The position numbers were made by a program, and so were the translations under genes. The notes under the pieces are model-generated. The model worked only from the letters and a program-made list of their open reading frames with translations, made no database searches and was not told the DNA's origin. Positions 1-64,000 of a DNA stretch of 64,000 nucleotides are shown one piece after another. The DNA is taken from assembly GCA_963664815.2 (NCBI GenBank), contig CAXXHB010000003.1, forward strand, positions 2,304,001-2,368,000. The letters are read 5' to 3'. Source of the stretch: Spirochaetota bacterium (GTDB lineage Bacteria; Spirochaetota; UBA4802; UBA5550). Position 1 is the first letter of the stretch. The number at the start of each line of letters is the position of its first letter.

Positions 1-1
1 G

Positions 2-1573
2 GCAGAATTTCTGGAGCGGGCATCAAAAGGTAAAAAATTCTATTATGACAGAAAATCTTTCACATCGGGTAATATGTCGAGGCAGTTCTTTTTCCCGATC
101 AATATCGGGAATACCCGATGCAGCTGGTTTTTTGTAGTAGTTGTCCCTTTCTCCGAAATTACACTTTCTGCCGACAAATTAACGGTTTTGCTGGGATTTA
201 TTGGTACAATTGCAGCATTTCTCATAGTTCTCTCTATACTTCTTACGGCAGTTAAATTCTCACATCCTATAATAATGCTGACAGATATGGCCGAAAAAAT
301 AGCGGCAGGAGATCTTTCAGTCCGCGCAAACGTTACAGAACATGATGAAATCGGACGTCTTGCCCGCACTTTCAATACAATGACCGGACAACTTCAGCTT
401 TCACTTGAACAATATAACTCGGCTAACAGGAAACTGGAAAAAAAGAACGCCGACCTGGAGATTGCCGAGGAATCTCTTAAAATGCTCAACATGGATCTGG
501 AAAAGAAAGTGAGTGATAAAACCGCCGAACTGCTTATAGCTCTGGAAAACATGAAGGATACAAATTACGAGCTGGAACTTTCACTTGAAAATCTTAACAT
601 TGCCCAGGAGCAGATTATCGCTTCAGAAAAAATGGCAGTACTTGGCACGCTTGTGGCCAGTATTGCTCATGAACTCAACACCCCGCTCGGGGCAATCAGT
701 TCATCAGCCGGGTTTATCATTGAGGCAAATAACCAGATCTATTCAACAACTCCTGAATACATTTTTTCACTGGATGAAGAAAACCGTAAAATGCTGATGC
801 TTCTTATACATGAAGGCAGAGCTAAGGCTGCTAAACTTAATATATCAACTGATCGAACATTAAAAAAGAAACTCCTTGCAAGACTTATTTCTGAAGGAAT
901 CTCTCATCCCGACACCATAGTTGAAAATATTGAGACTCTTGATGCTTTTGAAAATGAGGAGCTGATCATTGATATACTCAATAATGGCAATGAAAAAATA
1001 ATTGAAATCGCTTCAAATGTAACTGCAGTCGAACGGGCTATCTCTATTATTAGCAACGCAGTTGAAAAAGCTTCCGGGACAGTAATGGCACTTGTTGACT
1101 ACTCTCGAAAAGAAGAATATGATGTTTCCGGAATAGTGGAACCAATAAAAGAAATTGAGACAATACTTGTTCTTTATTATAACAGGTTAAAACATGGGGT
1201 ATTAATAAATCGCAATTATAACTGCACCGACCCGGTCACCGGCTACAGAGACAGACTTAATCAGATATGGATAAATCTTATTAACAATGCATTGCAGGCC
1301 ATGGAATATAATGGCACACTCAGCATAACAACAGAACGGGATGGCAATTGGATCGCCATATCTTTTACAGACACAGGACCGGGAATTCCGGCAAATATAA
1401 AGAACAGAATATTCGAACCATTCTTCTCCACAAAAAACACAGGAGAGGGAACCGGACTAGGTCTTGATATATGCAAAAAGATTATAGATAAGCATGAAGG
1501 GAAAATAGAATTCAGAAGCATCCCCGGAGAAACAACTTTTACTGTACTTCTCAGGGCTGCAGACATCAGATAA
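2..1573 (+). CDS. Membrane sensor histidine kinase (TM-HAMP-coiled coil-HisKA-HATPase), 5' end outside window
   Basis: Frame is open back to the window edge. HAMP DEIGRLARTFNTM; H-box IAHELNTPL; N-box NLINNALQA; G boxes DTGPGIP and GTGLGL. Confidence 0.92.
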   Translation, partial: AEFLERASKGKKFYYDRKSFTSGNMSRQFFFPINIGNTRCSWFFVVVVPFSEITLSADKLTVLLGFIGTIAAFLIVLSILLTAVKFSHPIIMLTDMAEKIAAGDLSVRANVTEHDEIGRLARTFNTMTGQLQLSLEQYNSANRKLEKKNADLEIAEESLKMLNMDLEKKVSDKTAELLIALENMKDTNYELELSLENLNIAQEQIIASEKMAVLGTLVASIAHELNTPLGAISSSAGFIIEANNQIYSTTPEYIFSLDEENRKMLMLLIHEGRAKAAKLNISTDRTLKKKLLARLISEGISHPDTIVENIETLDAFENEELIIDILNNGNEKIIEIASNVTAVERAISIISNAVEKASGTVMALVDYSRKEEYDVSGIVEPIKEIETILVLYYNRLKHGVLINRNYNCTDPVTGYRDRLNQIWINLINNALQAMEYNGTLSITTERDGNWIAISFTDTGPGIPANIKNRIFEPFFSTKNTGEGTGLGLDICKKIIDKHEGKIEFRSIPGETTFTVLLRAADIR

Positions 1574-1586
1574 AAGGGGTAACAAA

Positions 1587-1988
1587 ATGGCAAACCAGGC
1601 AATTTTATGCGTAGACGATGAAATTATAATTGTAATGTCGCTTAGACAGGAGATTAAAAACTATTTCAAGGAACGATTTGTATATGAAACAGCTATAAAT
1701 GCCGAAGAGGGTTTAAAAATTGTGAACCAGCTCTGTTCCGAAGGAATAACCCTAATACTTATCATTTCGGACTGGCTGATGCCCGGGATGAAAGGCGATG
1801 AATTTCTTGAATACATACGAAATCATTACCCCGGTATAAAAACAATACTTATTACCGGGCATGCTCCCGATGATACTCTTAACAGGCTTAAAAATAATGG
1901 TATAACTGATGCAATATTGCTTAAACCCTGGAAAAAAATCGAACTGGTGAATATAATAAACACATGTATCAATGATATAACAGCCTGA
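1587..1988 (+). CDS. Stand-alone response regulator receiver (CheY-like)
   Basis: ILCVDDE, ISDWLMPGMKG (phospho-Asp), LITGH, KPW; lies 13 bp after the kinase. Confidence 0.92.
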   Translation: MANQAILCVDDEIIIVMSLRQEIKNYFKERFVYETAINAEEGLKIVNQLCSEGITLILIISDWLMPGMKGDEFLEYIRNHYPGIKTILITGHAPDDTLNRLKNNGITDAILLKPWKKIELVNIINTCINDITA

Positions 1989-2071
1989 TAATTTTTTTAC
2001 AGTATGTGCTTATAATAATTATTTATAAATTATGCTTAATAGACGCTCAAAACCAGTTCATCTTTTTAATA

Positions 2072-2126
2072 GTAAACGATAATATCTCCCAACCTCCCTT
2101 AGCAACATGGGAATATTATCGTTTAT
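2072..2126. terminator. Inverted repeat between convergent genes
   Basis: taaacgataatat-ctccc...ggga-atattatcgttta arms. Confidence 0.5.
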
Positions 2127-2162
2127 TTAAAATTAAATAGATACTAAGAAATTAACATTAAA

Positions 2163-3119
2163 TTACAACGTAGGAACACTACTTGCTCTTTCTTTCTTTT
2201 TTACCTCAGCAGCCTGCTTCTTTTCCTCTTCCTGCTTAATTTTATCAGCTTGTTCCTTTGCAATTCTGTCAGCTTCTGTCTGTTTATCTTTTTCATCCTG
2301 TTCCTTTAATAGTTTTGCCTGTTCTTCCTTTTTCTTCCGCTCATCAGTTTCTTTTACTTTATCTTTTGAATCTTCAGGAACAACCGGTGATTCAGGTTTA
2401 ATGATCTTCTCAATTTCTTTTTCAGAACCTGAATGTATCAGTGTCATGACTTCAGGAGCAACATCCTTGATTTCATTTTTTATCTCTTCTTTTATTGCAG
2501 GTTTTATTGCCTCTACCGGAATTTCACCTTTTATTGTAATCAGATTTTCAACTTCCTTATTTGACAGTTCAACAGCCTGGTTTTCTGTAACAAAAGTTTC
2601 TATGGTTTCAATAACCTTATCATCTTTTATTGGATTTATCTTAACCTTGCCCGAAAGGACATCCAGCCTCATGGATTTGCCTGTCGCGCTGACCCTGAAG
2701 GTTGTACCCCTGACCGACGCAACAGTTGTGGGAGTCTTGACTTTAAAATTTGTATTTTGCACAAGTTTTGATACCGAAATGAAAACCTTCCCTTTATCAA
2801 GATTAAGCTGTGTTTCACCTGTTACCTGTTCTTTAAGGATTACTGCCCGAACTACTGAATTCTCCTGTATTCTTATAAGCCCTCTTTCTCCATATATAAG
2901 GTCAATTATAGATTTTTTCCCTGTGGATACTATATCACCTTCATTGACAGCATCATTAATAGAAGCTGCTTTCTCACCTGTTGCGGATTTTATCTTTACA
3001 TCGCCTAACACAGACTGAACTTTTACATCAAAACTGATCTTTTCCTGCGGTTGCTGCGGCTTGGAGCAGAAACAGAATAATGCACAGAAAGATAATATCA
3101 ATATGCCTGCCTTTTTCAT
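2163..3119 (-). CDS. FecR-domain lipoprotein (LipL45-like) with charged C-terminal tail
   Basis: Signal peptide with lipobox-like FCFC-SK; FecR motifs GDIVSTG, TPTTVASVRGTTF, VLSGKV; Lys/Glu-rich tail. Confidence 0.75.
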   Translation of the reverse strand: MKKAGILILSFCALFCFCSKPQQPQEKISFDVKVQSVLGDVKIKSATGEKAASINDAVNEGDIVSTGKKSIIDLIYGERGLIRIQENSVVRAVILKEQVTGETQLNLDKGKVFISVSKLVQNTNFKVKTPTTVASVRGTTFRVSATGKSMRLDVLSGKVKINPIKDDKVIETIETFVTENQAVELSNKEVENLITIKGEIPVEAIKPAIKEEIKNEIKDVAPEVMTLIHSGSEKEIEKIIKPESPVVPEDSKDKVKETDERKKKEEQAKLLKEQDEKDKQTEADRIAKEQADKIKQEEEKKQAAEVKKKERASSVPTL

Positions 3120-3150
3120 TTAAAATCTCCTGAAAATAAATTTTATATTT

Positions 3151-3240
3151 AATAATAAAAATACTCTGTCTCCCCGCTGTCGATGACTGAGGGAGACAGT
3201 ATTATTCATTTTACACTAAAAATATATTAAGGAATTAACA
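3151..3240 (-). promoter_or_regulatory. 5' leader with terminator-like hairpin, homologous to the leader at 16808-17049
   Basis: Minus strand: ctgtctccc...gggagacag stem followed by agtatttttattatt. Shares an exact 17-mer (3222-3238 = 17033-17049) and a 12-mer with the other leader. Confidence 0.55.
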
Positions 3241-3311
3241 TTTGAAATAAGCTGAAAGATATTCATATAATAATCAAGCTATTTTCAATCCGGGCAGATT
3301 AAATATTTCTT

Positions 3312-5063
3312 CTATTTCATATCTCTTTTCACCGAAATAGTAAATGTACTGCCATTTGAATTTGAATCAGAATCAACTGTAATATCCCATTCAAGAACCA
3401 TTGCAGCATGTTTTACTATTGATAAACCAAGACCTGTTCCGCCTGTTGCTCTTGATCTGCTTTTCTCAACGCGGTAAAATCTTTCAAAAATTCTCTCTTT
3501 AAATTCAACCGGAATACCAACACCCGTATCTGAAATTTTAATTATCAGTCTGTTTCCGGAATCTGAACCGGTAACTGAAAGAGTTCCCTTTTCACAATTA
3601 TAATTTATACCATTATCAATGATATTAAAAAAGATTTCTTCAACAAGAAAAAAGTTTCCCAAAACAGTATAATCAATATCATTGCCAAGATTATTTATCA
3701 GGGTTATCTCTTTTTTCATTATTTTTGGGGATAATAGATCAATACATCTCTCAATAATATTTTTCAGGTTTATTTTTTCTCTAACAAATTCCCTGGTTGA
3801 TTCAATCATATTCAGTTTTATTATGTCCTGAATCAGCGCATTCTGTCTGTCAACGTTTTCAATCGCTCGTTCAATATAATTAATTGACACCTCTTTATTT
3901 TCATAATTTTCCTTTACTGTTTCAAGGTAACCTCTTACTATTGTGATCGGTGTTTTAAGTTCATGCGATACATTGCTTACAAGATCTGATTTAATCCTCT
4001 CTATTTTTCTTTTTTCAGATATGTCGTGAAGTACTATAAGTATTCCCTGTATTATTTTATCCGCCTTTATCGGATTGATAACCGCTTCAAAAAACCGATC
4101 ATTATTCAACTCTATATCAAAATTATCTTTCTCTCCGGTTTTCAGGCTTTTATTAATTCTGCTGTTAAGAGTGCTGTTTCTAATTATTTCAAAATACTGT
4201 CTGTCCTTTAACTCATCGGCTATTCCAAGCATTACAAGAAATGAATTGTTGTGTATTACTATATGTTTATCTGAATCAACCATCGCTATTCCATCGCTGA
4301 TGCTGTCAAGAGTAGCTTCCAGTTTTTTATGTTCAAGAATATGATCATCAATTGTTGCCACAATGGTATCAGCCATAATATTCAGCGCTTTCTGAAGCGA
4401 GCCTATTTCATCATTATGATAATTTAAAATTCTCCTTTTATAATTACCGGCAGCAAAGTCTGCGGCAAAACTGAGTGTCTCTTTAAACGGTTTTGTTATT
4501 TTAAGTGATATTATAACTATCATAACTACAGAAAATAATAAAGTAAAAACCGCAACATTTAAAATCAGCCTTCTCAGGGAAGTGAGACTTCGGTCAACTT
4601 CATGCAGAGGTTTGGCGAGCCTTACTATAAAAGAATCTCTAAAAATTGCGTAGTATAGCATATCCGTTTTAAGAGTACTGCTGTATCTTGTTGAAAAACC
4701 GGCGCCGGAATTCAGTGCATCAATTATCTCTTTCCTGTACTGATGATTTTCAAGATGTGAAAAATCCTTTACGTCCGAGTCGGCTATTACAGTACCATCG
4801 GTTTTAATAATAGTTATTCTTAATTTTATAATTTCTGCCAGTTCATTAACAGCACTGGAAAGAGATGCAGATGCCACAGGTTTAACTGACATTTTTTTCA
4901 ACTCATAATCAATCAATGCATCATATCTGGACATCTCCGATTTAATGATGTTGATATGGGTTGTTTTTAAAAAACTTCCAAGAAGCAGAAAAATAATTAA
5001 AACAAGAATTACAGTGAGAGTGAAATAAGCAATAATTAATTTATTACTGATTTTTTTCAGCAT
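3312..5063 (-). CDS. phoR: Phosphate regulon sensor kinase PhoR (TM-HAMP-PAS-HisKA-HATPase)
   Basis: ENHQYRKEI periplasmic motif, VSHELKTP, RIFERFYRVEKSRSRATGGTGLGL; context phoB/phoU/pstB. Confidence 0.9.
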   Translation of the reverse strand: MLKKISNKLIIAYFTLTVILVLIIFLLLGSFLKTTHINIIKSEMSRYDALIDYELKKMSVKPVASASLSSAVNELAEIIKLRITIIKTDGTVIADSDVKDFSHLENHQYRKEIIDALNSGAGFSTRYSSTLKTDMLYYAIFRDSFIVRLAKPLHEVDRSLTSLRRLILNVAVFTLLFSVVMIVIISLKITKPFKETLSFAADFAAGNYKRRILNYHNDEIGSLQKALNIMADTIVATIDDHILEHKKLEATLDSISDGIAMVDSDKHIVIHNNSFLVMLGIADELKDRQYFEIIRNSTLNSRINKSLKTGEKDNFDIELNNDRFFEAVINPIKADKIIQGILIVLHDISEKRKIERIKSDLVSNVSHELKTPITIVRGYLETVKENYENKEVSINYIERAIENVDRQNALIQDIIKLNMIESTREFVREKINLKNIIERCIDLLSPKIMKKEITLINNLGNDIDYTVLGNFFLVEEIFFNIIDNGINYNCEKGTLSVTGSDSGNRLIIKISDTGVGIPVEFKERIFERFYRVEKSRSRATGGTGLGLSIVKHAAMVLEWDITVDSDSNSNGSTFTISVKRDMK

Positions 5064-5064
5064 A

Positions 5065-5751
5065 CTATTCCTTGAATCCGTAGCCTACACCGGAAAATGT
5101 CGTTATTATATTTTTATAGTCTCCAAGTTTTTTTCTCAGATTCATTATATGCACATCGATAGTCCTGTCTACAACAAAAACATCATGGCCTCTTACGCTA
5201 TTTATAATATTATCCCTGGAAAATATTTTACCGGGATTTTCCATAAAAAGTGACAGTATGTTCAATTCTGTTTTAGTAAGTTTAATCTCTTCATTATCCA
5301 CCTTGAGTGAATACATATCCGGATTCAATTCCACTCCTTTATACTTCAGTATCACAGGTTTGTTAATATCCGGCACCTCTGATGATCTTCTCAGAACAGC
5401 TTTTATTCTTGACCGCAGTTCTTTTATACTGAAAGGTTTTGTAAGGTAATCGTCTCCTCCAAGTTCAAGCCCAAGAACCTTGTCAAATTCACCTGATTTT
5501 GCTGAAAGAAAAATTACCGGTATTGATCTTAATTTATCATTGGAACGTATGTCTCTGCAGAATTCAAATCCATCCTTTCCTTCCATCATTACGTCAAGAA
5601 TAATCAAATCCGGTCTTTCAGATACAAATCCCTTTTTAGCATCATCCGCTGAGGAAAAAGTGATAACCTGATACCCTTCACTCTCAAGATTTATTTTCAG
5701 GATTTCCCGTATATCCTTTTCGTCATCTATTACAAATATTGATTTTTTCAT
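5065..5751 (-). CDS. phoB: OmpR-family response regulator PhoB/PhoP
   Basis: Receiver plus winged helix (DRTIDVHIMNLRKKLG, GVGY); coupled to phoR. Confidence 0.88.
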   Translation of the reverse strand: MKKSIFVIDDEKDIREILKINLESEGYQVITFSSADDAKKGFVSERPDLIILDVMMEGKDGFEFCRDIRSNDKLRSIPVIFLSAKSGEFDKVLGLELGGDDYLTKPFSIKELRSRIKAVLRRSSEVPDINKPVILKYKGVELNPDMYSLKVDNEEIKLTKTELNILSLFMENPGKIFSRDNIINSVRGHDVFVVDRTIDVHIMNLRKKLGDYKNIITTFSGVGYGFKE

Positions 5752-5765
5752 AGTTCACTATCAGA

Positions 5766-6428
5766 TTATATCACCGGTTTCTGATGTCTGATATCCTCTC
5801 CCTGAATGTAGTAAACAGCCCTTTCGGCGATATTTTTTGCATGATCTCCGATGCGTTCAAGAGCCTTAGCCACTGTAATAAAGCTGAAGCCCTGTGACAG
5901 GTTTTTAGGGGATTCGCTCATGTATGTAAACAATTCCCTGTATATCTGTGTATTAAGTTCATCTATTTCTTTATCCATTAATATTATACTCTTTGCTTTT
6001 TCAACATTCTTTTCAGTCATTGAAATAAATGCAAGATTAATCATTCTGACAGCAATTTCGCTCATTCTTGGAATGTCTATAAGCGGCTTTAGAAGAGGAG
6101 CACCATTAATTTTTATTGTCTCTCGGGCAATATTTGCCGCAAGATCTGCAATCCTCTCAAGATCCGTATTGATTTTAAGCATAGCAAGAATGAACCTTAA
6201 ATCAGATGCTGCCGGCTGCCTTGTTACAAGAAATTTTATACACTCATCGTCAATTTCAATTTCCAGCCTGTTTATCATTAAATCATTTTTTATTATATTA
6301 TCTGCAAGATCAATATCAGAGTTTTTTAATGATAATACTGATGATGCAACGGCTTCCATTGCATAGTCAGCCATTTGAAACATCTTTATTTTAATCTGCT
6401 CAAGTTCCATTTCAAGATGAGTCTGCAT
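5766..6428 (-). CDS. phoU: Phosphate signalling protein PhoU
   Basis: QPAASDLR, DLERIADLAANIA, LERIGDHAKNIAE; start placed at the ATG after AAGGAG. Confidence 0.95.
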   Translation of the reverse strand: MQTHLEMELEQIKIKMFQMADYAMEAVASSVLSLKNSDIDLADNIIKNDLMINRLEIEIDDECIKFLVTRQPAASDLRFILAMLKINTDLERIADLAANIARETIKINGAPLLKPLIDIPRMSEIAVRMINLAFISMTEKNVEKAKSIILMDKEIDELNTQIYRELFTYMSESPKNLSQGFSFITVAKALERIGDHAKNIAERAVYYIQGEDIRHQKPVI

Positions 6429-6480
6429 TTTATTCTCCTTTGTCTTCATTTATATCAATAATTAAAATATCCTCGTTTTG

Positions 6481-6594
6481 TTATACTGGCATGCACAACA
6501 CATCACATTTCGCATTCCTGTCTCTTCTCCGGCTTAATTCTTCAGCATGCACACATCGCTGATTAACCTCAATTGTCAGTATAACTAATTTCAT
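6481..6594 (-). CDS. Putative 37-aa small protein MKLVILTIEVNQRCVHAEELSRRRDRNAKCDVLCMPV
   Basis: AAGGAG (6601-6606) 6 nt before the ATG; same strand as, and between, pstB and phoU; below the ORF-track cutoff. Confidence 0.45.
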   Translation of the reverse strand: MKLVILTIEVNQRCVHAEELSRRRDRNAKCDVLCMPV

Positions 6595-6640
6595 CTGATA
6601 CTCCTTCAAAATTCCGGCATCATTACTTCTTTATAATTTA

Positions 6641-7396
6641 TCAGCCGAATTTTCCAGTGATATAGTTCTCTGTCATAATTTTATCCGGCTTCGTAAATAT
6701 CACTTCTGTTTTATTAATTTCAATAAGCTCACCCATATAAAAAAAAGCCGTAAAATCACTTACACGTGCTGCCTGCTGCATGTTATGTGTAACAATTATG
6801 ATCGTATAATTCTTTTTCAGTTCCTGAATGAGCTCTTCAATTTTTTGTGTTGATATCGGATCAAGTGCTGATGCAGGTTCATCCATAAGTATAACCTCCG
6901 GATGTACAGCAATAGTTCTTGCGATACATAGCCTCTGCTGCTGACCGCCTGATAAACCCATAGCGGATTTGTTAAGCCTGTCTTTTACTTCATCCCACAG
7001 AGCTGTACTTTTTAAAGACTTTTCAACAGTACTTTCAATTTCATATTTATCTTTAATCCCGTTTATTTTAAGACCATAAGCAACATTATCAAAAATTGAT
7101 TTCGGAAACGGATTGGATTTCTGGAAAACCATCCCCACCCTTCTGCGCAAAGAGGTTACATCATATTTGTGACTGTAAATAGAATCATTATCTATAACGA
7201 TATCTCCAGTCATTCTGGTGCCAGGTATAATATCATTCATCCTGTTTATACATCTGAGAAATGTAGATTTGCCGCATCCTGATGGTCCTATCAGTGCAAG
7301 TACGGAATTTTCTCTTATACTAAGATTTATATCTCTTATCGCCTGATTATTTCCATAATAAAAAGAAACGTCTTTTACACTAATTTTGTAATTCAT
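6641..7396 (-). CDS. pstB: Phosphate ABC transporter ATPase PstB
   Basis: [39 protein letters not shown]-terminal YITGKFG. Confidence 0.97.
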
Positions 7397-7502
7397 TTAA
7401 TAATTCCTTAATTATTCTTTCACCGACACCACCGTTTTTAACGGGAGTAATATGAATATTCAGTAATTTAATAAAATCTGCCCGGGTAAATAATTGATAA
7501 AT

Positions 7503-7527
7503 AAAATATAAAGATTTTGTTAAGATT
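7503..7527 (-). promoter_or_regulatory. Pho-box-like 11-bp direct repeat upstream of pstB
   Basis: Minus strand CTTAACAAAAT-CTTTATATTTT; 22/25 nt identical to 9935-9959 upstream of pit. Confidence 0.6.
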
Positions 7528-7586
7528 TATTTTTTTTAAATTTTAAGTGGGAGCGTCTGCAAGTATTTATTATAATTTTAATATTT

Positions 7587-7604
7587 CTTCATAAAAACTA
7601 AACA
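7587..7604 (+). promoter_or_regulatory. Pho-box-like repeat upstream of pstS
   Basis: CTTCATA-aaaa-CTAAACA, 11-bp period, resembling the other two boxes. Confidence 0.4.
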
Positions 7605-7649
7605 TGTTTATTTTAAGTTAATTCTAAAAATTTATATTGGAGTAAAAAA

Positions 7650-8483
7650 ATGAAACAGATTACCAAAGTATGTATCTATTTCGGATTAGCAGCAATAATT
7701 ACAACATCGTTATTATCAGGATGTTCAAGAGAAAGCGGCAGTAAGGTTGTAATAAAAGGTTCTACAACAGTACTGCCTATAACTCAGAAAACCGCTGAAG
7801 CATACAGAAAACTTAATAAGGTTTCAATTACAATTGAAGGAAGTGGTTCAGGTAATGGTATTAAAGCCCTTATAGATGGAACATGCGATATTGCCAACTC
7901 CTCAAGAGAGATGAAACCTGAAGAGATCAAAAGCGCTCAGGACAAAGGTAAAAAAATTAAGGAAATATCAATTGCTGTTGATATGATAGTACCTGTTGTA
8001 CATCCTTCAAATAATGTTAAAGAAATCACTATGGCTCAACTTAAAGCGATCTACGACGGCTCAATTACAAACTGGAAACAACTGGGTGGAAAAGATGAAA
8101 AAATTATTATTATATCCAGAGACACCAGCTCAGGTACCTATGAAATATGGAATGATAAAGTAATGAAAAAAACAGACATTAAAAAAGATGCTCTTCTTCA
8201 GGCTTCCAATGGAGCAATTATCTCAGCGGTTGCGGGAAATCCCAAAGCTATAGGATATGTCGGCTTCGGCTATATTGATTCATCAGTTAAACCGTTAAGT
8301 GTTGATAAAATTGTTGCTACAATTGATAATGGAAAATCAGGGAAATATCCCGTTTCAAGAAAATTGTACATGTATGTTGATGAGAAAAAGGTTTCTGCAG
8401 AAACACAGAAATATATTGATTATGTTTTAAGTGCAGATGGTCAGAAACTGGTAAAAGAGGCCGGTTTTATTCCGCTGAACTGA
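7650..8483 (+). CDS. pstS: Phosphate-binding lipoprotein PstS
   Basis: Lipobox LLSGC; GSTTVLP, GSGSGNG, SRDTSSGT, YPVSRKLYMY. Confidence 0.93.
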   Translation: MKQITKVCIYFGLAAIITTSLLSGCSRESGSKVVIKGSTTVLPITQKTAEAYRKLNKVSITIEGSGSGNGIKALIDGTCDIANSSREMKPEEIKSAQDKGKKIKEISIAVDMIVPVVHPSNNVKEITMAQLKAIYDGSITNWKQLGGKDEKIIIISRDTSSGTYEIWNDKVMKKTDIKKDALLQASNGAIISAVAGNPKAIGYVGFGYIDSSVKPLSVDKIVATIDNGKSGKYPVSRKLYMYVDEKKVSAETQKYIDYVLSADGQKLVKEAGFIPLN

Positions 8484-8506
8484 TAATTTTAATTTTTTGA
8501 TTCTTT

Positions 8507-8530
8507 AAAACTCCCTTCAGGGAGTTTTTT
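8507..8530 (+). terminator. Rho-independent terminator after pstS
   Basis: aaaactccct-tc-agggagtttttt. Confidence 0.8.
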
Positions 8531-8752
8531 ATTTATTCAGAAACCGGAGAATTATTCTTTTTAAGGAATTTACAGTGATTTAATGCTTCACAGGAAATTT
8601 ACTTTTCAGCTTTTAAAACAATAATAATCCCTAAGCATATATTTTAGTGCAAAATATATGCTGTTTTTTCAACCGCAAGAGATGGAAGAGATGGAAGAGG
8701 AAAAGCAGTTTTTCTGTTATAAAAATTCAGTAATGATTATTAATTTCAATAA

Positions 8753-9739
8753 TTAAAAAAATGTGCTGATATAGTAAGTAATCATTGCCATTACTCCGGC
8801 TGCCGGAATTGTAATAATCCAGGCCCAGACAATCCTGCCGGCAACACCCCATTTAACAGCGGATAAACGTCTGAGCGAACCTACCCCGACTATAGCACCG
8901 GTAATTGTATGAGTTGTACTTACCGGAATACCGAAAAATGAAGCTATATAAAGTGTTATTGCTCCGCCGGTTTCCGCGCAAAAACCGTCAACAGGACGAA
9001 GCTTTGTTATCTTGTTACCCATTGTTTTGACAATTCTCCAACCGCCGGATAATGTTCCAAGTGCGATAGCAGTATGACAACAGATTACAACCCAGAATGG
9101 CACATAAAACGTTGACCCGAGAAGCCCTGCACTGTAAAGAGTTATAGCTATTATCCCCATCGTTTTCTGGGCATCATTTCCTCCGTGTCCGAGACTATAT
9201 AAAGCAGCTGAAACCAGCTGACCTTTTCTGAAGTATTTATCAACATTCCGGGGTGTGCTTCTCTTAAAAACCCTGTATACAACAACTCCAATAGTCATTC
9301 CCAGAAACATCCCCAAAGTTGGTGAAATTATAATAAAAGCAATTGTTTTAAGAAGTCCTGCCTGGACTATTGAACCAGCTCCCGCCTTGACAACAGCAGA
9401 CCCCACAAGTCCCCCCATCAGCGCATGAGATGAACTTGACGGAATACCGTACCACCATGTAATCAGGTTCCATGAACAGGCACCAACAAGGGTTGCAAAT
9501 ATTACATGTGAATCAACTATATTTACATCTATTATTCCTTTTCCAATAGTACCTGCAACATGGAGCCCGAAGAACAGAAAAGCCACAAAGTTAAAAAAAG
9601 CAGCCCATAGTACTGCGAGATTTGGCGGCAGAACCCTTGTGGCAACTACAGTTGCCACTGAGTTAGCGGCATCATGGAAACCATTCAGAAAATCAAAGAA
9701 TAATGCAAGTGCAATGAGTAATACTACAGTGGTAGTCAT
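8753..9739 (-). CDS. PiT-family inorganic phosphate transporter
   Basis: NGFHDAANSVAT and HGGNDAQKTMG signatures; GIPVSTTH. Confidence 0.93.
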   Translation of the reverse strand: MTTTVVLLIALALFFDFLNGFHDAANSVATVVATRVLPPNLAVLWAAFFNFVAFLFFGLHVAGTIGKGIIDVNIVDSHVIFATLVGACSWNLITWWYGIPSSSSHALMGGLVGSAVVKAGAGSIVQAGLLKTIAFIIISPTLGMFLGMTIGVVVYRVFKRSTPRNVDKYFRKGQLVSAALYSLGHGGNDAQKTMGIIAITLYSAGLLGSTFYVPFWVVICCHTAIALGTLSGGWRIVKTMGNKITKLRPVDGFCAETGGAITLYIASFFGIPVSTTHTITGAIVGVGSLRRLSAVKWGVAGRIVWAWIITIPAAGVMAMITYYISTFF

Positions 9740-9934
9740 TATTTTACCTCAATATATACCAAGTGTCTTCGTACAAATTTCATAATGATACTTCTCAGCA
9801 AATTGTACCGCAGTAGAATAAATCTTATCCCGTTTCAATTTAAAACTTATTCTCTTTATAAAGAATTATCTATATTTTCATGATAATTTTATATTTATAG
9901 ATTTTAAATATTCTTTTACAAAAATAAAATAAAG

Positions 9935-9959
9935 AAAATATAAAGAAAATGTTAAGATT
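9935..9959 (-). promoter_or_regulatory. Pho-box-like 11-bp direct repeat upstream of pit
   Basis: Minus strand CTTAACATTTT-CTTTATATTTT followed by a third degenerate unit. Confidence 0.6.
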
Positions 9960-10142
9960 ATTCCATAGATATATTTTTTATATTCTGCTTATAAAAATAA
10001 TTTTATCTTTGCCGGGGAAGGTTCCTATAAATGATTAAGTGAACAATTTGTTTTTGCATTTATAGGACATACAGTAGTTATTCATGAAAAATTATCATTG
10101 ATACTATTGGATTCACTGTTTAAGAATATATACATCAACTTT

Positions 10143-10811
10143 TTATTTATAAAGAGTTAATGATGCTCCTGATTTTGAATTACTTTTTTTGATTACTCTG
10201 CCCGGATTTCCGGCAACAACAAGGTCTCCGGGAATATCTTTAACTATAACAGATCCAGCTCCGATTTTAACATTATCTCCTATCATAATATTACCCAGAA
10301 GTTTAGCTCCGGCACCAACCATAATATTGCTTCCAAGCGTAGGATGCCTTTTCCCGCTTTCGCCACCCTTCCCTCCAAGAGTCACCTGATGATAAAGTGT
10401 GACATTATCTCCTATCTCAGCCGTTTCTCCTATAACAACTCCGTTACCATGATCTATAAAAAAACTTTTTCCTATTTTTGCCCCCGGATGTATTTCAATT
10501 CCTGTAAGAAACCTTGATAACTGTGAAATCAACCTTGGTACTAGCGGTATACCCAACTCAAAAAGCAGATGAGAAACACGATGATTGATAATTGCCCATA
10601 TTCCCGGGTAGGTCATCAATTCAAGAAAACCTGTTATACCACCTTTCAGAGCAGGATCATTTTTAAATACACCAGCTATATCTGACGGAATATACCCTAC
10701 CTGCAACACAGCAGATTTTAATTTAGTGATAAATGAAGTTTCCGGTTTTATTAGATGACATCTATAGTAACCATTTATTTCAATACATGCATTTTTCAAT
10801 TCATGATTCAT
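10143..10811 (-). CDS. cysE: Serine O-acetyltransferase (CysE/EpsC type)
   Basis: DPA, YPG, TGIEIHPGAKIG, FIDHG, VTLGG, GKRHPT hexapeptide repeats. Confidence 0.88.
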   Translation of the reverse strand: MNHELKNACIEINGYYRCHLIKPETSFITKLKSAVLQVGYIPSDIAGVFKNDPALKGGITGFLELMTYPGIWAIINHRVSHLLFELGIPLVPRLISQLSRFLTGIEIHPGAKIGKSFFIDHGNGVVIGETAEIGDNVTLYHQVTLGGKGGESGKRHPTLGSNIMVGAGAKLLGNIMIGDNVKIGAGSVIVKDIPGDLVVAGNPGRVIKKSNSKSGASLTLYK

Positions 10812-10835
10812 TTCATTCCCCTGTTCATATAAAAA

Positions 10836-11615
10836 TCAGCTTTTAAACCCTCTCCCCTTTTTAAAAAGTCTGTATGAAGTTCCAAACGATATAATAACAA
10901 GTATTGCAATATATATCAGTTGAATTACCAGCTCCCCTTCATAAACGCCAAGGTAACTGTAACGTAGCATATTGATTAGCGGAAATAAAGGATTCAGGTA
11001 AACCAAGAATGTCAGCGACCCGTGAAGTTTTGTAACCTCGAAGAAAACTCCACCGAAATATGCCATTGGTGTGAGTATTATAGAAAGAATAAAATTAATC
11101 TTCTCAAATGTTTCAAGGACAAGGCCAACTGCTGTACCGACTGAAGAAAAAATAAAGGATATGAATGTCAGCATAAGTAAAAACAGAACCGGACTTTCTA
11201 CATGGTATCCTGTGAAAAATACAGTTGATACATAAGTAAGCACACCTATAAGTACACCCCTGAAAGTCCCGGCCAGAATAAATGAAAGTACTTTTTCAAT
11301 ATCAGAGATCGGGTAGCTGTTCATATCCTTGAATATATCCTGGTATTTCTGAGCAACGATTGAAAACGCAGGGTTCTGGAATGCCGAAAATATCGCTCCC
11401 ATACCGCATAGTCCCGGTACAAGAAAATGAAGATAATCAATACCCGCTATCCCTGTGCCCCTTGTTTTAATCATCGCACCGAAAACACCAAGAAAAAGAA
11501 TATTTGAAAGAAGAGGAGCCAGCAATGTCTGAATATATATTTTGAGAAATCTGTCAATCTCCCTTCTTAATAATGCCATAAATCCCACAGAATTGTAAAA
11601 TATATTCTTTTTCAT
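10836..11615 (-). CDS. ABC-2 type permease (YadH-like)
   Basis: REIDRF..QTLLAP, YLHFLVPGL, TPMAYFGGVFF, NPLF; six TM segments. Confidence 0.85.
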   Translation of the reverse strand: MKKNIFYNSVGFMALLRREIDRFLKIYIQTLLAPLLSNILFLGVFGAMIKTRGTGIAGIDYLHFLVPGLCGMGAIFSAFQNPAFSIVAQKYQDIFKDMNSYPISDIEKVLSFILAGTFRGVLIGVLTYVSTVFFTGYHVESPVLFLLMLTFISFIFSSVGTAVGLVLETFEKINFILSIILTPMAYFGGVFFEVTKLHGSLTFLVYLNPLFPLINMLRYSYLGVYEGELVIQLIYIAILVIISFGTSYRLFKKGRGFKS

Positions 11616-11646
11616 TTTCCGGTCACCCTGCAGCATACCATAAATA

Positions 11647-12552
11647 TCATTCCCTCACAAGACGAAGAAAAATATCTTCAAGTTTTTTAGGTTCCAGTTT
11701 AAAATCTATAAATGGCATGCCCTTTTCGCTTATCTTCCGGAAGATATCTCCAATATCATTCTTCTGTGCATAGATTGAAATTTTGTTACCATCTTTAATT
11801 GAAGGGGAGTATGTCGAAAGAAATGATAAATCGTTTTCGTGAATATCATTTCTAAAATGAAATTCCATCGAGGTTTCAGAACCGAGTGTCTTCATAAGAT
11901 TATTCTTTGAATCGTCTGCAATAATTCTTCCATGATGCATCACAATAATTCTGTCACAAAGTCTTTCAGCCTCTTCCAGGTAATGTGTTGTAAGAATAAT
12001 GGTAACTCCCTGCTCCCTTAATTTTCCTAGAAATGAATAGAGTAAGTGACGAAGTTCTATATCAACACCAGCCGTGGGCTCATCAAGTATCAGCAGTTCA
12101 GGTTTATGTACCAGGGATTTGGCAATCAGGAGTCTCCTCTTCATACCACCGGATAGTGTTCGTGATTTGTCGTATTTCTTTTCTTTAAGAGAAAGTCCAT
12201 CAAGAAGCAGATCTATGTAGATATCATTATTTTTTATACCGAAATATCCAGATTGATTTCTCATTACCTCATTAACAGAGAAAACAAAATCAAGACTTAT
12301 CTCCTGCGACACAATCCCTATTATTTTCTTTGTTTCAAGCTCATTCCTGTCAAAATTATAATCCCCGATTCTAATCCGGCCCCTGTCTTTTTTAACATTG
12401 CCCGCCAGTATATTAATCAGTGTGCTTTTCCCCGCACCATTCTGCCCCAGAAGCGCTACAAACTCTCCACGTTTTATTTTAAAAGAAACATCACTCAACG
12501 CATTGAAAGATGATTTCGGGAAACGTTTTGAAATATTTTCCACCTCAAGCAT
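11647..12552 (-). CDS. ABC transporter ATP-binding protein (YadG-like)
   Basis: GQNGAGKST, LSGGMKRR, LDEPTAGVD, TTHYLEEAE; start overlaps the upstream stop. Confidence 0.92.
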   Translation of the reverse strand: MLEVENISKRFPKSSFNALSDVSFKIKRGEFVALLGQNGAGKSTLINILAGNVKKDRGRIRIGDYNFDRNELETKKIIGIVSQEISLDFVFSVNEVMRNQSGYFGIKNNDIYIDLLLDGLSLKEKKYDKSRTLSGGMKRRLLIAKSLVHKPELLILDEPTAGVDIELRHLLYSFLGKLREQGVTIILTTHYLEEAERLCDRIIVMHHGRIIADDSKNNLMKTLGSETSMEFHFRNDIHENDLSFLSTYSPSIKDGNKISIYAQKNDIGDIFRKISEKGMPFIDFKLEPKKLEDIFLRLVRE

Positions 12553-13558
12553 GTTTATCATCCTTAAAACCGAGAAGATCAAGAACCGCTTTTTCGGCAT
12601 GACGATTTATCCCCCGGAGCGGGAATGAATGTATATGAATTGCAGGATTAAAATTCAGTTCTATAACTCCATAGCTGCTTTTCTCCGGTTTTTTACTGAT
12701 ATCTCCAATAATAATATCCGCTCCGCATATTTTTGCTCCCACTGCAGCGGCTGCCGCTTTTGCTATGTCTTTATATTCGTCATTAATTTCATCAGTAAAA
12801 TCGATACTGTCACCACCTGTACTGATATTCGAATTTTTCCGTAAAAAGACAACCTCACTTTTACGCGGTATATAATTAAAATTCTTACCCTGAAGCTTTA
12901 AAAATGATTCTTCATGAAAACCCGTTTGTATCTTTTCCAGAGGCCTGTTATACCCTTCACCCCTAAGCGGATCTTCATTCTTGATCATTACAAGCTCCCT
13001 TACTGTATGTTTACCGTCGCCAATTACATTTGCCGCCACACGGTGTAGAATACCTGTAACATTATTATCAATCACCAGGAACCTGAACTCCATACCATGT
13101 ATAAATTCTTCAATTATAACGGCATCATCAAACTTAAAGGCATCCGTAAGAGCCTTCCTGTAGATATCAGGATCAGTATTGGAAGTGATAACCGATACAC
13201 CTTCACCGAAGTTAGTGCTGTTAGGTTTAATAACAATATCAAAACCATCATAATCGCTGAATGTCTTTGACGCATGCTCCAGACTGTAATAAAGCTTACC
13301 TTCCGGCACACTGATACCCTTTTCCTTAAGAATTTTTTTTGTTACATCCTTATTCTCCATTATCAATGCAGATATATATGTATCAGCTGAGGTCCTGGTA
13401 GCCTGCTTTATATATTCAATCCTGCCATTTTTTTTCAGACGGATAAAATTATCATTCCTGTCAAGAACCTCAACCTCGATACCTCTGTTTAAAGCCTCCT
13501 TTATCAGTATCTGGGTTGACAGTTCAAGATCATCATATCCCGGTGTAATATAATTCAT
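12545..13558 (-). CDS. ATP-grasp ligase equal to the glutathione-synthetase half of bifunctional GshF/GshAB
   Basis: GYDDLELSTQIL, QATRTSADTY, KPNSTNFGEGVS, NSNISTGGDSID, IELNFNP; has its own GGAG RBS. Confidence 0.85.
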   Translation of the reverse strand: MNYITPGYDDLELSTQILIKEALNRGIEVEVLDRNDNFIRLKKNGRIEYIKQATRTSADTYISALIMENKDVTKKILKEKGISVPEGKLYYSLEHASKTFSDYDGFDIVIKPNSTNFGEGVSVITSNTDPDIYRKALTDAFKFDDAVIIEEFIHGMEFRFLVIDNNVTGILHRVAANVIGDGKHTVRELVMIKNEDPLRGEGYNRPLEKIQTGFHEESFLKLQGKNFNYIPRKSEVVFLRKNSNISTGGDSIDFTDEINDEYKDIAKAAAAAVGAKICGADIIIGDISKKPEKSSYGVIELNFNPAIHIHSFPLRGINRHAEKAVLDLLGFKDDKHA

Positions 13559-13598
13559 ATTTTTATCTCCATGCTCATCTTCTTTAATAATCATTGTT

Positions 13599-15107
13599 TC
13601 AGGACACCTGTAGAGGTTTTACCGGAATATTTACATCACTTCCGGCTGCAATAAACTCATCGATGCAGAAATAGTACCTGTTTTTAACCGCTCTTCTTAA
13701 TCCGAATTCATTATGACTTTCATTACAGTTTTTCATCTCTCTTGTTATCCATGAAGATGGAAGAAGTTCATTATTGATAATAGCTTCTCTAGCACTATCT
13801 ACACTCTCCATGTAGTTTGTCTCTCCTTTAACTTCATCCAGAAATTCAGCTATAACTGCAAGTTTATCAAGTATCTCTTCACCACGTTTTTCAATAGTAA
13901 AGGAACCACTCATATCATTCAATGACAGTTCCGGATCACGACCTATTGTTGCAGTCAGCTGAGCATTCATATCAGAAATACTCATTTCCACACCATTCAG
14001 AGGGTTGCTCTTCTCAAACAGACAGAACAGGATAAATAAATGGACAAAATACATCTGCTCCCTGCTTATACCTGTGACGAAAAAAGGATTCAGATCAAAA
14101 ATTCTGAGTTCAATGTACTCCACTCCGCTTTTTTCAAGACGGCCAAAATTGGTATCACCAACTCCATTTATCCTTTTAAAACGGATTGGTGAATAGAATT
14201 CATTTTCAGATTGAAGAAGATTGTCGTTGAGTTGTATCTGTCTGCCATTCTGAAATATTCCATAACGGGAATATTTTATACTTTTTGTTGAAAGCAAAAT
14301 ACGCAGATCCCTTAAATAATCTTCCATGGAATTAAACGAAACTGAATGCATATCATGATCACCACCGTCATACCCGAATGAACTCATTCTCAGATTTGTG
14401 GCATACTGTGAAGCACGGTTCCGGCTATTGCTTATATCAGGTATATCGTTACACCGGAATTCATCATCTTCGTGGCTTTTATCAGCAGTCGAAGGTGAAG
14501 CGCCGAAGAGATAAAGCAGAATCCATCTGAATCTGAGAAAATTTCTTGCAAGGGCAAAATATGAATCATTTATAAAAGAACGCATTTCGGTTTCAGGTGC
14601 AAATCTCTGATGAATCAGCTCCCAGAATTCATTGCTGAAAGAAAAATTATAATGTATACCGGAGATCATCTGCATTCTCTTTCCGTAACGGAGAGCAAGC
14701 CCTGACCGGTAAATTTCCTTTTCCCTGCCTTCAGGTGAATTGTTAAAGAGTGCCGAGGGTATAATCTCTTCATCCGGAAGAATCCCCGGCATGCTTAACG
14801 GCCATAATAATTCATCGCCAATTCCCCGTTCAACAACCGAATGCAGGTATTTTAAAAAATCATCGGCCTCTTCGATTGAATTGAGGGCAGGTGTTATCAT
14901 CTCCACCTGGCTTTCCGAAAAGTCTGTTGTAATAAACGGATTTACAGTTTTATCTCCAAAAACCGCCGGATGAGGAGTCAACGCCAGTTCCCCATCCTTT
15001 GTTATTCTTAATGATTCCTTTTCAAGTCCCCACTTCCCAAGGGACAGCATTTTCATGTTTTTGTTATCTGAAAAAAACTCTGTTATCTCATTAAATTCCC
15101 AGAACAT
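13599..15107 (-). CDS. gshA: Glutamate-cysteine ligase (GshA half of GshF)
   Basis: GLEKESLR, TTDFSESQVEMITP, WPLSMP, QMISGIHYNFS, ENEFYSPIR, EYIELRIFDLNPF. Confidence 0.92.
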   Translation of the reverse strand: MFWEFNEITEFFSDNKNMKMLSLGKWGLEKESLRITKDGELALTPHPAVFGDKTVNPFITTDFSESQVEMITPALNSIEEADDFLKYLHSVVERGIGDELLWPLSMPGILPDEEIIPSALFNNSPEGREKEIYRSGLALRYGKRMQMISGIHYNFSFSNEFWELIHQRFAPETEMRSFINDSYFALARNFLRFRWILLYLFGASPSTADKSHEDDEFRCNDIPDISNSRNRASQYATNLRMSSFGYDGGDHDMHSVSFNSMEDYLRDLRILLSTKSIKYSRYGIFQNGRQIQLNDNLLQSENEFYSPIRFKRINGVGDTNFGRLEKSGVEYIELRIFDLNPFFVTGISREQMYFVHLFILFCLFEKSNPLNGVEMSISDMNAQLTATIGRDPELSLNDMSGSFTIEKRGEEILDKLAVIAEFLDEVKGETNYMESVDSAREAIINNELLPSSWITREMKNCNESHNEFGLRRAVKNRYYFCIDEFIAAGSDVNIPVKPLQVS

Positions 15108-15159
15108 AAATTTCCCCGCGAAATCAAATATAATAATTCTAATGTTTCAATATACTGAA

Positions 15160-15180
15160 GTTTCAGAACAATCGAACAAT
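15160..15180. promoter_or_regulatory. Putative ArsR operator upstream of gshA
   Basis: GTTTCA-N8-GAACAAT, matching GTTTCA-N8-GAATAAT at 15494-15514. Confidence 0.45.
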
Positions 15181-15194
15181 ATTATTAAAAAAAA

Positions 15195-15500
15195 TCAATC
15201 AAGAAAGTGTCTTATAATTTCAATTACTTCCTCATTAATTTTACATGAAATAACCTGACCGCTTCTTGTACAGTTTACAAGCCCGGCACTCTGCAGCTCT
15301 TTCAGATGATGAGAAATGGTTGATCTTGAAAGATCCATACAGCCACACGCCCTGGTAAAAGCTTTTTCTATTCCGCAACATACATCACCGGTTTCAGGCA
15401 TAAGACTGTTCTTTTCCCAATCATAGATATTCATAAAAAGAGCCAGTCTGGGTTCACTCGACAACGCTTTGAATATTTTTGCAAGATCGTATTGTTTCAT
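15195..15500 (-). CDS. ArsR/SmtB-family repressor, Cys-rich, probably leaderless
   Basis: FKALSSEPRL, LSRSTISHHLKELQSAGLV; DVCC..ACGC Cys cluster. Confidence 0.88.
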   Translation of the reverse strand: MKQYDLAKIFKALSSEPRLALFMNIYDWEKNSLMPETGDVCCGIEKAFTRACGCMDLSRSTISHHLKELQSAGLVNCTRSGQVISCKINEEVIEIIRHFLD

Positions 15501-15534
15501 AGTCATAGAATAATCAAACTATTATTCCTGTCAA
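15494..15534 (-). promoter_or_regulatory. Sigma70-type promoter and overlapping operator of arsR
   Basis: Minus strand TTGACA-16 nt-TATTCT-6 nt-ATG with no RBS; the operator-like motif overlaps the start codon. Confidence 0.55.
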
Positions 15535-15693
15535 CAAAAAACATATTTTTTTTATGATTCTTTATATTACTCAGGGAAATGTTCAGGGTAGGTATTACTA
15601 AAGACATTTTATATCATACAGATACAAATGCAGGGTACAGACATAACTGCACATTGCATTTGTATCTTTTAATTTGATTAAACAGATATATTT

Positions 15694-16767
15694 CTACTGT
15701 TCAATAACAAGTCTCAATCCAAAGGCGCCCCACCCTTCAGAAGGAATATCAGGCGTATCTGTCATTCTTATGTCAATACGCATCGGGCTTGGATGCATCG
15801 GCATATTTATATATGAACCTCCCCGCATAATTTTCTTTTCACCTGATGACGGTCCCTGCGGATCTTTATCCGGGCTCTCAGAATAATAACTCTCATTGTA
15901 CCAGTCATTTACCCACTCGCATACATTGCCCGACATATCATAAAGGCCGAATGCATTTGGTTTCTTCTGCCCCACGGGATGTGACGTTCTGCCGCTGTTG
16001 TTACTATACCAACAATATGAATCATCTATATCATCTCCCCAGTAGTAAATTGTTGTTGCTCCACCCCTTGCGGCATATTCCCACTCTGCTTCATACGGAA
16101 GGCGTGCTTTTACATTGTACTTTTTACTGAATTTTTCGCAGAAATCTTTCGCATCATACCAGCTTATATTCTCCACGGGAAGATTATCACCAATCACAGG
16201 TGAAGGATTTTTACCTGTAACAGCCCTGTACTGTGCCTGTGTAACCTCAAACTTTCCTATCCAGTAAGAACTCACAGTCACACTGTGTTTCACATTTTCT
16301 CCCAGATAATAATTTTCATCTCGGACTGTATTTACACCCATATTGTATGTCGCTCCCGGTATATAAATAAACTCAACACCCCCTACAGTTTTCACCTCGC
16401 CTGCAGAATCCTTTACACTTGCCATCGTTTCGTCAGATTCATCAGTAATACTTTTATCATAAAGGTAAACAGACATCCCCTTTTCAACTTCATTCAGATA
16501 CCTGGCACTCCCCTTCTGCAGTCTGCACTTTGCAGTTGTCTGCATGGGGAAGGTAGCTTCCATTACAACCACCTTCCCTCCGGTGCGAATATACAGCTGT
16601 TCACCCATCTTAATTGTCTTTCCGCTTTCAATATTTACTATTATCTCTTTTGATGCAGAAACCGAACCTATTTTACCAACCTGTTTACCATCTTTTGACA
16701 TAAGCATAACTGAAAATATCAGTATAAAAAATGGTATCAGCACGAAGGAGAGTCTTTTGTTTTTCAT
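15694..16767 (-). CDS. Exported FGE-sulfatase (SUMF1/CLec-fold) domain protein with an extra N-terminal beta-rich domain
   Basis: Signal peptide; EVTQAQY, PVENISWYDA, RLPYEAEWEYAARGG, PNAFGLYDMSGNV.EW, RGGS, GLRLV. Confidence 0.9.
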   Translation of the reverse strand: MKNKRLSFVLIPFFILIFSVMLMSKDGKQVGKIGSVSASKEIIVNIESGKTIKMGEQLYIRTGGKVVVMEATFPMQTTAKCRLQKGSARYLNEVEKGMSVYLYDKSITDESDETMASVKDSAGEVKTVGGVEFIYIPGATYNMGVNTVRDENYYLGENVKHSVTVSSYWIGKFEVTQAQYRAVTGKNPSPVIGDNLPVENISWYDAKDFCEKFSKKYNVKARLPYEAEWEYAARGGATTIYYWGDDIDDSYCWYSNNSGRTSHPVGQKKPNAFGLYDMSGNVCEWVNDWYNESYYSESPDKDPQGPSSGEKKIMRGGSYINMPMHPSPMRIDIRMTDTPDIPSEGWGAFGLRLVIEQ

Positions 16768-16807
16768 TGATAGCTCCTGTTATTAAAAATAATTTCTGAA
16801 TTCTTTT

Positions 16808-16860
16808 ATAATAAAAAATTCTCTTTTCTCACCGCCGCCTTCGGCGGCGATGAGAAATAA
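16808..16860 (-). terminator. Leader terminator upstream of the FGE gene
   Basis: Minus strand ttctcatcgccgcc-gaa-ggcggcggtgagaa followed by aagagaattttttatt. Confidence 0.7.
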
Positions 16861-17035
16861 TCGCTTTTTTCACATTAAAATCGACGGAATAATATAATCG
16901 CCTTTTTTACATTGAAATCGATGAGATATTTTAATCGCTTATTTACACTAAAATCAGTGAAGTTATATAATTATAATTGTTTACTTACACAAAATCGGCT
17001 AAATGATATAATCGTTTCCTTTATATTTAAGTATA
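16858..17035. repeat. Degenerate tandem array of ~37-bp units (about 4.7 copies)
   Basis: Units start at 16858, 16895, 16932, 16974 and 17009; consensus approx. TAATCGYTTWTTTACAYTAAAATCG... Confidence 0.8.
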
Positions 17036-17204
17036 TATTAAGGAATTAAAAATGATATTATATTTATATTTTCAACTCTTTTTCAGGTAATAAAGAAATT
17101 ATGGTAAATAAATCAATAGCGGTTCTTTATGTTTTAACAGAAGATGCTCTACTCCTTATACTGGTTGCCAGCAGAAGATATAATCACTTATCAGGGGTTT
17201 TTCA

Positions 17205-18026
17205 CTACTCAATAAAATTCCCATTTTCCCATCGTCCCTTAATTTTTACCGAACCATCAGGATTATATAAAGTCCCCTCTCCATGCTGTTTCCCAGCTTT
17301 CCAGTCTCCGACATATCTGGCACCGTCTGTATATGTATAAGTTCCTTTACCATCTCTCTCCCCATCCTTCCATTCACCTGAATACATCTGGCCATCGGTG
17401 AATACAAGAGTCCCCCTGCCGTGACACCTGCTGTTCTTCCACTCACCTGTATATTTTTCACCGGTAGCAAACTTCAGAGTTCCCTGTCCATTGAAATTAT
17501 TGTCGGCGAACATTCCTGAATATTCATCTCCATTTGCAAACTTCATAATTCCTTTACCATGCTTCCGGTTTTTTAGAAACTGACCGGTATATGTATCACC
17601 GTCAGCGTAACCTGAAACACTGCTTTTTCCCTTCTCAATATATGTTATTTTACCATACCCTGTTGCTTCGCCATTTTTCAGATAGCCGGTGTAATGATAA
17701 TTAACCCCTATTATGGTTCCATACCCTTCAACCGGATGCCAGTTTTTTATTATGCCGGTAAATGAAGCCCCTCCCAGGTAAGTGATTCTCCCCTTACCCT
17801 CGGGTATATCATCAATCCACTGACCAGTATATTTCAACCCATCATTACCGGTAAATGTCCCCGCACCGCTTCTTTTCCCGTTTTTCCACTTACCTTCATA
17901 TTTCCCGTCAGTATAGCTATACATACCTTTCCCGTTTTCACAGTCTCCGTTCAGGCATTGGGCGTTCAATGAAACTGCAATGAAAAGCATTGATAACTGT
18001 AATGCTGATATTATTTTAATCTTCAT
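17205..18026 (-). CDS. Exported MORN-repeat protein
   Basis: Signal peptide, CLNGDCENGKG start, many YxGxWxxG..GxG repeats. Confidence 0.9.
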   Translation of the reverse strand: MKIKIISALQLSMLFIAVSLNAQCLNGDCENGKGMYSYTDGKYEGKWKNGKRSGAGTFTGNDGLKYTGQWIDDIPEGKGRITYLGGASFTGIIKNWHPVEGYGTIIGVNYHYTGYLKNGEATGYGKITYIEKGKSSVSGYADGDTYTGQFLKNRKHGKGIMKFANGDEYSGMFADNNFNGQGTLKFATGEKYTGEWKNSRCHGRGTLVFTDGQMYSGEWKDGERDGKGTYTYTDGARYVGDWKAGKQHGEGTLYNPDGSVKIKGRWENGNFIE

Positions 18027-18209
18027 TATACCCCCGAAAATCTGTGTTATATTTTCCAGTCAAAAAGTAAATGTAAAGTATTTTATAACACAGACTTAAT
18101 TGTATATAATCAGGGTTCAGAACCTTAACAGTTAAAAGTGATAAATATACAATAGAATAATATGCAGATTTGTACTTTCTGACAAATGATTATAGTAAAA
18201 AAATCCCCG

Positions 18210-18425
18210 TTACCTGCTGCGTTTTTCCCTTATACCCAGATATATATCAGGAAAATATGCCCCGATAATTATCAGCAGCAATCCCAGTCCTGTAGTTTTA
18301 GTAAACAGTATATCAGCCTCAAATCTCCTGAAACCTACATATGTTATACTTATGAACCATCCTGAAACAAGCAGTATTAGCCCGATCATGTGAGGAATAA
18401 TTGCGCCTTTGATCTTTTCCAACAT
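18210..18425 (-). CDS. Small two-TM hypothetical protein
   Basis: GGAG RBS; two hydrophobic segments. Confidence 0.65.
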   Translation of the reverse strand: MLEKIKGAIIPHMIGLILLVSGWFISITYVGFRRFEADILFTKTTGLGLLLIIIGAYFPDIYLGIREKRSR

Positions 18426-18625
18426 TGAATTTCTCCATTATTTTTTATTATTTATCTTATAATAAATATTAAAGACTACGACTACATATAATTCAATAAA
18501 AAAATCAAATATCTATTCCTGAATTCAGGTATTTCTAAACGCTTGACTTATTTATCCACTTTTTTGTAACTGTAATATATACATTACTTCATAATGTCAT
18601 ATTTTGCGACGGAGTTTTTATTTTA

Positions 18626-19105
18626 ATGAAAAAAGCCAAACGGGAGTACAATAATTTACTGAAAGAGATGGTTACTGTGGGCAAATACAGGGAACTGGAC
18701 AATGCCACTCACCACGGCATTAGCAGGTTTGATCATATAAACAGGGTCGGTTACCTGAGCTTTCTGATTGCAAAACTCTTCAGGCTTGATGTTAATACTA
18801 TTACCAGGGGTGCGCTCCTTCACGATTTCTTCACTGAAGAGGATGTGAAAAAATACACAAAAAATGAATGGCACCGGCTGCACCCGCACATTGCCCTTGA
18901 AAATTCAAGGCAATATTTCAAACTTAATCACATTGAAGAAAATATAATCTCTTCACATATGTTTCCTATCTGCAGGACAAAACCTGTATATATGGAAAGT
19001 CATGTTGTTGCAACTGCCGATAAACTTGTTGCACTTTACGAATTCACAAGACTTTACAATTTTATTCTTTTTATCAAAAAGCCTTACAACAGCTTTCAGT
19101 TGTGA
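18626..19105 (+). CDS. HD-domain phosphohydrolase
   Basis: HH..SRFDH, RGALLHDF, HPHIALEN, SHMFP, ADK. Confidence 0.85.
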   Translation: MKKAKREYNNLLKEMVTVGKYRELDNATHHGISRFDHINRVGYLSFLIAKLFRLDVNTITRGALLHDFFTEEDVKKYTKNEWHRLHPHIALENSRQYFKLNHIEENIISSHMFPICRTKPVYMESHVVATADKLVALYEFTRLYNFILFIKKPYNSFQL

Positions 19106-19314
19106 TTATCCGGACTTTTTCCGTACTATTCTTCTTTAAAATATATACTTTTCCCCACATTGAATGAGTTTTTTATTATATTAAACATAATTAAAGTAAT
19201 TCCTGAACTTTTTATAATAAAATTATTTCTGTTCACTGCAGATTACATTTTTTCAGTAATCATCAGGCAGAGATTATTCAGTTGATCTGTTCTATATATG
19301 TTTACGAGGATTTT

Positions 19315-20952
19315 ATGATTATAGACTTGCGTACCCTTTCCCTGGTAACCGGAATTATTTTTTCCCTCATGGCAATAGCCCTGATACTGCAATACTCTCT
19401 GAACAAAAATTACTGCGGTATCGGGTGGTGGGCATCAGGTTGTACAACTTTAGCAGCCGGATGTTTAATACTGCATTCAAGGGATATAGTCACCATTGAA
19501 AAAATATCAATCTTCACTGCAAACATTCTTCTACTTTCAGGATTAATTTTAATGTATATAGGCACTATGCGATTTATGAATAAAAAGGAAAATCTGCGTA
19601 TAATAATTTCAGTTTTTACTCTCTTTATTTTTTCCACTTTTTTTATAATCTACATTAAAAGAGATAACAATATAAGAGTTATAATCCTTTATATTGCTTC
19701 CTCAATTATTATTTTTTTCATAATACATATACTGATTGTAAACAAAATAAGTTCTATCAGGATATCTTCGGGATTTACAGCCATTGTTTTCATCATATAC
19801 GGGTTATTTCTTATTTTCCGCTCGGCAGTAATTTTAACAACAGGACATATTGTTTCTGTGTTCACTCCAGATTATCTTCAGATAGCTGCATTTATGATAA
19901 CACTATCAGCGGGTGTACTGTGGACTTTCGGTTTTATAATTATGGTAAATCAGCGTTTAAATGCTGAACTCAGGGGAGAGAAAGAGAGTTTTGAACTGAT
20001 TTTCAATTCAAGCCCTGCAGCAACTTTAATCAACCGTTTTGATGACAGGCTTATTGTTAATATCAATGAAGCATTTTCTGTTATTACCGGATTTTCTTCC
20101 GGTGAGACAATCGGTAAAACAACCAATGACCTCAAACTCTGGGCTGATTCAGAGGACTACCGTCGTATTGTTGACGAGATTGAACAAAACAACTTCTGTA
20201 ATAACTATGAGACTGTTTTTCGTATTAAAAACGGAAACCTGCTTAACGGAATCATTTCAGCTAAAATTATAGAACTTGACTGTGCAAAGCATATTTTAAG
20301 TATTACTCACGACATTACAGAACGCAAAAATTCTGAAAAAAAGATAAAAACGCTTCTTGAAGAAAAAGAGCTGATACTCAGGGAGGTGCATCATCGCATA
20401 AAAAATAACATGAACAGCATCCGTGGACTCCTCTTTCTTCAGTCCGAAACCCTTACTGAGCAACCGGCAATTGATGCCATTAATGAAGCAGAAAGCCGTA
20501 TTGCCAGCATGATGGTACTGTACGATAAACTTTATCGTTCTGACAGTTTTAACGAACTCCCGATTGAGGAATATCTTTCCGGTCTTGTAGAGGAAATAAT
20601 CTCAAGTTTTCCCAACAAGGACATCGTAAAAGTCGAAACATATATTGATGACTTCACTATCAATTCTGAGACCCTCTTTCCTCTGGGAATTATTGTAAAT
20701 GAAATCATTACCAATATTATGAAATATGCATTCACCGGAAAAACTGAAGGAACTATTACCCTGATCGCCTCATCATCTGAACAGGGAACCACGCTGGTTA
20801 TCGGGGATAACGGTAAAGGAATGCCGGATGAAATTGATTTTGATAATCCTTCAAGATTCGGACTTCATCTTATAAAAACACTCGTTAAACAGATCAATGG
20901 AATTGTAAGAATAGAAACTGTAGAAGGTACAAGATTTATAATTGATTTTTAA
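19315..20952 (+). CDS. Orphan membrane PAS histidine kinase (HisKA_2 type)
   Basis: About 7 TM segments, PAS ending DITERK, EVHHRIKNNM, NEIITNIMKYAF, DNGKG, FGLHLI. Confidence 0.9.
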   Translation: MIIDLRTLSLVTGIIFSLMAIALILQYSLNKNYCGIGWWASGCTTLAAGCLILHSRDIVTIEKISIFTANILLLSGLILMYIGTMRFMNKKENLRIIISVFTLFIFSTFFIIYIKRDNNIRVIILYIASSIIIFFIIHILIVNKISSIRISSGFTAIVFIIYGLFLIFRSAVILTTGHIVSVFTPDYLQIAAFMITLSAGVLWTFGFIIMVNQRLNAELRGEKESFELIFNSSPAATLINRFDDRLIVNINEAFSVITGFSSGETIGKTTNDLKLWADSEDYRRIVDEIEQNNFCNNYETVFRIKNGNLLNGIISAKIIELDCAKHILSITHDITERKNSEKKIKTLLEEKELILREVHHRIKNNMNSIRGLLFLQSETLTEQPAIDAINEAESRIASMMVLYDKLYRSDSFNELPIEEYLSGLVEEIISSFPNKDIVKVETYIDDFTINSETLFPLGIIVNEIITNIMKYAFTGKTEGTITLIASSSEQGTTLVIGDNGKGMPDEIDFDNPSRFGLHLIKTLVKQINGIVRIETVEGTRFIIDF

Positions 20953-20959
20953 TTCTGTT

Positions 20960-21619
20960 TCAGTTCCCAGATTTCATATTCAGAAGAAAGCTTCTCTCCA
21001 TATCAGCTGAAAACGGTCTGAATACCTGTAATACCCGAAGTTTTTTTTCAATCACTATTGCAAGAAGCCCTTTTTTAAAGTAAAAGTAATTTTCATTTCC
21101 TGAAGCATCCTTATAATAATAACCCTTCCCGGCAGCCTTATACAATTCAGCATCTGTTTTTCCGAAGGTACACTGATTGTTCAATCCATATGTAACGGCT
21201 TCGTCTACAATACCAAAACTTGAAAATATAATATATATAACCCGACCCTCTTTAAAATAAATTTTCCATACCGGTATTGATGTCCTGTCTGCAATATTGT
21301 CATACTGATACATCTTATCAAATCCGATTACAAAGAGCGGCTCTTTATTCAGATCATATCCCATTCCCGACCATCCGCGTACTTCATCGTCATAGCTGCT
21401 GACCGAAGTTGGTTCGCCGAGAAAAGATGTTATTTCATCTGTTGCAGCACCTATTTTTATTTTCCCGCACCCCTCGCCAGGTATTATTATTTTCTGATCT
21501 TTGATTTCATCATTTATAGATGATGACGAATTTTTGGTCTTATCATTATTTTTAACATCTTCGGCATATAAAAACGACGTTATTGTTAATACAGATAATA
21601 TAACTATAATTTTTTTCAT
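20960..21619 (-). CDS. Exported hypothetical protein
   Basis: MKKII signal peptide; IIPGEGCGKIKIG motif. Confidence 0.65.
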   Translation of the reverse strand: MKKIIVILSVLTITSFLYAEDVKNNDKTKNSSSSINDEIKDQKIIIPGEGCGKIKIGAATDEITSFLGEPTSVSSYDDEVRGWSGMGYDLNKEPLFVIGFDKMYQYDNIADRTSIPVWKIYFKEGRVIYIIFSSFGIVDEAVTYGLNNQCTFGKTDAELYKAAGKGYYYKDASGNENYFYFKKGLLAIVIEKKLRVLQVFRPFSADMERSFLLNMKSGN

Positions 21620-21820
21620 TATTTTCCTCAACCGGCAAATGTTTATTTTATAAAATAAAATTCTCCATATCTCTCCGATGCAGAAGATGGTAAAGGGATA
21701 CAACATTTATTCTTTTACATTAAAATATATGTGAAAAAATTGTTTTAATAAATCTTATAATAAAGATAATCTTTAGTCAATATTCTTTTCATCAAACGAA
21801 AAAATATCAACATTTAGATG

Positions 21821-22537
21821 TCATCTGGCAGTTTTTTCATCTTCATCTTTTACATTTTGCATGTCCTCCACTGCCCTGTGAACATCTTCAAATTCCCGGT
21901 TGAATTTTTTATCAATTTCTTTCTGTCTGTTTTCCCGCTCCTGTTCAGCCATTTTCATCTGATTCATAAACAAATGAATATCTTTTGAACGATGCAGATT
22001 ATTTATGACGATCAATAAAGCGAGTACTACCATTATAACAGCAGCTACCCTGACGTTTACCGCAATACCCCCTAGTGTTTTTATAAGCGCATTATAAATC
22101 AGCCATATTGCAAAAAAATAAATGATAAGTGAGGTTATCCCCTCAAGCCAGAAATTTAAATCACCGGGAAGTCCGAAGACAGCGCTCAATGGATATATTA
22201 CCATCAGAGATGCATTGACCCTGACATTAGTCTCGTAGTCTTTACCGCCCCCGCATATAGCACTTATTACCAGAAGAACAGCCCCTCCGATAAACAGAGC
22301 AATAACCGAACCAGCAACTGAAGTTATAAGTCCCGCCGCAATTGATGCGCCTCCGAGGAAAAAAATCACACCGGATAAATGGATTAATCCTGCAATCAGA
22401 CCATAAATAACTGCTTTGATGACAGGTTCGGTAAAACCACCCTTTTTTGCAAGATCAGAGAAATGACCGGCAGGATCAATTATAACTGATTTAGTTTCAT
22501 GAATAAATTTTTTAAAATCGAATGCAACTTCAATCAT
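21821..22537 (-). CDS. Yip1-like membrane protein
   Basis: VIIDPAGHF start, five TM segments, coiled C-terminal tail. Confidence 0.65.
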   Translation of the reverse strand: MIEVAFDFKKFIHETKSVIIDPAGHFSDLAKKGGFTEPVIKAVIYGLIAGLIHLSGVIFFLGGASIAAGLITSVAGSVIALFIGGAVLLVISAICGGGKDYETNVRVNASLMVIYPLSAVFGLPGDLNFWLEGITSLIIYFFAIWLIYNALIKTLGGIAVNVRVAAVIMVVLALLIVINNLHRSKDIHLFMNQMKMAEQERENRQKEIDKKFNREFEDVHRAVEDMQNVKDEDEKTAR

Positions 22538-22710
22538 AAATTCTACCTCGTTATTCATTCGGTAAGCTATAACTAACCTGAATCCCTGATAATTCAGCTA
22601 CATCCATTATTCTTTGATGAAAAACCGGGATTATTATAATTGGCAAAATATCAAAAAAACAAGTTATTTGTTAAATCTGAAAATCTTTATTTATATTTTT
22701 AAAGAGAGTC

Positions 22711-22755
22711 AATTATAATCAAAGCCCCGGTATCACCGGGGCTTTGATTATAATT
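22711..22755 (-). terminator. Perfect 20-bp-arm inverted repeat after the cytochrome gene
   Basis: aattataatcaaagccccgg-tatca-ccggggctttgattataatt. Confidence 0.75.
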
Positions 22756-22993
22756 ACTTATGACATCCTTTAGCTGCACAGCTTGCTGTTTTAAACAGAG
22801 CCTTGTAATTCTGTCCTTTTTTCTTTTCAAGCCTTGTTTTTGCATTATGACAGTCATTGCATGACGCGATTTTCTTATCCGCACCAGTAACAGCTTTATG
22901 CTGAGTTAAAAGTTTTGGATTTGCAAAAAGCATTGAAGCAGAAAAAGCAACAAGAACAAAAGCAGAAAGAGAAGCAATCTTTACTTTCTTCAT
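22754..22993 (-). CDS. Small exported c-type cytochrome (CxxCH plus CX4CH)
   Basis: GGAGG RBS, signal peptide, CNDCH, terminal CAAKGCHK. Confidence 0.7.
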   Translation of the reverse strand: MKKVKIASLSAFVLVAFSASMLFANPKLLTQHKAVTGADKKIASCNDCHNAKTRLEKKKGQNYKALFKTASCAAKGCHK

Positions 22994-23388
22994 AATATTT
23001 AAATCCTCCGTATGATTATATAATTTTATACTGGTAATACAATTTGTCAAGACCCTTTTTATACATTACACAAATAGTCCGGCATCCGCCTTCCTGCGTT
23101 TTAACTGTCTATATAAGCAAAGTGGAATGGTACAATGTTTTTTAATTCATTCAGAAAATGTTATTTTTTAAAAAACAGATTAAATACTGTTTGTCAAGAA
23201 TGATACTTGATCTTTTTTAAATGATAATTAATATGTCTCTTTGGAGTCTTGAGCTTTCAAATAAAATACCGAATGAATAAACATTAAACGTAATAGTTTG
23301 GAAGTATAATTATTTACTGTAAATTATATTCAAGTGAAAATCAGGCATCACCCGAATATAATATTAACTTCATTTAAAAGGAGAAAAT

Positions 23389-23586
23389 ATGATGAAGAAA
23401 CTGGTTGTGTTATCAATATTTTTCAGTATCATGACAGGTATTATCATTGCATATGCCTGCTCCATTGATGATCGCGATAAATATTATAATGATTGTATAA
23501 CAAAAAGAAAATGCGGTGAAAAGATGGAATGTAAAACCGGATGTCTCAATGAAGCAAACAAATGGTATTATAACGGATGTAAATAA
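23389..23586 (+). CDS. Small secreted six-cysteine peptide
   Basis: AAGGAG RBS; signal peptide ending AYA; about 42-aa mature part with 6 Cys. Confidence 0.7.
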   Translation: MMKKLVVLSIFFSIMTGIIIAYACSIDDRDKYYNDCITKRKCGEKMECKTGCLNEANKWYYNGCK

Positions 23587-23787
23587 ATATTTACAAAACT
23601 CTGATAAAACAGATCAGTCATCATTTTATAAACAATGTTCAACCCGAATCAGGCTTACTATTTGTCAATTTGTCAGCTTTAATAACATATAGTTTATTTA
23701 AATTCTTTTAAATAAAAATAACTTGACCAGCCTTTTACAACTTATATGGGATTAAATCATCAAATCATGAATAACAAAGGTGTCTCT

Positions 23788-24648
23788 ATGAAAAAAATTA
23801 TCATTCTCCTGATCCTTTCCATGTCTCTTGCCACAGCATGTACTGCAAATTTAAAAATGTCCAATCTCAAAATTGATAAATCACTGAAACCCGGAAAACC
23901 TGGGAAAACAGCCATTATTTCAACTGTTAACTATTTTTCAGGAAATACCGGAACATTCAGTTCTGGTGAAGATATAGATAATAAAGACTTTAAACAGACT
24001 ATAGCTAATGCTGTATTTAACAGCGGTTCATTTGAAAATGTCGCTTATACCGAAGAGGAAGCTGCAAAGTACAGGAATAAAAAAAATGTCATATACCTGG
24101 ACTTCAAGGTTTATTCCATAGAAAACGGTTCTATGAACTGGTGGCTTGCATGGCCCGGAATTTATCCCTGTCCTGCATGGTGGCCACTACAACCTAAAAA
24201 GGGAACGGTTGCCGTTAATTTGGAAGTTTCAGTCTCGGAAGGTACACGTCATATTAAGACCTTCAAACTCTATGAATCTGAAAATTATGATATTACATTT
24301 TACGGCTTTTTTAAAACAGCTCCCATTAATTATTGCGCAGAAAAAGCGCTTCTCAATATTACTGAAAATTTCAGTGACGAGTTTTCCAATCTGGATAAAT
24401 TACCTGGCAAAAATGGCGATAATACTGTCTTAATAGGCACCATAAACAGCATCAATGGATCTTCAGATATAATAATACAACATTCTGATAAAGCTGTGCC
24501 GAAAATGGGTGAGTTGCTTTACGTGATGTCAGGTAATAAGAAAATAGAACTTATTGCAATGTTCCCCATGATGACTTCGACGAAATGCAGAATAGTTAAA
24601 AACTCTGATTATTCATCACTTAAAAAGACTATGGAGGTCTTCAAATAG
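23788..24648 (+). CDS. Lipoprotein with a C-terminal domain shared with the FGE protein
   Basis: MKKIIILL..LATAC lipobox; C-terminal KMGELLYV..FPMMTSTKCRI. Confidence 0.7.
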   Translation: MKKIIILLILSMSLATACTANLKMSNLKIDKSLKPGKPGKTAIISTVNYFSGNTGTFSSGEDIDNKDFKQTIANAVFNSGSFENVAYTEEEAAKYRNKKNVIYLDFKVYSIENGSMNWWLAWPGIYPCPAWWPLQPKKGTVAVNLEVSVSEGTRHIKTFKLYESENYDITFYGFFKTAPINYCAEKALLNITENFSDEFSNLDKLPGKNGDNTVLIGTINSINGSSDIIIQHSDKAVPKMGELLYVMSGNKKIELIAMFPMMTSTKCRIVKNSDYSSLKKTMEVFK

Positions 24649-24937
24649 CATAATTTTTAAAAATATTTTAGTACCTGAAGCAGAGGGATTTGAATGTACT
24701 CTCTGCTTTTTTCAGCCGGCGTGAGAATAATAACATTGATCGTAATTTATCTTTTTATAACTCCATGGATGAAAATCCATAGATATTTTAATCAGTCGCC
24801 AGGAATAATATTAACTTATATATTTAATAAATTAAAAGATTCCCGGTTGAATATTCATTTACAACTACGCGATAATTAAATAGCATAAATACAATTAAAA
24901 CTTGAATCATGTTAAAAAACAATTAATGGAGTATATT

Positions 24938-25708
24938 ATGCTTGGAGCTATAGCAGGTGATATTATAGGCTCAGTTTATGAATTCAACAATATTAAAACT
25001 ACAGATTTCCCTTTATTCAGCAGAAAAAGCCGCTTCACAGATGATTCAGTATTAACAATAGCTCTTGCAGATTCACTTATTAACAGTATCCCGTATATTG
25101 ATAAAATAAAGGAATACTATCACCTCTACCCCGATGCAGGATATGGCGGAAGATTCAGACAATGGGCCGGATCGGATGACAACAGGCCATACAACAGTTA
25201 CGGAAACGGTTCGGCAATGAGGGTAAGTCCTGCCGGATGGGCATACAGTTCTCTTGATGTTGTACTGATCGAAGCAGAAAGAAGCGCGATGATTACACAC
25301 AATCATCCCGAAGGGATAAAAGGTGCACAATCTGTGGCCGCTGCAATCTACCTGGCGAGGACCGGTTCGTCCAAACAGCAGATTAAGGAATATATTGAAA
25401 AGAAGTTTTTCTATAATTTATCTGAAAGACTTGATGATATCCGTCCTCACTACCGATTTAATGAGACCTGCCAGGGTTCAGTCCCACAATCGATAATCGC
25501 ATTTCTTGAATCAGACAGCTATGAGGATACAATCCGCAAAGCAGTATCAATCGGTGGTGATAGTGATACAATTGCATGTATTGCGGGTGGAATTGCAGAG
25601 GCTTTCTACAAGTTTATTCCTGATGTGATCGTTGAGCATAGCATGAATATTCTCGACAGCAGACTCCGCAACATGGTAATTATGTTCAGGGAAAAATATA
25701 TACTATGA
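24938..25708 (+). CDS. ADP-ribosylglycohydrolase
   Basis: GAIAGDIIGS, FTDDS, GNGSAMRVSP, THNHPEG, GGDSDT. Confidence 0.92.
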   Translation: MLGAIAGDIIGSVYEFNNIKTTDFPLFSRKSRFTDDSVLTIALADSLINSIPYIDKIKEYYHLYPDAGYGGRFRQWAGSDDNRPYNSYGNGSAMRVSPAGWAYSSLDVVLIEAERSAMITHNHPEGIKGAQSVAAAIYLARTGSSKQQIKEYIEKKFFYNLSERLDDIRPHYRFNETCQGSVPQSIIAFLESDSYEDTIRKAVSIGGDSDTIACIAGGIAEAFYKFIPDVIVEHSMNILDSRLRNMVIMFREKYIL

Positions 25709-25759
25709 AATCATTAAAATATTTTAAATTCCATGACATGACCGGATACTGAGGATCAT

Positions 25760-26683
25760 ATGAAACGATATATAAAAAAACCGGTTCTTATACTTCTGCT
25801 GATAATACTAATCCCTGTCTCTTCAGCCTGGAGTCTAAAGGAACATACTGCAAAACCAAATCCCGTAACAGATACAACAATTAAGATTGCTACCTTCAAC
25901 ATGCAGATTTTCGGGAAAACCAAGCTTCGAAGACCTCACACATTGACAGTACTGTCCGAGATAGCTTCGAATTTTGATATTATTGCACTCCAGGAGATCG
26001 GTTCGAACAGATCTTCAGCTTCCGAAGAAACATGTAATGAAATACTGAGAGTCTTTGTTTCACGGATTAATTCCATTGTGAAAGATGACTTATACTCATA
26101 TATCTGCGGAAACCAATATGCAATAATCTACAGAACTGACAAAGTTAAAGTTAACGATTATGCCCTATATTCCGGAACTGAGTCATTTTCATACACACCC
26201 TTAACCGCCAACTTTAATACAATAAAGAAAGGGGATAACTTTGATTTTACAATAATCACTGTGCACACTTCACCAAAACTTGCAGAGGAGGAGATAACAT
26301 CCCTTAAGACTGCGATTGATGAAATAAGAGAACTTTATTCAGAACCGGATGTTATCTGTCTCGGGGATTTCAATGCCGACGGTTCTTATTATGACGAAGG
26401 TGATAAAGAATGGCTTTCCGGTTTTGACCCGGAACTGTACATAACAGGAATACCAAACTCCTGCGATACAACTGTAGCTCTTTCCGACAATACATACGAC
26501 CGTATACAGATGACAATGAGCCTTAAGAGCGATTTTACCGGTGAATCCGGGGTTTTCAGATTCGGCGGTATTTATGATATAACAGAATGTGAAGGGGGGA
26601 GAACAACTGCAGGAACTGAAAAGTCAGTTTCTGATCACTACCCTGTCTGGTGTGAATACTATACCGACAGGGATACAGATTAA
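25760..26683 (+). CDS. Exported DNase I-like EEP nuclease
   Basis: IATFNMQIFGKTK, LQEI, VHTSP, GDFNADGSY, YDRI, SDHYPV. Confidence 0.88.
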   Translation: MKRYIKKPVLILLLIILIPVSSAWSLKEHTAKPNPVTDTTIKIATFNMQIFGKTKLRRPHTLTVLSEIASNFDIIALQEIGSNRSSASEETCNEILRVFVSRINSIVKDDLYSYICGNQYAIIYRTDKVKVNDYALYSGTESFSYTPLTANFNTIKKGDNFDFTIITVHTSPKLAEEEITSLKTAIDEIRELYSEPDVICLGDFNADGSYYDEGDKEWLSGFDPELYITGIPNSCDTTVALSDNTYDRIQMTMSLKSDFTGESGVFRFGGIYDITECEGGRTTAGTEKSVSDHYPVWCEYYTDRDTD

Positions 26684-26696
26684 CTCTTTCTTTTAT

Positions 26697-28535
26697 TTAA
26701 TTCTTGGGCAGAGAGGAGAAACTCAGCTTTTTCCCCTTTCCATCAGTTATTTCAAGTATACGCATTCTGTCCCAGCTGAAACCGCCGTCACTTATGTAGT
26801 ACTTGCCGGACGGAAGCTTTAATAATAGTTTTCCGTCACCTGCAGTATATGTTTCACATACCGTCTGAAATGAATTACCCCCGACCTTCCGGCTTATAAA
26901 TATGTTCGCCCTCGCATCAAACTTAAGTTCAGTGACACTATCATCTGCAAATGAGAATTCAAGGTTATTACTTTTATTTTTTGCGAAATCTATCTGCTGC
27001 TTCATTATATATCCAGCTGTCCTGAAGGATATTATGTTATAGTTTGAATTTTCCGTAATTGCATAAAAAATTTTTTTCTCATCTCCTTTATACTCATAAA
27101 AGCTCCCCTCCTGATTCTCCAGCAGAACAACCCCGCCAAGCCCGTTACCTTTCTCGTCTTTAAATCCTGCAATAACCGCAAAAAAACCCTTTTTAAGATA
27201 AAACGGAAAATCTGTCAGACTGTATTCTTTCCCGGTTTTTGCCGGGTTAACGTCAATAAGATATGTCGGGCTGACAACATTATTGTTCAGGCTGAAAAGA
27301 TACTGTCCGTCGGAAAGGTGCAGTGTTACATATCCGTTATCCGCCTGTATAAATACCACCTTATCTGATTCCCCCAGGTGACGCCAGTATACAAGCTGCT
27401 GGTTACCAGGCGGGAGTTTTATCCGTATTGTCTGTTTTGTATCAGACATATCATATTTCTTTACCAGTCTTTCTTTGACATTATGCGTTATTGTATGCTC
27501 AAAAAATCCCCCTTTTTCCATAAAATACACGGTGTTTGTACCTTCAGGTATTGCCCAGGAACCGCTTTCAAGAACTGTTATTGATGGATAACTTTTTTTG
27601 TTTCTGTCATAATTAAACAGCCACCTGTTTGTCTTATAACTTGCAGTGACAGGCTTTCCCCTGTTATCAATCAGTGAAGCGGTTACTATTCCGCTGTTCT
27701 GAACTTCAGATGTTTTTCTTGAATAAAATTCAGGCCATGCCGAAGGTTCTTTATACATATCAAGATATTCCCGCTTATCATCGACAGATATCTCTTTCAC
27801 AAAAGCGCCGGAACGCGGGAAATTTACTATATGGAAAGGATCCACATGATGCATACTGTTCTGCGGATCATATGATATCCAGCCCCTTGATTTAAAATAT
27901 ACCTCAACGTATGCATGAAATCCTCCGCTGCCGCCATTCCCGCCAAAACCCCAGAAATGCCCGGGTGCGATATAACATTCAACTTCCCTTGCCGGTATCC
28001 CTGCTACACGAAAAAGAGATACTGCTGCACGTGCATATCCTTCACAATACGCTGAACCCGACATCAGTACAGACACGGGATTAGATGAAACACCGAGAGA
28101 ATATGTAACATTCTGCCTTATAAATATCATCAGTCTTTCAACAGCTTCAGTCTGTGTCTTCGCACCGGATGTTGTTTTTGCAACTATATTCTTCAGATAT
28201 GTTATATCGTTTGCATTCAGGTCACTGTCGGGCAATATATACTTTTCAATATCTTTTCCGAAATTTTTTAAAGGGATGGGGAATACAGCCGAATCGATAA
28301 AAGGGGAAAGATTAACCTTATTAAGTACGGTAATTTTTCCAGGTTCTTTTTTTATTACTGTCTGTGAATTACTGCTGTTCTTATACTGATAGAATTTATC
28401 AAGCAGGGCGCTGTCACCCGATGAAACCTCGTAAGTATACTCCCATGTGCCACCTACAATATTTGTTACCGGATAAAGTCTACCAACGGAAAAAAATAAA
28501 AAAATAATAACTATTATTGTATATGAGGTTTTCAT
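26697..28535 (-). CDS. Exported transglutaminase-like protein
   Basis: Triad motifs YCEGYA..R.AGIPAR, HAYVEVY, WISYDP. Confidence 0.8.
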   Translation of the reverse strand: MKTSYTIIVIIFLFFSVGRLYPVTNIVGGTWEYTYEVSSGDSALLDKFYQYKNSSNSQTVIKKEPGKITVLNKVNLSPFIDSAVFPIPLKNFGKDIEKYILPDSDLNANDITYLKNIVAKTTSGAKTQTEAVERLMIFIRQNVTYSLGVSSNPVSVLMSGSAYCEGYARAAVSLFRVAGIPAREVECYIAPGHFWGFGGNGGSGGFHAYVEVYFKSRGWISYDPQNSMHHVDPFHIVNFPRSGAFVKEISVDDKREYLDMYKEPSAWPEFYSRKTSEVQNSGIVTASLIDNRGKPVTASYKTNRWLFNYDRNKKSYPSITVLESGSWAIPEGTNTVYFMEKGGFFEHTITHNVKERLVKKYDMSDTKQTIRIKLPPGNQQLVYWRHLGESDKVVFIQADNGYVTLHLSDGQYLFSLNNNVVSPTYLIDVNPAKTGKEYSLTDFPFYLKKGFFAVIAGFKDEKGNGLGGVVLLENQEGSFYEYKGDEKKIFYAITENSNYNIISFRTAGYIMKQQIDFAKNKSNNLEFSFADDSVTELKFDARANIFISRKVGGNSFQTVCETYTAGDGKLLLKLPSGKYYISDGGFSWDRMRILEITDGKGKKLSFSSLPKN

Positions 28536-28567
28536 ATGCTTCACCTTCTGCTGTGATATTTTTAAAA

Positions 28568-31411
28568 CTATATTTTTTCCAGTTCAATAACCTTTGTCGC
28601 CATCTCGCGGAATGTCGCATCATGAGTAACCACAAGAGCCTGTTCAAGACCTTTAAGCATTTCATAAAGGGAAAGGCTTAATGCCTCCCTTTTCTCCGCA
28701 TCAAGGTTAATTGTCGGTTCATCAAAGATTACAAAACGGCAGTCTGTCATTTCAGACGCAAGTGCAGACCTTATTGAAAGTGCAACAGCCACCTGCTCAC
28801 CCCCCGAAAGCATATTATAGCGCCGTTTACCGGCAGATGATGCTATCGAAACAAGATACTGCTCCTCGTCATTCTCCCAGAGTATTCTCTCACCCCTGCC
28901 TGTCATTCTCTGAAAGTTTACTGTCGCGGCAGCCGCGATCATTTTTGTCCTTCTTTCAGATATATAGGGACCGAGTATTTTAATATTTTCGCGGAAAGTA
29001 ATTGCAGCATCCCTTTTCCTGTTAATCTCATCAATCTCCCTGCTCTTCAGTTCAATTTCAACCTCGAGCTTTTTATTCTCCTCCATCTCCCTGGATGCTA
29101 TATCAAATGCAGATTTCAGACTTATAAGACGGCTGTTCACTCTCTGTAATTCATTTTTAAGACCGGAGTATAAACCAACAGCCCTTTCATGATTTTCCGC
29201 GCTGTATACAACAGCATTCTGCTGCTCTATTGCCGATCTCCGTGACTCAAGCAGCCGGTTTATACTTTCATTTTCCCCATTCAATCTCAGACAGAGGTTT
29301 TCCTTTTCTGCTGATTTCTGTGCGGCCCTGCGATACTTCTGATCAAGGGGTTCAAGCTTTTTCAGCTTTTCACCGTTTTCAGCTGATTTTCTCTTCAGCT
29401 CAGTGAGCGGCAACAGATCCGTTTTATACTCTTCCGCCGTTTTTTTCCTGTTTTCCAGTTCATTGCTATATGCTTCAATCTGTTCAACAGTCATCGCCGA
29501 TTCTTCCTCTGCTGAATTAATCCTCCGGGTTGTGTCATTTAAAAATTTTTCTCTTTTTTTATATTCGTCATGTTTATCATGCAACATTTCTGAAATACCT
29601 GAAATCCTTGTACTGATACCTGATACTTCACCCTGCATCTCTGCCGAAGCAGTCATGTAATCATCGTTCTTAATACTTTCAGCATCTTTTCCGCTGATCC
29701 CTGTAAAAAGCTTTGCAATGGCAAGAGAGTATTCAGCCGCGCTCTGCTTACATTCAGACTCTTCTTTCCGGTATCTCATCGCTTCATGAATATTTTTTCT
29801 CAGGGCATTAAGCTGTTCCATCTTTACGCTCCTGCCGCTGCCGCACTTTTTTATCCGTACATCAATATCACTGTATTCTTTCAATTCAGCATCAAGTTCA
29901 GAGATTTTAGATACTATATCATTTTTTTTCGGTTTGAAATAGTCAGAAATGCTCCCTGCATTTTCAATATTTTTACACTGCTCCTTAAGATATGGGCATC
30001 TCAGTTCTGCAAGTTCACGTTCGGCATCATCAAGTTCGGTTAACAGTGTATTATAGTGAGTAATAAAGCTGTTAAGACTGTCACGCTTTACTTTCATCTC
30101 TTCAAGCAGAGAATTCTCCTCTTCATATTCAGTTATCTCTGCCAACAGAATCTCCTCACCGGAAGAAGCCTCCTCCGCTCTTACCGCGAGAACCTCTTTC
30201 CCTGATGATTCCTCACATGCCTGTTTATACTTTTTATACAGATCGTCAAATAATCTTTTCCTTTTAATCAGAGAGGATAGTTCATCCTGATATATAACCT
30301 TATCCTTTTCAAGTTGAACAACTGTTTCCGATAATTTTCCGATCTCCTTACAAATCTCTTCAATACTTAATTTATCACTTTCCGTCTGTTGTTTCAGCCT
30401 TTTAACTTCACCTTCAGCTTCGGCCTTCACCTTTTCAAGTTTTGAAATTTCATCTTTATTCTTATTGAACTCTTTTTCAACCTTTTCCAGTACATATATT
30501 TCTTTTGTAATTATATCCTGTTGTTCTTTAATCTTTTCATATTCATCATGCTGAGGTTTCAGTTCTGTTTCAATAACAGCGGCTTCCTCTGCAGTTTTAA
30601 GATCAGATTTAACAGTTTCTATCTGTTTTTTCCGGTCATCAATCTGTGATGTTATTCCATTTATGCTTATCTGAAGTTTTTCTTTCAGGCTTTTTGCATT
30701 ATCAGATTCCCTGACACTGCTTTCTGCCACATCAATTTTTCTGATAGTTTCAGTACATATCTTTTCTGCTTCACGGTATTCATTTCCGGCATCATCATAA
30801 ATCTTTTTCAGTTCATCAGTATTTTTTAACTGTGATTGTTTAGTCTCAAGTCCGGCTCCGGCGTATGCATTTTTTTTATCATATTGATCACAGACCTGTT
30901 TCAGTATACCCTTATACATCTGCCGGTAAATTTCTGTTCCGAATATCGAGTTGAAAACATTCTCGCGTTCTGCCGGTGTTTCATCAAAAATTGACGTAAA
31001 TCTGTTCTGTGAGGCAACAATCACATTTTCAAACAGTGAGAGATTACCCGAAATGTTTCCTATTAATACATTCACCGTTTTATAAACCTCATTTACCCCC
31101 GTTACAATTTTCCTCGATCCCCCTTCATTAAGCGAAACCTGCCCTGATGGAAACTTTCTTGTTACCTGGTAAGTATTTCTGTCATTCGCAGTAAATTCCA
31201 ATTTTACATAACCTGAAGATTCGTTGATTGTCAGCGTGTCTTCAGCAGTTGATCTGAGCTTCATATTGAAAAGAGCAAATCCTATGGCGTCCAGTATACT
31301 TGTTTTACCGGAACCGTTTTCTCCCAGTATAAGGTTGATCCCCTGCTCGAATTCAAATGAAGATTCTTTATGATTTCTGAAATTTTTCAGTTCAATCCGG
31401 TTAATCCGCAT
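28568..31411 (-). CDS. sbcC: SbcC/Rad50 SMC-type ATPase
   Basis: GENGSGKTS, long coiled coil, central CPYLKEQC, LSGGEQ, IFDEPTINLD, VTHD. Confidence 0.92.
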   Translation of the reverse strand: MRINRIELKNFRNHKESSFEFEQGINLILGENGSGKTSILDAIGFALFNMKLRSTAEDTLTINESSGYVKLEFTANDRNTYQVTRKFPSGQVSLNEGGSRKIVTGVNEVYKTVNVLIGNISGNLSLFENVIVASQNRFTSIFDETPAERENVFNSIFGTEIYRQMYKGILKQVCDQYDKKNAYAGAGLETKQSQLKNTDELKKIYDDAGNEYREAEKICTETIRKIDVAESSVRESDNAKSLKEKLQISINGITSQIDDRKKQIETVKSDLKTAEEAAVIETELKPQHDEYEKIKEQQDIITKEIYVLEKVEKEFNKNKDEISKLEKVKAEAEGEVKRLKQQTESDKLSIEEICKEIGKLSETVVQLEKDKVIYQDELSSLIKRKRLFDDLYKKYKQACEESSGKEVLAVRAEEASSGEEILLAEITEYEEENSLLEEMKVKRDSLNSFITHYNTLLTELDDAERELAELRCPYLKEQCKNIENAGSISDYFKPKKNDIVSKISELDAELKEYSDIDVRIKKCGSGRSVKMEQLNALRKNIHEAMRYRKEESECKQSAAEYSLAIAKLFTGISGKDAESIKNDDYMTASAEMQGEVSGISTRISGISEMLHDKHDEYKKREKFLNDTTRRINSAEEESAMTVEQIEAYSNELENRKKTAEEYKTDLLPLTELKRKSAENGEKLKKLEPLDQKYRRAAQKSAEKENLCLRLNGENESINRLLESRRSAIEQQNAVVYSAENHERAVGLYSGLKNELQRVNSRLISLKSAFDIASREMEENKKLEVEIELKSREIDEINRKRDAAITFRENIKILGPYISERRTKMIAAAATVNFQRMTGRGERILWENDEEQYLVSIASSAGKRRYNMLSGGEQVAVALSIRSALASEMTDCRFVIFDEPTINLDAEKREALSLSLYEMLKGLEQALVVTHDATFREMATKVIELEKI

Positions 31412-32600
31412 CTTTAATCACCCCTGTAAGGTCATCAATCATCCGGTCAACAATTTCAAATGCGTTTGCTTCATTCTGCATCTCAATCTGCAGCTTTTTA
31501 ATCTCCGGAAGGTATAAATTTACTATTTTCCCTGCACTTTCATATGAATACCCTGCTGAAACAAAGTTTTCAGTTTCAATTGATTCAGTTGTTATAGCCT
31601 TTTCCTGATCTGCACCAAAGTACGAACCGGACTCATCATATGTAAATGACACTTTTGCCTTTAAAGCCCCGGCTGACTCAATTTTCCTTTCACACATTAC
31701 AGTATCAGGATAGAGAGAGTCACTTATTCTGAATGAGCATATTACAACCGAATCCCTTTGAATATCCGCAGAAGAGAGCCATAAGTCAAACTCCACGGTG
31801 AAATCATCCTCTCTCCCGGAAAGGAATGTGTGGCTTTTCAGAATTCTGGTTCGTCTTTTTGTACTTATATTATCACGGATACCGGTTTCTGTATCAAAGA
31901 CAATGAAAAACTTTTCATCGCTCTCCGCCATGTCCCAGTATTCAGGAGAACCGGGTACAAAAAAATATGGATCATTTGCAGGGTAGTGACTATATGAATG
32001 AAAATGACCTCCTGCAATATAAGCAACCTTCCCTTTAAATAAATCAATTACACCGGAGGTAACAGTGCCCGGGAAATGATCATTAGAACTTATTGCCGTA
32101 TGCACAAGAACAATATTTGCCTTGTCTGCATCAAGTATCTCAGCAAGAGAACGCGACATGTCTTCTATATAAATTCCCGGATATCCCATTGAATAAAAAT
32201 ATATGCCGTCAATTATAACCGGTTCAAAAAGATAATCATTCTCATCATCAGGTATAACTGATGGCATATAAACAAGTTTTCTGTGTGCCAGATAGTTAAG
32301 CCAGGTGGAGTCACTGCTCCCGCCGCGATCATGGTTACCCTCAGAGATAACTGTTTTAATACCGGATTCATTAAGTTTTAAGAATAACTTTTCCGCACGT
32401 TCCAGTATCTCCGGAGTAATTTCACGACGGTCAAATATATCACCCGATATAATTACAGTGTTAACTGAATTCTCAACAGCGTACTCTGCAATATGGTTAA
32501 ATGAATCAAAGTAATCATTAAACCTGGAGCCGGAATATTCCCCTATCCCGCCGACAGGACGCCTTCCAAGGTGAAGATCGGAACAGTGAAGTATTTTCAT
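31401..32600 (-). CDS. sbcD: SbcD/Mre11 nuclease
   Basis: HCSDLHLG, SGDIFD, GNHD, GHFH, PGSPE; overlaps sbcC. Confidence 0.92.
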   Translation of the reverse strand: MKILHCSDLHLGRRPVGGIGEYSGSRFNDYFDSFNHIAEYAVENSVNTVIISGDIFDRREITPEILERAEKLFLKLNESGIKTVISEGNHDRGGSSDSTWLNYLAHRKLVYMPSVIPDDENDYLFEPVIIDGIYFYSMGYPGIYIEDMSRSLAEILDADKANIVLVHTAISSNDHFPGTVTSGVIDLFKGKVAYIAGGHFHSYSHYPANDPYFFVPGSPEYWDMAESDEKFFIVFDTETGIRDNISTKRRTRILKSHTFLSGREDDFTVEFDLWLSSADIQRDSVVICSFRISDSLYPDTVMCERKIESAGALKAKVSFTYDESGSYFGADQEKAITTESIETENFVSAGYSYESAGKIVNLYLPEIKKLQIEMQNEANAFEIVDRMIDDLTGVIKDAD

Positions 32601-32926
32601 ATAACCTCTGAATCTTTGTTTATCTCATTCATTAAACGTTCAAGTCAAGTATCTTTAACAATTGTCTTTTAATAAAACGTCTGAATTGTATATTTTACCA
32701 ATAATAATCCTGAACTATTTTATTTATTTATTATTTTTCCACTACATCACTCTTTTTTTATAATTATCTGAAAACTGTCAATTCAGCTGCACGGCTTCAT
32801 ATGTATAATAATTCTATTTTTTTACAGTTTAATACGCCGGGAATTCTCGCATTACAATAAAATTTATTTGACTAAAGAATAAACACTTATATAAATTTGA
32901 TCTATTATTTCAATAAGGAGTTTACC

Positions 32927-33922
32927 ATGTTGAGTTATCTTGCAGATTGTGTTACATTCTGCGTCAAATTTATACTTTTATTAGCATCATCACTTCCATG
33001 GACAGGAACGAAACTTGGTCTTGGCGCCTGGGCTCTTATTCTTGTTATAACCGGGATTCTGCTTTATTACCCGGTTTTCTTTGTTCTTTTAAAAAAAGGA
33101 AACAGCAGGGCTATCCTTGTATGGCAATGGTTTTTTTTCGGAATATTTTTCCTACCTACCGCTGTTTACGGCTCAGTACTTCTACATTACGCCTCCGGAC
33201 ATCTCGATTTTTTTTCTAAATCTGTCAGCTGGGTTCAATACTGGGGTGGAGACGGGAAGTCCATTCACTGGTTTTCTCTTCCTACATGGAAGTTTATCGG
33301 CATATGTCTCCTGATCGTCATCGGAGCATGGTTCGCGGCGGTCATGATAGAAAATATCCTTGTAGGATCATGGCGTTTTGATTTCACACAGATGGAAGAA
33401 GATCCACTGATGGTAGATTCAACAATGTGGATCATTTTAGGGGCAGTCGGCGGCGGATTTTACGGATTTTTTGCAATGCTCAACCGGAAGGAAACGTTCG
33501 ATTTTATAAACAATAAAGTGGCATCAGGAAAGTACTCCGGATTTTTTACCTGGCTCATGTTTCTTGCCCTTGTTATTATATTACTTATGTTTCTTTTTCT
33601 TGTGGCAAGGGCTGTTATATCATCCGGAATTTTTGCACCGGCATGGTTAGCCTGCATGCTGCCGGTAGCGGGCACGACTTTTTTCCTGGCTGCTTTTATG
33701 GTACCATTTGTTATCGCTGTTCTTGGTATATATTTTCTTCTAGGGGGACTTGCCGAAGCCGGCAGCGGAAAAGTAAGCCCGACTAATTTCAAAAGCGTTT
33801 CAATGGGCGCACCTCAGCAGGAGGACTTCTGGGCAAAGAACGCGCGTATGCAGGCTTCCGGGTTTGAATACTCTATGACGCAGGCGCAGTGGGTAAATAA
33901 AAATCCCTCTAATGATGACTGA
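32927..33922 (+). CDS. Multi-pass membrane hypothetical protein
   Basis: AAGGAG RBS; about 7-8 TM segments; converges on the kinase operon. Confidence 0.7.
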   Translation: MLSYLADCVTFCVKFILLLASSLPWTGTKLGLGAWALILVITGILLYYPVFFVLLKKGNSRAILVWQWFFFGIFFLPTAVYGSVLLHYASGHLDFFSKSVSWVQYWGGDGKSIHWFSLPTWKFIGICLLIVIGAWFAAVMIENILVGSWRFDFTQMEEDPLMVDSTMWIILGAVGGGFYGFFAMLNRKETFDFINNKVASGKYSGFFTWLMFLALVIILLMFLFLVARAVISSGIFAPAWLACMLPVAGTTFFLAAFMVPFVIAVLGIYFLLGGLAEAGSGKVSPTNFKSVSMGAPQQEDFWAKNARMQASGFEYSMTQAQWVNKNPSNDD

Positions 33923-33950
33923 AAATCAGCGCCTTTGTAATTATAAATAA

Positions 33951-35342
33951 TCAGTCGTGTACCTGGACGAAGAGTTCTTCGTCCAGGTCGTAGAAAAGAT
34001 AAAACGTATTGTTTCCGGCCTTAACAATTCCTGAATTCAGCTGAGCTGCAAATTTCATTCTTTCACCACTGCTGTTAACTGGCGTCAGATCAATACCTCC
34101 GATCCACTTCGGAGCACCTTTCATGACACTGTTCAGATCAGGCATTATCCGTTTATGCATTCTGTTGCTTCGCTGTATCTCCTTTTGCAACAGATTCAGC
34201 ATTCTGGTCACAGTCATATCATCAGGTTCACTTTCAAACAGATTCTCACTTAAATTTTTTGCTTCAAAATGTGCAAGATAATGTAATATACGGCAATAGC
34301 GTCCTGATTCAGAGTGTACAGGAACATGTACAGATTTTGAATTAATGTTCCAGAACCATATAAGTTCCTCTTTTATTTCAGGACTGAAATTTTCAAAAGC
34401 AGCTAATTCTTCAGATGTAAACAGACGCTCATAACGACGAAACATTCTGTAATCACCTGAGAGAAAAAAACAGTTCCCCGTCCATTCCCTGTCAGATTCA
34501 CTGAGAAGACAACGCAGCAGCGGCCTAAGCCCTGCAGTTTTCTTATCACGTGAAGGAAAGGCAAAGACATTCTGAATTGAAGGATAGACATAACACATTG
34601 CAGGGAAAAAATCACTGACAGGTTTTGAGATTTTCTCTTCAGATGCTAAACCTGATTTGCCTATATCAGATACACTGAAATGTTCCGTTTCTATTATGAA
34701 GACTTCATCTGAATTTTTACGCGCCTGCCTCTCAATCTGCCTTAATACCAGCCGTGAATCATAATCCCTGAGATGTTTCTCCGCTGTTTCGATTGTTGAA
34801 ATTGCATCGGCAAAAAGTCCAAGCTCACGTTCAGCCTCAGCTTTTGCAATATAATCACCTGATTCTTCCGCCAAGAAAATTATTCTTTTCAGTGTTTCCG
34901 CAAGATCCAGGGGAAGACAGCTATCCGCCTCTACGGAGGTATATTTTCTCCTGTTATGATTTTGCTCCCACCATAGACGGGTATATAGTATATATTCATA
35001 TCGACGATCAGCGGGTTTTAATTTTCGGCTTTGAGGGAACAGCTCTGTTATAGCTTCAAGGTAACTGATATCATTCTTTTTATCGTCTATGCCTATAAAA
35101 GGGAGTTCCTGGTAATCTTCACTCCCCGGCACCTGTTTTTTTATTTTCGCTTTCGCTATAATAAACCATCTGCTACAATAATGACATAGTTCCACAACCG
35201 GCTCCATCGGATACATAACAGCACTGTAGTACCCGTCAGACCAGAACCTGGCACCAAAAGTATTCCCTGATATTAAGATCTGTTTTCTATACAGTCCTCC
35301 ACAATGAGTACATGATATTATTTCATCCTTTCCGGAACCCAT
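33951..35342 (-). CDS. Hypothetical protein: N-terminal zinc ribbon, TPR-like helices, C-terminal DUF1963/YwqG-like motif
   Basis: CTHC..SGNTFGARFWSDG..CHYC; KAEAERELGLFADA; GAPKWIGG..MKFAAQL..YLFYD. Confidence 0.6.
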   Translation of the reverse strand: MGSGKDEIISCTHCGGLYRKQILISGNTFGARFWSDGYYSAVMYPMEPVVELCHYCSRWFIIAKAKIKKQVPGSEDYQELPFIGIDDKKNDISYLEAITELFPQSRKLKPADRRYEYILYTRLWWEQNHNRRKYTSVEADSCLPLDLAETLKRIIFLAEESGDYIAKAEAERELGLFADAISTIETAEKHLRDYDSRLVLRQIERQARKNSDEVFIIETEHFSVSDIGKSGLASEEKISKPVSDFFPAMCYVYPSIQNVFAFPSRDKKTAGLRPLLRCLLSESDREWTGNCFFLSGDYRMFRRYERLFTSEELAAFENFSPEIKEELIWFWNINSKSVHVPVHSESGRYCRILHYLAHFEAKNLSENLFESEPDDMTVTRMLNLLQKEIQRSNRMHKRIMPDLNSVMKGAPKWIGGIDLTPVNSSGERMKFAAQLNSGIVKAGNNTFYLFYDLDEELFVQVHD

Positions 35343-35345
35343 ACA

Positions 35346-35582
35346 CTATCCTGTGATTTTCACTATTTCTTCAAGACGATTTCTGAGAGTATCTGCTTCT
35401 TTAACATTTCCCTCCGCTTCTGCCTCAATGAGCATACGGCGTACATGTACTTTTTCAGCCCTTATGTTTTTATACTCCTCTTCAAGTTCTTCAAGTGTCT
35501 CAATCTTTCTGATCCGCTCGGACAGATCGCCAGGAAGAATTTCTTTCATCATTTTTTTGAACAAATCATTCTTCTCCGTCAT
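35346..35582 (-). CDS. Small coiled-coil protein, UVR-like
   Basis: EAEAEGNVKEADTLRNRL resembles the UVR motif; 3-nt gaps to both neighbours. Confidence 0.55.
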   Translation of the reverse strand: MTEKNDLFKKMMKEILPGDLSERIRKIETLEELEEEYKNIRAEKVHVRRMLIEAEAEGNVKEADTLRNRLEEIVKITG

Positions 35583-35585
35583 AGC

Positions 35586-35873
35586 TCATACCATTATTTC
35601 ATCAGGTGTTATATCCCCGTTTTCAACAAGCACACGGATTGCACGAAGTGTCCTTTCCTTTCCCTCTTTATATCTTTCAAGATTATCTCGGTTTAATCTG
35701 CCGATCATCAGGATGAGTTCTTTTCTATCTTTTTCACGCATATTTTCCGCAAATAGATGAACAATTTTCTCATCCTTATCAAGAAGAAACCATGCTATAT
35801 CCTCCACATCCAGTTCGCGTATAATTTTTTTAACAGCCGTATCTGCAAAAGAGAGAAGATCATATTCCTGCAT
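35586..35873 (-). CDS. Stand-alone FliG C-terminal-like domain
   Basis: DTAVKKIIRELD.EDIAWFL...FAENM.....L.....IRVLVENGDI parallels FliG-C (D..IQ..LRE......LA.AL....F.NMS.R...IR.L...GEI). Confidence 0.65.
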   Translation of the reverse strand: MQEYDLLSFADTAVKKIIRELDVEDIAWFLLDKDEKIVHLFAENMREKDRKELILMIGRLNRDNLERYKEGKERTLRAIRVLVENGDITPDEIMV

Positions 35874-35934
35874 AATTTTTTCTCAATTCCTTTCCTTCAA
35901 TTATTGTTAAACAACACATTAGATACCGTAATTA

Positions 35935-38900
35935 TCAATTCTCATAGCTTCTGTACATACGATAAACCTTTTCAAATTTTTCAGAGATCGTTGTCATCAT
36001 AAACACTATTGCCATTGGTATTGCCAGCATAACAAGATATGCCGCAATAACCGCTGTACCGTCAGGAAATTTCTCTATTAGCCCGGGGATTAATCCGCCA
36101 GCCGCATATATCTTCTCACTCCCCGGAATCATAGAAGCCGCCCTGTGTCCGAAGGCAACCAGAACAGGGAATAAAACAGGTAATACAAAAATATACAGTA
36201 TCTGCCCCTCAAACCTGTTCAGCGTATTCACCAGTTTAATCCTGTAATTATAAAATGAACCACAGATTATCATCAGAGTATATGCAATAAAAAAATGTGA
36301 AAGTAAAAAAGCTATAAATCCAAGAAGTATCGGTGATAATGAAATCAATCCGGTAATCCTGCTTACGATATCAAAAGAGAAGAACAGCATCAGAATCGTT
36401 ATCCCTTTTATGGCCGATCCTGTTACACTATTTAACAGGTGCCGTATTTTTAAACCTTTCCCGGGATCAAGAATGGATGCTGTATCATTAAACTTTTCCC
36501 TCTTTGCATAGCAATACGCGGTTTCTCCATCCGGGTCTGCAAGCATTATATCAGCCCCGTATTTAATCAGCATCCTTACTATTCCATTATGACCATCTCC
36601 GGCGGCAAGCATAAGCGGAGTACATTCATCAACAGTGGTAAAAACATTTACCCTTGCACCTTTTTTAAGCAACAATTCCACGATTTCGGGTGAAGATTCC
36701 CTTTCTGTGATTTTGGAATGCTGTAATATGGCCCCCATAAGCGGAGTTATGCCATGTTCTTCCCCTCCATTGATATCAACTCCTGCATCTATAAGAGTTT
36801 TTACAGTCTCAAGCGCCTCCCCCTTTTCATCATTTCGTAAAGCATAGTGGAGCAGATTACAGCCATCTTCCAGAATGATCTTCGGATCAGCGCCCTTTTC
36901 AAGCAGAAGTTTAACAATAGTATTCTGTGATTCTGCTGTTGCTGTTTCATCAGGTGATCCCATAAGAAGAAGCTGCAGCGGCGCGTATTCTCTATCTTCC
37001 TCTTTCTGAGGAAGATTCGGATCAGCTCCTCTGTCAAGGAGCATGGAAGCAATTTCAACATTTCTCCAGCATGCAGCAAGACCCAGAGGAATCTGGCCAT
37101 TCAGGGCAGGACTGTTTACATCAGCGCCGTTGTCCAGGAGTATAGATGCCATTTTTTTATTGCCGGTCAGTATGGAACAATTAAGCGGAGTGGTGTCAAA
37201 ATCGAGAAGTTCAGGATGTGCATTCCCGTTGACCGGAAGGCCCTGAGAAATATAGAATTCCATAAGATCAATCCTGTTCCCACAGGCAATAATACAGGCA
37301 TCTTCAAGCCATTTATTATCATTCCATAAAAACAGAACATCACGGCAATTTCTGAATGGAAACATTTTCAGTACTGTAAAGCGCGAAACAGGATGCATGT
37401 TCATAAGACTGTATGTATCATTAATGATGTTTCTCTTTTCAAGCCATACCAGGAGTTTCGAATCGTCAGTCATTATCCCGCTGATAATCTCCTGCCGTAT
37501 TTCAGGATCTGTTTCCAGCGCCAATTCCTCAGGACTGTAGTAATATTTACCGAGTAGTTTTATCCGCCCTTCACCGTTACTCTGAAGACTAAGAATTACC
37601 GTGTTGAGGGCTCTCTCTTCTGTAATCGCGTCTGAATCAAAGAGATCCCAGAAAGAATCAGCAACGGTTTTCCCGTTTTCTCCGCCAACGGCTTCAAGAT
37701 AAAGATAAAACGGCGACAGGGGGTTTTTAAGCTCCTCCTGGTAATAGATATTGTCCTGATGTGTCAACTCGTCAATTTTAACCATGTCATGAGCTTCAGC
37801 CTCAAGCGCATCCCCCAGTTCCTCGGCAGTAGTACACAACCTGCCCTTATGAGAGATAAATGGTTTTCCCGGATCCAGAGTATATATGGCACGTGTAAGC
37901 CCCGCATTTCTTTCATCACTGCCACTGTATAATTCGATAATTTTCTCCATTTCAGTTGAAAGGGCCATATCATTTGCTTTTTCAAGCCATTCCTTGATTT
38001 TCCCCATATACAGATAATCTGCGCCGCGTTCCGGATGCTTTTCAAGAAGCACTGCTAGTTCTGCAGGGGTTGAGAATGTTTCCGTTGAACTGAATGACCG
38101 CTGTTCATAGGGCCGCAGTGTCGAATTGTAGCTGACTGTCAGTTTTTCTCCTGCAATCCATTTTTTTATTTCACTGTACCCCCACCTCTCTTTCGGAAGT
38201 GGGTTTATAAGTCCTTTGATAAGTACAGCAAGATCAGGGTCCATGCCTCCCGGAAATTCAACTGTTTTATCCCGCACCATTGCAGATCTTATTGCGTCGG
38301 GGATCCCCCTGAATGGTTTTTCTCCAAGCCAGAGATGATACATCGTTATCCCGAAAGCAAAATAATCGGCTGCCTTCCCGGCCATAACCTCCGTCTGGTT
38401 TCCAAACCTCATCAGTTCTGGTGCGGCATACTCTTTCGTACCGTTAGCCCTTACAATTGCCTCACCGGTTCCGTTTTTCATCAGGCTGGAAATACCAAAA
38501 TCCGCCAGCACTACAGATGATCTTGTCTGATCTGTAAAATACACATTTTCCGGTTTCAAATCCTGGTATATTATACCGAGTTCATCATGCAGAACACGCA
38601 GACCCTCGGCAATATTTCCTGCCAGCTTTTTGAGCTGAACAATATTGCTTAACGGTCCAATTTCACGAAGATAACTGTCAAGAGGCCCTCCTGAAGCATA
38701 ATCCATTATTTCAAAATCACGTTCTTCAAACTGTCCAAAATCATGTATTCCTATAATCATTCCCGAACGATCAGATCTGATTTTGCTTATAACATCTTCC
38801 GGAAATTTATATCCCTTCCTGTAATGTTTCATTACAAGAGGTTTCCCACCAAGCTCAATTTCATATATTATTGCCTCACCGGAGGAAATGCTGATAATTC

Positions 38901-39255
38901 TTTTTATTATATAGTTTATTCCATTCAGTTGTACAGTTTTCCCCGGTTCAAAAATTTCATCTCCCTCTGTCTGTTTATGCAATAATACCGACTGGCTGTT
39001 CATTATTCTGATGGTTTCCGCATCCTGCTGGGTATCACCTCCGGCTGCGGATGTAATTTTTATTGTTTCAGCGCTGTTATTATCAATACATACAGTTGAA
39101 TCTGCCGAATCTGCAGATTTTTGTTCATCCAGCCTTACTGTCGGCTGGTTTATATCATTGATCCTTACGGTTGCTTCTGCGGAATCATCAGCTTTTATAT
39201 CATCAATCCTTAACGTCGCATTATTAATTCTTACTGTTTTATTATTTTCACTCAT
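35935..39255 (-). CDS. Hanks-type Ser/Thr kinase with N-terminal Thr-motif repeats, ankyrin repeats and C-terminal TM helices
   Basis: SGEAIIY, VMKHY, YQDLKPEN, ADFG, GTKEYAAPE; ankyrin motifs TPL..A, LL..GADVN; about 4 TM segments. Confidence 0.9.
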   Translation of the reverse strand: MSENNKTVRINNATLRIDDIKADDSAEATVRINDINQPTVRLDEQKSADSADSTVCIDNNSAETIKITSAAGGDTQQDAETIRIMNSQSVLLHKQTEGDEIFEPGKTVQLNGINYIIKRIISISSGEAIIYEIELGGKPLVMKHYRKGYKFPEDVISKIRSDRSGMIIGIHDFGQFEERDFEIMDYASGGPLDSYLREIGPLSNIVQLKKLAGNIAEGLRVLHDELGIIYQDLKPENVYFTDQTRSSVVLADFGISSLMKNGTGEAIVRANGTKEYAAPELMRFGNQTEVMAGKAADYFAFGITMYHLWLGEKPFRGIPDAIRSAMVRDKTVEFPGGMDPDLAVLIKGLINPLPKERWGYSEIKKWIAGEKLTVSYNSTLRPYEQRSFSSTETFSTPAELAVLLEKHPERGADYLYMGKIKEWLEKANDMALSTEMEKIIELYSGSDERNAGLTRAIYTLDPGKPFISHKGRLCTTAEELGDALEAEAHDMVKIDELTHQDNIYYQEELKNPLSPFYLYLEAVGGENGKTVADSFWDLFDSDAITEERALNTVILSLQSNGEGRIKLLGKYYYSPEELALETDPEIRQEIISGIMTDDSKLLVWLEKRNIINDTYSLMNMHPVSRFTVLKMFPFRNCRDVLFLWNDNKWLEDACIIACGNRIDLMEFYISQGLPVNGNAHPELLDFDTTPLNCSILTGNKKMASILLDNGADVNSPALNGQIPLGLAACWRNVEIASMLLDRGADPNLPQKEEDREYAPLQLLLMGSPDETATAESQNTIVKLLLEKGADPKIILEDGCNLLHYALRNDEKGEALETVKTLIDAGVDINGGEEHGITPLMGAILQHSKITERESSPEIVELLLKKGARVNVFTTVDECTPLMLAAGDGHNGIVRMLIKYGADIMLADPDGETAYCYAKREKFNDTASILDPGKGLKIRHLLNSVTGSAIKGITILMLFFSFDIVSRITGLISLSPILLGFIAFLLSHFFIAYTLMIICGSFYNYRIKLVNTLNRFEGQILYIFVLPVLFPVLVAFGHRAASMIPGSEKIYAAGGLIPGLIEKFPDGTAVIAAYLVMLAIPMAIVFMMTTISEKFEKVYRMYRSYEN

Positions 39256-39267
39256 CGCTTTCTCCTT

Positions 39268-40080
39268 TTATTTCAGGTTCAGCGGAGGACGTTTATATCC
39301 CCTGTCGCTTTGTAGAATCATCATATTAATATTGCTTTTATCCAGATAATAGCTGTAAACCTTATCGATACCGTTTTTATCGCTTTTTTTAGCATAATAA
39401 CCGGCTTTTTTCTCTTCAATATCCTTCAATCTGAAATACTCGGGATTTTCTTCTTCAAACTTTCTCCTTTGTGCATCTGTCACTTTTTTTAATGCAAAAT
39501 TCTTTATTACATACTCCCTGTATGTTTTTTCAAAAGCATCTATTGCATTTTCCATATTGAACACAGTTACCGAATCCTCCCAGTGCCTCGGCATTAATAT
39601 GAAACCTCTGACAGGTGTTTCACCACTGTAAAATTCGGCAGGAGCCCATACATCGCCACCACGCCGTATAACTCCTCCGAGAATAACAACAGTTCCCCGC
39701 GGGACAGACATCACCGGCACCGTCGTTTTGATCATGTCGCTCCCTGTAATTTTAGTAAAGAAAGGTCTTTCTGCGGTAAGAGTATATGTAGCGCGGCTTT
39801 CACCTTTTACAATTGAACTAGAATAAGCCTCATGACCGTATATGTAGAAAGTTCTGATGTCAATCACATTACCCGCAGTTGAAATAATACGGCTGAAACC
39901 GCCTCCATTAAAAAAAAAGATCAGAAGCAAAACTACCCCTGCCGGAATACCGATTTTCAAAAACTGTACCAATCTGACTACAAACCTGGTAAACCAGTTT
40001 ACGCATTCCGGGCACTGCCTGTTATTAAAGAATCCTCCATCAAAATCGCTGTCACAGTTTGGACAAGTCCAAATGGTCAT
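39268..40080 (-). CDS. Zinc-ribbon single-pass membrane protein
   Basis: GGAGG RBS; CPNC..CPEC, TM segment, extracytoplasmic domain. Confidence 0.65.
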   Translation of the reverse strand: MTIWTCPNCDSDFDGGFFNNRQCPECVNWFTRFVVRLVQFLKIGIPAGVVLLLIFFFNGGGFSRIISTAGNVIDIRTFYIYGHEAYSSSIVKGESRATYTLTAERPFFTKITGSDMIKTTVPVMSVPRGTVVILGGVIRRGGDVWAPAEFYSGETPVRGFILMPRHWEDSVTVFNMENAIDAFEKTYREYVIKNFALKKVTDAQRRKFEEENPEYFRLKDIEEKKAGYYAKKSDKNGIDKVYSYYLDKSNINMMILQSDRGYKRPPLNLK

Positions 40081-40081
40081 T

Positions 40082-40807
40082 TTATACCTCCTGTATCGAT
40101 GCAATAATTACCGATATATTATCTTTACCACCCCCTGACTCAGCTGCAGAGACCAGTGCTTCCAGCGGACAGGGATTTGTTTTAAGTATATCTTCAATTT
40201 CATCAGTATGTACAATGTCATGCAGCCCGTCGCTTGAAAGTAAAATAATATCAGTTGATGATAGTCCCACATCTATCGGAGTAAACTCAAGAAACATTTT
40301 ACCACCTCCGCCGAATGAATTGGTTATTATATTTGACGGGGCATCGGGCATGCTCCCTGACTCCCTGAGAGAATGATCCATTGTCAGTCGTTTCAACAAT
40401 CCATGGCTGAAAAGCCAAAGTCTTGAATCACCCGCGTGAAAACGAAAAGCTTTACCCCGATAAAAAAGAATCCCAACCAATGTAGACCCGCTATTCTTTG
40501 GCACTTCCATGTGAGTTTCTTCGGCAAAAGTCCTGAAAACCTCAGCAATCTCATCGTCGGAAAGGTCACCCGGAATACCATGCATGAAATACAAGAGCCT
40601 TTCCAATACCATGGCGCTCGCTTCTTCGCCATTCTCAAGCCCCCCCATTCCATCAGCAACCGCAAGTACAAATGGTTTATCATTTTTATTAATAATTTCA
40701 GCTGAATATCTCCCGTCACGTAAAAGCTTATCGTCAACAAGTATCATATCTTCATTACTGGAGCGTACAAGACCGATATCACAGATTGCGGATACTGAAA
40801 TGCGCAT
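40082..40807 (-). CDS. PP2C-family Ser/Thr phosphatase
   Basis: GLVRSSNED, VADGMGG, HAGDSR, SSDGL, GGKDNIS. Confidence 0.93.
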   Translation of the reverse strand: MRISVSAICDIGLVRSSNEDMILVDDKLLRDGRYSAEIINKNDKPFVLAVADGMGGLENGEEASAMVLERLLYFMHGIPGDLSDDEIAEVFRTFAEETHMEVPKNSGSTLVGILFYRGKAFRFHAGDSRLWLFSHGLLKRLTMDHSLRESGSMPDAPSNIITNSFGGGGKMFLEFTPIDVGLSSTDIILLSSDGLHDIVHTDEIEDILKTNPCPLEALVSAAESGGGKDNISVIIASIQEV

Positions 40808-40809
40808 AA

Positions 40810-41382
40810 TCAGATTCTGGCAGTCGCGTTTTCAGATACTGCTATTTCTACACTAAAATCAATATCAGCTATTCTGAGGGTTGAACCGTTATTTACAGTA
40901 CCGGCTTTATTCGGGACAAGTTTAACCTTGTTAATATAAGTGCCATTGGTCGACCCTGTATCTGAAACAGTCCATATGCTGTCATTATATTCAATTTTAA
41001 TATGACTCCCGGACACCTGCGGAAACCGGCTGAATATTTCAGCAAACGGGCCTGATTTACGTCCAATAACATCTCCATGTGAAGGTGTTATATCTATTCC
41101 ATGCGTTTTACTGTAAAGCCTGAGCTTAAATGGCTGCAACTGCTTAGATTTATCTCCATGATCAGTAGTACCAGAAGATACTGCAGACATTTGCTGTACA
41201 GGAATTGTTTCCGTGCCAGTATTCACTTCATGACCAGGTTTAATCATCACCTGCCCGTCAAAGATACATCTTTTCCCCTTGCCCGGCCTTCCGCAGAGAG
41301 AACACAATAATATCTCTCCGCCACATTGGTCACAGTATATCGAATCATCATCTATTGTTTCCCTGCAATAAGGGCAGTTCAT
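40810..41382 (-). CDS. Zinc-ribbon plus FHA domain protein
   Basis: CPYC..CDQC..CSLC; FHA motifs IGR, VSGSH, GSTNGTYIN. Confidence 0.9.
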   Translation of the reverse strand: MNCPYCRETIDDDSIYCDQCGGEILLCSLCGRPGKGKRCIFDGQVMIKPGHEVNTGTETIPVQQMSAVSSGTTDHGDKSKQLQPFKLRLYSKTHGIDITPSHGDVIGRKSGPFAEIFSRFPQVSGSHIKIEYNDSIWTVSDTGSTNGTYINKVKLVPNKAGTVNNGSTLRIADIDFSVEIAVSENATARI

Positions 41383-41405
41383 AATATTCCTCCTATCCTG
41401 TTCAC

Positions 41406-43958
41406 CTATCCTGTCACAGTACGGTCAAGATCCTCGGTACGCATTATCCTGATCTCTCTTTTCAGAATCTCATCTTCCACTCCCCTGTCCTGCATCCCGA
41501 TTATGCGGCTGGAGAGTTTTTCTCTTGTCTTTTCAAAAACCTGCCGGACTGTCCTTGCATTAGCGAATGTAGCGCTTTTACCCGAATGAATCTCTTTCAT
41601 TCTTTCCCTGAGCGTTGCTTCAAATCCGTCAGCATATTCAATTTTTTTACTCTTTGCCATGGAATTGAATATTTCAACCATTTCATCCGGAGTGTAATCC
41701 TCGAATGTAATGAAATTAGTGAAACGCGATTTAAATCCGGAGTTTGATTCAATGAACTCATCCATCTCACTTTTATATCCGGCTGCGATACATACGAACT
41801 TACCCCTGTCATCCTCCAGACGCTTAACAAGGGTGTCAACAGCCTCTTTGCCATACTGGTCACCAGCCCCCTGATTCAGCGAATATGCCTCATCTATAAA
41901 AAGTATACCACCCATTGCGCTGTCACATGCGGAATTAACAAGGGGCGGAGTCTGCCCCATATGCGTACCTACAAGCTTCCCGCGGTCCACCTCAACCCGG
42001 TTGTTTGAAGGAAGCATTCCGATTCCCTTAAAAACATCTCCAAGAATACGGGCAACAGTAGTTTTACCGGTACCCGGATTCCCATAAAAAATAAAATGTT
42101 TGGAGACTGCATCCTCCTCCCCCGAAATTTTACCCGCACGGATTGTATTTATTATTGCATTCACTGCTTCTTTAACCGACGCAAGACCTGTAAGTTCATT
42201 AAGCTCTTTCAAGGCATCGTCAACGGTTACAGCCTTTGCCGATGTAGTAAGAGGTATATCTGCCGCAGTTATGGTAAGTATATCTTTTGTGTTATATGCT
42301 TTACCTTCATCTGCCGATTTAGCCAGGCGGTCTGACTGATTGCGCCTGGCATCTTCAAACAGATTGCGCGCTTCACGGCCATTGGCAAAATCTTTCGTTT
42401 TTCTTGAGCAGCGGTCTTTAAAAAATAAAAGAACATTTTCTGCCGCATTTTCTTCTACTATATATTTCTGCTGCCTGGCTTCAATTTTAAATATTTCAAC
42501 AAGTTCTTCCGGATTGTAATCTTCAAGATGAAAACGTTTATTAAACCTGCTTTTAAGACCATCATTCGCCGAGATAAATTTATCCATAGGCTCTTTATAT
42601 CCGGCGGCGACAACCACGAATTTATCTCTGTCGTCCTCCATACGCTTGAGCAGAGCCTCAATAGCCTCAACTCCGAAATCGTTTTCACCACCCTTGGCAA
42701 GGGTATATGCCTCATCGATGAATAACACCCCCCCCATTGCCTGATCACAGAGTGCATTAGTCTGCGGAGCTGTCTGTGCAATATAACCGGCCACCATTTT
42801 ACTCCGATCAACTTCTATTACATGTCCTGTTTCAAGTACGCCCAGCCCTTCAAGTATGCTTCCGAGAAGACGTGCTACCTTTGTTTTACCTGTACCAGGA
42901 TTACCTGTGATGGTAAAATGGTTTACCGGTTTTTTAATTTCTGTCCCGCTGGCTGCCATATCCTGAACATTTTTCATCTGATTAAACAGACTTCGTATCT
43001 CTGCTTTAATGTTTTCCATACCGATAACAGCATCAAGTTCGGCCATTATTTCATCAAGACTTCTCTTCTTTTCAACGGGAAGCGTTACATCCTCTTCAAT
43101 TATAATTTTATCCGCTACTTTCCTTTTAAAATAAGAGGACATAATTTCACGGGCCTCTTTCAACGCGAGGTAACCGTTATGAGCACTGATCTCTGAATCT
43201 GACCTCTTCAGATCTTTTATCAAATATCTGAATCTTTTATTGATCTGATCTTTTACATCTCCGGAAACAATAAGTCCCTGCCTGTCAAGCTCATGACAGA
43301 CAATATCAGAACACTGCGCCGGTGTGTAATCCGGGACAAAAAAGATATTCTGGAAACGACCTGTAATATTTTTATTCTCCGGTTTTTTTACAAATTCCCT
43401 GAACCCGAAAGGAAGCCCGGCAAGTATTACAACAGGATCATTTTCAGATGAATCTATCTGTGTTATAAGAGTTCCAAAGCCGGATGATGCCTTTCCATCT
43501 GAATCAACAAGTTTATGTGCGTTATCAATGAAGAGTACTCCCCCTTTTGCAGCATTAAATATTTTTACAAAGTCAGATGAACCCATTTTTTCGAGTGAAC
43601 TGCCATCCAATACTTCCGGCGTCTTTTTTGTTATCACTCCATAAGATTCAAGAATAGAGGTAATAAGATTTCCTGTAAGCGTTTTTGCAGTACCTGAATT
43701 TCCGATAATAATTGTATTGTACGGTATTCTGAAAGAAGCGCCATTTCTCTTCATACCATCAAGGACATCACTCAGTCCATTCAGTTCTCTTTTAATCTCA
43801 TCAAGACCTACCAGACCATCAAGCAATCCGGGTACACCTGAGGAAATTATGTTATCACCAGCAGCCTGCATCACCGATACAAGACCTTTTCCGCAGTATC
43901 TGCAGAATTTTGCCGTACCGCGGTTATCCTTGCCGCAGTTGCCGCATTTTATAGACAT
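41406..43958 (-). CDS. Zinc-ribbon plus triple AAA+ ATPase (CbbX/SpoVK/EccA clade)
   Basis: CGNC..CRYC; three modules: GNSGTAKT/FIDNA (degenerate), GNPGTGKT/FIDEAY twice, with AGY and GLKSRF/GFKSRF, ANGR/ANAR. Start placed after AGGAGG. Confidence 0.9.
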   Translation of the reverse strand: MSIKCGNCGKDNRGTAKFCRYCGKGLVSVMQAAGDNIISSGVPGLLDGLVGLDEIKRELNGLSDVLDGMKRNGASFRIPYNTIIIGNSGTAKTLTGNLITSILESYGVITKKTPEVLDGSSLEKMGSSDFVKIFNAAKGGVLFIDNAHKLVDSDGKASSGFGTLITQIDSSENDPVVILAGLPFGFREFVKKPENKNITGRFQNIFFVPDYTPAQCSDIVCHELDRQGLIVSGDVKDQINKRFRYLIKDLKRSDSEISAHNGYLALKEAREIMSSYFKRKVADKIIIEEDVTLPVEKKRSLDEIMAELDAVIGMENIKAEIRSLFNQMKNVQDMAASGTEIKKPVNHFTITGNPGTGKTKVARLLGSILEGLGVLETGHVIEVDRSKMVAGYIAQTAPQTNALCDQAMGGVLFIDEAYTLAKGGENDFGVEAIEALLKRMEDDRDKFVVVAAGYKEPMDKFISANDGLKSRFNKRFHLEDYNPEELVEIFKIEARQQKYIVEENAAENVLLFFKDRCSRKTKDFANGREARNLFEDARRNQSDRLAKSADEGKAYNTKDILTITAADIPLTTSAKAVTVDDALKELNELTGLASVKEAVNAIINTIRAGKISGEEDAVSKHFIFYGNPGTGKTTVARILGDVFKGIGMLPSNNRVEVDRGKLVGTHMGQTPPLVNSACDSAMGGILFIDEAYSLNQGAGDQYGKEAVDTLVKRLEDDRGKFVCIAAGYKSEMDEFIESNSGFKSRFTNFITFEDYTPDEMVEIFNSMAKSKKIEYADGFEATLRERMKEIHSGKSATFANARTVRQVFEKTREKLSSRIIGMQDRGVEDEILKREIRIMRTEDLDRTVTG

Positions 43959-43971
43959 ATCGGAATCCTCC

Positions 43972-45003
43972 TTAACTTGGCCCTTTAATATTAACATCAA
44001 TTGTGCCGCCAGTATACCAATAACCGCCAAGTTTCGGTTCATCACAGGCATTAGGTCCTTCCGGACAGAGATGTACAGTATTTGTAAAATTGCAAAGCCA
44101 GCCTGTTACTTCCGGAGGCTTCATCGCCATATGATAACGCCGTGCCTCCTGCTGAGTGGTAAACTTTTTATTTCTGAATTTAAGCATTGCTTCATTAGCC
44201 GCCTTCTCCGCAGCGCTTTTTTTCTTCTCAAGTTCGGCTTTCTTCATCATTAACGCGTCAAATTCAGCATCTTTTACTGCACGTATTCGTTGCTCTTCCA
44301 ACTGTTCGTTACGTGCAGCTTCCTCTTCTTTAATTTTTTCGGCCTTTGCTATTGTCTTCTCAGACCCCAGAATTTCCTTAATCTGTGCATCTGAAAAAAA
44401 GGATGGTTTCACCGGTGACACCGCTGCAATTGAAGGAGATTGTCCCTCTTTATTTTTTCCCGCTTCTTCAATAAGACGTTCAATTTCCGACAGTTCTCTT
44501 TCAAGAGAAATTGATTCCCGTACTGTCTCTATAAAATTTTTTGCTTCTGGATCTTTCTGCGCAGCAACTGCTGCTGAACGCGCGTATTCTGTCAGAGGTT
44601 TATTACATTTTGAACAGAAATCAAATATGCTCTTTGTGCCGCAGGAGGGACATACTATACCATTTTTATCATTACCGCATTCCGGGCAAAACGAAGCATC
44701 ATCAGGAATTTCAGCATAACAGAATTTACATCTGCCGTCAAGAAGCCATTCTCCGCAGAATGTACAGATATCTGCTCCCGGATTAACCGGTTTACCACAA
44801 TGAGGACAAAAAAGCGGTGCATTCAACATCGAGCCGCATTCCAGACAGTACTCAGCTTCAGGAGGATTCACGGTACCACATGAAACGCATTTTATTCCAT
44901 CTTCAACAGACTGCTGATTGGATATCTCTTTTTGGAAAGCCTCTTCATGCTGTTGTTTTGCAAATGAAGACTGCTTCTCTTTGCCCTGATAATTACCGGT
45001 CAT
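43972..45003 (-). CDS. Multi zinc-ribbon (double zinc ribbon) coiled-coil protein
   Basis: Eight CxxC motifs, a coiled coil, and a C-terminal C/H-rich motif WLCNF...HLCPEGPNAC. Confidence 0.8.
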   Translation of the reverse strand: MTGNYQGKEKQSSFAKQQHEEAFQKEISNQQSVEDGIKCVSCGTVNPPEAEYCLECGSMLNAPLFCPHCGKPVNPGADICTFCGEWLLDGRCKFCYAEIPDDASFCPECGNDKNGIVCPSCGTKSIFDFCSKCNKPLTEYARSAAVAAQKDPEAKNFIETVRESISLERELSEIERLIEEAGKNKEGQSPSIAAVSPVKPSFFSDAQIKEILGSEKTIAKAEKIKEEEAARNEQLEEQRIRAVKDAEFDALMMKKAELEKKKSAAEKAANEAMLKFRNKKFTTQQEARRYHMAMKPPEVTGWLCNFTNTVHLCPEGPNACDEPKLGGYWYTGGTIDVNIKGPS

Positions 45004-45456
45004 TTTATGATACCTTTTATAAATATACTATGCTGATCTATTTTTTACCAGATATTAGTGTTGCCATTCTCTTTCATATTAAAACAAACCGCTCTATGAT
45101 ATGTTCCGACATAACATGGTCAAGCTTTTTACATATATTTATATATATAAATGTTTATTTTAAAACCTCTGATTGATACAATAATACAATGTGGGCATTC
45201 TGATAAAAGAGGTTTAATAAACTGAATCATACATTTGATAACTATTACTGAATTCGTATTAATAAGTTATAACACTATTTACTCAGATGATGTCAGTATT
45301 TAATTATTTCAACCTCTATACTGCACTTTATCAGGAATTTTTTGATTTTTCCGTAAATCAATATATGCTTGTTTTTTTTACTGTATTAATATTATTAGAT
45401 ATTTAAAATTTTTTACTTTTATTTGCTGATTAAAATTCAATAAAGAGGAATTTGCT

Positions 45457-46884
45457 ATGGACGATCTTTTCCCAGATAACGAATTACTTTCACTGCTGAA
45501 CAGCGTAATAAACGGAGATCAGTCATCCGGTAAAAGCCAACCTCAGCGTTTTATTCCTGACAACAAGCCATCACAGATACATAACCTTGATATTCTTCGA
45601 ACTTCTGTTTTTACAGACGACGATCTGGAATCCTTCACCCGTGCCCATGATAAAACTGCAGCCGAAATCGGCAAAATCATCGGCGGGATGGTTGTCACTG
45701 CAGACTTTTCAGGAGCGATTCTTACAGGAGAATTTCTGCGCAGCGTGCCTGCCGATTCTTTGACATATATTCTCGCTTTTCAATCCGGCCGTTATGACGG
45801 TTTTATTGAAACTGACCAACCACTGTGTGAATTTTTAAACGATGAAATTGTAAATGAAATAGTTTCAGTTATAAATCAATTCCCTGTAATAAATATGGAA
45901 CTGAATTGTACTCTGTCAGGGAAAACAGAGGGTCCTTTTCTCCAGAACCATGACAAAACAGTATTCTGTAAAATGTCAGCAAAATACGGTGATAAAGTCT
46001 TCGGCATAAATATCGGCTACGATATAAACCTGGCTGCAAAAATGCTGAATATTTCCCTGCCTCATGATATTCCGCTAAGTAGAGATACTTTCTATATCGG
46101 TTCCGCAGGAATATCAAAAATTTTACAGCTTATTCCCGGGAAAAGTATATCTTTGCCTGAAATCTGCCCGACTGTGTATCACACCCGTATAGAAAATACG
46201 GAAAAAAACATGGATTACACAACACTTAGTACAGATCCCTTTATGGAAAACATAAGGTTTCCTCTGACCGTTTCTTTCAGTCATTCTGTTTCAGATATTT
46301 ATATGACTGAAGGGGAACCAGCAAAACTCTATGCTGGTTCCAACCTGATTGCTTCAGTTGTAATCCGAAAAAAAAACGGCCTTCTCACAGCATCTGTAAC
46401 AGATCAAAATATAGACCACGAATACGATAATGCCGGGCAAAACACACTGATCCCTGTTTATGCGGAGTTAGGGAGATGCATATATACTGATGAATCGTTT
46501 TCTATCGGACAGATTCTCCATCTTTACAACGATCGTTTCCCGCATATCAGGCTTTATGCAGGATCAAATCTCTATATGGGGGAATGTGAGGCCATATCCT
46601 GTGACAGCAGTTTCGCAGCAAGAATACTTGATACCTCACCGATAGAACAAAATCCCTCTGAAAGAGGAAACCTCCGTTTTGTTCTTGCAGTAAGAAATTT
46701 TCCTTTACAGGATATATCATCCATTGAAAAGTACGACAACCTTATCTTTAACGGACCTTTTACCGGAGATATTCTGATTTATAATGGTAATCGTCAGGTC
46801 GCCTGGGGGCAGATATCCGAACAAAACAATGATTATTGCATACGTGTTATTTCAATTCCTGAAGACAAGGGTGATCATTTATGA
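45457..46884 (+). CDS. Divergent FliM-FliN-like protein with several SpoA (FliM/N C-terminal)-like domains
   Basis: N-terminus LFPDNELLSLL, IHNLDILRTSVF, EFLRSVP resemble FliM; IPVYAELGR..IGQILHL and ILIYNGNRQVAWGQI..YCIRVISI resemble FliN/SpoA. Confidence 0.6.
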   Translation: MDDLFPDNELLSLLNSVINGDQSSGKSQPQRFIPDNKPSQIHNLDILRTSVFTDDDLESFTRAHDKTAAEIGKIIGGMVVTADFSGAILTGEFLRSVPADSLTYILAFQSGRYDGFIETDQPLCEFLNDEIVNEIVSVINQFPVINMELNCTLSGKTEGPFLQNHDKTVFCKMSAKYGDKVFGINIGYDINLAAKMLNISLPHDIPLSRDTFYIGSAGISKILQLIPGKSISLPEICPTVYHTRIENTEKNMDYTTLSTDPFMENIRFPLTVSFSHSVSDIYMTEGEPAKLYAGSNLIASVVIRKKNGLLTASVTDQNIDHEYDNAGQNTLIPVYAELGRCIYTDESFSIGQILHLYNDRFPHIRLYAGSNLYMGECEAISCDSSFAARILDTSPIEQNPSERGNLRFVLAVRNFPLQDISSIEKYDNLIFNGPFTGDILIYNGNRQVAWGQISEQNNDYCIRVISIPEDKGDHL

Positions 46885-47240
46885 CAGAGTCATTTCATGT
46901 AGGTTATCGTGCAGAAAATGACACCAGCGGATCAAGATTTTATCTTCTTTTCTGTAAAGCTCTTGAACTGAAAGATATACCACCGGCTGAAGATAACGAT
47001 CCCGATTTCTGGCATACAATCTCCCTTATCGGAGTTATAGCCTGGAACCTTAGCTTTGAACCTGAAACCGGAGAAAATCTGATTCAGCACATGGAAAAGG
47101 AATATGACATGTCCCTCCCCCCTTCATTTCATAAAATCATGACCACTATGATCGAAGACAGAAGAGCAGCTTTTCCGGATGAAAGTTGTCTGATAAAAAA
47201 GTGCCGTTTTGAATGGCCTGATATGATCGTGGAGTATTAG
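46881..47240 (+). CDS. Hypothetical protein
   Basis: ATGA overlap with the upstream gene. Confidence 0.6.
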   Translation: MTESFHVGYRAENDTSGSRFYLLFCKALELKDIPPAEDNDPDFWHTISLIGVIAWNLSFEPETGENLIQHMEKEYDMSLPPSFHKIMTTMIEDRRAAFPDESCLIKKCRFEWPDMIVEY

Positions 47241-47270
47241 TCATTTTGATTATTTGCCGTATATTCTGAA

Positions 47271-48050
47271 TCACCTGTCAAGCATCTCCTTTGTATGGGC
47301 AATCAGTTCAACTCCTCCGACAGCTCCATGCCCGGGGACAACTATTTCATAGCCAGTTGTATCTATGCGTCTTATAGTTTTCTTCCATTCATCAACATTA
47401 CCATCACTGACATTTCCATTCCCCTTTGCATTTCCGGGGAGAATTGCACAACCGCCGAAAATCAGCTTTTTCTCCGGAAGGAAGACAAAAAGATTATCCA
47501 CCGAATGCCCTGCACCGAGGAATCTGATTTCAGCCCTCTCTTTCCCGAAATTTAATGTTAATCCTTTTTTTGAATCGAATATTTTTGTCGGATATACATA
47601 TTTAAAGTTATGATAATACATCTTCATTGATTCATCAGTAACCCACGATTCAGTCAGCTTAATTGAATCTTCACCCCTGGTTTTTATTGCAGCAGGTGTA
47701 AGCTCCGAACTGTAAACGGGTATATTCCTTTTAACAAGAGCCGCGTTTCCTCCAAGCCGGTCAACATGGAAATGTGTATTAATCGCTATAATCTTTCTTT
47801 TACCGAACATCTTATCAATCCACTCTAAAACCGCCCCGGCAGCTTCAGGAGTATATGGAGTATCAATTATAAGAATATCAGAATTCTCCATAACTGCAAC
47901 CAGAGAATTTGAGGGCCATGGATACATATGAACAATGCAGAAAAGATCAGGCGCTAACCGGTTGATGGTTACATCTTTTTTTAAATCATTCGGAAATGAG
48001 GCAGTTACTGAAAACAGAAGAAGAATAAATGTTAAACATATTTTTTTCAT
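47271..48050 (-). CDS. Subclass B1 metallo-beta-lactamase, SPM-1/SPS-1-like
   Basis: Signal peptide; THFHVDRLGG, GAGHSVDN, FGGC, VPGHG give the full B1 zinc-ligand set. Confidence 0.85.
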   Translation of the reverse strand: MKKICLTFILLLFSVTASFPNDLKKDVTINRLAPDLFCIVHMYPWPSNSLVAVMENSDILIIDTPYTPEAAGAVLEWIDKMFGKRKIIAINTHFHVDRLGGNAALVKRNIPVYSSELTPAAIKTRGEDSIKLTESWVTDESMKMYYHNFKYVYPTKIFDSKKGLTLNFGKERAEIRFLGAGHSVDNLFVFLPEKKLIFGGCAILPGNAKGNGNVSDGNVDEWKKTIRRIDTTGYEIVVPGHGAVGGVELIAHTKEMLDR

Positions 48051-48081
48051 ATAATATTCATTAAATATTTTTAATAACAGA

Positions 48082-49143
48082 CTAACTGAATTCCCTTTTC
48101 ATTACCTCTAGCAGCCGTTTCATATCATCATTCCTGCCGATCGTTATTCTTACAAAATCGGTTATACCTGGATGATTAAAAAAACGTACAAGTATCCCAG
48201 CTGATTTAAGAGTATTGTAAACGGTGATGCCGTCAGTTCCGTTTTTTCTTGCAAAGACAAAATTCGACAGTGATGGCAAAACTTCCCATCCCGCCTCACG
48301 AAGCCCGCTGGCAAAGACCTCGCGGGTCTCCTGTATCATTGAATTGATTTCCCTGTAATACTCACTCTCTTTACATGCTGCGATTCCAATACTCTGAGTC
48401 AATGTATCCACCGGGAAATGATTAAACGAGTTTTTTGTTGTGAAAACAGCATCTGTCAGTTCGGGATTTGCAATCATATAACCGAGACGTGACCCTGCGA
48501 AGCAGAAACCTTTTGAGAATGTTCTTATAATAACCAGGTTTTTGTACTCCCTTAGAAGAGGTACGGCAGACTCACCGCCGAAATCAATATAGGCTTCATC
48601 AACAACCACCACACGATCGGATGAATACTGCTCCATAATGTAACGTATTTCCGTCACAGGCATATATATCCCCGTGGGAGCATTTGGATTTGCAAAAATT
48701 ATACCCGAGCTTTTACCGTTCAACAGCGCATCACTGTCTATTGAAAAATCACCTTTCAGAGGAATTCTTCTGAAAGGTATTCCATAGTATCCTGCATATA
48801 CCGGATAGAAACTATATGTATGTTCAGGGAAATAAAGCGGCGCATCATTATCAAAAAAAGTATAAAAAACAAAAGAGAGAACTTCATCTGAGCCGTTACC
48901 TGCAAAGATCATATCCGGCGTTACATCGTCTCCATACATTGATGCTATTGCTTCACGCAGTTCACGTGCGTCAGGATCAGGATAAAGGCGCAGCTTTGAA
49001 TGATCAAACTCTTTCAAAGCTCTATTCACTTCAGGTGATGGCAGATATGGATTTTCATTTGCATTGAGTTTTATATATAACCTGTCAGATGGCTGTTCAC
49101 CCGGTACATAAGGTTTTAATTCTGAAAAGCGTTTAGAAAACAT
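48082..49143 (-). CDS. hisC: Histidinol-phosphate aminotransferase
   Basis: PYVPGEQ, KLNANENPY, GNGSDE, NPNAPTG, DEAY, RTFSK. Confidence 0.93.
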   Translation of the reverse strand: MFSKRFSELKPYVPGEQPSDRLYIKLNANENPYLPSPEVNRALKEFDHSKLRLYPDPDARELREAIASMYGDDVTPDMIFAGNGSDEVLSFVFYTFFDNDAPLYFPEHTYSFYPVYAGYYGIPFRRIPLKGDFSIDSDALLNGKSSGIIFANPNAPTGIYMPVTEIRYIMEQYSSDRVVVVDEAYIDFGGESAVPLLREYKNLVIIRTFSKGFCFAGSRLGYMIANPELTDAVFTTKNSFNHFPVDTLTQSIGIAACKESEYYREINSMIQETREVFASGLREAGWEVLPSLSNFVFARKNGTDGITVYNTLKSAGILVRFFNHPGITDFVRITIGRNDDMKRLLEVMKREFS

Positions 49144-49193
49144 GAATAAACTCCGGGGATTAAATTTATTTGTACTGAATCCATTTTATTTAT

Positions 49194-49730
49194 TCAGCTG
49201 TTTTTTTCAACCATTTCCCAGTCTGGTTCATTTTTAAATATAACCGGCAGGTCATTTTCGATGTATCCCCTTATTGAATCATCTGCAAGATATATGAATG
49301 TAATTTCTGTATCTTTTTTACATTTTGCATAAAGCCATCCAGGAATTTTAATCCTTTTTTCACCGATCTTCCCGGGAAGACCACCGGCAATACCATTTAA
49401 AGAAAAAGAGAATGTTGCAGCAACATCAAGAGTCAACCAGTATCGGTTAAATTCATCATCCGGACCGGAATCATATGTCTGATACCTGTTTTCCTGTTGT
49501 TTATCCTTTATTATTCCATAAATTGCATACGGCAGACCTTTTCCGGGTTTATTCCTTATAATAAAAAACCATATGGAAAATGCGTATGCCGGGAGTGTAA
49601 TAAACCAGAGCCCTAAAAACAGACACACAGTACCAATAAGCGCCCACAGGATGCATAGAAAAATATTACCTTTTACGGCATTTTTTATTTCAGGAATAAG
49701 TTCAACATATACAGATGACCAGTTTACCAT
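49194..49730 (-). CDS. Membrane hypothetical protein
   Basis: Two N-terminal TM segments. Confidence 0.6.
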   Translation of the reverse strand: MVNWSSVYVELIPEIKNAVKGNIFLCILWALIGTVCLFLGLWFITLPAYAFSIWFFIIRNKPGKGLPYAIYGIIKDKQQENRYQTYDSGPDDEFNRYWLTLDVAATFSFSLNGIAGGLPGKIGEKRIKIPGWLYAKCKKDTEITFIYLADDSIRGYIENDLPVIFKNEPDWEMVEKNS

Positions 49731-49874
49731 ATTTTATCCCCTGTTTGATATTCTTTATAAATATTAACAATCTTTTTTTAATTTTGTTATTGATTACTCC
49801 GGATATTATACTGTAAATTAAATTTCAATTTTTTATGATAATATTAGGAATATAACATTCAGAATCCGGATGAT

Positions 49875-50612
49875 ATGAATAAAGATAACAGCGACGACGA
49901 AATTTATAATACTTTGCAAAACAATAATCCAGAAGATAGCATGATTGACGAATATGACCTGTACTATGGCGAAAATGCTGTTCCCGATAACGAAGTAAAA
50001 GTTAAAATCAGTGGCCCACTCAGCCGCCGGCCATCTTTAAAATCAGTTATGCCAGCTCTGTTTTTTTCAATACTGTTTATCATCTTTACTTATACTCTTA
50101 GCAATAACTCTTTTACAGATTATCTCTGGGCAAGCCATGATGCAATCTTCATAAAACATGAATACTGGCGCATTCTCACAGCTGTTTTTACGCATTCCGA
50201 CGGAATGCACCTTTTGTCCAATATGCCGTTTTTTATTATCTTCGGGTTTATTCTTTACGACTATTTCGGCTTTATACTTTTCCCGGTTATATCGCTTATA
50301 ACAGGCGTCGCTGCAAATATTATCACTCTCTGGTTCTACCCCGGCAATATAAAGCTTGTGGGGGCATCAGGGATGATTTACGGCATGGTGTCGCTCTGGC
50401 TTGTTCTCTATATTTTTCACGATACTGATCATACAATGACCAGGAGAATCTTCAGGGCAACCGGGTTTACATTGATAGTCCTTTTCCCTGAAACATACAA
50501 CCCGTCAACAAGCTATCTTGCCCACGCTGCCGGTTTTATTATAGGAATTTTATCAGCGCTGATAATTCTTCCATATACCATGTATAGAAATAAAAAGACC
50601 TCTGCTTCATAA
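49875..50612 (+). CDS. Rhomboid intramembrane serine protease
   Basis: EYWR, H....HLLSN, VGASG, AHAAG. Confidence 0.88.
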   Translation: MNKDNSDDEIYNTLQNNNPEDSMIDEYDLYYGENAVPDNEVKVKISGPLSRRPSLKSVMPALFFSILFIIFTYTLSNNSFTDYLWASHDAIFIKHEYWRILTAVFTHSDGMHLLSNMPFFIIFGFILYDYFGFILFPVISLITGVAANIITLWFYPGNIKLVGASGMIYGMVSLWLVLYIFHDTDHTMTRRIFRATGFTLIVLFPETYNPSTSYLAHAAGFIIGILSALIILPYTMYRNKKTSAS

Positions 50613-50712
50613 GACAGAGGTCTTAACAACATTTATAACAGATTCGTTTAATTTTTCAGCCTCTATACATGGTATATATAATAGTTAAAGAGCTTTAAAA
50701 TCCCCATCAATA

Positions 50713-50748
50713 TTTCCAGACTGCCGCAAACAGCAGTCTGGAAAAAAA
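50713..50748. terminator. Bidirectional terminator
   Basis: tttccagactgc-cgcaaaca-gcagtctggaaa between convergent genes. Confidence 0.75.
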
Positions 50749-50762
50749 TGCTGATAATTGCT

Positions 50763-51077
50763 TTATTTCAGAAATGAACAGCAGTAATCTGAAGGCGCTT
50801 TAACCCTCATCGTAAACTTTGAATTTGCAGGTATACTGAAAGATTCGCCCCCTTTTATCTGTTTCCACTCTTCACTCCCCGGCAGCTGGACATCAAGCTC
50901 ACCTGAATATATCTCCATAAGCTCGGCTGCGCCGGTATTAAACTGATATTCACCCTTCTGCATAAAACCGAGAGTCTTTTCCGTTCCGTCTGTAAAAATT
51001 ATCTTTCTGCTGACAACGTTTCCGTCGAAATATACATTTGCTTTTTTTACAATAGTAACATTTTTAAATTCAGACAT
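50763..51077 (-). CDS. ppnP: Pyrimidine/purine nucleoside phosphorylase PpnP (DUF1255)
   Basis: [19 protein letters not shown]...ELMEI, YCCSF. Confidence 0.9.
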
Positions 51078-51283
51078 AAATTCCTCGCTATATAGGTTTA
51101 CAAATAGTGGACTAATTCAATTGTTATATTCTATAATCGAATCTTAAACGGCCATAATCAATCTTCAATGAAATTTGATATTTTTAATATTGATGAATAA
51201 TTTACAATGTAGTGTTTTATGATCAAATACTTTTTAAAACAGATTTGTTTAATGCGTGTTAATTTACCAGCGGATGAAGCATA

Positions 51284-51317
51284 AATAAAAACCGGGGGCA
51301 TTAAGCCGCCCCCCGGT
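51284..51317 (-). terminator. Rho-independent terminator
   Basis: accggggg stem with a T-run on the minus strand. Confidence 0.7.
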
Positions 51318-51326
51318 AATATTTCT

Positions 51327-52796
51327 TTATTTCTTTATTGTCATACCTGCAGTTTTTCTTACAAGGTTCTTTCTGAGTTTTATATCATACTGACTTGTAA
51401 TTGCAATCTGTTCCATAATTGGAGAACCGCCGCCATGATATCCGCCATAATTAAATACAGCACCCATCTTTGAGCATGCCATATCTGTATAATACAGCCA
51501 GAAACGAATCTGATCTTCAACAGTAAATTTGGCATTTCTGTTAAGGTATTTATCAATATATTTTTTAAGCTCAGGACTTGCCAGATCTGATTCATGTGGT
51601 AATGTTGCAGGAATACCGCCGGCTATCGCTGCAAGGATTTCCTGCTCATGGAACATCGCTTCACCTGTGAGGCAGCGTCCTACGTTACAATAAATTGCGT
51701 TTGGAATGCATGATCCCGGTCCAAAAGGCACCTGGCCGAAACCCGGGATATATACTTCAGGTTTTCCGAGATCTGAAGCTGTATATCCTGCTGCATACCC
51801 AAGCTCTGCAGTCATGATAAGTTCAGCAAGTTTCTCTTTTACATGAGATTCTTTTTCAATTCCGTTTATTTCAGCTGCTAATGCTGCAAGACCTGTCATC
51901 ATATCACCAACAGCAGGTTTGCAACCTGAATAACTGTGCCTGTGGAACAGAGCGAAAAGAAGTGCGCAAACGCCGCCAAGGAGATGTTCGCCACAGAGGA
52001 AAACTCTTTCCCATGGTACGAATACGTCGTCAAAAATTACATATGAATCAGTAAGACCGAAGTTGTGCTGTCTTTTAAAATGTTTTCTTCTGTCAACATT
52101 ATGCGGATCTATAATCTGTTTTACCCCTTCCCAGTCTCCGGGAATCGCAAAAGCTACAGCATAGTCTTTTTCATTTTCCATAAGGGCACGTGTAGGAAGA
52201 ACCAGAATCTCATCAACAACAGCAGCATTGGATATGTGAAGTTTGCAGCCCCTTACAACAATACCATCTGCTCTTCTTTCAACAACGTGCAGGTATTGAT
52301 CAGGATCTGTCTGCTCGCCCGGTCTTTTTAACCTTTCACCTTTAACGTCTGTCTGTGCGCATGTAGCTGTGAGGTCTTCTTTATGAAAGTTTGTAAGCCA
52401 TTTTGTAAAATTTTTATAATACTCAGTTTTACCGCCATTTGCCTTATCAGCTTCAAATGAAACAGCATTAATAGCATTGATAGCATCAGCACCCATACAA
52501 CGTCCTATACAGAAACCGACTTCACGTGTCAGCATCCTTGTCATATCCTGTTTTTTATGCAGATCATCAACATTCTGGTGAACATGTGAAAAACGGTTTA
52601 TTGTTTCTCCGGTTAAATGTGAAGTTGCAGTACAGAGATCCTTTGTTTCTGGATTGAACGCCGCATCAAATGTAACGCCAATAGTTTGTATTGATTCAGT
52701 TAACTGCTCATGGTCTCTTCCTACTATTTGTCCATCATAGTAGAGGTTCTTTTTCATCTTGTACAAACGTTCGATCCACTTCTCTTTGGTTATCAT
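51327..52796 (-). CDS. 4-hydroxybutyryl-CoA dehydratase-like FAD/[4Fe-4S] protein (HpaB/AbfD family)
   Basis: SHLTGETINRF, CIGRCMG, TDVKG, VRGCKLH, DDVFVPWERVF, HRHSYSGCK (Fe-S ligands), HGGGSP. Confidence 0.82.
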   Translation of the reverse strand: MITKEKWIERLYKMKKNLYYDGQIVGRDHEQLTESIQTIGVTFDAAFNPETKDLCTATSHLTGETINRFSHVHQNVDDLHKKQDMTRMLTREVGFCIGRCMGADAINAINAVSFEADKANGGKTEYYKNFTKWLTNFHKEDLTATCAQTDVKGERLKRPGEQTDPDQYLHVVERRADGIVVRGCKLHISNAAVVDEILVLPTRALMENEKDYAVAFAIPGDWEGVKQIIDPHNVDRRKHFKRQHNFGLTDSYVIFDDVFVPWERVFLCGEHLLGGVCALLFALFHRHSYSGCKPAVGDMMTGLAALAAEINGIEKESHVKEKLAELIMTAELGYAAGYTASDLGKPEVYIPGFGQVPFGPGSCIPNAIYCNVGRCLTGEAMFHEQEILAAIAGGIPATLPHESDLASPELKKYIDKYLNRNAKFTVEDQIRFWLYYTDMACSKMGAVFNYGGYHGGGSPIMEQIAITSQYDIKLRKNLVRKTAGMTIKK

Positions 52797-53223
52797 CTGC
52801 TTTCTCCTTATCTTAGTTTTCTTAATTTTCTTACAACCCAACTTTACTTTTTTAATAAAACCGATACAGTCAAGATTGTCTCTATATTTTTAACAATATT
52901 TATTGTATCACTTTATTTTAGTAATATGTTTAAATAGTTGCAACATGTTACACTATACTGTAAAAAAGTATAAGTTTATTCTGTCAAGTTTTTATCAATA
53001 ATAACTACAGATAGCTACTTTTTTTACTAAAATATTTAAAATTTTAATAAATTTTGAAATTAACTTTACATATTTATTGATTTGTCGACTTTTATCATAT
53101 TTTTGAGGTATTGAATCGATGAATTTAGTTACATTTAACAGGCAATTTATTAAACATATTTTATCAATTGTTTAATTTTTGCTGCCTGCAATATGTAATT
53201 TTTAATGCCTGAGAATAAAGAAA

Positions 53224-53901
53224 TTATTCCTCTTGAGAGTCGCGGCAGTTTTTAAGACGTATTTCATTTTGTACTGAATTTAACAGCGGACATGTATTTC
53301 TATCGGGGGGAACCGATCTAATACCATCAAGAATTGTATCTATAAGAGGATCAACATGTTCGACCAGATTTGAGGGTTCCCCAAGAAGAAGCCACCTGAT
53401 GCTGAGGTGTTCAATACATCCCAGTATCATAGACCTTACCAGAAGCGCATCAGTATTCTTTTTAAAAATACCACTGTCTATCCCCTCCTGTATTATACTC
53501 AGAAGTTTCCCCGCGACCTCACGAATCAGTTTATATGCATCAGTTTTTAAAAAATTCCTGTTGGATTTCAACTGCAGCATTATAAGAGCAGTATACTGGG
53601 CATTCTTCATATAAAGATTCATATACCCCTGCACCATTGCTCTTATCTTACTTTCGGTATCTCTCAGATACGGGAGGACAATCATCCACTCCCTGTAAGC
53701 CTCTTCCGTAATCTCCTCCGGAATTGCAAATAACAGCTCTTCCTTTGTTTTAAAATACTCATAAACCGTAGCTTCGGAAACATTTGCAGCCTTGCTTATT
53801 TCAGATATTGTAGAGTCCTGAAAACCCTTCTCGGCAAATATTACAAGAGCAGCCTGAATGATCTTGTTTCTTCTTACAACTCTTGGACTTGTATTTAACA
53901 T
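53224..53901 (-). CDS. TetR-family regulator
   Basis: FAEKGFQDSTISEISKAANVSEATVYEYFKTKEELL. Confidence 0.92.
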   Translation of the reverse strand: MLNTSPRVVRRNKIIQAALVIFAEKGFQDSTISEISKAANVSEATVYEYFKTKEELLFAIPEEITEEAYREWMIVLPYLRDTESKIRAMVQGYMNLYMKNAQYTALIMLQLKSNRNFLKTDAYKLIREVAGKLLSIIQEGIDSGIFKKNTDALLVRSMILGCIEHLSIRWLLLGEPSNLVEHVDPLIDTILDGIRSVPPDRNTCPLLNSVQNEIRLKNCRDSQEE

Positions 53902-54080
53902 CAAATACTCCTTTAATATATTAAGTTCCGGAGGTAAAAGATCAGACAGGTTTATCCGGAACCTGCATTATTTCCATTCAAATGGGAAAAAGATAATGCA
54001 CACCCTGTCAGGTATGATTCTGAAAGCAGAAATATCCATCACATCCGGAACTGCTTTAAAAAACAGGTTTTGAAAAAATT

Positions 54081-55217
54081 TTATCTCTTTTTCTTCGGCA
54101 GTATTACAACCTTTCTTTCACCTTCAACCAGCATTATAGCATCTGCCGGACAGGAAGCAGCACAAACACCGCATCCGATACAGGTATCAACAACCCTGTC
54201 TGCCTTCTTGTTGTCCTTCATGTACGCAGAACCGGTGTGGCATACCTCAACACACTTCCCGCAGCCGATACACGCATCCTGGTCAACAACTGCAAGATAA
54301 TTTGTTGCATTGGTTATGGGAACTATCATATTATCAACTGAATTTCCGCAGCAGCATCTGCAGCAGTTACAGATACTGGTTTCATCCTTGGTTATATCAA
54401 AGTTCGGATGGTAAGCTTTATGAACAAGCCCATCCTCTTCTGACTTTTTAAGCACCTGAAGAGCTTCCTCCTTTGTAATCATACGGGCAAATCCCTGTTC
54501 GGTTGTATAGTGAGCGGATTTTCCGAATGTGAAGCATGTCTCTCTCATATCCGTTACTTTGCACGGCGTTCCCAACACATCTTTATAATGGCGGCAGAAA
54601 CAGTGTCCGAGAGCTATCTCGTCATACTTCATTATAAGCTCTTCAACCCTCTGGGATGGCAGTATTTTATCCACATGTTCTTCAATTTGATGATTTATCT
54701 TAATTGTTTTACCTGTGGCCTTATTAACATGAACAGGAACCGTTCTATCCACAGGGGGCATATTTTTTAAAAATGGGATAAGGGCATCATATTTTTCCTG
54801 TACCATTTCATCCAGATCTTTGAACAGTTTAACAAAAAGCTGTGCAATTTCCCTGTTCCTGTCATTGAAATCCAGTTTGCCCATGAAAGTATATTCAAAG
54901 GTGCCGACGTTTAACAGAGGCAATAACCTGTAAACCAGTATTCCCTTGCTGTTAGGCTGATTGAAAATTACACCTTTTTTTGAAAGATCGTTTACCTTTT
55001 TTAATATTTCAGCTTCAGGAAGGCCTGTACTGATTTTAAGCTGATCGAGAGTTTGCGACTTCTGTTCTTTGTATGCTGCAATAAAATCAAGTTCATCTTC
55101 TTTAATAAAATATGTCAGCAGTTTTACAAGAGTATCATTGACAATAATATGCGTTCCGCCGGCTTTAGATATAATCTCCCCGGCTGTCAGGTATTTTTGC
55201 TCAATTGCTTTATCCAT
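54081..55217 (-). CDS. Iron-sulfur protein with a C-terminal 2x[4Fe-4S] ferredoxin domain
   Basis: CFCR, CNCCRCCC, CIGCGKCVEVC, CIGCGVCAASCP. Confidence 0.85.
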   Translation of the reverse strand: MDKAIEQKYLTAGEIISKAGGTHIIVNDTLVKLLTYFIKEDELDFIAAYKEQKSQTLDQLKISTGLPEAEILKKVNDLSKKGVIFNQPNSKGILVYRLLPLLNVGTFEYTFMGKLDFNDRNREIAQLFVKLFKDLDEMVQEKYDALIPFLKNMPPVDRTVPVHVNKATGKTIKINHQIEEHVDKILPSQRVEELIMKYDEIALGHCFCRHYKDVLGTPCKVTDMRETCFTFGKSAHYTTEQGFARMITKEEALQVLKKSEEDGLVHKAYHPNFDITKDETSICNCCRCCCGNSVDNMIVPITNATNYLAVVDQDACIGCGKCVEVCHTGSAYMKDNKKADRVVDTCIGCGVCAASCPADAIMLVEGERKVVILPKKKR

Positions 55218-55995
55218 TTTTTTACTCCCGCTCCTTTATTTATTAATAGTTTTAATTTTTAAATAAACAGCCTGCTGATCTGAATCAGTAAATATCCCTT
55301 GTTTTTCAGTAAAAATATTATAATCTTCACAACGTCAGCGACACCGATTTGTTGGTTATCTTTATATTTACACTATAAAATCAAATCCGGAATTATAACT
55401 GAATCTTAATATATCTTCAAAAATTATAAATTTTGAATCAAGCATTTTATATCATTATCGAAATAAACAGGTTAAATCATATGCATAATCAGATTATTGC
55501 ACCTAATCATTACCAGCGTTCATGTATAGAATACTGTTTTTAAATTTACCCTGATTTTGCAATTATTTTTTAAAAATCCATAGCATTTATTTATTTTTTT
55601 TAATTTTTCTATTGACACAGACTGAATAGACTTTGCAATTCAAAGTGTTGCTATATGTTTTCATTATTATATAAAGAAAACAACTAAAAATGGTTATTTT
55701 TAATAAAAAAATAAACTTTCAGATTAAACTTCAGAGAGATGAAACAGTTCATTTTATATCAACCGCTTCACCGGCGCAGACCAGTTTCAATCACCCTGAA
55801 AAAAAACCGGAAAATAATATAATTTTCCATCCCGGCTGTTATCAAAACTCCGGGCGTTATATTACAACTGAAGATGCGGGCCTTTGCTGCTCTTTAATCT
55901 TCACTTTAAAACAGCATATACGGCAGTTTTAAAAAAATATAGACAAATATATTTTATGTTTAAAATTGCCATTAATAATTTTTTAAGGAGAGTGT

Positions 55996-56904
55996 ATGAA
56001 TATAAATGATATTAAAAAAGTAGTTATTCTCGGTGCAGGTACCATGGGTCAGCAGATCAGTATTCCGTGCGCACTCGGTGGTTATGATGTAGTTATTTAT
56101 GATATCAGCGAAGATGCTCTTCAGAAAGCCCTCAAGGGTATTCCGGAGATAATGGCAGCGATGATTGCCAATAAAAGACTTACACAGTCCGAGGCGGACG
56201 CCTTAATTAAACGTATAACAACAACTTCAAATCCAGAGGTAGCTGCAAAGGATGCTGATCTTATAAATGAATCAGTTCCCGAAGTACCTGAGCTTAAAGT
56301 AAAGGTTTTCTCACAGTTTAACAAGCTCTGTCCGGAACGTACCATCTTTACAACAAACACCTCATCTCTGCTCCCTTCAAAGTTTGCTGATGCCACTGGA
56401 AGACCTGAGAAATTTCTTTCACTTCACTATCACGACACAACTGTAACAGATGTTGTAGATATAATGCCTCACCCCGGAACTTCAAAAGAAATAATTGAGA
56501 TTGTGCGACAGTTTGCAGTTAAAACCGGACAGATTCCGATTATGATGAAAAAGGAAAACTCAGGTTACGTTTTCAACTATATGATGGGAGCCGTTTATAC
56601 AACCGCACTATCGCTTGTATCAAGAAACGTAGTTTCAGTTGAAGATGTGGACAGAGCATGGATGGGGGTCACTCATATGCCCTACGGCCCGTTCGGAATT
56701 ATGGATAATATCGGCCTGGATACGATGTATCATGTAACCGAATTCTGGGCTGAAAAAACACAGGAACCCCGTCAGCTGCAGAATGCTGTTTATCTTAAAA
56801 AATATATAGAAGCCGGAACTCTCGGAAGAAAGGTAAAAAAAGGATTCTACACTTACCCTAATCCAGCCTATGAGCATCCGGATTTTCTTAAACAGGCAAA
56901 ATAA
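55996..56904 (+). CDS. 3-hydroxyacyl-CoA dehydrogenase
   Basis: GAGTMG, ESVPE..K, TNTSS, GYVFN, GPFGIMDNIGLD, GFYTYP. Confidence 0.92.
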   Translation: MNINDIKKVVILGAGTMGQQISIPCALGGYDVVIYDISEDALQKALKGIPEIMAAMIANKRLTQSEADALIKRITTTSNPEVAAKDADLINESVPEVPELKVKVFSQFNKLCPERTIFTTNTSSLLPSKFADATGRPEKFLSLHYHDTTVTDVVDIMPHPGTSKEIIEIVRQFAVKTGQIPIMMKKENSGYVFNYMMGAVYTTALSLVSRNVVSVEDVDRAWMGVTHMPYGPFGIMDNIGLDTMYHVTEFWAEKTQEPRQLQNAVYLKKYIEAGTLGRKVKKGFYTYPNPAYEHPDFLKQAK

Positions 56905-56921
56905 TTACAGAGGAGATAATA

Positions 56922-57686
56922 ATGAAAGCAAATTTTGATCTTACAGGTAAAGTAGCAATAGTAACCGGCGCAAGCCGCGGGATTGGCGAAGAGATAGCCA
57001 AAACCCTAGCTGCACATGGTGCAAAGGTTGTTATAACAAACAAAAATATTGAAGGTCTGCCGGAAGTTGAAGCAAAGATTAAAGCTGCCGGTGGTGAAGT
57101 AACTGCAATGACATGCCATAACGGAATTATGGCAGATATAGACAGACTCATGAAAGACGTTGAAGCAAAATATGGCAGGCTTGACATACTCGTAAATAAT
57201 GCAGCAGCAAATTTCTATTATGGCGAGATGATCGGAGCTGATGAGACTGTATGGGACAAAACAATGGAAGTCAATCTTAAAGGAACTTTCTTTATGAGCC
57301 AGTACGCAATGAAGCTTATGTTAAAATCCGGCGGCGGCTCAATTATCAATATAGCATCAGTAAATGGTATCGTACCGGCTGCCATGCAGGGAGTATATTC
57401 AATAACAAAAGCCGGCGTTATCTCAATGACCAAAGGATTTGCAAAAGAACTCGGACAGAAGGGAATCAGGGTCAATGCAGTCTGTCCAGGTCTGACAGAT
57501 ACAAAATTCGCAGCAGTTATGGTTCATAACGACGATCTTATGGAAAAAGAACTCCTCCCGAGAATTCCCATGCACCGTGCTGCTCAGCCCGATGAAATGA
57601 CAGGAGTTGTTGTATTCCTTGCATCTGAAGCCTCTTCATTTATGACAGGTTCAATAGTTGTAGTTGACGGCGGACAGACAGCGTAA
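56922..57686 (+). CDS. SDR-family oxidoreductase
   Basis: TGASRGIG, NNAA, YSITK, IRVNAVCPG. Confidence 0.93.
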   Translation: MKANFDLTGKVAIVTGASRGIGEEIAKTLAAHGAKVVITNKNIEGLPEVEAKIKAAGGEVTAMTCHNGIMADIDRLMKDVEAKYGRLDILVNNAAANFYYGEMIGADETVWDKTMEVNLKGTFFMSQYAMKLMLKSGGGSIINIASVNGIVPAAMQGVYSITKAGVISMTKGFAKELGQKGIRVNAVCPGLTDTKFAAVMVHNDDLMEKELLPRIPMHRAAQPDEMTGVVVFLASEASSFMTGSIVVVDGGQTA

Positions 57687-57698
57687 TTATAACACAAT

Positions 57699-57738
57699 TT
57701 ATATACAGGGATGAGATTTATCGCGTCCCTGTATATAA
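57699..57738. terminator. Terminator between convergent genes
   Basis: tatatacagggatg...cgtccctgtatata. Confidence 0.7.
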
Positions 57739-59544
57739 TTATATCTGTTTTTCATTCTTCATCTTCTCTTCAAGGTCCATCCATCTTTCAAAGAGTGACT
57801 CAAGTGCTGAATCAAGACCTTCAATCTCCCTGTTTACTTCACCGGCTTTGTGTGCCTGCTGTTTAAAAAAGTCAGGATCATGAAGCATTGCAACAAGTTC
57901 CTCTTTTCTTTTTTCAAGGGTTGATATTTCATCCGGAATAGTTTCAAATTCCCTTTTCTCTTTGAATGTCATTTTTGTTTTTTCCGGTTGTTTCTTCTCC
58001 CTCTGTACAGGTTTTTCCCTGACCTCTTTCACGACTGTTCTCTGCCTCAGCCAGTCATCGTAGCCGCCGGCATATTCCCTTACAGCGCCATTCCCCTCAA
58101 AGGCTATTGTGCTTGTTACTACATTGTTCAGAAACTCCCTGTCATGACTTACCACAATAAGTGTTCCCTCATATTCAACAAGCAGCTCTTCAAGAAGTTC
58201 AACAGTTTCCAGATCAAGATCATTAGTCGGTTCGTCCATTATCAGCAGATTAAACGGCCTGGCAAAAAGCCTGGCAAGCATCAGCCTGTTCTTCTCCCCG
58301 CCTGATAGTACCCCCACTTTTTCATCAGCCCTGTCGGGCGCAAAGAGAAAATCCTGCAGGTAACCTATTACATGCCTGTTTTTGCCGTTGAACTCAATAA
58401 TATCATTTCCGTCGGTTACATTCTGCCGTATTGTACGCTCATCGTCGAGCTGGTCTCTCAGCTGATCAAAATACGCTGTTTCAAGTCTGGTTCCATGTTT
58501 TACTCTGCCGGAGTTCATCTCCAGCTGCCGGAGGAGAAGCTTAATAAGTGTGCTTTTACCGCATCCATTGGGACCGATAATCCCCACTTTATCTCCCCGC
58601 ATTATTGTCGTGGAGAAATCTTTTATAATTTTATTATCATCATATCCGAATGATATGTTTTCAGCTTCAATAACAAGTTTTCCGGAACGTTCACCCTGTA
58701 TCCTTTCAAGCTTTACAACCCCCTGCTGCTCAAGGCGTTTACTCCTTTCAACCCTCAGAGCTTTCAAAGCCCTTACACGCCCCTCGTTTCTTGTACGGCG
58801 CGCCTTGATACCCTTCCTTATCCAGATCTCCTCCTGCTCAAGCTTTTTGTCAAAGAGTGCGTTCTGTATCTCTTCCGATTCAAGCCAGGCCTCCTTTCTT
58901 TTAAGAAAAGTCTGGTAATCACAGTTCCAGTCGAATATATTTCCACGGTCAATTTCCAGTATCCGCACGGCAACCTTCTGTAAAAAAGCCCTGTCATGAG
59001 TAACAAAGAAGACTGTTTTTTCATATCTTACAAGAAAATCCTCCAGCCACCTTATCGAATCAATATCAAGATGATTTGTCGGTTCATCGAGAAGAAGAAT
59101 ATCGGGATCATTTACAAGCGCCTGCCCCAGCAGAACGCGGCGCTTCATTCCTGCCGAAAGTGACTGGAATTCAGGTGAGGTATCAAGAGACATCTGGGAT
59201 ACAACCCTCTCTATCTGCCTGATGTGTTTCTGTTCAAGATGATCACGATGTACAACATACCCGTAATCAACAATTCCCCGTGCAAGTACAGAGTAGACAT
59301 CTCCGGTAATACCATCCGGTACCTCCTGCTGAAGAATTGATGTGCGAAGATCCCTGCTGCGGAAGATCTTACCCGAATCCGGTTCCACAAGCCCATGTAT
59401 TACCTTCATCAGCGTTGACTTCCCCGCGCCGTTTCTCCCCAGAAGAGATATCTTCTCCCCTTCATGGATCTGAATGTTCAGCCCGTTCAGAAGATTCGGA
59501 CCGCCGAATGATAATGATACATCCTGAAAATTTATCAGTGCCAT
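57739..59544 (-). CDS. uup: ABC-F protein Uup
   Basis: Two ABC cassettes; linker WIRKGIKARRTRNEGRVRAL; C-terminal coiled domain ERWMDLE. Confidence 0.85.
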   Translation of the reverse strand: MALINFQDVSLSFGGPNLLNGLNIQIHEGEKISLLGRNGAGKSTLMKVIHGLVEPDSGKIFRSRDLRTSILQQEVPDGITGDVYSVLARGIVDYGYVVHRDHLEQKHIRQIERVVSQMSLDTSPEFQSLSAGMKRRVLLGQALVNDPDILLLDEPTNHLDIDSIRWLEDFLVRYEKTVFFVTHDRAFLQKVAVRILEIDRGNIFDWNCDYQTFLKRKEAWLESEEIQNALFDKKLEQEEIWIRKGIKARRTRNEGRVRALKALRVERSKRLEQQGVVKLERIQGERSGKLVIEAENISFGYDDNKIIKDFSTTIMRGDKVGIIGPNGCGKSTLIKLLLRQLEMNSGRVKHGTRLETAYFDQLRDQLDDERTIRQNVTDGNDIIEFNGKNRHVIGYLQDFLFAPDRADEKVGVLSGGEKNRLMLARLFARPFNLLIMDEPTNDLDLETVELLEELLVEYEGTLIVVSHDREFLNNVVTSTIAFEGNGAVREYAGGYDDWLRQRTVVKEVREKPVQREKKQPEKTKMTFKEKREFETIPDEISTLEKRKEELVAMLHDPDFFKQQAHKAGEVNREIEGLDSALESLFERWMDLEEKMKNEKQI

Positions 59545-59550
59545 ATATTG

Positions 59551-61185
59551 TTACAGAGCCAGCCTGTTATGTCCGTGATACATTTTATCTCTTATAGACT
59601 TTATATCATCGCTTGCCAGGTATTCCTCGAAATTCATCCTTCTGTCTATAATTCCATCAGGTGTTATTTCAATAATCCTGTTCGCAACGGTTTCAACAAA
59701 CTCGTAATCGTGCGAAGTAAAAAGCACTACCTCGGGAAATTTTATCAGTGCATTGTTCAGGGATGTAATAGCTTCAAGATCAAGATGATTGGTCGGCTCA
59801 TCCAGTATAATTGCGTTTGCCCCGGAAAGCATCATACGTGAAAGCATACATCGCACCTTCTCCCCTCCGGAGAGAACCTTTATGCTCTTAAGTGACTCTT
59901 CTCCGGTAAACAGCATTCTCCCTAAAAAACCTCTCGCATAAGATTCATCCTTGCTGTCGGTAAACTGTCTTATCCACTGCAAAACTGAATAATCGCTTTC
60001 AAAATATGAGTTGTTCTCTTTCGGGAAATATGAAGTAGAGATAGTCTCTCCCCATCTAAACGTTCCTGAATCCTGTCTGGACTCGCCGGTAAGTATCTGA
60101 AACAGCGTTGTCTGAACAACATGGCTCCATGCAAGAAAGACTATTTTATCATCTTTCTCCACTCTGAAAGTCAGGTCCTTAATTATCTGCAGTCCATCGA
60201 CATTCTTATTCAGATTTTCTATCTCAAGAATAATCTTGCCGCACTCACGCTCCGGTTTGAACTCAATAAATGGATATTTTCTTGAAGAAGGCTTGATATC
60301 CTCCAGCGTAAGCTTTTCCAGAAGCTTTTTTCGCGATGTTGCCTGGCGCGCCTTTGATGCATTTGAACTGAACCGTTCAATGAATGACTTCAGCTCCTTT
60401 CTTTTATCTTCAATTTTTTTATTCTCATCCCTTTTCTGAGTCATGGCAAGCTCGCTCGCCTGGACCCAGAATGCATAATTTCCCACAAAGAGCTGAATCT
60501 TTCCGAAATCTATATCCGCAATATGTGTGCATACATTGTTCAGAAAATGCCTGTCATGGCTTACTACAATAACTGTATTTCTGAAGTTCATCAGATAATC
60601 TTCCAGCCATGTAACAGACTCAAGGTCAAGGTGATTGGTAGGTTCATCAAGAAGAAGAATGTCGGGACTTCCGAAAAGCGCCTGCGCCAGAAGCACCTTA
60701 ACCTTCTCTCCCCCCTCAAGCTCCTTCATCTTTTTTTTATGAAGCTTATCATCAACACCAAGCCCCTTCAGAAGAGTAGCAGCCTCGCTCTCCGCATCAT
60801 AACCGTTAAATTTCTCAACAAGTTCCTCAAGTTCCGAAGCCCTTATTCCATCTTCATCGGAGAAATCATCCTTGGCATAAATCTCGTTTCTCTCATTGAG
60901 CACATCAAAAAGCTCTTTATGCCCCATGATAACAGTATCTATAACCTCAAATTCATCAAAAGCAAACTGGTCCTGCCTTAAAATTGCTATTCTTTCATTG
61001 GCATCAACCTGGACTTCCCCGGTTGTCTGTTCAATTTCCCCGGAAACGATTTTCAGAAAAGTCGACTTCCCCGCTCCGTTAGCCCCGATAAGCCCGTAAC
61101 AGTTACCCGGCCTGAACTTTATATTTACATCCTTGAAAAGAATTCTCTTCCCGTAGGCTAAGGTTAAATTATTTACCTGAAGCAT
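59551..61185 (-). CDS. ABC-F protein (YbiT/YkpA-like)
   Basis: GNCYGLIGANGAGKST, QDQFAF, RFSSNASKARQATSR, two LDEPTNHLD motifs. Confidence 0.9.
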   Translation of the reverse strand: MLQVNNLTLAYGKRILFKDVNIKFRPGNCYGLIGANGAGKSTFLKIVSGEIEQTTGEVQVDANERIAILRQDQFAFDEFEVIDTVIMGHKELFDVLNERNEIYAKDDFSDEDGIRASELEELVEKFNGYDAESEAATLLKGLGVDDKLHKKKMKELEGGEKVKVLLAQALFGSPDILLLDEPTNHLDLESVTWLEDYLMNFRNTVIVVSHDRHFLNNVCTHIADIDFGKIQLFVGNYAFWVQASELAMTQKRDENKKIEDKRKELKSFIERFSSNASKARQATSRKKLLEKLTLEDIKPSSRKYPFIEFKPERECGKIILEIENLNKNVDGLQIIKDLTFRVEKDDKIVFLAWSHVVQTTLFQILTGESRQDSGTFRWGETISTSYFPKENNSYFESDYSVLQWIRQFTDSKDESYARGFLGRMLFTGEESLKSIKVLSGGEKVRCMLSRMMLSGANAIILDEPTNHLDLEAITSLNNALIKFPEVVLFTSHDYEFVETVANRIIEITPDGIIDRRMNFEEYLASDDIKSIRDKMYHGHNRLAL

Positions 61186-61499
61186 TATACCTTCTCTTGA
61201 TTATTATTATATTTTACTGCTGTTTTGATTGCTCTTCCCGAATTGCATAAAATGAAACGAAGATTGCCGGTACAGTAAGTATCTTACAATCAATTATTAT
61301 GCATCACGATGTCAATCTTTTTACCTGATTAAATCAGCGATTTCACCAGATAGCGGTTTTTTGTATGACAGGTACTTTTTCCGCGGGATTACTGAGTCAA
61401 TGCCCCCGTAATCCCACGCAGCACGCTTATGAGAAGCATACTCCCCCCTTAAAATAAATTGCTGCCTTTAGCGGAGATTATAAAAAAAAACTTTTTATC

Positions 61500-61528
61500 T
61501 TGACAGCAGTTTTGATGATAAATATATG
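61500..61528 (+). promoter_or_regulatory. Sigma70-type promoter for the tRNAs
   Basis: TTGACA-17 nt-TATATG, ending 12 nt before tRNA-Cys. Confidence 0.55.
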
Positions 61529-61540
61529 GAAAGTCAAAAT

Positions 61541-61612
<72 letters not shown>

Positions 61613-61655
61613 ATAAACTTATCTTTCACAGATAAGTCTCTTTTTTTAGTATTAT

Positions 61656-61742
61656 GCCCAGGTGGTGGAACTTGGTAGACACAAGGGACTTAAAATCCCT
61701 TGGCCCTTAGCGGCCGTGCGGGTTCAATTCCCGCCCTGGGCA
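61656..61742 (+). tRNA. tRNA-Leu (TAA)
   Basis: GCCCAGG/CCTGGGC acceptor stem, AGGGA-CTTAAAA-TCCCT anticodon arm, long variable arm, GGTTCAATTCC. Confidence 0.95.
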
Positions 61743-61743
61743 A

Positions 61744-61778
61744 AGAAACCTCTGATTTAATCAGAGGTTTTTCTTTTC
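61744..61778 (+). terminator. Terminator after the tRNAs
   Basis: aaacctctgat-tta-atcagaggtttttcttttc. Confidence 0.8.
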
Positions 61779-61843
61779 CTTCTTCAGCTCCGTTAATCGG
61801 AGTTTGATTTCCGGAAACCCGTTGCACATATATTGCACAGTTT

Positions 61844-62520
61844 TTATATCACTCTTTTAAAGGGTAGAATGTTATCTATTCTGGCCCCTTTCTCTATAAG
61901 ATCAGGTCTTGAAAATTGAGCATACCTTGCCTGGGTAGTGGTTATATGCTGATGTCGCAAAATATGCTGAACATCTGTCATATCCAACCCCTCATTTAAT
62001 AAAGTTTGTGCTGTAAGGTGCCTCAAATCATGAAATCTAAAATTAGTCCCGTTTTTGATATGGCCGAATGGTAATATTTTTATCAGCTTTCCCCATTGTT
62101 TCCTAAGCTGATCCATAGTGTAAAGGTCAGCAACCACATACTTGCCCTTGACATCAAGGGATTTTAATACCTCCTGTAATACCGGACTGACCGGCACAAG
62201 CCCGGAACGTTTACCCTTAGTTTTAGTCTCAGATAGAAGTATACGGTTATAATTAAACTGCACTTCACTCCACTCAAGACTGTATATCTCACCTCGCCGC
62301 ATTCCAGATAACAAAGCAATAATAATAACATTACAAAGCATGGGAGTAACTTCATTTGCCTTTTCCAGCAGAATTGTAATTTCATCCCTGTTTAAAGCAA
62401 CCTACCTGAAATTAAGTTCTGCTTTCTTTGTTTTAAGAAAAGGATTGCTGCGATTGTAAATTGGTACTTGACATACCCCTTTTCCACACCGGATTGATCC
62501 TTGACTTCTTTAAACCCCAT
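61844..62520 (-). pseudogene. Decayed tyrosine integrase
   Basis: Catalytic GMRRGE, KTK, HDLRH, RH, RY motifs intact. In-frame TAG at 62402-62404 inside NPF...R*VALNRDEI. The AAGGAG-ATG start at 62520 is out of frame, consistent with an internal deletion. Confidence 0.8.
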
Positions 62521-62589
62521 ATTTCTCTCCTTAAATAAACATGGGGTTACGTTGCGTTATGTAGAACCTAACCCCATTAATCCGAATTG

Positions 62590-62815
62590 TCAATTGATTT
62601 TGTTATTTCGTTTTAGAACGGAGATTACTTCATCGGGGTCGTAAAGGTAGTGCTTGCCAACCTTATAGGCCGGGATACGCTTTTCCCGCGTATACTTGCC
62701 TGATGGTATAGGCTGGGATTGAAATGACTTCTGAAAGTCGTATAGTGGTTAATAACTTGTGCGATGCCACGATGTTTAAGTCTGCATTTTCCATATTGTT
62801 CTGTTGTCTTTGCAT
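62590..62815 (-). pseudogene. Frameshifted excisionase-like HTH protein
   Basis: GGAGGT RBS; KLLTT..LSEVISIPAYTIR, then after removing one base KYTREKRIPAYKVGKHYLYDPDEV. Confidence 0.7.
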
Positions 62816-62983
62816 GGCATACCTCCATTTATGTTTTCTTAACACCAGTATCCCGAGTGTTGTGTTTTTGTAAACTTTTAAATCGAAGAAAACTTATTAC
62901 ATGTTAAAAATGTTGCACTCTTCCCTTTAAACATATAGTCAAGCAGATTAAAGGCTTAGCGAACAGTGCTAAGCCTTCTCATT

Positions 62984-64000
62984 CTACAATGTTTTCAATA
63001 AATAATCTGGATATCCCACAATTTTAAGTACTGAATTCCATATTCTCAGAGATCTATCCTCAATGAATGTTCGAAGGAGCTCTCCGCCAGTTTCCTGTTC
63101 TCTTGCTTCAAGAAGCCTTTCTATCTCGAAACAGGTAGACATCTCTGATTCCGAAACGCAATGTTCTGTCTTAATAAATTTTTTATTGAAATAGGTTTCT
63201 TCACAACCTTCTGCAGAATTGAACTTATGTGTCGGGGGTTTATCCTGAAACACACGATTGGCCCTTGCATCAATTATTGAAAAATTACCTATATAGTTCA
63301 GTAGTCCAACATAGTTCATATGAAAGTTATTACCTTTAATCCGGAACTTATTTCGAGCATAATTATATGCGTTAAGATGATCAAGATCTATAGTTTTATG
63401 TTTTACACCTTGGAAAATTGAAAGAATAATAGGCATGTTCTCATTACTCGAAGCAAGGTTCAATATATTGATTGAATTTTTATATTGTAAATCATTCTTT
63501 TTATCTGGCAGTTTGTCAGGATCAATGGACAGTTTATCAGGATATGGTTCAAGAGGTCTGCTATATTTTACCCTGGCATAATCAAAACAGTATTCCTGCA
63601 TCTTTTCATCGTCATATGGAAATATTTCACCCTTAGTTCCGGCATTCCATGCTACGCTAAGAGTTTCCCTATCAAATCTGCCTTTACCATGAGTCTTCGA
63701 TCCGAAAATACTTACCCAGAATAAATAGCTTATTATAGGTTGGATAAAAGTCATATCATCAACAGCCGGTAATTCTTTCCCTTTTCTGTATTGAAATGCC
63801 CATGCAATTACTGTCATTAAGTAAAAATGATTAATTTTACCAGCAGCAAAATACAAATGTTGTCTTGCTACTTTACTTGCCCATCTAACAGCTTCAATAA
63901 ATGGTGTATCCTTATCTATTGGAGTCAACTCTCTCATCTTTAGAACCAGGGGATAACTGCCATCTTTTTCATCATACCTTATGTGCTGAAGCTGCACATT
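62984..64000 (-). CDS. C-terminal part of a DUF262/DUF1524 (GmrSD-like) nuclease, 5' end outside window
   Basis: IDLDHL and NYIGNFSIIDARANRVFQDKP resemble the DUF1524 HNH motifs. Confidence 0.6.
   Translation of the reverse strand, partial: NVQLQHIRYDEKDGSYPLVLKMRELTPIDKDTPFIEAVRWASKVARQHLYFAAGKINHFYLMTVIAWAFQYRKGKELPAVDDMTFIQPIISYLFWVSIFGSKTHGKGRFDRETLSVAWNAGTKGEIFPYDDEKMQEYCFDYARVKYSRPLEPYPDKLSIDPDKLPDKKNDLQYKNSINILNLASSNENMPIILSIFQGVKHKTIDLDHLNAYNYARNKFRIKGNNFHMNYVGLLNYIGNFSIIDARANRVFQDKPPTHKFNSAEGCEETYFNKKFIKTEHCVSESEMSTCFEIERLLEAREQETGGELLRTFIEDRSLRIWNSVLKIVGYPDYLLKTL

Follow-up and report, generated by a model that had tools for sequence, protein, structure and literature searches.

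The six genes g1–g6 on the minus strand of this spirochaete contig are a variant of a widespread, multi-phylum cassette, and on balance we read them as a self-contained unit in which a kinase writer, a PP2C eraser, and a zinc ribbon–FHA reader would control a tandem AAA+ chaperone together with its helical hairpin partner. Triads of kinase, phosphatase, and FHA protein gate large machines such as the T6SS, Esx, and cell-wall synthesis. Here, the triad is encoded with a multi-AAA protein of the CbbX/SpoVK/EccA type in one tight, membrane-anchored unit, as the sequence-only reading of this DNA had put forward. That reading had also presented the system as a candidate undescribed one; we found no description of the cassette in the published literature, and the PADLOC check that it had proposed finds no system matched by g1–g9.

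Within the whole 64,000-nucleotide stretch that was analyzed (the window), nine co-directional minus-strand open reading frames are present, for which internal start codons were used in g2 (43958, not 44051) and g5 (40080, not 40104). With these starts, the intergenic gaps from g1 to g9 are 13, 23, 2, 1, 12, 61, 3, and 3 bp, in agreement with the tight packing (gaps of 1–61 bp) first noted from the sequence.

g1, 43972..45003, minus strand: 343 aa, core; N-terminal helix, four zinc ribbons, long helical hairpin, small C-terminal Zn-type module
g2, 41406..43958, minus strand: 850 aa, core; zinc ribbon, degenerate AAA module D0, two canonical AAA modules
g3, 40810..41382, minus strand: 190 aa, core; double zinc ribbon, low-complexity linker, FHA domain, C-terminal TARI-COOH
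g4, 40082..40807, minus strand: 241 aa, core; PP2C phosphatase
g5, 39268..40080, minus strand: 270 aa, accessory; zinc ribbon, one TM helix, SH3b-like barrel, alpha/beta domain
g6, 35935..39255, minus strand: 1106 aa, core; disordered N-tail, Hanks kinase, conserved helical middle, ankyrin repeats, four C-terminal TM segments
g7, 35586..35873, minus strand: 95 aa, lineage-specific, FliG_C-like domain; outside the conserved cassette
g8, 35346..35582, minus strand: 78 aa, lineage-specific, charged helical; outside the conserved cassette
g9, 33951..35342, minus strand: 463-aa orphan with N-terminal CxxC...CxxC ribbon; outside the conserved cassette
AT-rich intergenic region, 45004..45456, no strand: 453 bp between g1 and a divergent gene; presumed operon promoter region

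The intergenic region holds a 10-of-12 promoter-like site (minus strand, 45123–45096), while promoter and terminator scans gave counts at shuffle level and Rfam reports only two tRNAs in the window. The divergent gene beyond it encodes 475 aa with a weak FliMN_C match (22.7 bits, under the Pfam cut-off in the genome search), and a transglutaminase-like gene lies ~5 kb from the operon, beyond SbcCD.

A five-gene core shared across phyla

The core, defined as a multi-zinc-ribbon (DZR) hairpin protein, a zinc-ribbon tandem AAA+ protein, a zinc ribbon–FHA protein, a PP2C phosphatase, and a membrane Ser/Thr kinase, is present with all five classes together in 22 of the 90 related loci that were fetched, and as partial sets in 7 more. 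The FHA gene directly follows the AAA gene in every locus where both were detected, and the PP2C gene comes next in all loci but two; the source locus holds all five classes with the order g2–g3–g4, the same as in the 22 complete loci. Neighborhood analysis, suggested at the outset as a check on gene order, therefore finds the order of the core genes kept in other genomes. Because the same genes recur together elsewhere, the arrangement of g1–g6 is beyond chance. The placement of g7–g9 beside them has no such recurrence support, as none of the three finds a match in any of the 90 related loci; the nine-gene system originally claimed contracts to a conserved core of five genes, or six with g5.

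The closest relative, from a Treponema MAG (L023), carries counterparts of g1–g6 in unchanged order, and each of the six protein pairs aligns over its full length, at 35–56% identity, including g4 (51%) and g6 (36%, with the same architecture). By record names, cassette hosts comprise Bacteroidales, Chitinophagaceae, Melioribacteraceae/Ignavibacteria, Treponema/Spirochaetaceae, and Cloacimonadota, in addition to Vicinamibacterales (Acidobacteria), Panacagrimonas, Roseateles, and Desulfobacteraceae, with Proteobacteria among the phyla. The cassette also occurs in two genomes of the host's own family. When the genomes of 40 relatives were searched with g2, two gave multi-module matches, both genomes belonging to the same family, and none of 7 congeners did; a scan of genome contigs with g2 as a single protein returned eight loci, two of them complete cassettes. 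A census with the g1 profile matched 60 of 122 genomes, mostly via zinc-ribbon columns alone; the hairpin region was matched only in G000, G011, G117, G118, and G120.

The 144 flanking ORFs of 23 loci hold 168 Pfam families, none in more than 4 ORFs. Since no flank family recurs widely and most are housekeeping, the cassette appears self-contained. In five Bacteroidales loci, one from Prevotella and four from Bacteroidaceae/Bacteroidales MAGs, the genes around the cassette are similar; homoserine O-succinyltransferase and the U32 and M6 peptidases, identified in the flanks of one locus (L081), recur in two of the loci scanned.

We regard g7–g9 as lineage-specific additions to the cassette. The FliG_C domain of g7 scores above the Pfam cut-off (7.1e-7, 29.9 bits against 23.3), and the sole match of this protein among 5.8 billion clusters is g7 itself. 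For g8 there is no Pfam family, and its initial "UVR-like" label did not survive, as the search even at E <= 1 yields weak coiled-coil-type rows only. For g9 there is no Pfam family even at E <= 1, 0 of 6177 candidates is a homologue at E <= 0.001, and the 121 other genomes of the order give one weak match, to the ribbon only. An Atlas lead assigning g9 to DUF2225 was rejected at a score of only 0.83, all g9 Atlas scores being <= 0.85.

The tandem AAA+ chain and its partner proteins

Pfam finds AAA in three stretches of g2 (3.3e-41) and AAA_lid_6 (7.8e-21), preceded by an N-terminal Zn_Ribbon_1 match slightly below the 25-bit cut-off (4.5e-5, 23.5 bits). The nearest solved relatives in PDB sequence matches are EccA1 (9LUR, 1.4e-50) and CbbX (3SYK, 7.3e-46), and the best three NCBIfam rows are spore_V_K, T7SS_EccA, and cbbX_cfxQ. 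Judged from its closest AAA modules and AAA_lid_6, g2 belongs to the SpoVK/CbbX/EccA clade. According to the available part of Delerue et al. (2024, PMC11513918), clade members carry a GY signature in sensor-1, place a conserved Asn four positions ahead of their first arginine finger, and act as dedicated chaperones on few clients; the same text contains 0 occurrences of kinase, PP2C, or FHA. In alignment A1, A-G-Y is invariant in both active g2 modules (G453-Y454, G727-Y728), as is N-x-G-[LF]-K-S-R-F, which holds N465 and N739 of g2 and in which the Asn precedes the Lys by four residues and the invariant Arg by six. The cassette shares with the clade these best structure matches, AAA_lid_6, and the GY signature, and the absence of a protease partner here fits a dedicated chaperone. 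It differs in that the N-terminal domain of g2 is a zinc ribbon and that cassette chains string together 3 to about 9 modules, opening with one whose Walker B is dead.

In g2 itself, the D0 module reads GNSGTAKT with D-N as its Walker B, and the other two read GNPGTGKT and DEA. The same plan holds across cassettes, where a zinc ribbon and a first module with Walker B D-N precede 2 to about 8 canonical modules. With 3 to about 9 modules per chain, a classical hexamer may not form; the first module, which may be inert, and chains of 3, 4, 5, 7, and more modules, which misfit a simple hexamer, count against our preferred reading. So do the non-consensus pore loops of the active g2 modules (Y-I-A and H-M-G vs. 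the family Y-I-G and Y-V-G). A predicted complex of g2 (residues 1–570) with g3 gave a score of 0.16 (mark 0.32), which speaks neither for nor against their contact. Identity with SpoVK proper, which has one AAA module and a short SpoVK N-terminal domain and belongs to sporulating Bacillota, was rejected on account of the zinc ribbon and three modules of g2 and the presence of its relatives in Bacteroidota, spirochaetes, and Proteobacteria. At another site, within an open frame of 641 aa, the genome also encodes a separate single-module AAA paralogue.

The zinc ribbons of g1 (Zn_Ribbon_1 2.2e-18, DZR 2.5e-18) retain all of their cysteines invariantly in a family alignment of 21 sequences, along with R288, W302, C304, H311, P317, C320, G326, G327, and W329. 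The AF2 model (pLDDT 85.5, pTM 0.68) places the hairpin at residues 139–276. Foldseek returned no match to this model at E <= 0.001, its weak ribbon matches including the ArnA zinc finger (8s05_C, E 1.9), and VIA retrieved generic hairpins (SMC, tRNA-synthetase arms, designed helical proteins) at Z <= 10.3, under the level that the tool calls meaningful for helical folds. A likeness specific to ESCRT-III was rejected as unsupported by these results.

The phosphatase g4 matches PP2C (9.8e-7) and PP2C_2 (7.7e-6) in Pfam, and Stp1/IreP in NCBIfam (1.8e-32, under its cut-off). No Pfam family was found for g5, whose CxxC...CxxC ribbon and hydrophobic helix are visible in sequence and model. A search of 1.84 billion representatives finds 24 proteins related to g5 at E <= 0.001, g5 itself counted. 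SH3b cell-wall-binding domains top both fold searches with its AF2 model (pLDDT 89.5): lysostaphin SH3b in Foldseek (E 0.016, probability 0.99), and a modest VIA match of residues 82–175 to NlpC/P60, lysostaphin, and endolysin SH3b domains (Z 6–7.2), a modesty that weighs somewhat against the preferred reading. The protein at the g5-equivalent position of another locus (L040) carries Pfam SH3_3 (5.2e-9).

A shared threonine motif and the putative phospho-switch

The kinase g6 matches Pkinase (1.2e-27) and Ank_2 (6.2e-34), and the TM scan shows four hydrophobic segments at its C-terminus; at least two such segments, indicative of membrane anchoring, occur in 23 of 30 cassette kinases, whose C-terminal regions otherwise carry Ank, TPR, or neither. 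The reader g3 matches FHA (6.2e-12) and DZR (4e-4); in the FHA alignment A3 (24 sequences), G107, S124, H127, and N146 are invariant and R108 nearly so, all of which we take to be phosphothreonine-binding residues.

A new feature of the cassette is the pairing of T-x-[RK]-[ILV] repeats in the kinase tail with the same motif at the end of the FHA protein, which recurs in other loci. The motif occurs six times in residues 1–100 of g6, where 0.19 copies are expected and none of 5000 shuffles attains that count, and among the other eight proteins only in g3, including its very C-terminus (TARI). Elsewhere, at least three copies of T-x-[RKQ]-x precede the kinase domain in 13 of 27 loci with a kinase, T-x-[RK]-[ILV] closes the sequence of 9 of the 29 FHA proteins, and the flavor of the motif agrees between kinase and FHA protein per locus (KTIR with KTIRV, STQR with STQRI, KTKR with KTKKL). 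The FHA-docking reading may fail in some loci, because the +3 residue is sometimes not I/L/V (TIRS, TIRP, TVRG) and the tail repeats of Bacteroidaceae kinases are weak or absent.

From gene content, conservation, motifs, and folds, we infer the binding and phosphorylation steps of a phospho-switch. Anchored in the membrane by its C-terminal TM segments, g6 would receive input via its ankyrin repeats, perhaps via the wall-facing g5, and phosphorylate the T-x-[RK]-[ILV] sites of its own N-tail and the identical motif at the g3 C-terminus. Binding of g3 to these phosphothreonines would recruit several copies to the kinase, or relieve self-inhibition, and in turn recruit or license g2, with one non-hydrolysing and two active modules, to remodel a dedicated client, most likely the hairpin protein g1 or the kinase–FHA assembly itself. 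The PP2C g4 would reset the switch.

Alternative readings and related systems

An anti-phage or conflict role, in which the kinase would sense an invader via its ankyrin or TPR repeats, phosphorylation or AAA unfolding would stop the infection, and the PP2C would act as a safety catch, strikes us as unlikely. Such a role would suit the patchy spread of g2 among relatives and congeners, the 15-kb stretch around the cassette (32.6–48.1 kb) that finds no DNA match in five congeners, the placement of the nearest relatives in another phylum, the variable kinase C-terminal regions, the SUKH-1 genes inside two cassettes, the weak nucleoside-deoxyribosyltransferase-like gene in G011, and the domain-level resemblance of the kinase to defence kinases (mad6, 4.7e-32; PD-T4-6). 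However, the matches in PADLOC-DB 2.0 (2023 copy) are to generic domains, namely IetA for the AAA (5.9e-17) and mad6 and PD-T4-6 for the kinase domain, with no match for g3, g5, and g7–g9 and none or a negligible one for g1. Nuclease, TIR, pore, and protease effectors are absent, the flanks of the 23 loci hold no recurring defence gene, and the five Bacteroidales loci keep the cassette in similar surroundings. No integrase, transposase, or flanking direct repeats were seen around the source cassette, where the repeats inside genes are AAA-module and ankyrin duplications.

A motility regulator, with the phospho-switch acting on the flagellar switch via g7 and the divergently encoded FliN-like protein, is the least probable of the readings. 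ArnA-type zinc ribbon–FHA proteins act as regulators of motility in archaea, the host genome carries flagellar genes (FliG_C, 3 strong matches; FliMN_C, 4 matches above cut-off), and the 29.9 bits of g7 together with the FliMN_C match of the 475-aa protein would fit such a role. Yet each of the two proteins matches its family weakly and lacks relatives elsewhere, the FliMN_C score falls below the cut-off, both are absent from all 90 related loci, and many of these loci come from Bacteroidota, which to our knowledge lack flagella. Defence and motility as outputs find little support, and the predicted SH3b-like outer domain of g5 modestly favors envelope sensing.

We hold it to be highly unlikely that g1 polymerises at the membrane, is marked by the FHA protein and the kinase through phosphothreonine, and is dismantled by the tandem AAA protein. 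The confidently modelled long hairpin and the C-terminal phospho-motif of the FHA proteins, which would permit head-to-tail chains, are consistent with this idea, and a parallel comes from archaeal ESCRT loci that, in the accessible portion of a preprint (Makarova et al., 2024, PMC11188069), hold Vps4, ESCRT-III, FHA, STK, and STP, and so likewise set an AAA+ remodeller beside a helical-hairpin protein, FHA, a membrane kinase, and a phosphatase. But the hairpin matches of g1 are generic and not specifically ESCRT-III-like, g1 carries no membrane-binding feature, the AAA belongs to a family other than Vps4, and the cassette is bacterial. In a broader and similarly improbable version, the whole cassette would be a phosphothreonine-gated assembly/disassembly machine, in which pT-x-R-[ILV] sites on the kinase tail and FHA ends build reader-on-reader membrane assemblies with g1 and the AAA+ protein dismantles them, as a bacterial counterpart of kinase-controlled ESCRT-III/Vps4- or NSF-type cycles.

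The phospho-switch that we prefer has several relatives in design. Like the T6SS threonine pathway (PpkA, PppA, Fha1/TagH, ClpV), it would have a Hanks kinase at the membrane gate an AAA+-containing machine together with a PP2C and an FHA protein, with the phosphorylated threonine in an N-terminal cytoplasmic tail; in the Agrobacterium T6SS, Fha binds phospho-TssL, according to the part of PMC3953482 available. It differs in that no T6SS family occurs among the nine cluster and ten flanking proteins, ClpV1 scores g2 at 40.4 bits against a cut-off of 884.95, the AAA being of SpoVK/CbbX/EccA type, g6 has no outer vWA domain, and the zinc-ribbon hairpin protein is an extra fixed partner. The absence of T6SS, T7SS, Ter, and vWA genes, remarked upon in the sequence-only reading, is confirmed by Pfam in cluster and flanks.

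The Esr pathway, as outlined in the accessible sections of Wang et al. (2026, PMC13622651), likewise encodes a kinase, a phosphatase, and an FHA output protein with an AAA+ ATPase, features a phosphorylated threonine in a disordered region, and has a link to the clade of the Esx chaperone EccA. Esr, effectively confined to Actinomycetes according to the same sections, works with an AAA+ of MoxR type, a vWA protein, a beta-propeller filament on the surface, and a transglutaminase, all absent from this operon; Pfam finds no MoxR, vWA, or propeller family in g1–g9. From ArnA/ArnB of Sulfolobus, g3 shares the zinc ribbon and FHA layout of ArnA (PDB 8S05), but the cluster has no vWA partner corresponding to ArnB.

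If the phospho-switch operates as proposed, the triad would gate a dedicated AAA+ chaperone from the Rubisco activase/SpoVK/EccA clade, one for which no client in the cassette has been reported. The cassette would represent an unexplored signalling route in common bacteria, among them Bacteroidales of the gut, spirochaetes of termites and the rumen, Ignavibacteria, and some Proteobacteria. Because chains differ in their number of AAA modules, a structural question arises of how non-hexameric numbers assemble, and the threonine motif common to the kinase tail and the reader tail provides a concrete, cheap biochemical entry point.

Gene content of the locus

Between 33951 and 45003, the minus strand of the window reads as nine co-directional ORFs, g1 to g9, numbered from the 5′-most gene at the high-coordinate end. 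With internal starts chosen after upstream stop codons for g2 (43958) and g5 (40080), the successive intergenic gaps are 13, 23, 2, 1, 12, 61, 3, and 3 bp, which bears out the tight packing (1–61 bp) described in the sequence-only reading. Pfam agrees with the zinc-ribbon, triple-AAA, FHA, PP2C, kinase-ankyrin, and FliG-C assignments proposed there.

Pfam assignments in the cluster (33951–45003, minus strand)
g1, multi-zinc-ribbon protein
g2, zinc ribbon, three AAA modules, and AAA_lid_6 lid
g3, zinc-ribbon-FHA protein
g4, PP2C phosphatase
g6, kinase with ankyrin repeats
g7, 95-aa FliG_C-like protein

No Pfam family is matched by g5, g8, or g9 to E ≤ 1, with g8 giving weak coiled-coil-type rows at most; the "UVR-like" label proposed for g8 is therefore untenable and has been dropped.

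Recurrence and possible transfer of the cassette

When g2 was searched against the genomes of 40 relatives, multi-module matches appeared in two only, G009 and G011, from other genera of the host's family, where a kinase, a double-zinc-ribbon protein, a four-module AAA, a zinc-ribbon-FHA protein, and a PP2C lie side by side. Six of the seven congeners carry at best a single-module paralogue (open frame ~500–650 aa), the seventh shows a weak g2 match at most, and the host genome itself also encodes a single-module AAA paralogue elsewhere. In G011, a 242-aa gene with a weak nucleoside 2-deoxyribosyltransferase-like match (0.0063) sits between the kinase and the ribbon protein.

A wider, one-genome-per-species scan used an alignment of 17 three-module relatives; the best 80 of 516 confirmed loci were kept, and the ORFs of 90 related loci (L013–L102) were translated and assigned to classes by phmmer, with g1–g9 and the proteins of G009 and G011 as references. 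Within these 90 loci, all five cassette classes (ribbon-hairpin protein, kinase, tandem AAA, zinc-ribbon-FHA, PP2C) are present in 22 of 90 loci, partial sets, often at contig ends, in 7, AAA alone in 52, AAA with kinase in 6, AAA with FHA in 2, and the ribbon protein alone in 1. Wherever AAA and FHA were both detected, FHA comes directly after AAA and, save for two exceptions, PP2C comes next; the ribbon-protein and kinase genes swap position between lineages. One cultured carrier is Roseateles saccharophilus DSM 654 (L047). The nearest relative, a Treponema MAG locus (L023), shares with the window the order ribbon protein, AAA, FHA, PP2C, g5, kinase; its six proteins align end to end with those of the window at 35–56% identity, and its kinase has the ankyrin and four-TM layout of g6. 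The order of the core genes is kept in other genomes, contrary to the refuting outcome named in the sequence-only reading.

The proposal of a nine-gene system stands for its core, which recurs as five genes or, with g5, six; it fails for g7, g8, and g9, none of which finds a phmmer match in the 90 loci. No relative of g9 emerged among 6177 word-sharing candidates, and 121 other genomes of the order gave a single weak match, to its ribbon part; the sole match of g7 is itself. Because the core classes recur together elsewhere whereas g7–g9 match nothing, the conserved unit is one of five genes, six in the window's sub-type, and g7–g9 are lineage-specific.

The AAA-only loci include L044, L049–L053, L057, L058, L063–L067, and L071, which lack all four partner genes. 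A 1290–1360-aa type occurs in Ignavibacteria/Melioribacteraceae and a 670–720-aa type in Lentisphaerae/Kiritimatiellae; these loci represent other contexts of tandem SpoVK/CbbX-type ATPases.

At the DNA level, window positions 32.6–48.1 kb match nothing in five congeners. Of the two flanks, that with SbcD is conserved and that with the aminotransferase is matched in 3 of the 5; in one relative's genome (G006) the two flanks lie on one contig, ~3.8 Mb apart. Neither an integrase or transposase gene nor border repeats were seen around the variable stretch. The window's g2 is 56% identical to its Treponema counterpart in L023 versus 36–38% to the host-family cassettes of G009 and G011, and this closer affinity to Treponema than to the host's own family fits transfer of the cassette between phyla.

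The variable stretch itself (32610–48080, ~15 kb) holds a 341-aa multi-TM protein, g1–g9, a FliN-like pair, and an MBL-fold gene. Upstream of g1, a divergent pair (45457–47240, plus strand) encodes a 475-aa protein and a 119-aa protein without a family; the end of the former weakly resembles FliMN_C (25.9 bits; in the genome search 22.7 bits, under the cut-off), and the protein has no match in 40 relatives. Just outside the stretch (26697–32600, minus strand), the SbcC/SbcD pair has as its neighbour a 615-aa transglutaminase-core protein, which showed no link to the cassette. Elsewhere in the host genome (G000:C3:1697017-1698273), a 693-aa frame is unusual in fusing flagellar switch domains, with two matches to FliMN_C and one to FliG_C.

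The flanks of 23 other cassette loci contain 144 ORFs and 168 Pfam families, mostly housekeeping, none of them in more than four ORFs, and hold no recurrent secretion or defence partner. In four of the five Bacteroidales loci the gene layout is similar, with neighbours of equal size; Pfam named the neighbours in L081, and two of the scanned loci also contain these families. Two Ignavibacteria cassettes carry a SUKH-1 (SMI1/KNR4) gene inside or directly after the cassette (L026:10445-10966, 6.6e-14; L027:5215-6009, 1.1e-5).

Architecture of the cassette proteins

[quoted passage not shown] The text of that paper makes no mention of a kinase, FHA, or PP2C. Cassette AAA proteins have an N-terminal zinc ribbon in common, followed by a first module in which Walker B reads D-N rather than D-E in most, and by 2, 3, 4, or more canonical modules (GNPGTGKT / D-E-A) that repeat every ~277 residues. 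Most chains are close to 840, 1110, or 1390 aa long, and three single cases are longer.

The longest cassette AAA proteins
L043:10001-17509, 2502 aa
L045:10001-15817, 1938 aa
L028:9331-14976, 1881 aa

At least six or seven Walker A motifs are recognisable in each of these three. L043 also has its ribbon-hairpin gene in two tandem copies, and upstream it encodes a hybrid histidine kinase of 1503 aa.

The g1 model (pLDDT 85.5, built with a 21-sequence alignment) comprises a helix, four ribbons, a long helical hairpin (residues 139–276), and a small C-terminal module in which W, C, H, C, GG, and W are invariant across that alignment; fold searches returned generic hairpins at most. The g1 profile matched 60 of 122 genomes including the host, mostly through zinc-ribbon columns alone. 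A ~375-aa open frame matching only those columns, present at G000:C3:1520589-1520837 in the host and in 54 other genomes, is a different double-zinc-ribbon family, common in the order.

The g5 family is rare: of 1.84 billion representatives searched, 24 (g5 included) match at E ≤ 0.001. In the g5 model (pLDDT 89.5), a single TM helix links a ribbon on the cytoplasmic side to an outer barrel (residues 82–175) that lies nearest SH3b cell-wall-binding domains (Foldseek E 0.016, probability 0.99; VIA Z 6–7.2), which lends modest support to a SH3b-like fold. Inside another cassette (L040) lies a gene for a ribbon-multi-TM protein that matches Pfam SH3_3 at 5.2e-9.

Cassette kinases share an unusual glycine-loop, S/T-G-E-A-x-I-Y/F, and 23 of 30 end in 2–5 hydrophobic segments, with middle regions that carry ankyrin repeats, TPRs, or neither. 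Residues 375–690 of g6 (window 37186–38133) match no Pfam family and form three loose helical repeats, each starting S/T-[PT]-[AE]-E-L; the first part of this middle region is kept in the G009 and G011 kinases.

A shared threonine motif and its possible role

The tail preceding the kinase domain of g6 carries KTVRI, ATLRI, ATVRI, PTVRL, ETIKI, and ETIRI. These six T-x-[RK]-[ILV] copies lie within 100 residues, versus 0.19 expected, a count reached in none of 5000 shuffles. Two further copies occur in g3, one being its last four residues, TARI; the seven remaining proteins of the cluster have none. In 13 of 27 loci with a kinase, the tail holds three or more copies of T-x-[RKQ]-x (maximum ten, L045). 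Of 29 FHA proteins, 9, two of the nine near-identical, end in T-x-[RK]-[ILV]. The flavour of the motif matches between the kinase tail and the FHA end of the same locus.

Kinase-tail and FHA C-terminal motifs in individual loci
L027, tail KTIR, FHA end KTIRV
L036, tail STER / ATQR, FHA end STQRI
L024, tail KTKR, FHA end KTKKL
L026, tail KTIR, FHA end KTVRI

Several loci have a non-hydrophobic +3 residue, and the tails of Bacteroidaceae kinases show less regularity. Recognition of phosphothreonine by FHA domains usually involves reading the residue at +3, and an alignment shows the FHA binding residues to be conserved in cassette proteins. Because the motif is shared, the +3 position is what FHA domains read, and these residues are conserved, the tail threonines may be the kinase's targets and docking sites for the FHA reader, whose own C-terminal motif would allow self-inhibition or chaining.

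Such an arrangement resembles the T6SS threonine phosphorylation pathway, in which a writer-eraser-reader triad gates an AAA-containing machine; unlike it, the cassette lacks T6SS genes and a ClpV-type ATPase. Esr of Actinomycetes (PMC13622651) likewise joins a kinase, a phosphatase, and an FHA output to an AAA+ protein, but the cassette is without its MoxR, vWA, and propeller sensor. Archaeal ESCRT loci (PMC11188069) place an AAA+ remodeller by a hairpin protein and an FHA/kinase/phosphatase triad, a likeness that we regard as analogy, not kinship. A PADLOC check yielded only generic domain matches, and no description of the cassette gene set was found in the running text of the literature searched.

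The original interpretation thus holds in part: the kinase/PP2C/FHA/AAA set is conserved, and the nine-gene unit gives way to a smaller one with g7–g9 as orphans. The locus is a six-gene variant, probably spread horizontally, of a widespread, undescribed tandem-AAA cassette, accompanied by three orphan genes. The general scheme, in which a phosphothreonine switch would control the tandem AAA protein, has in our estimation about an even chance of being correct.
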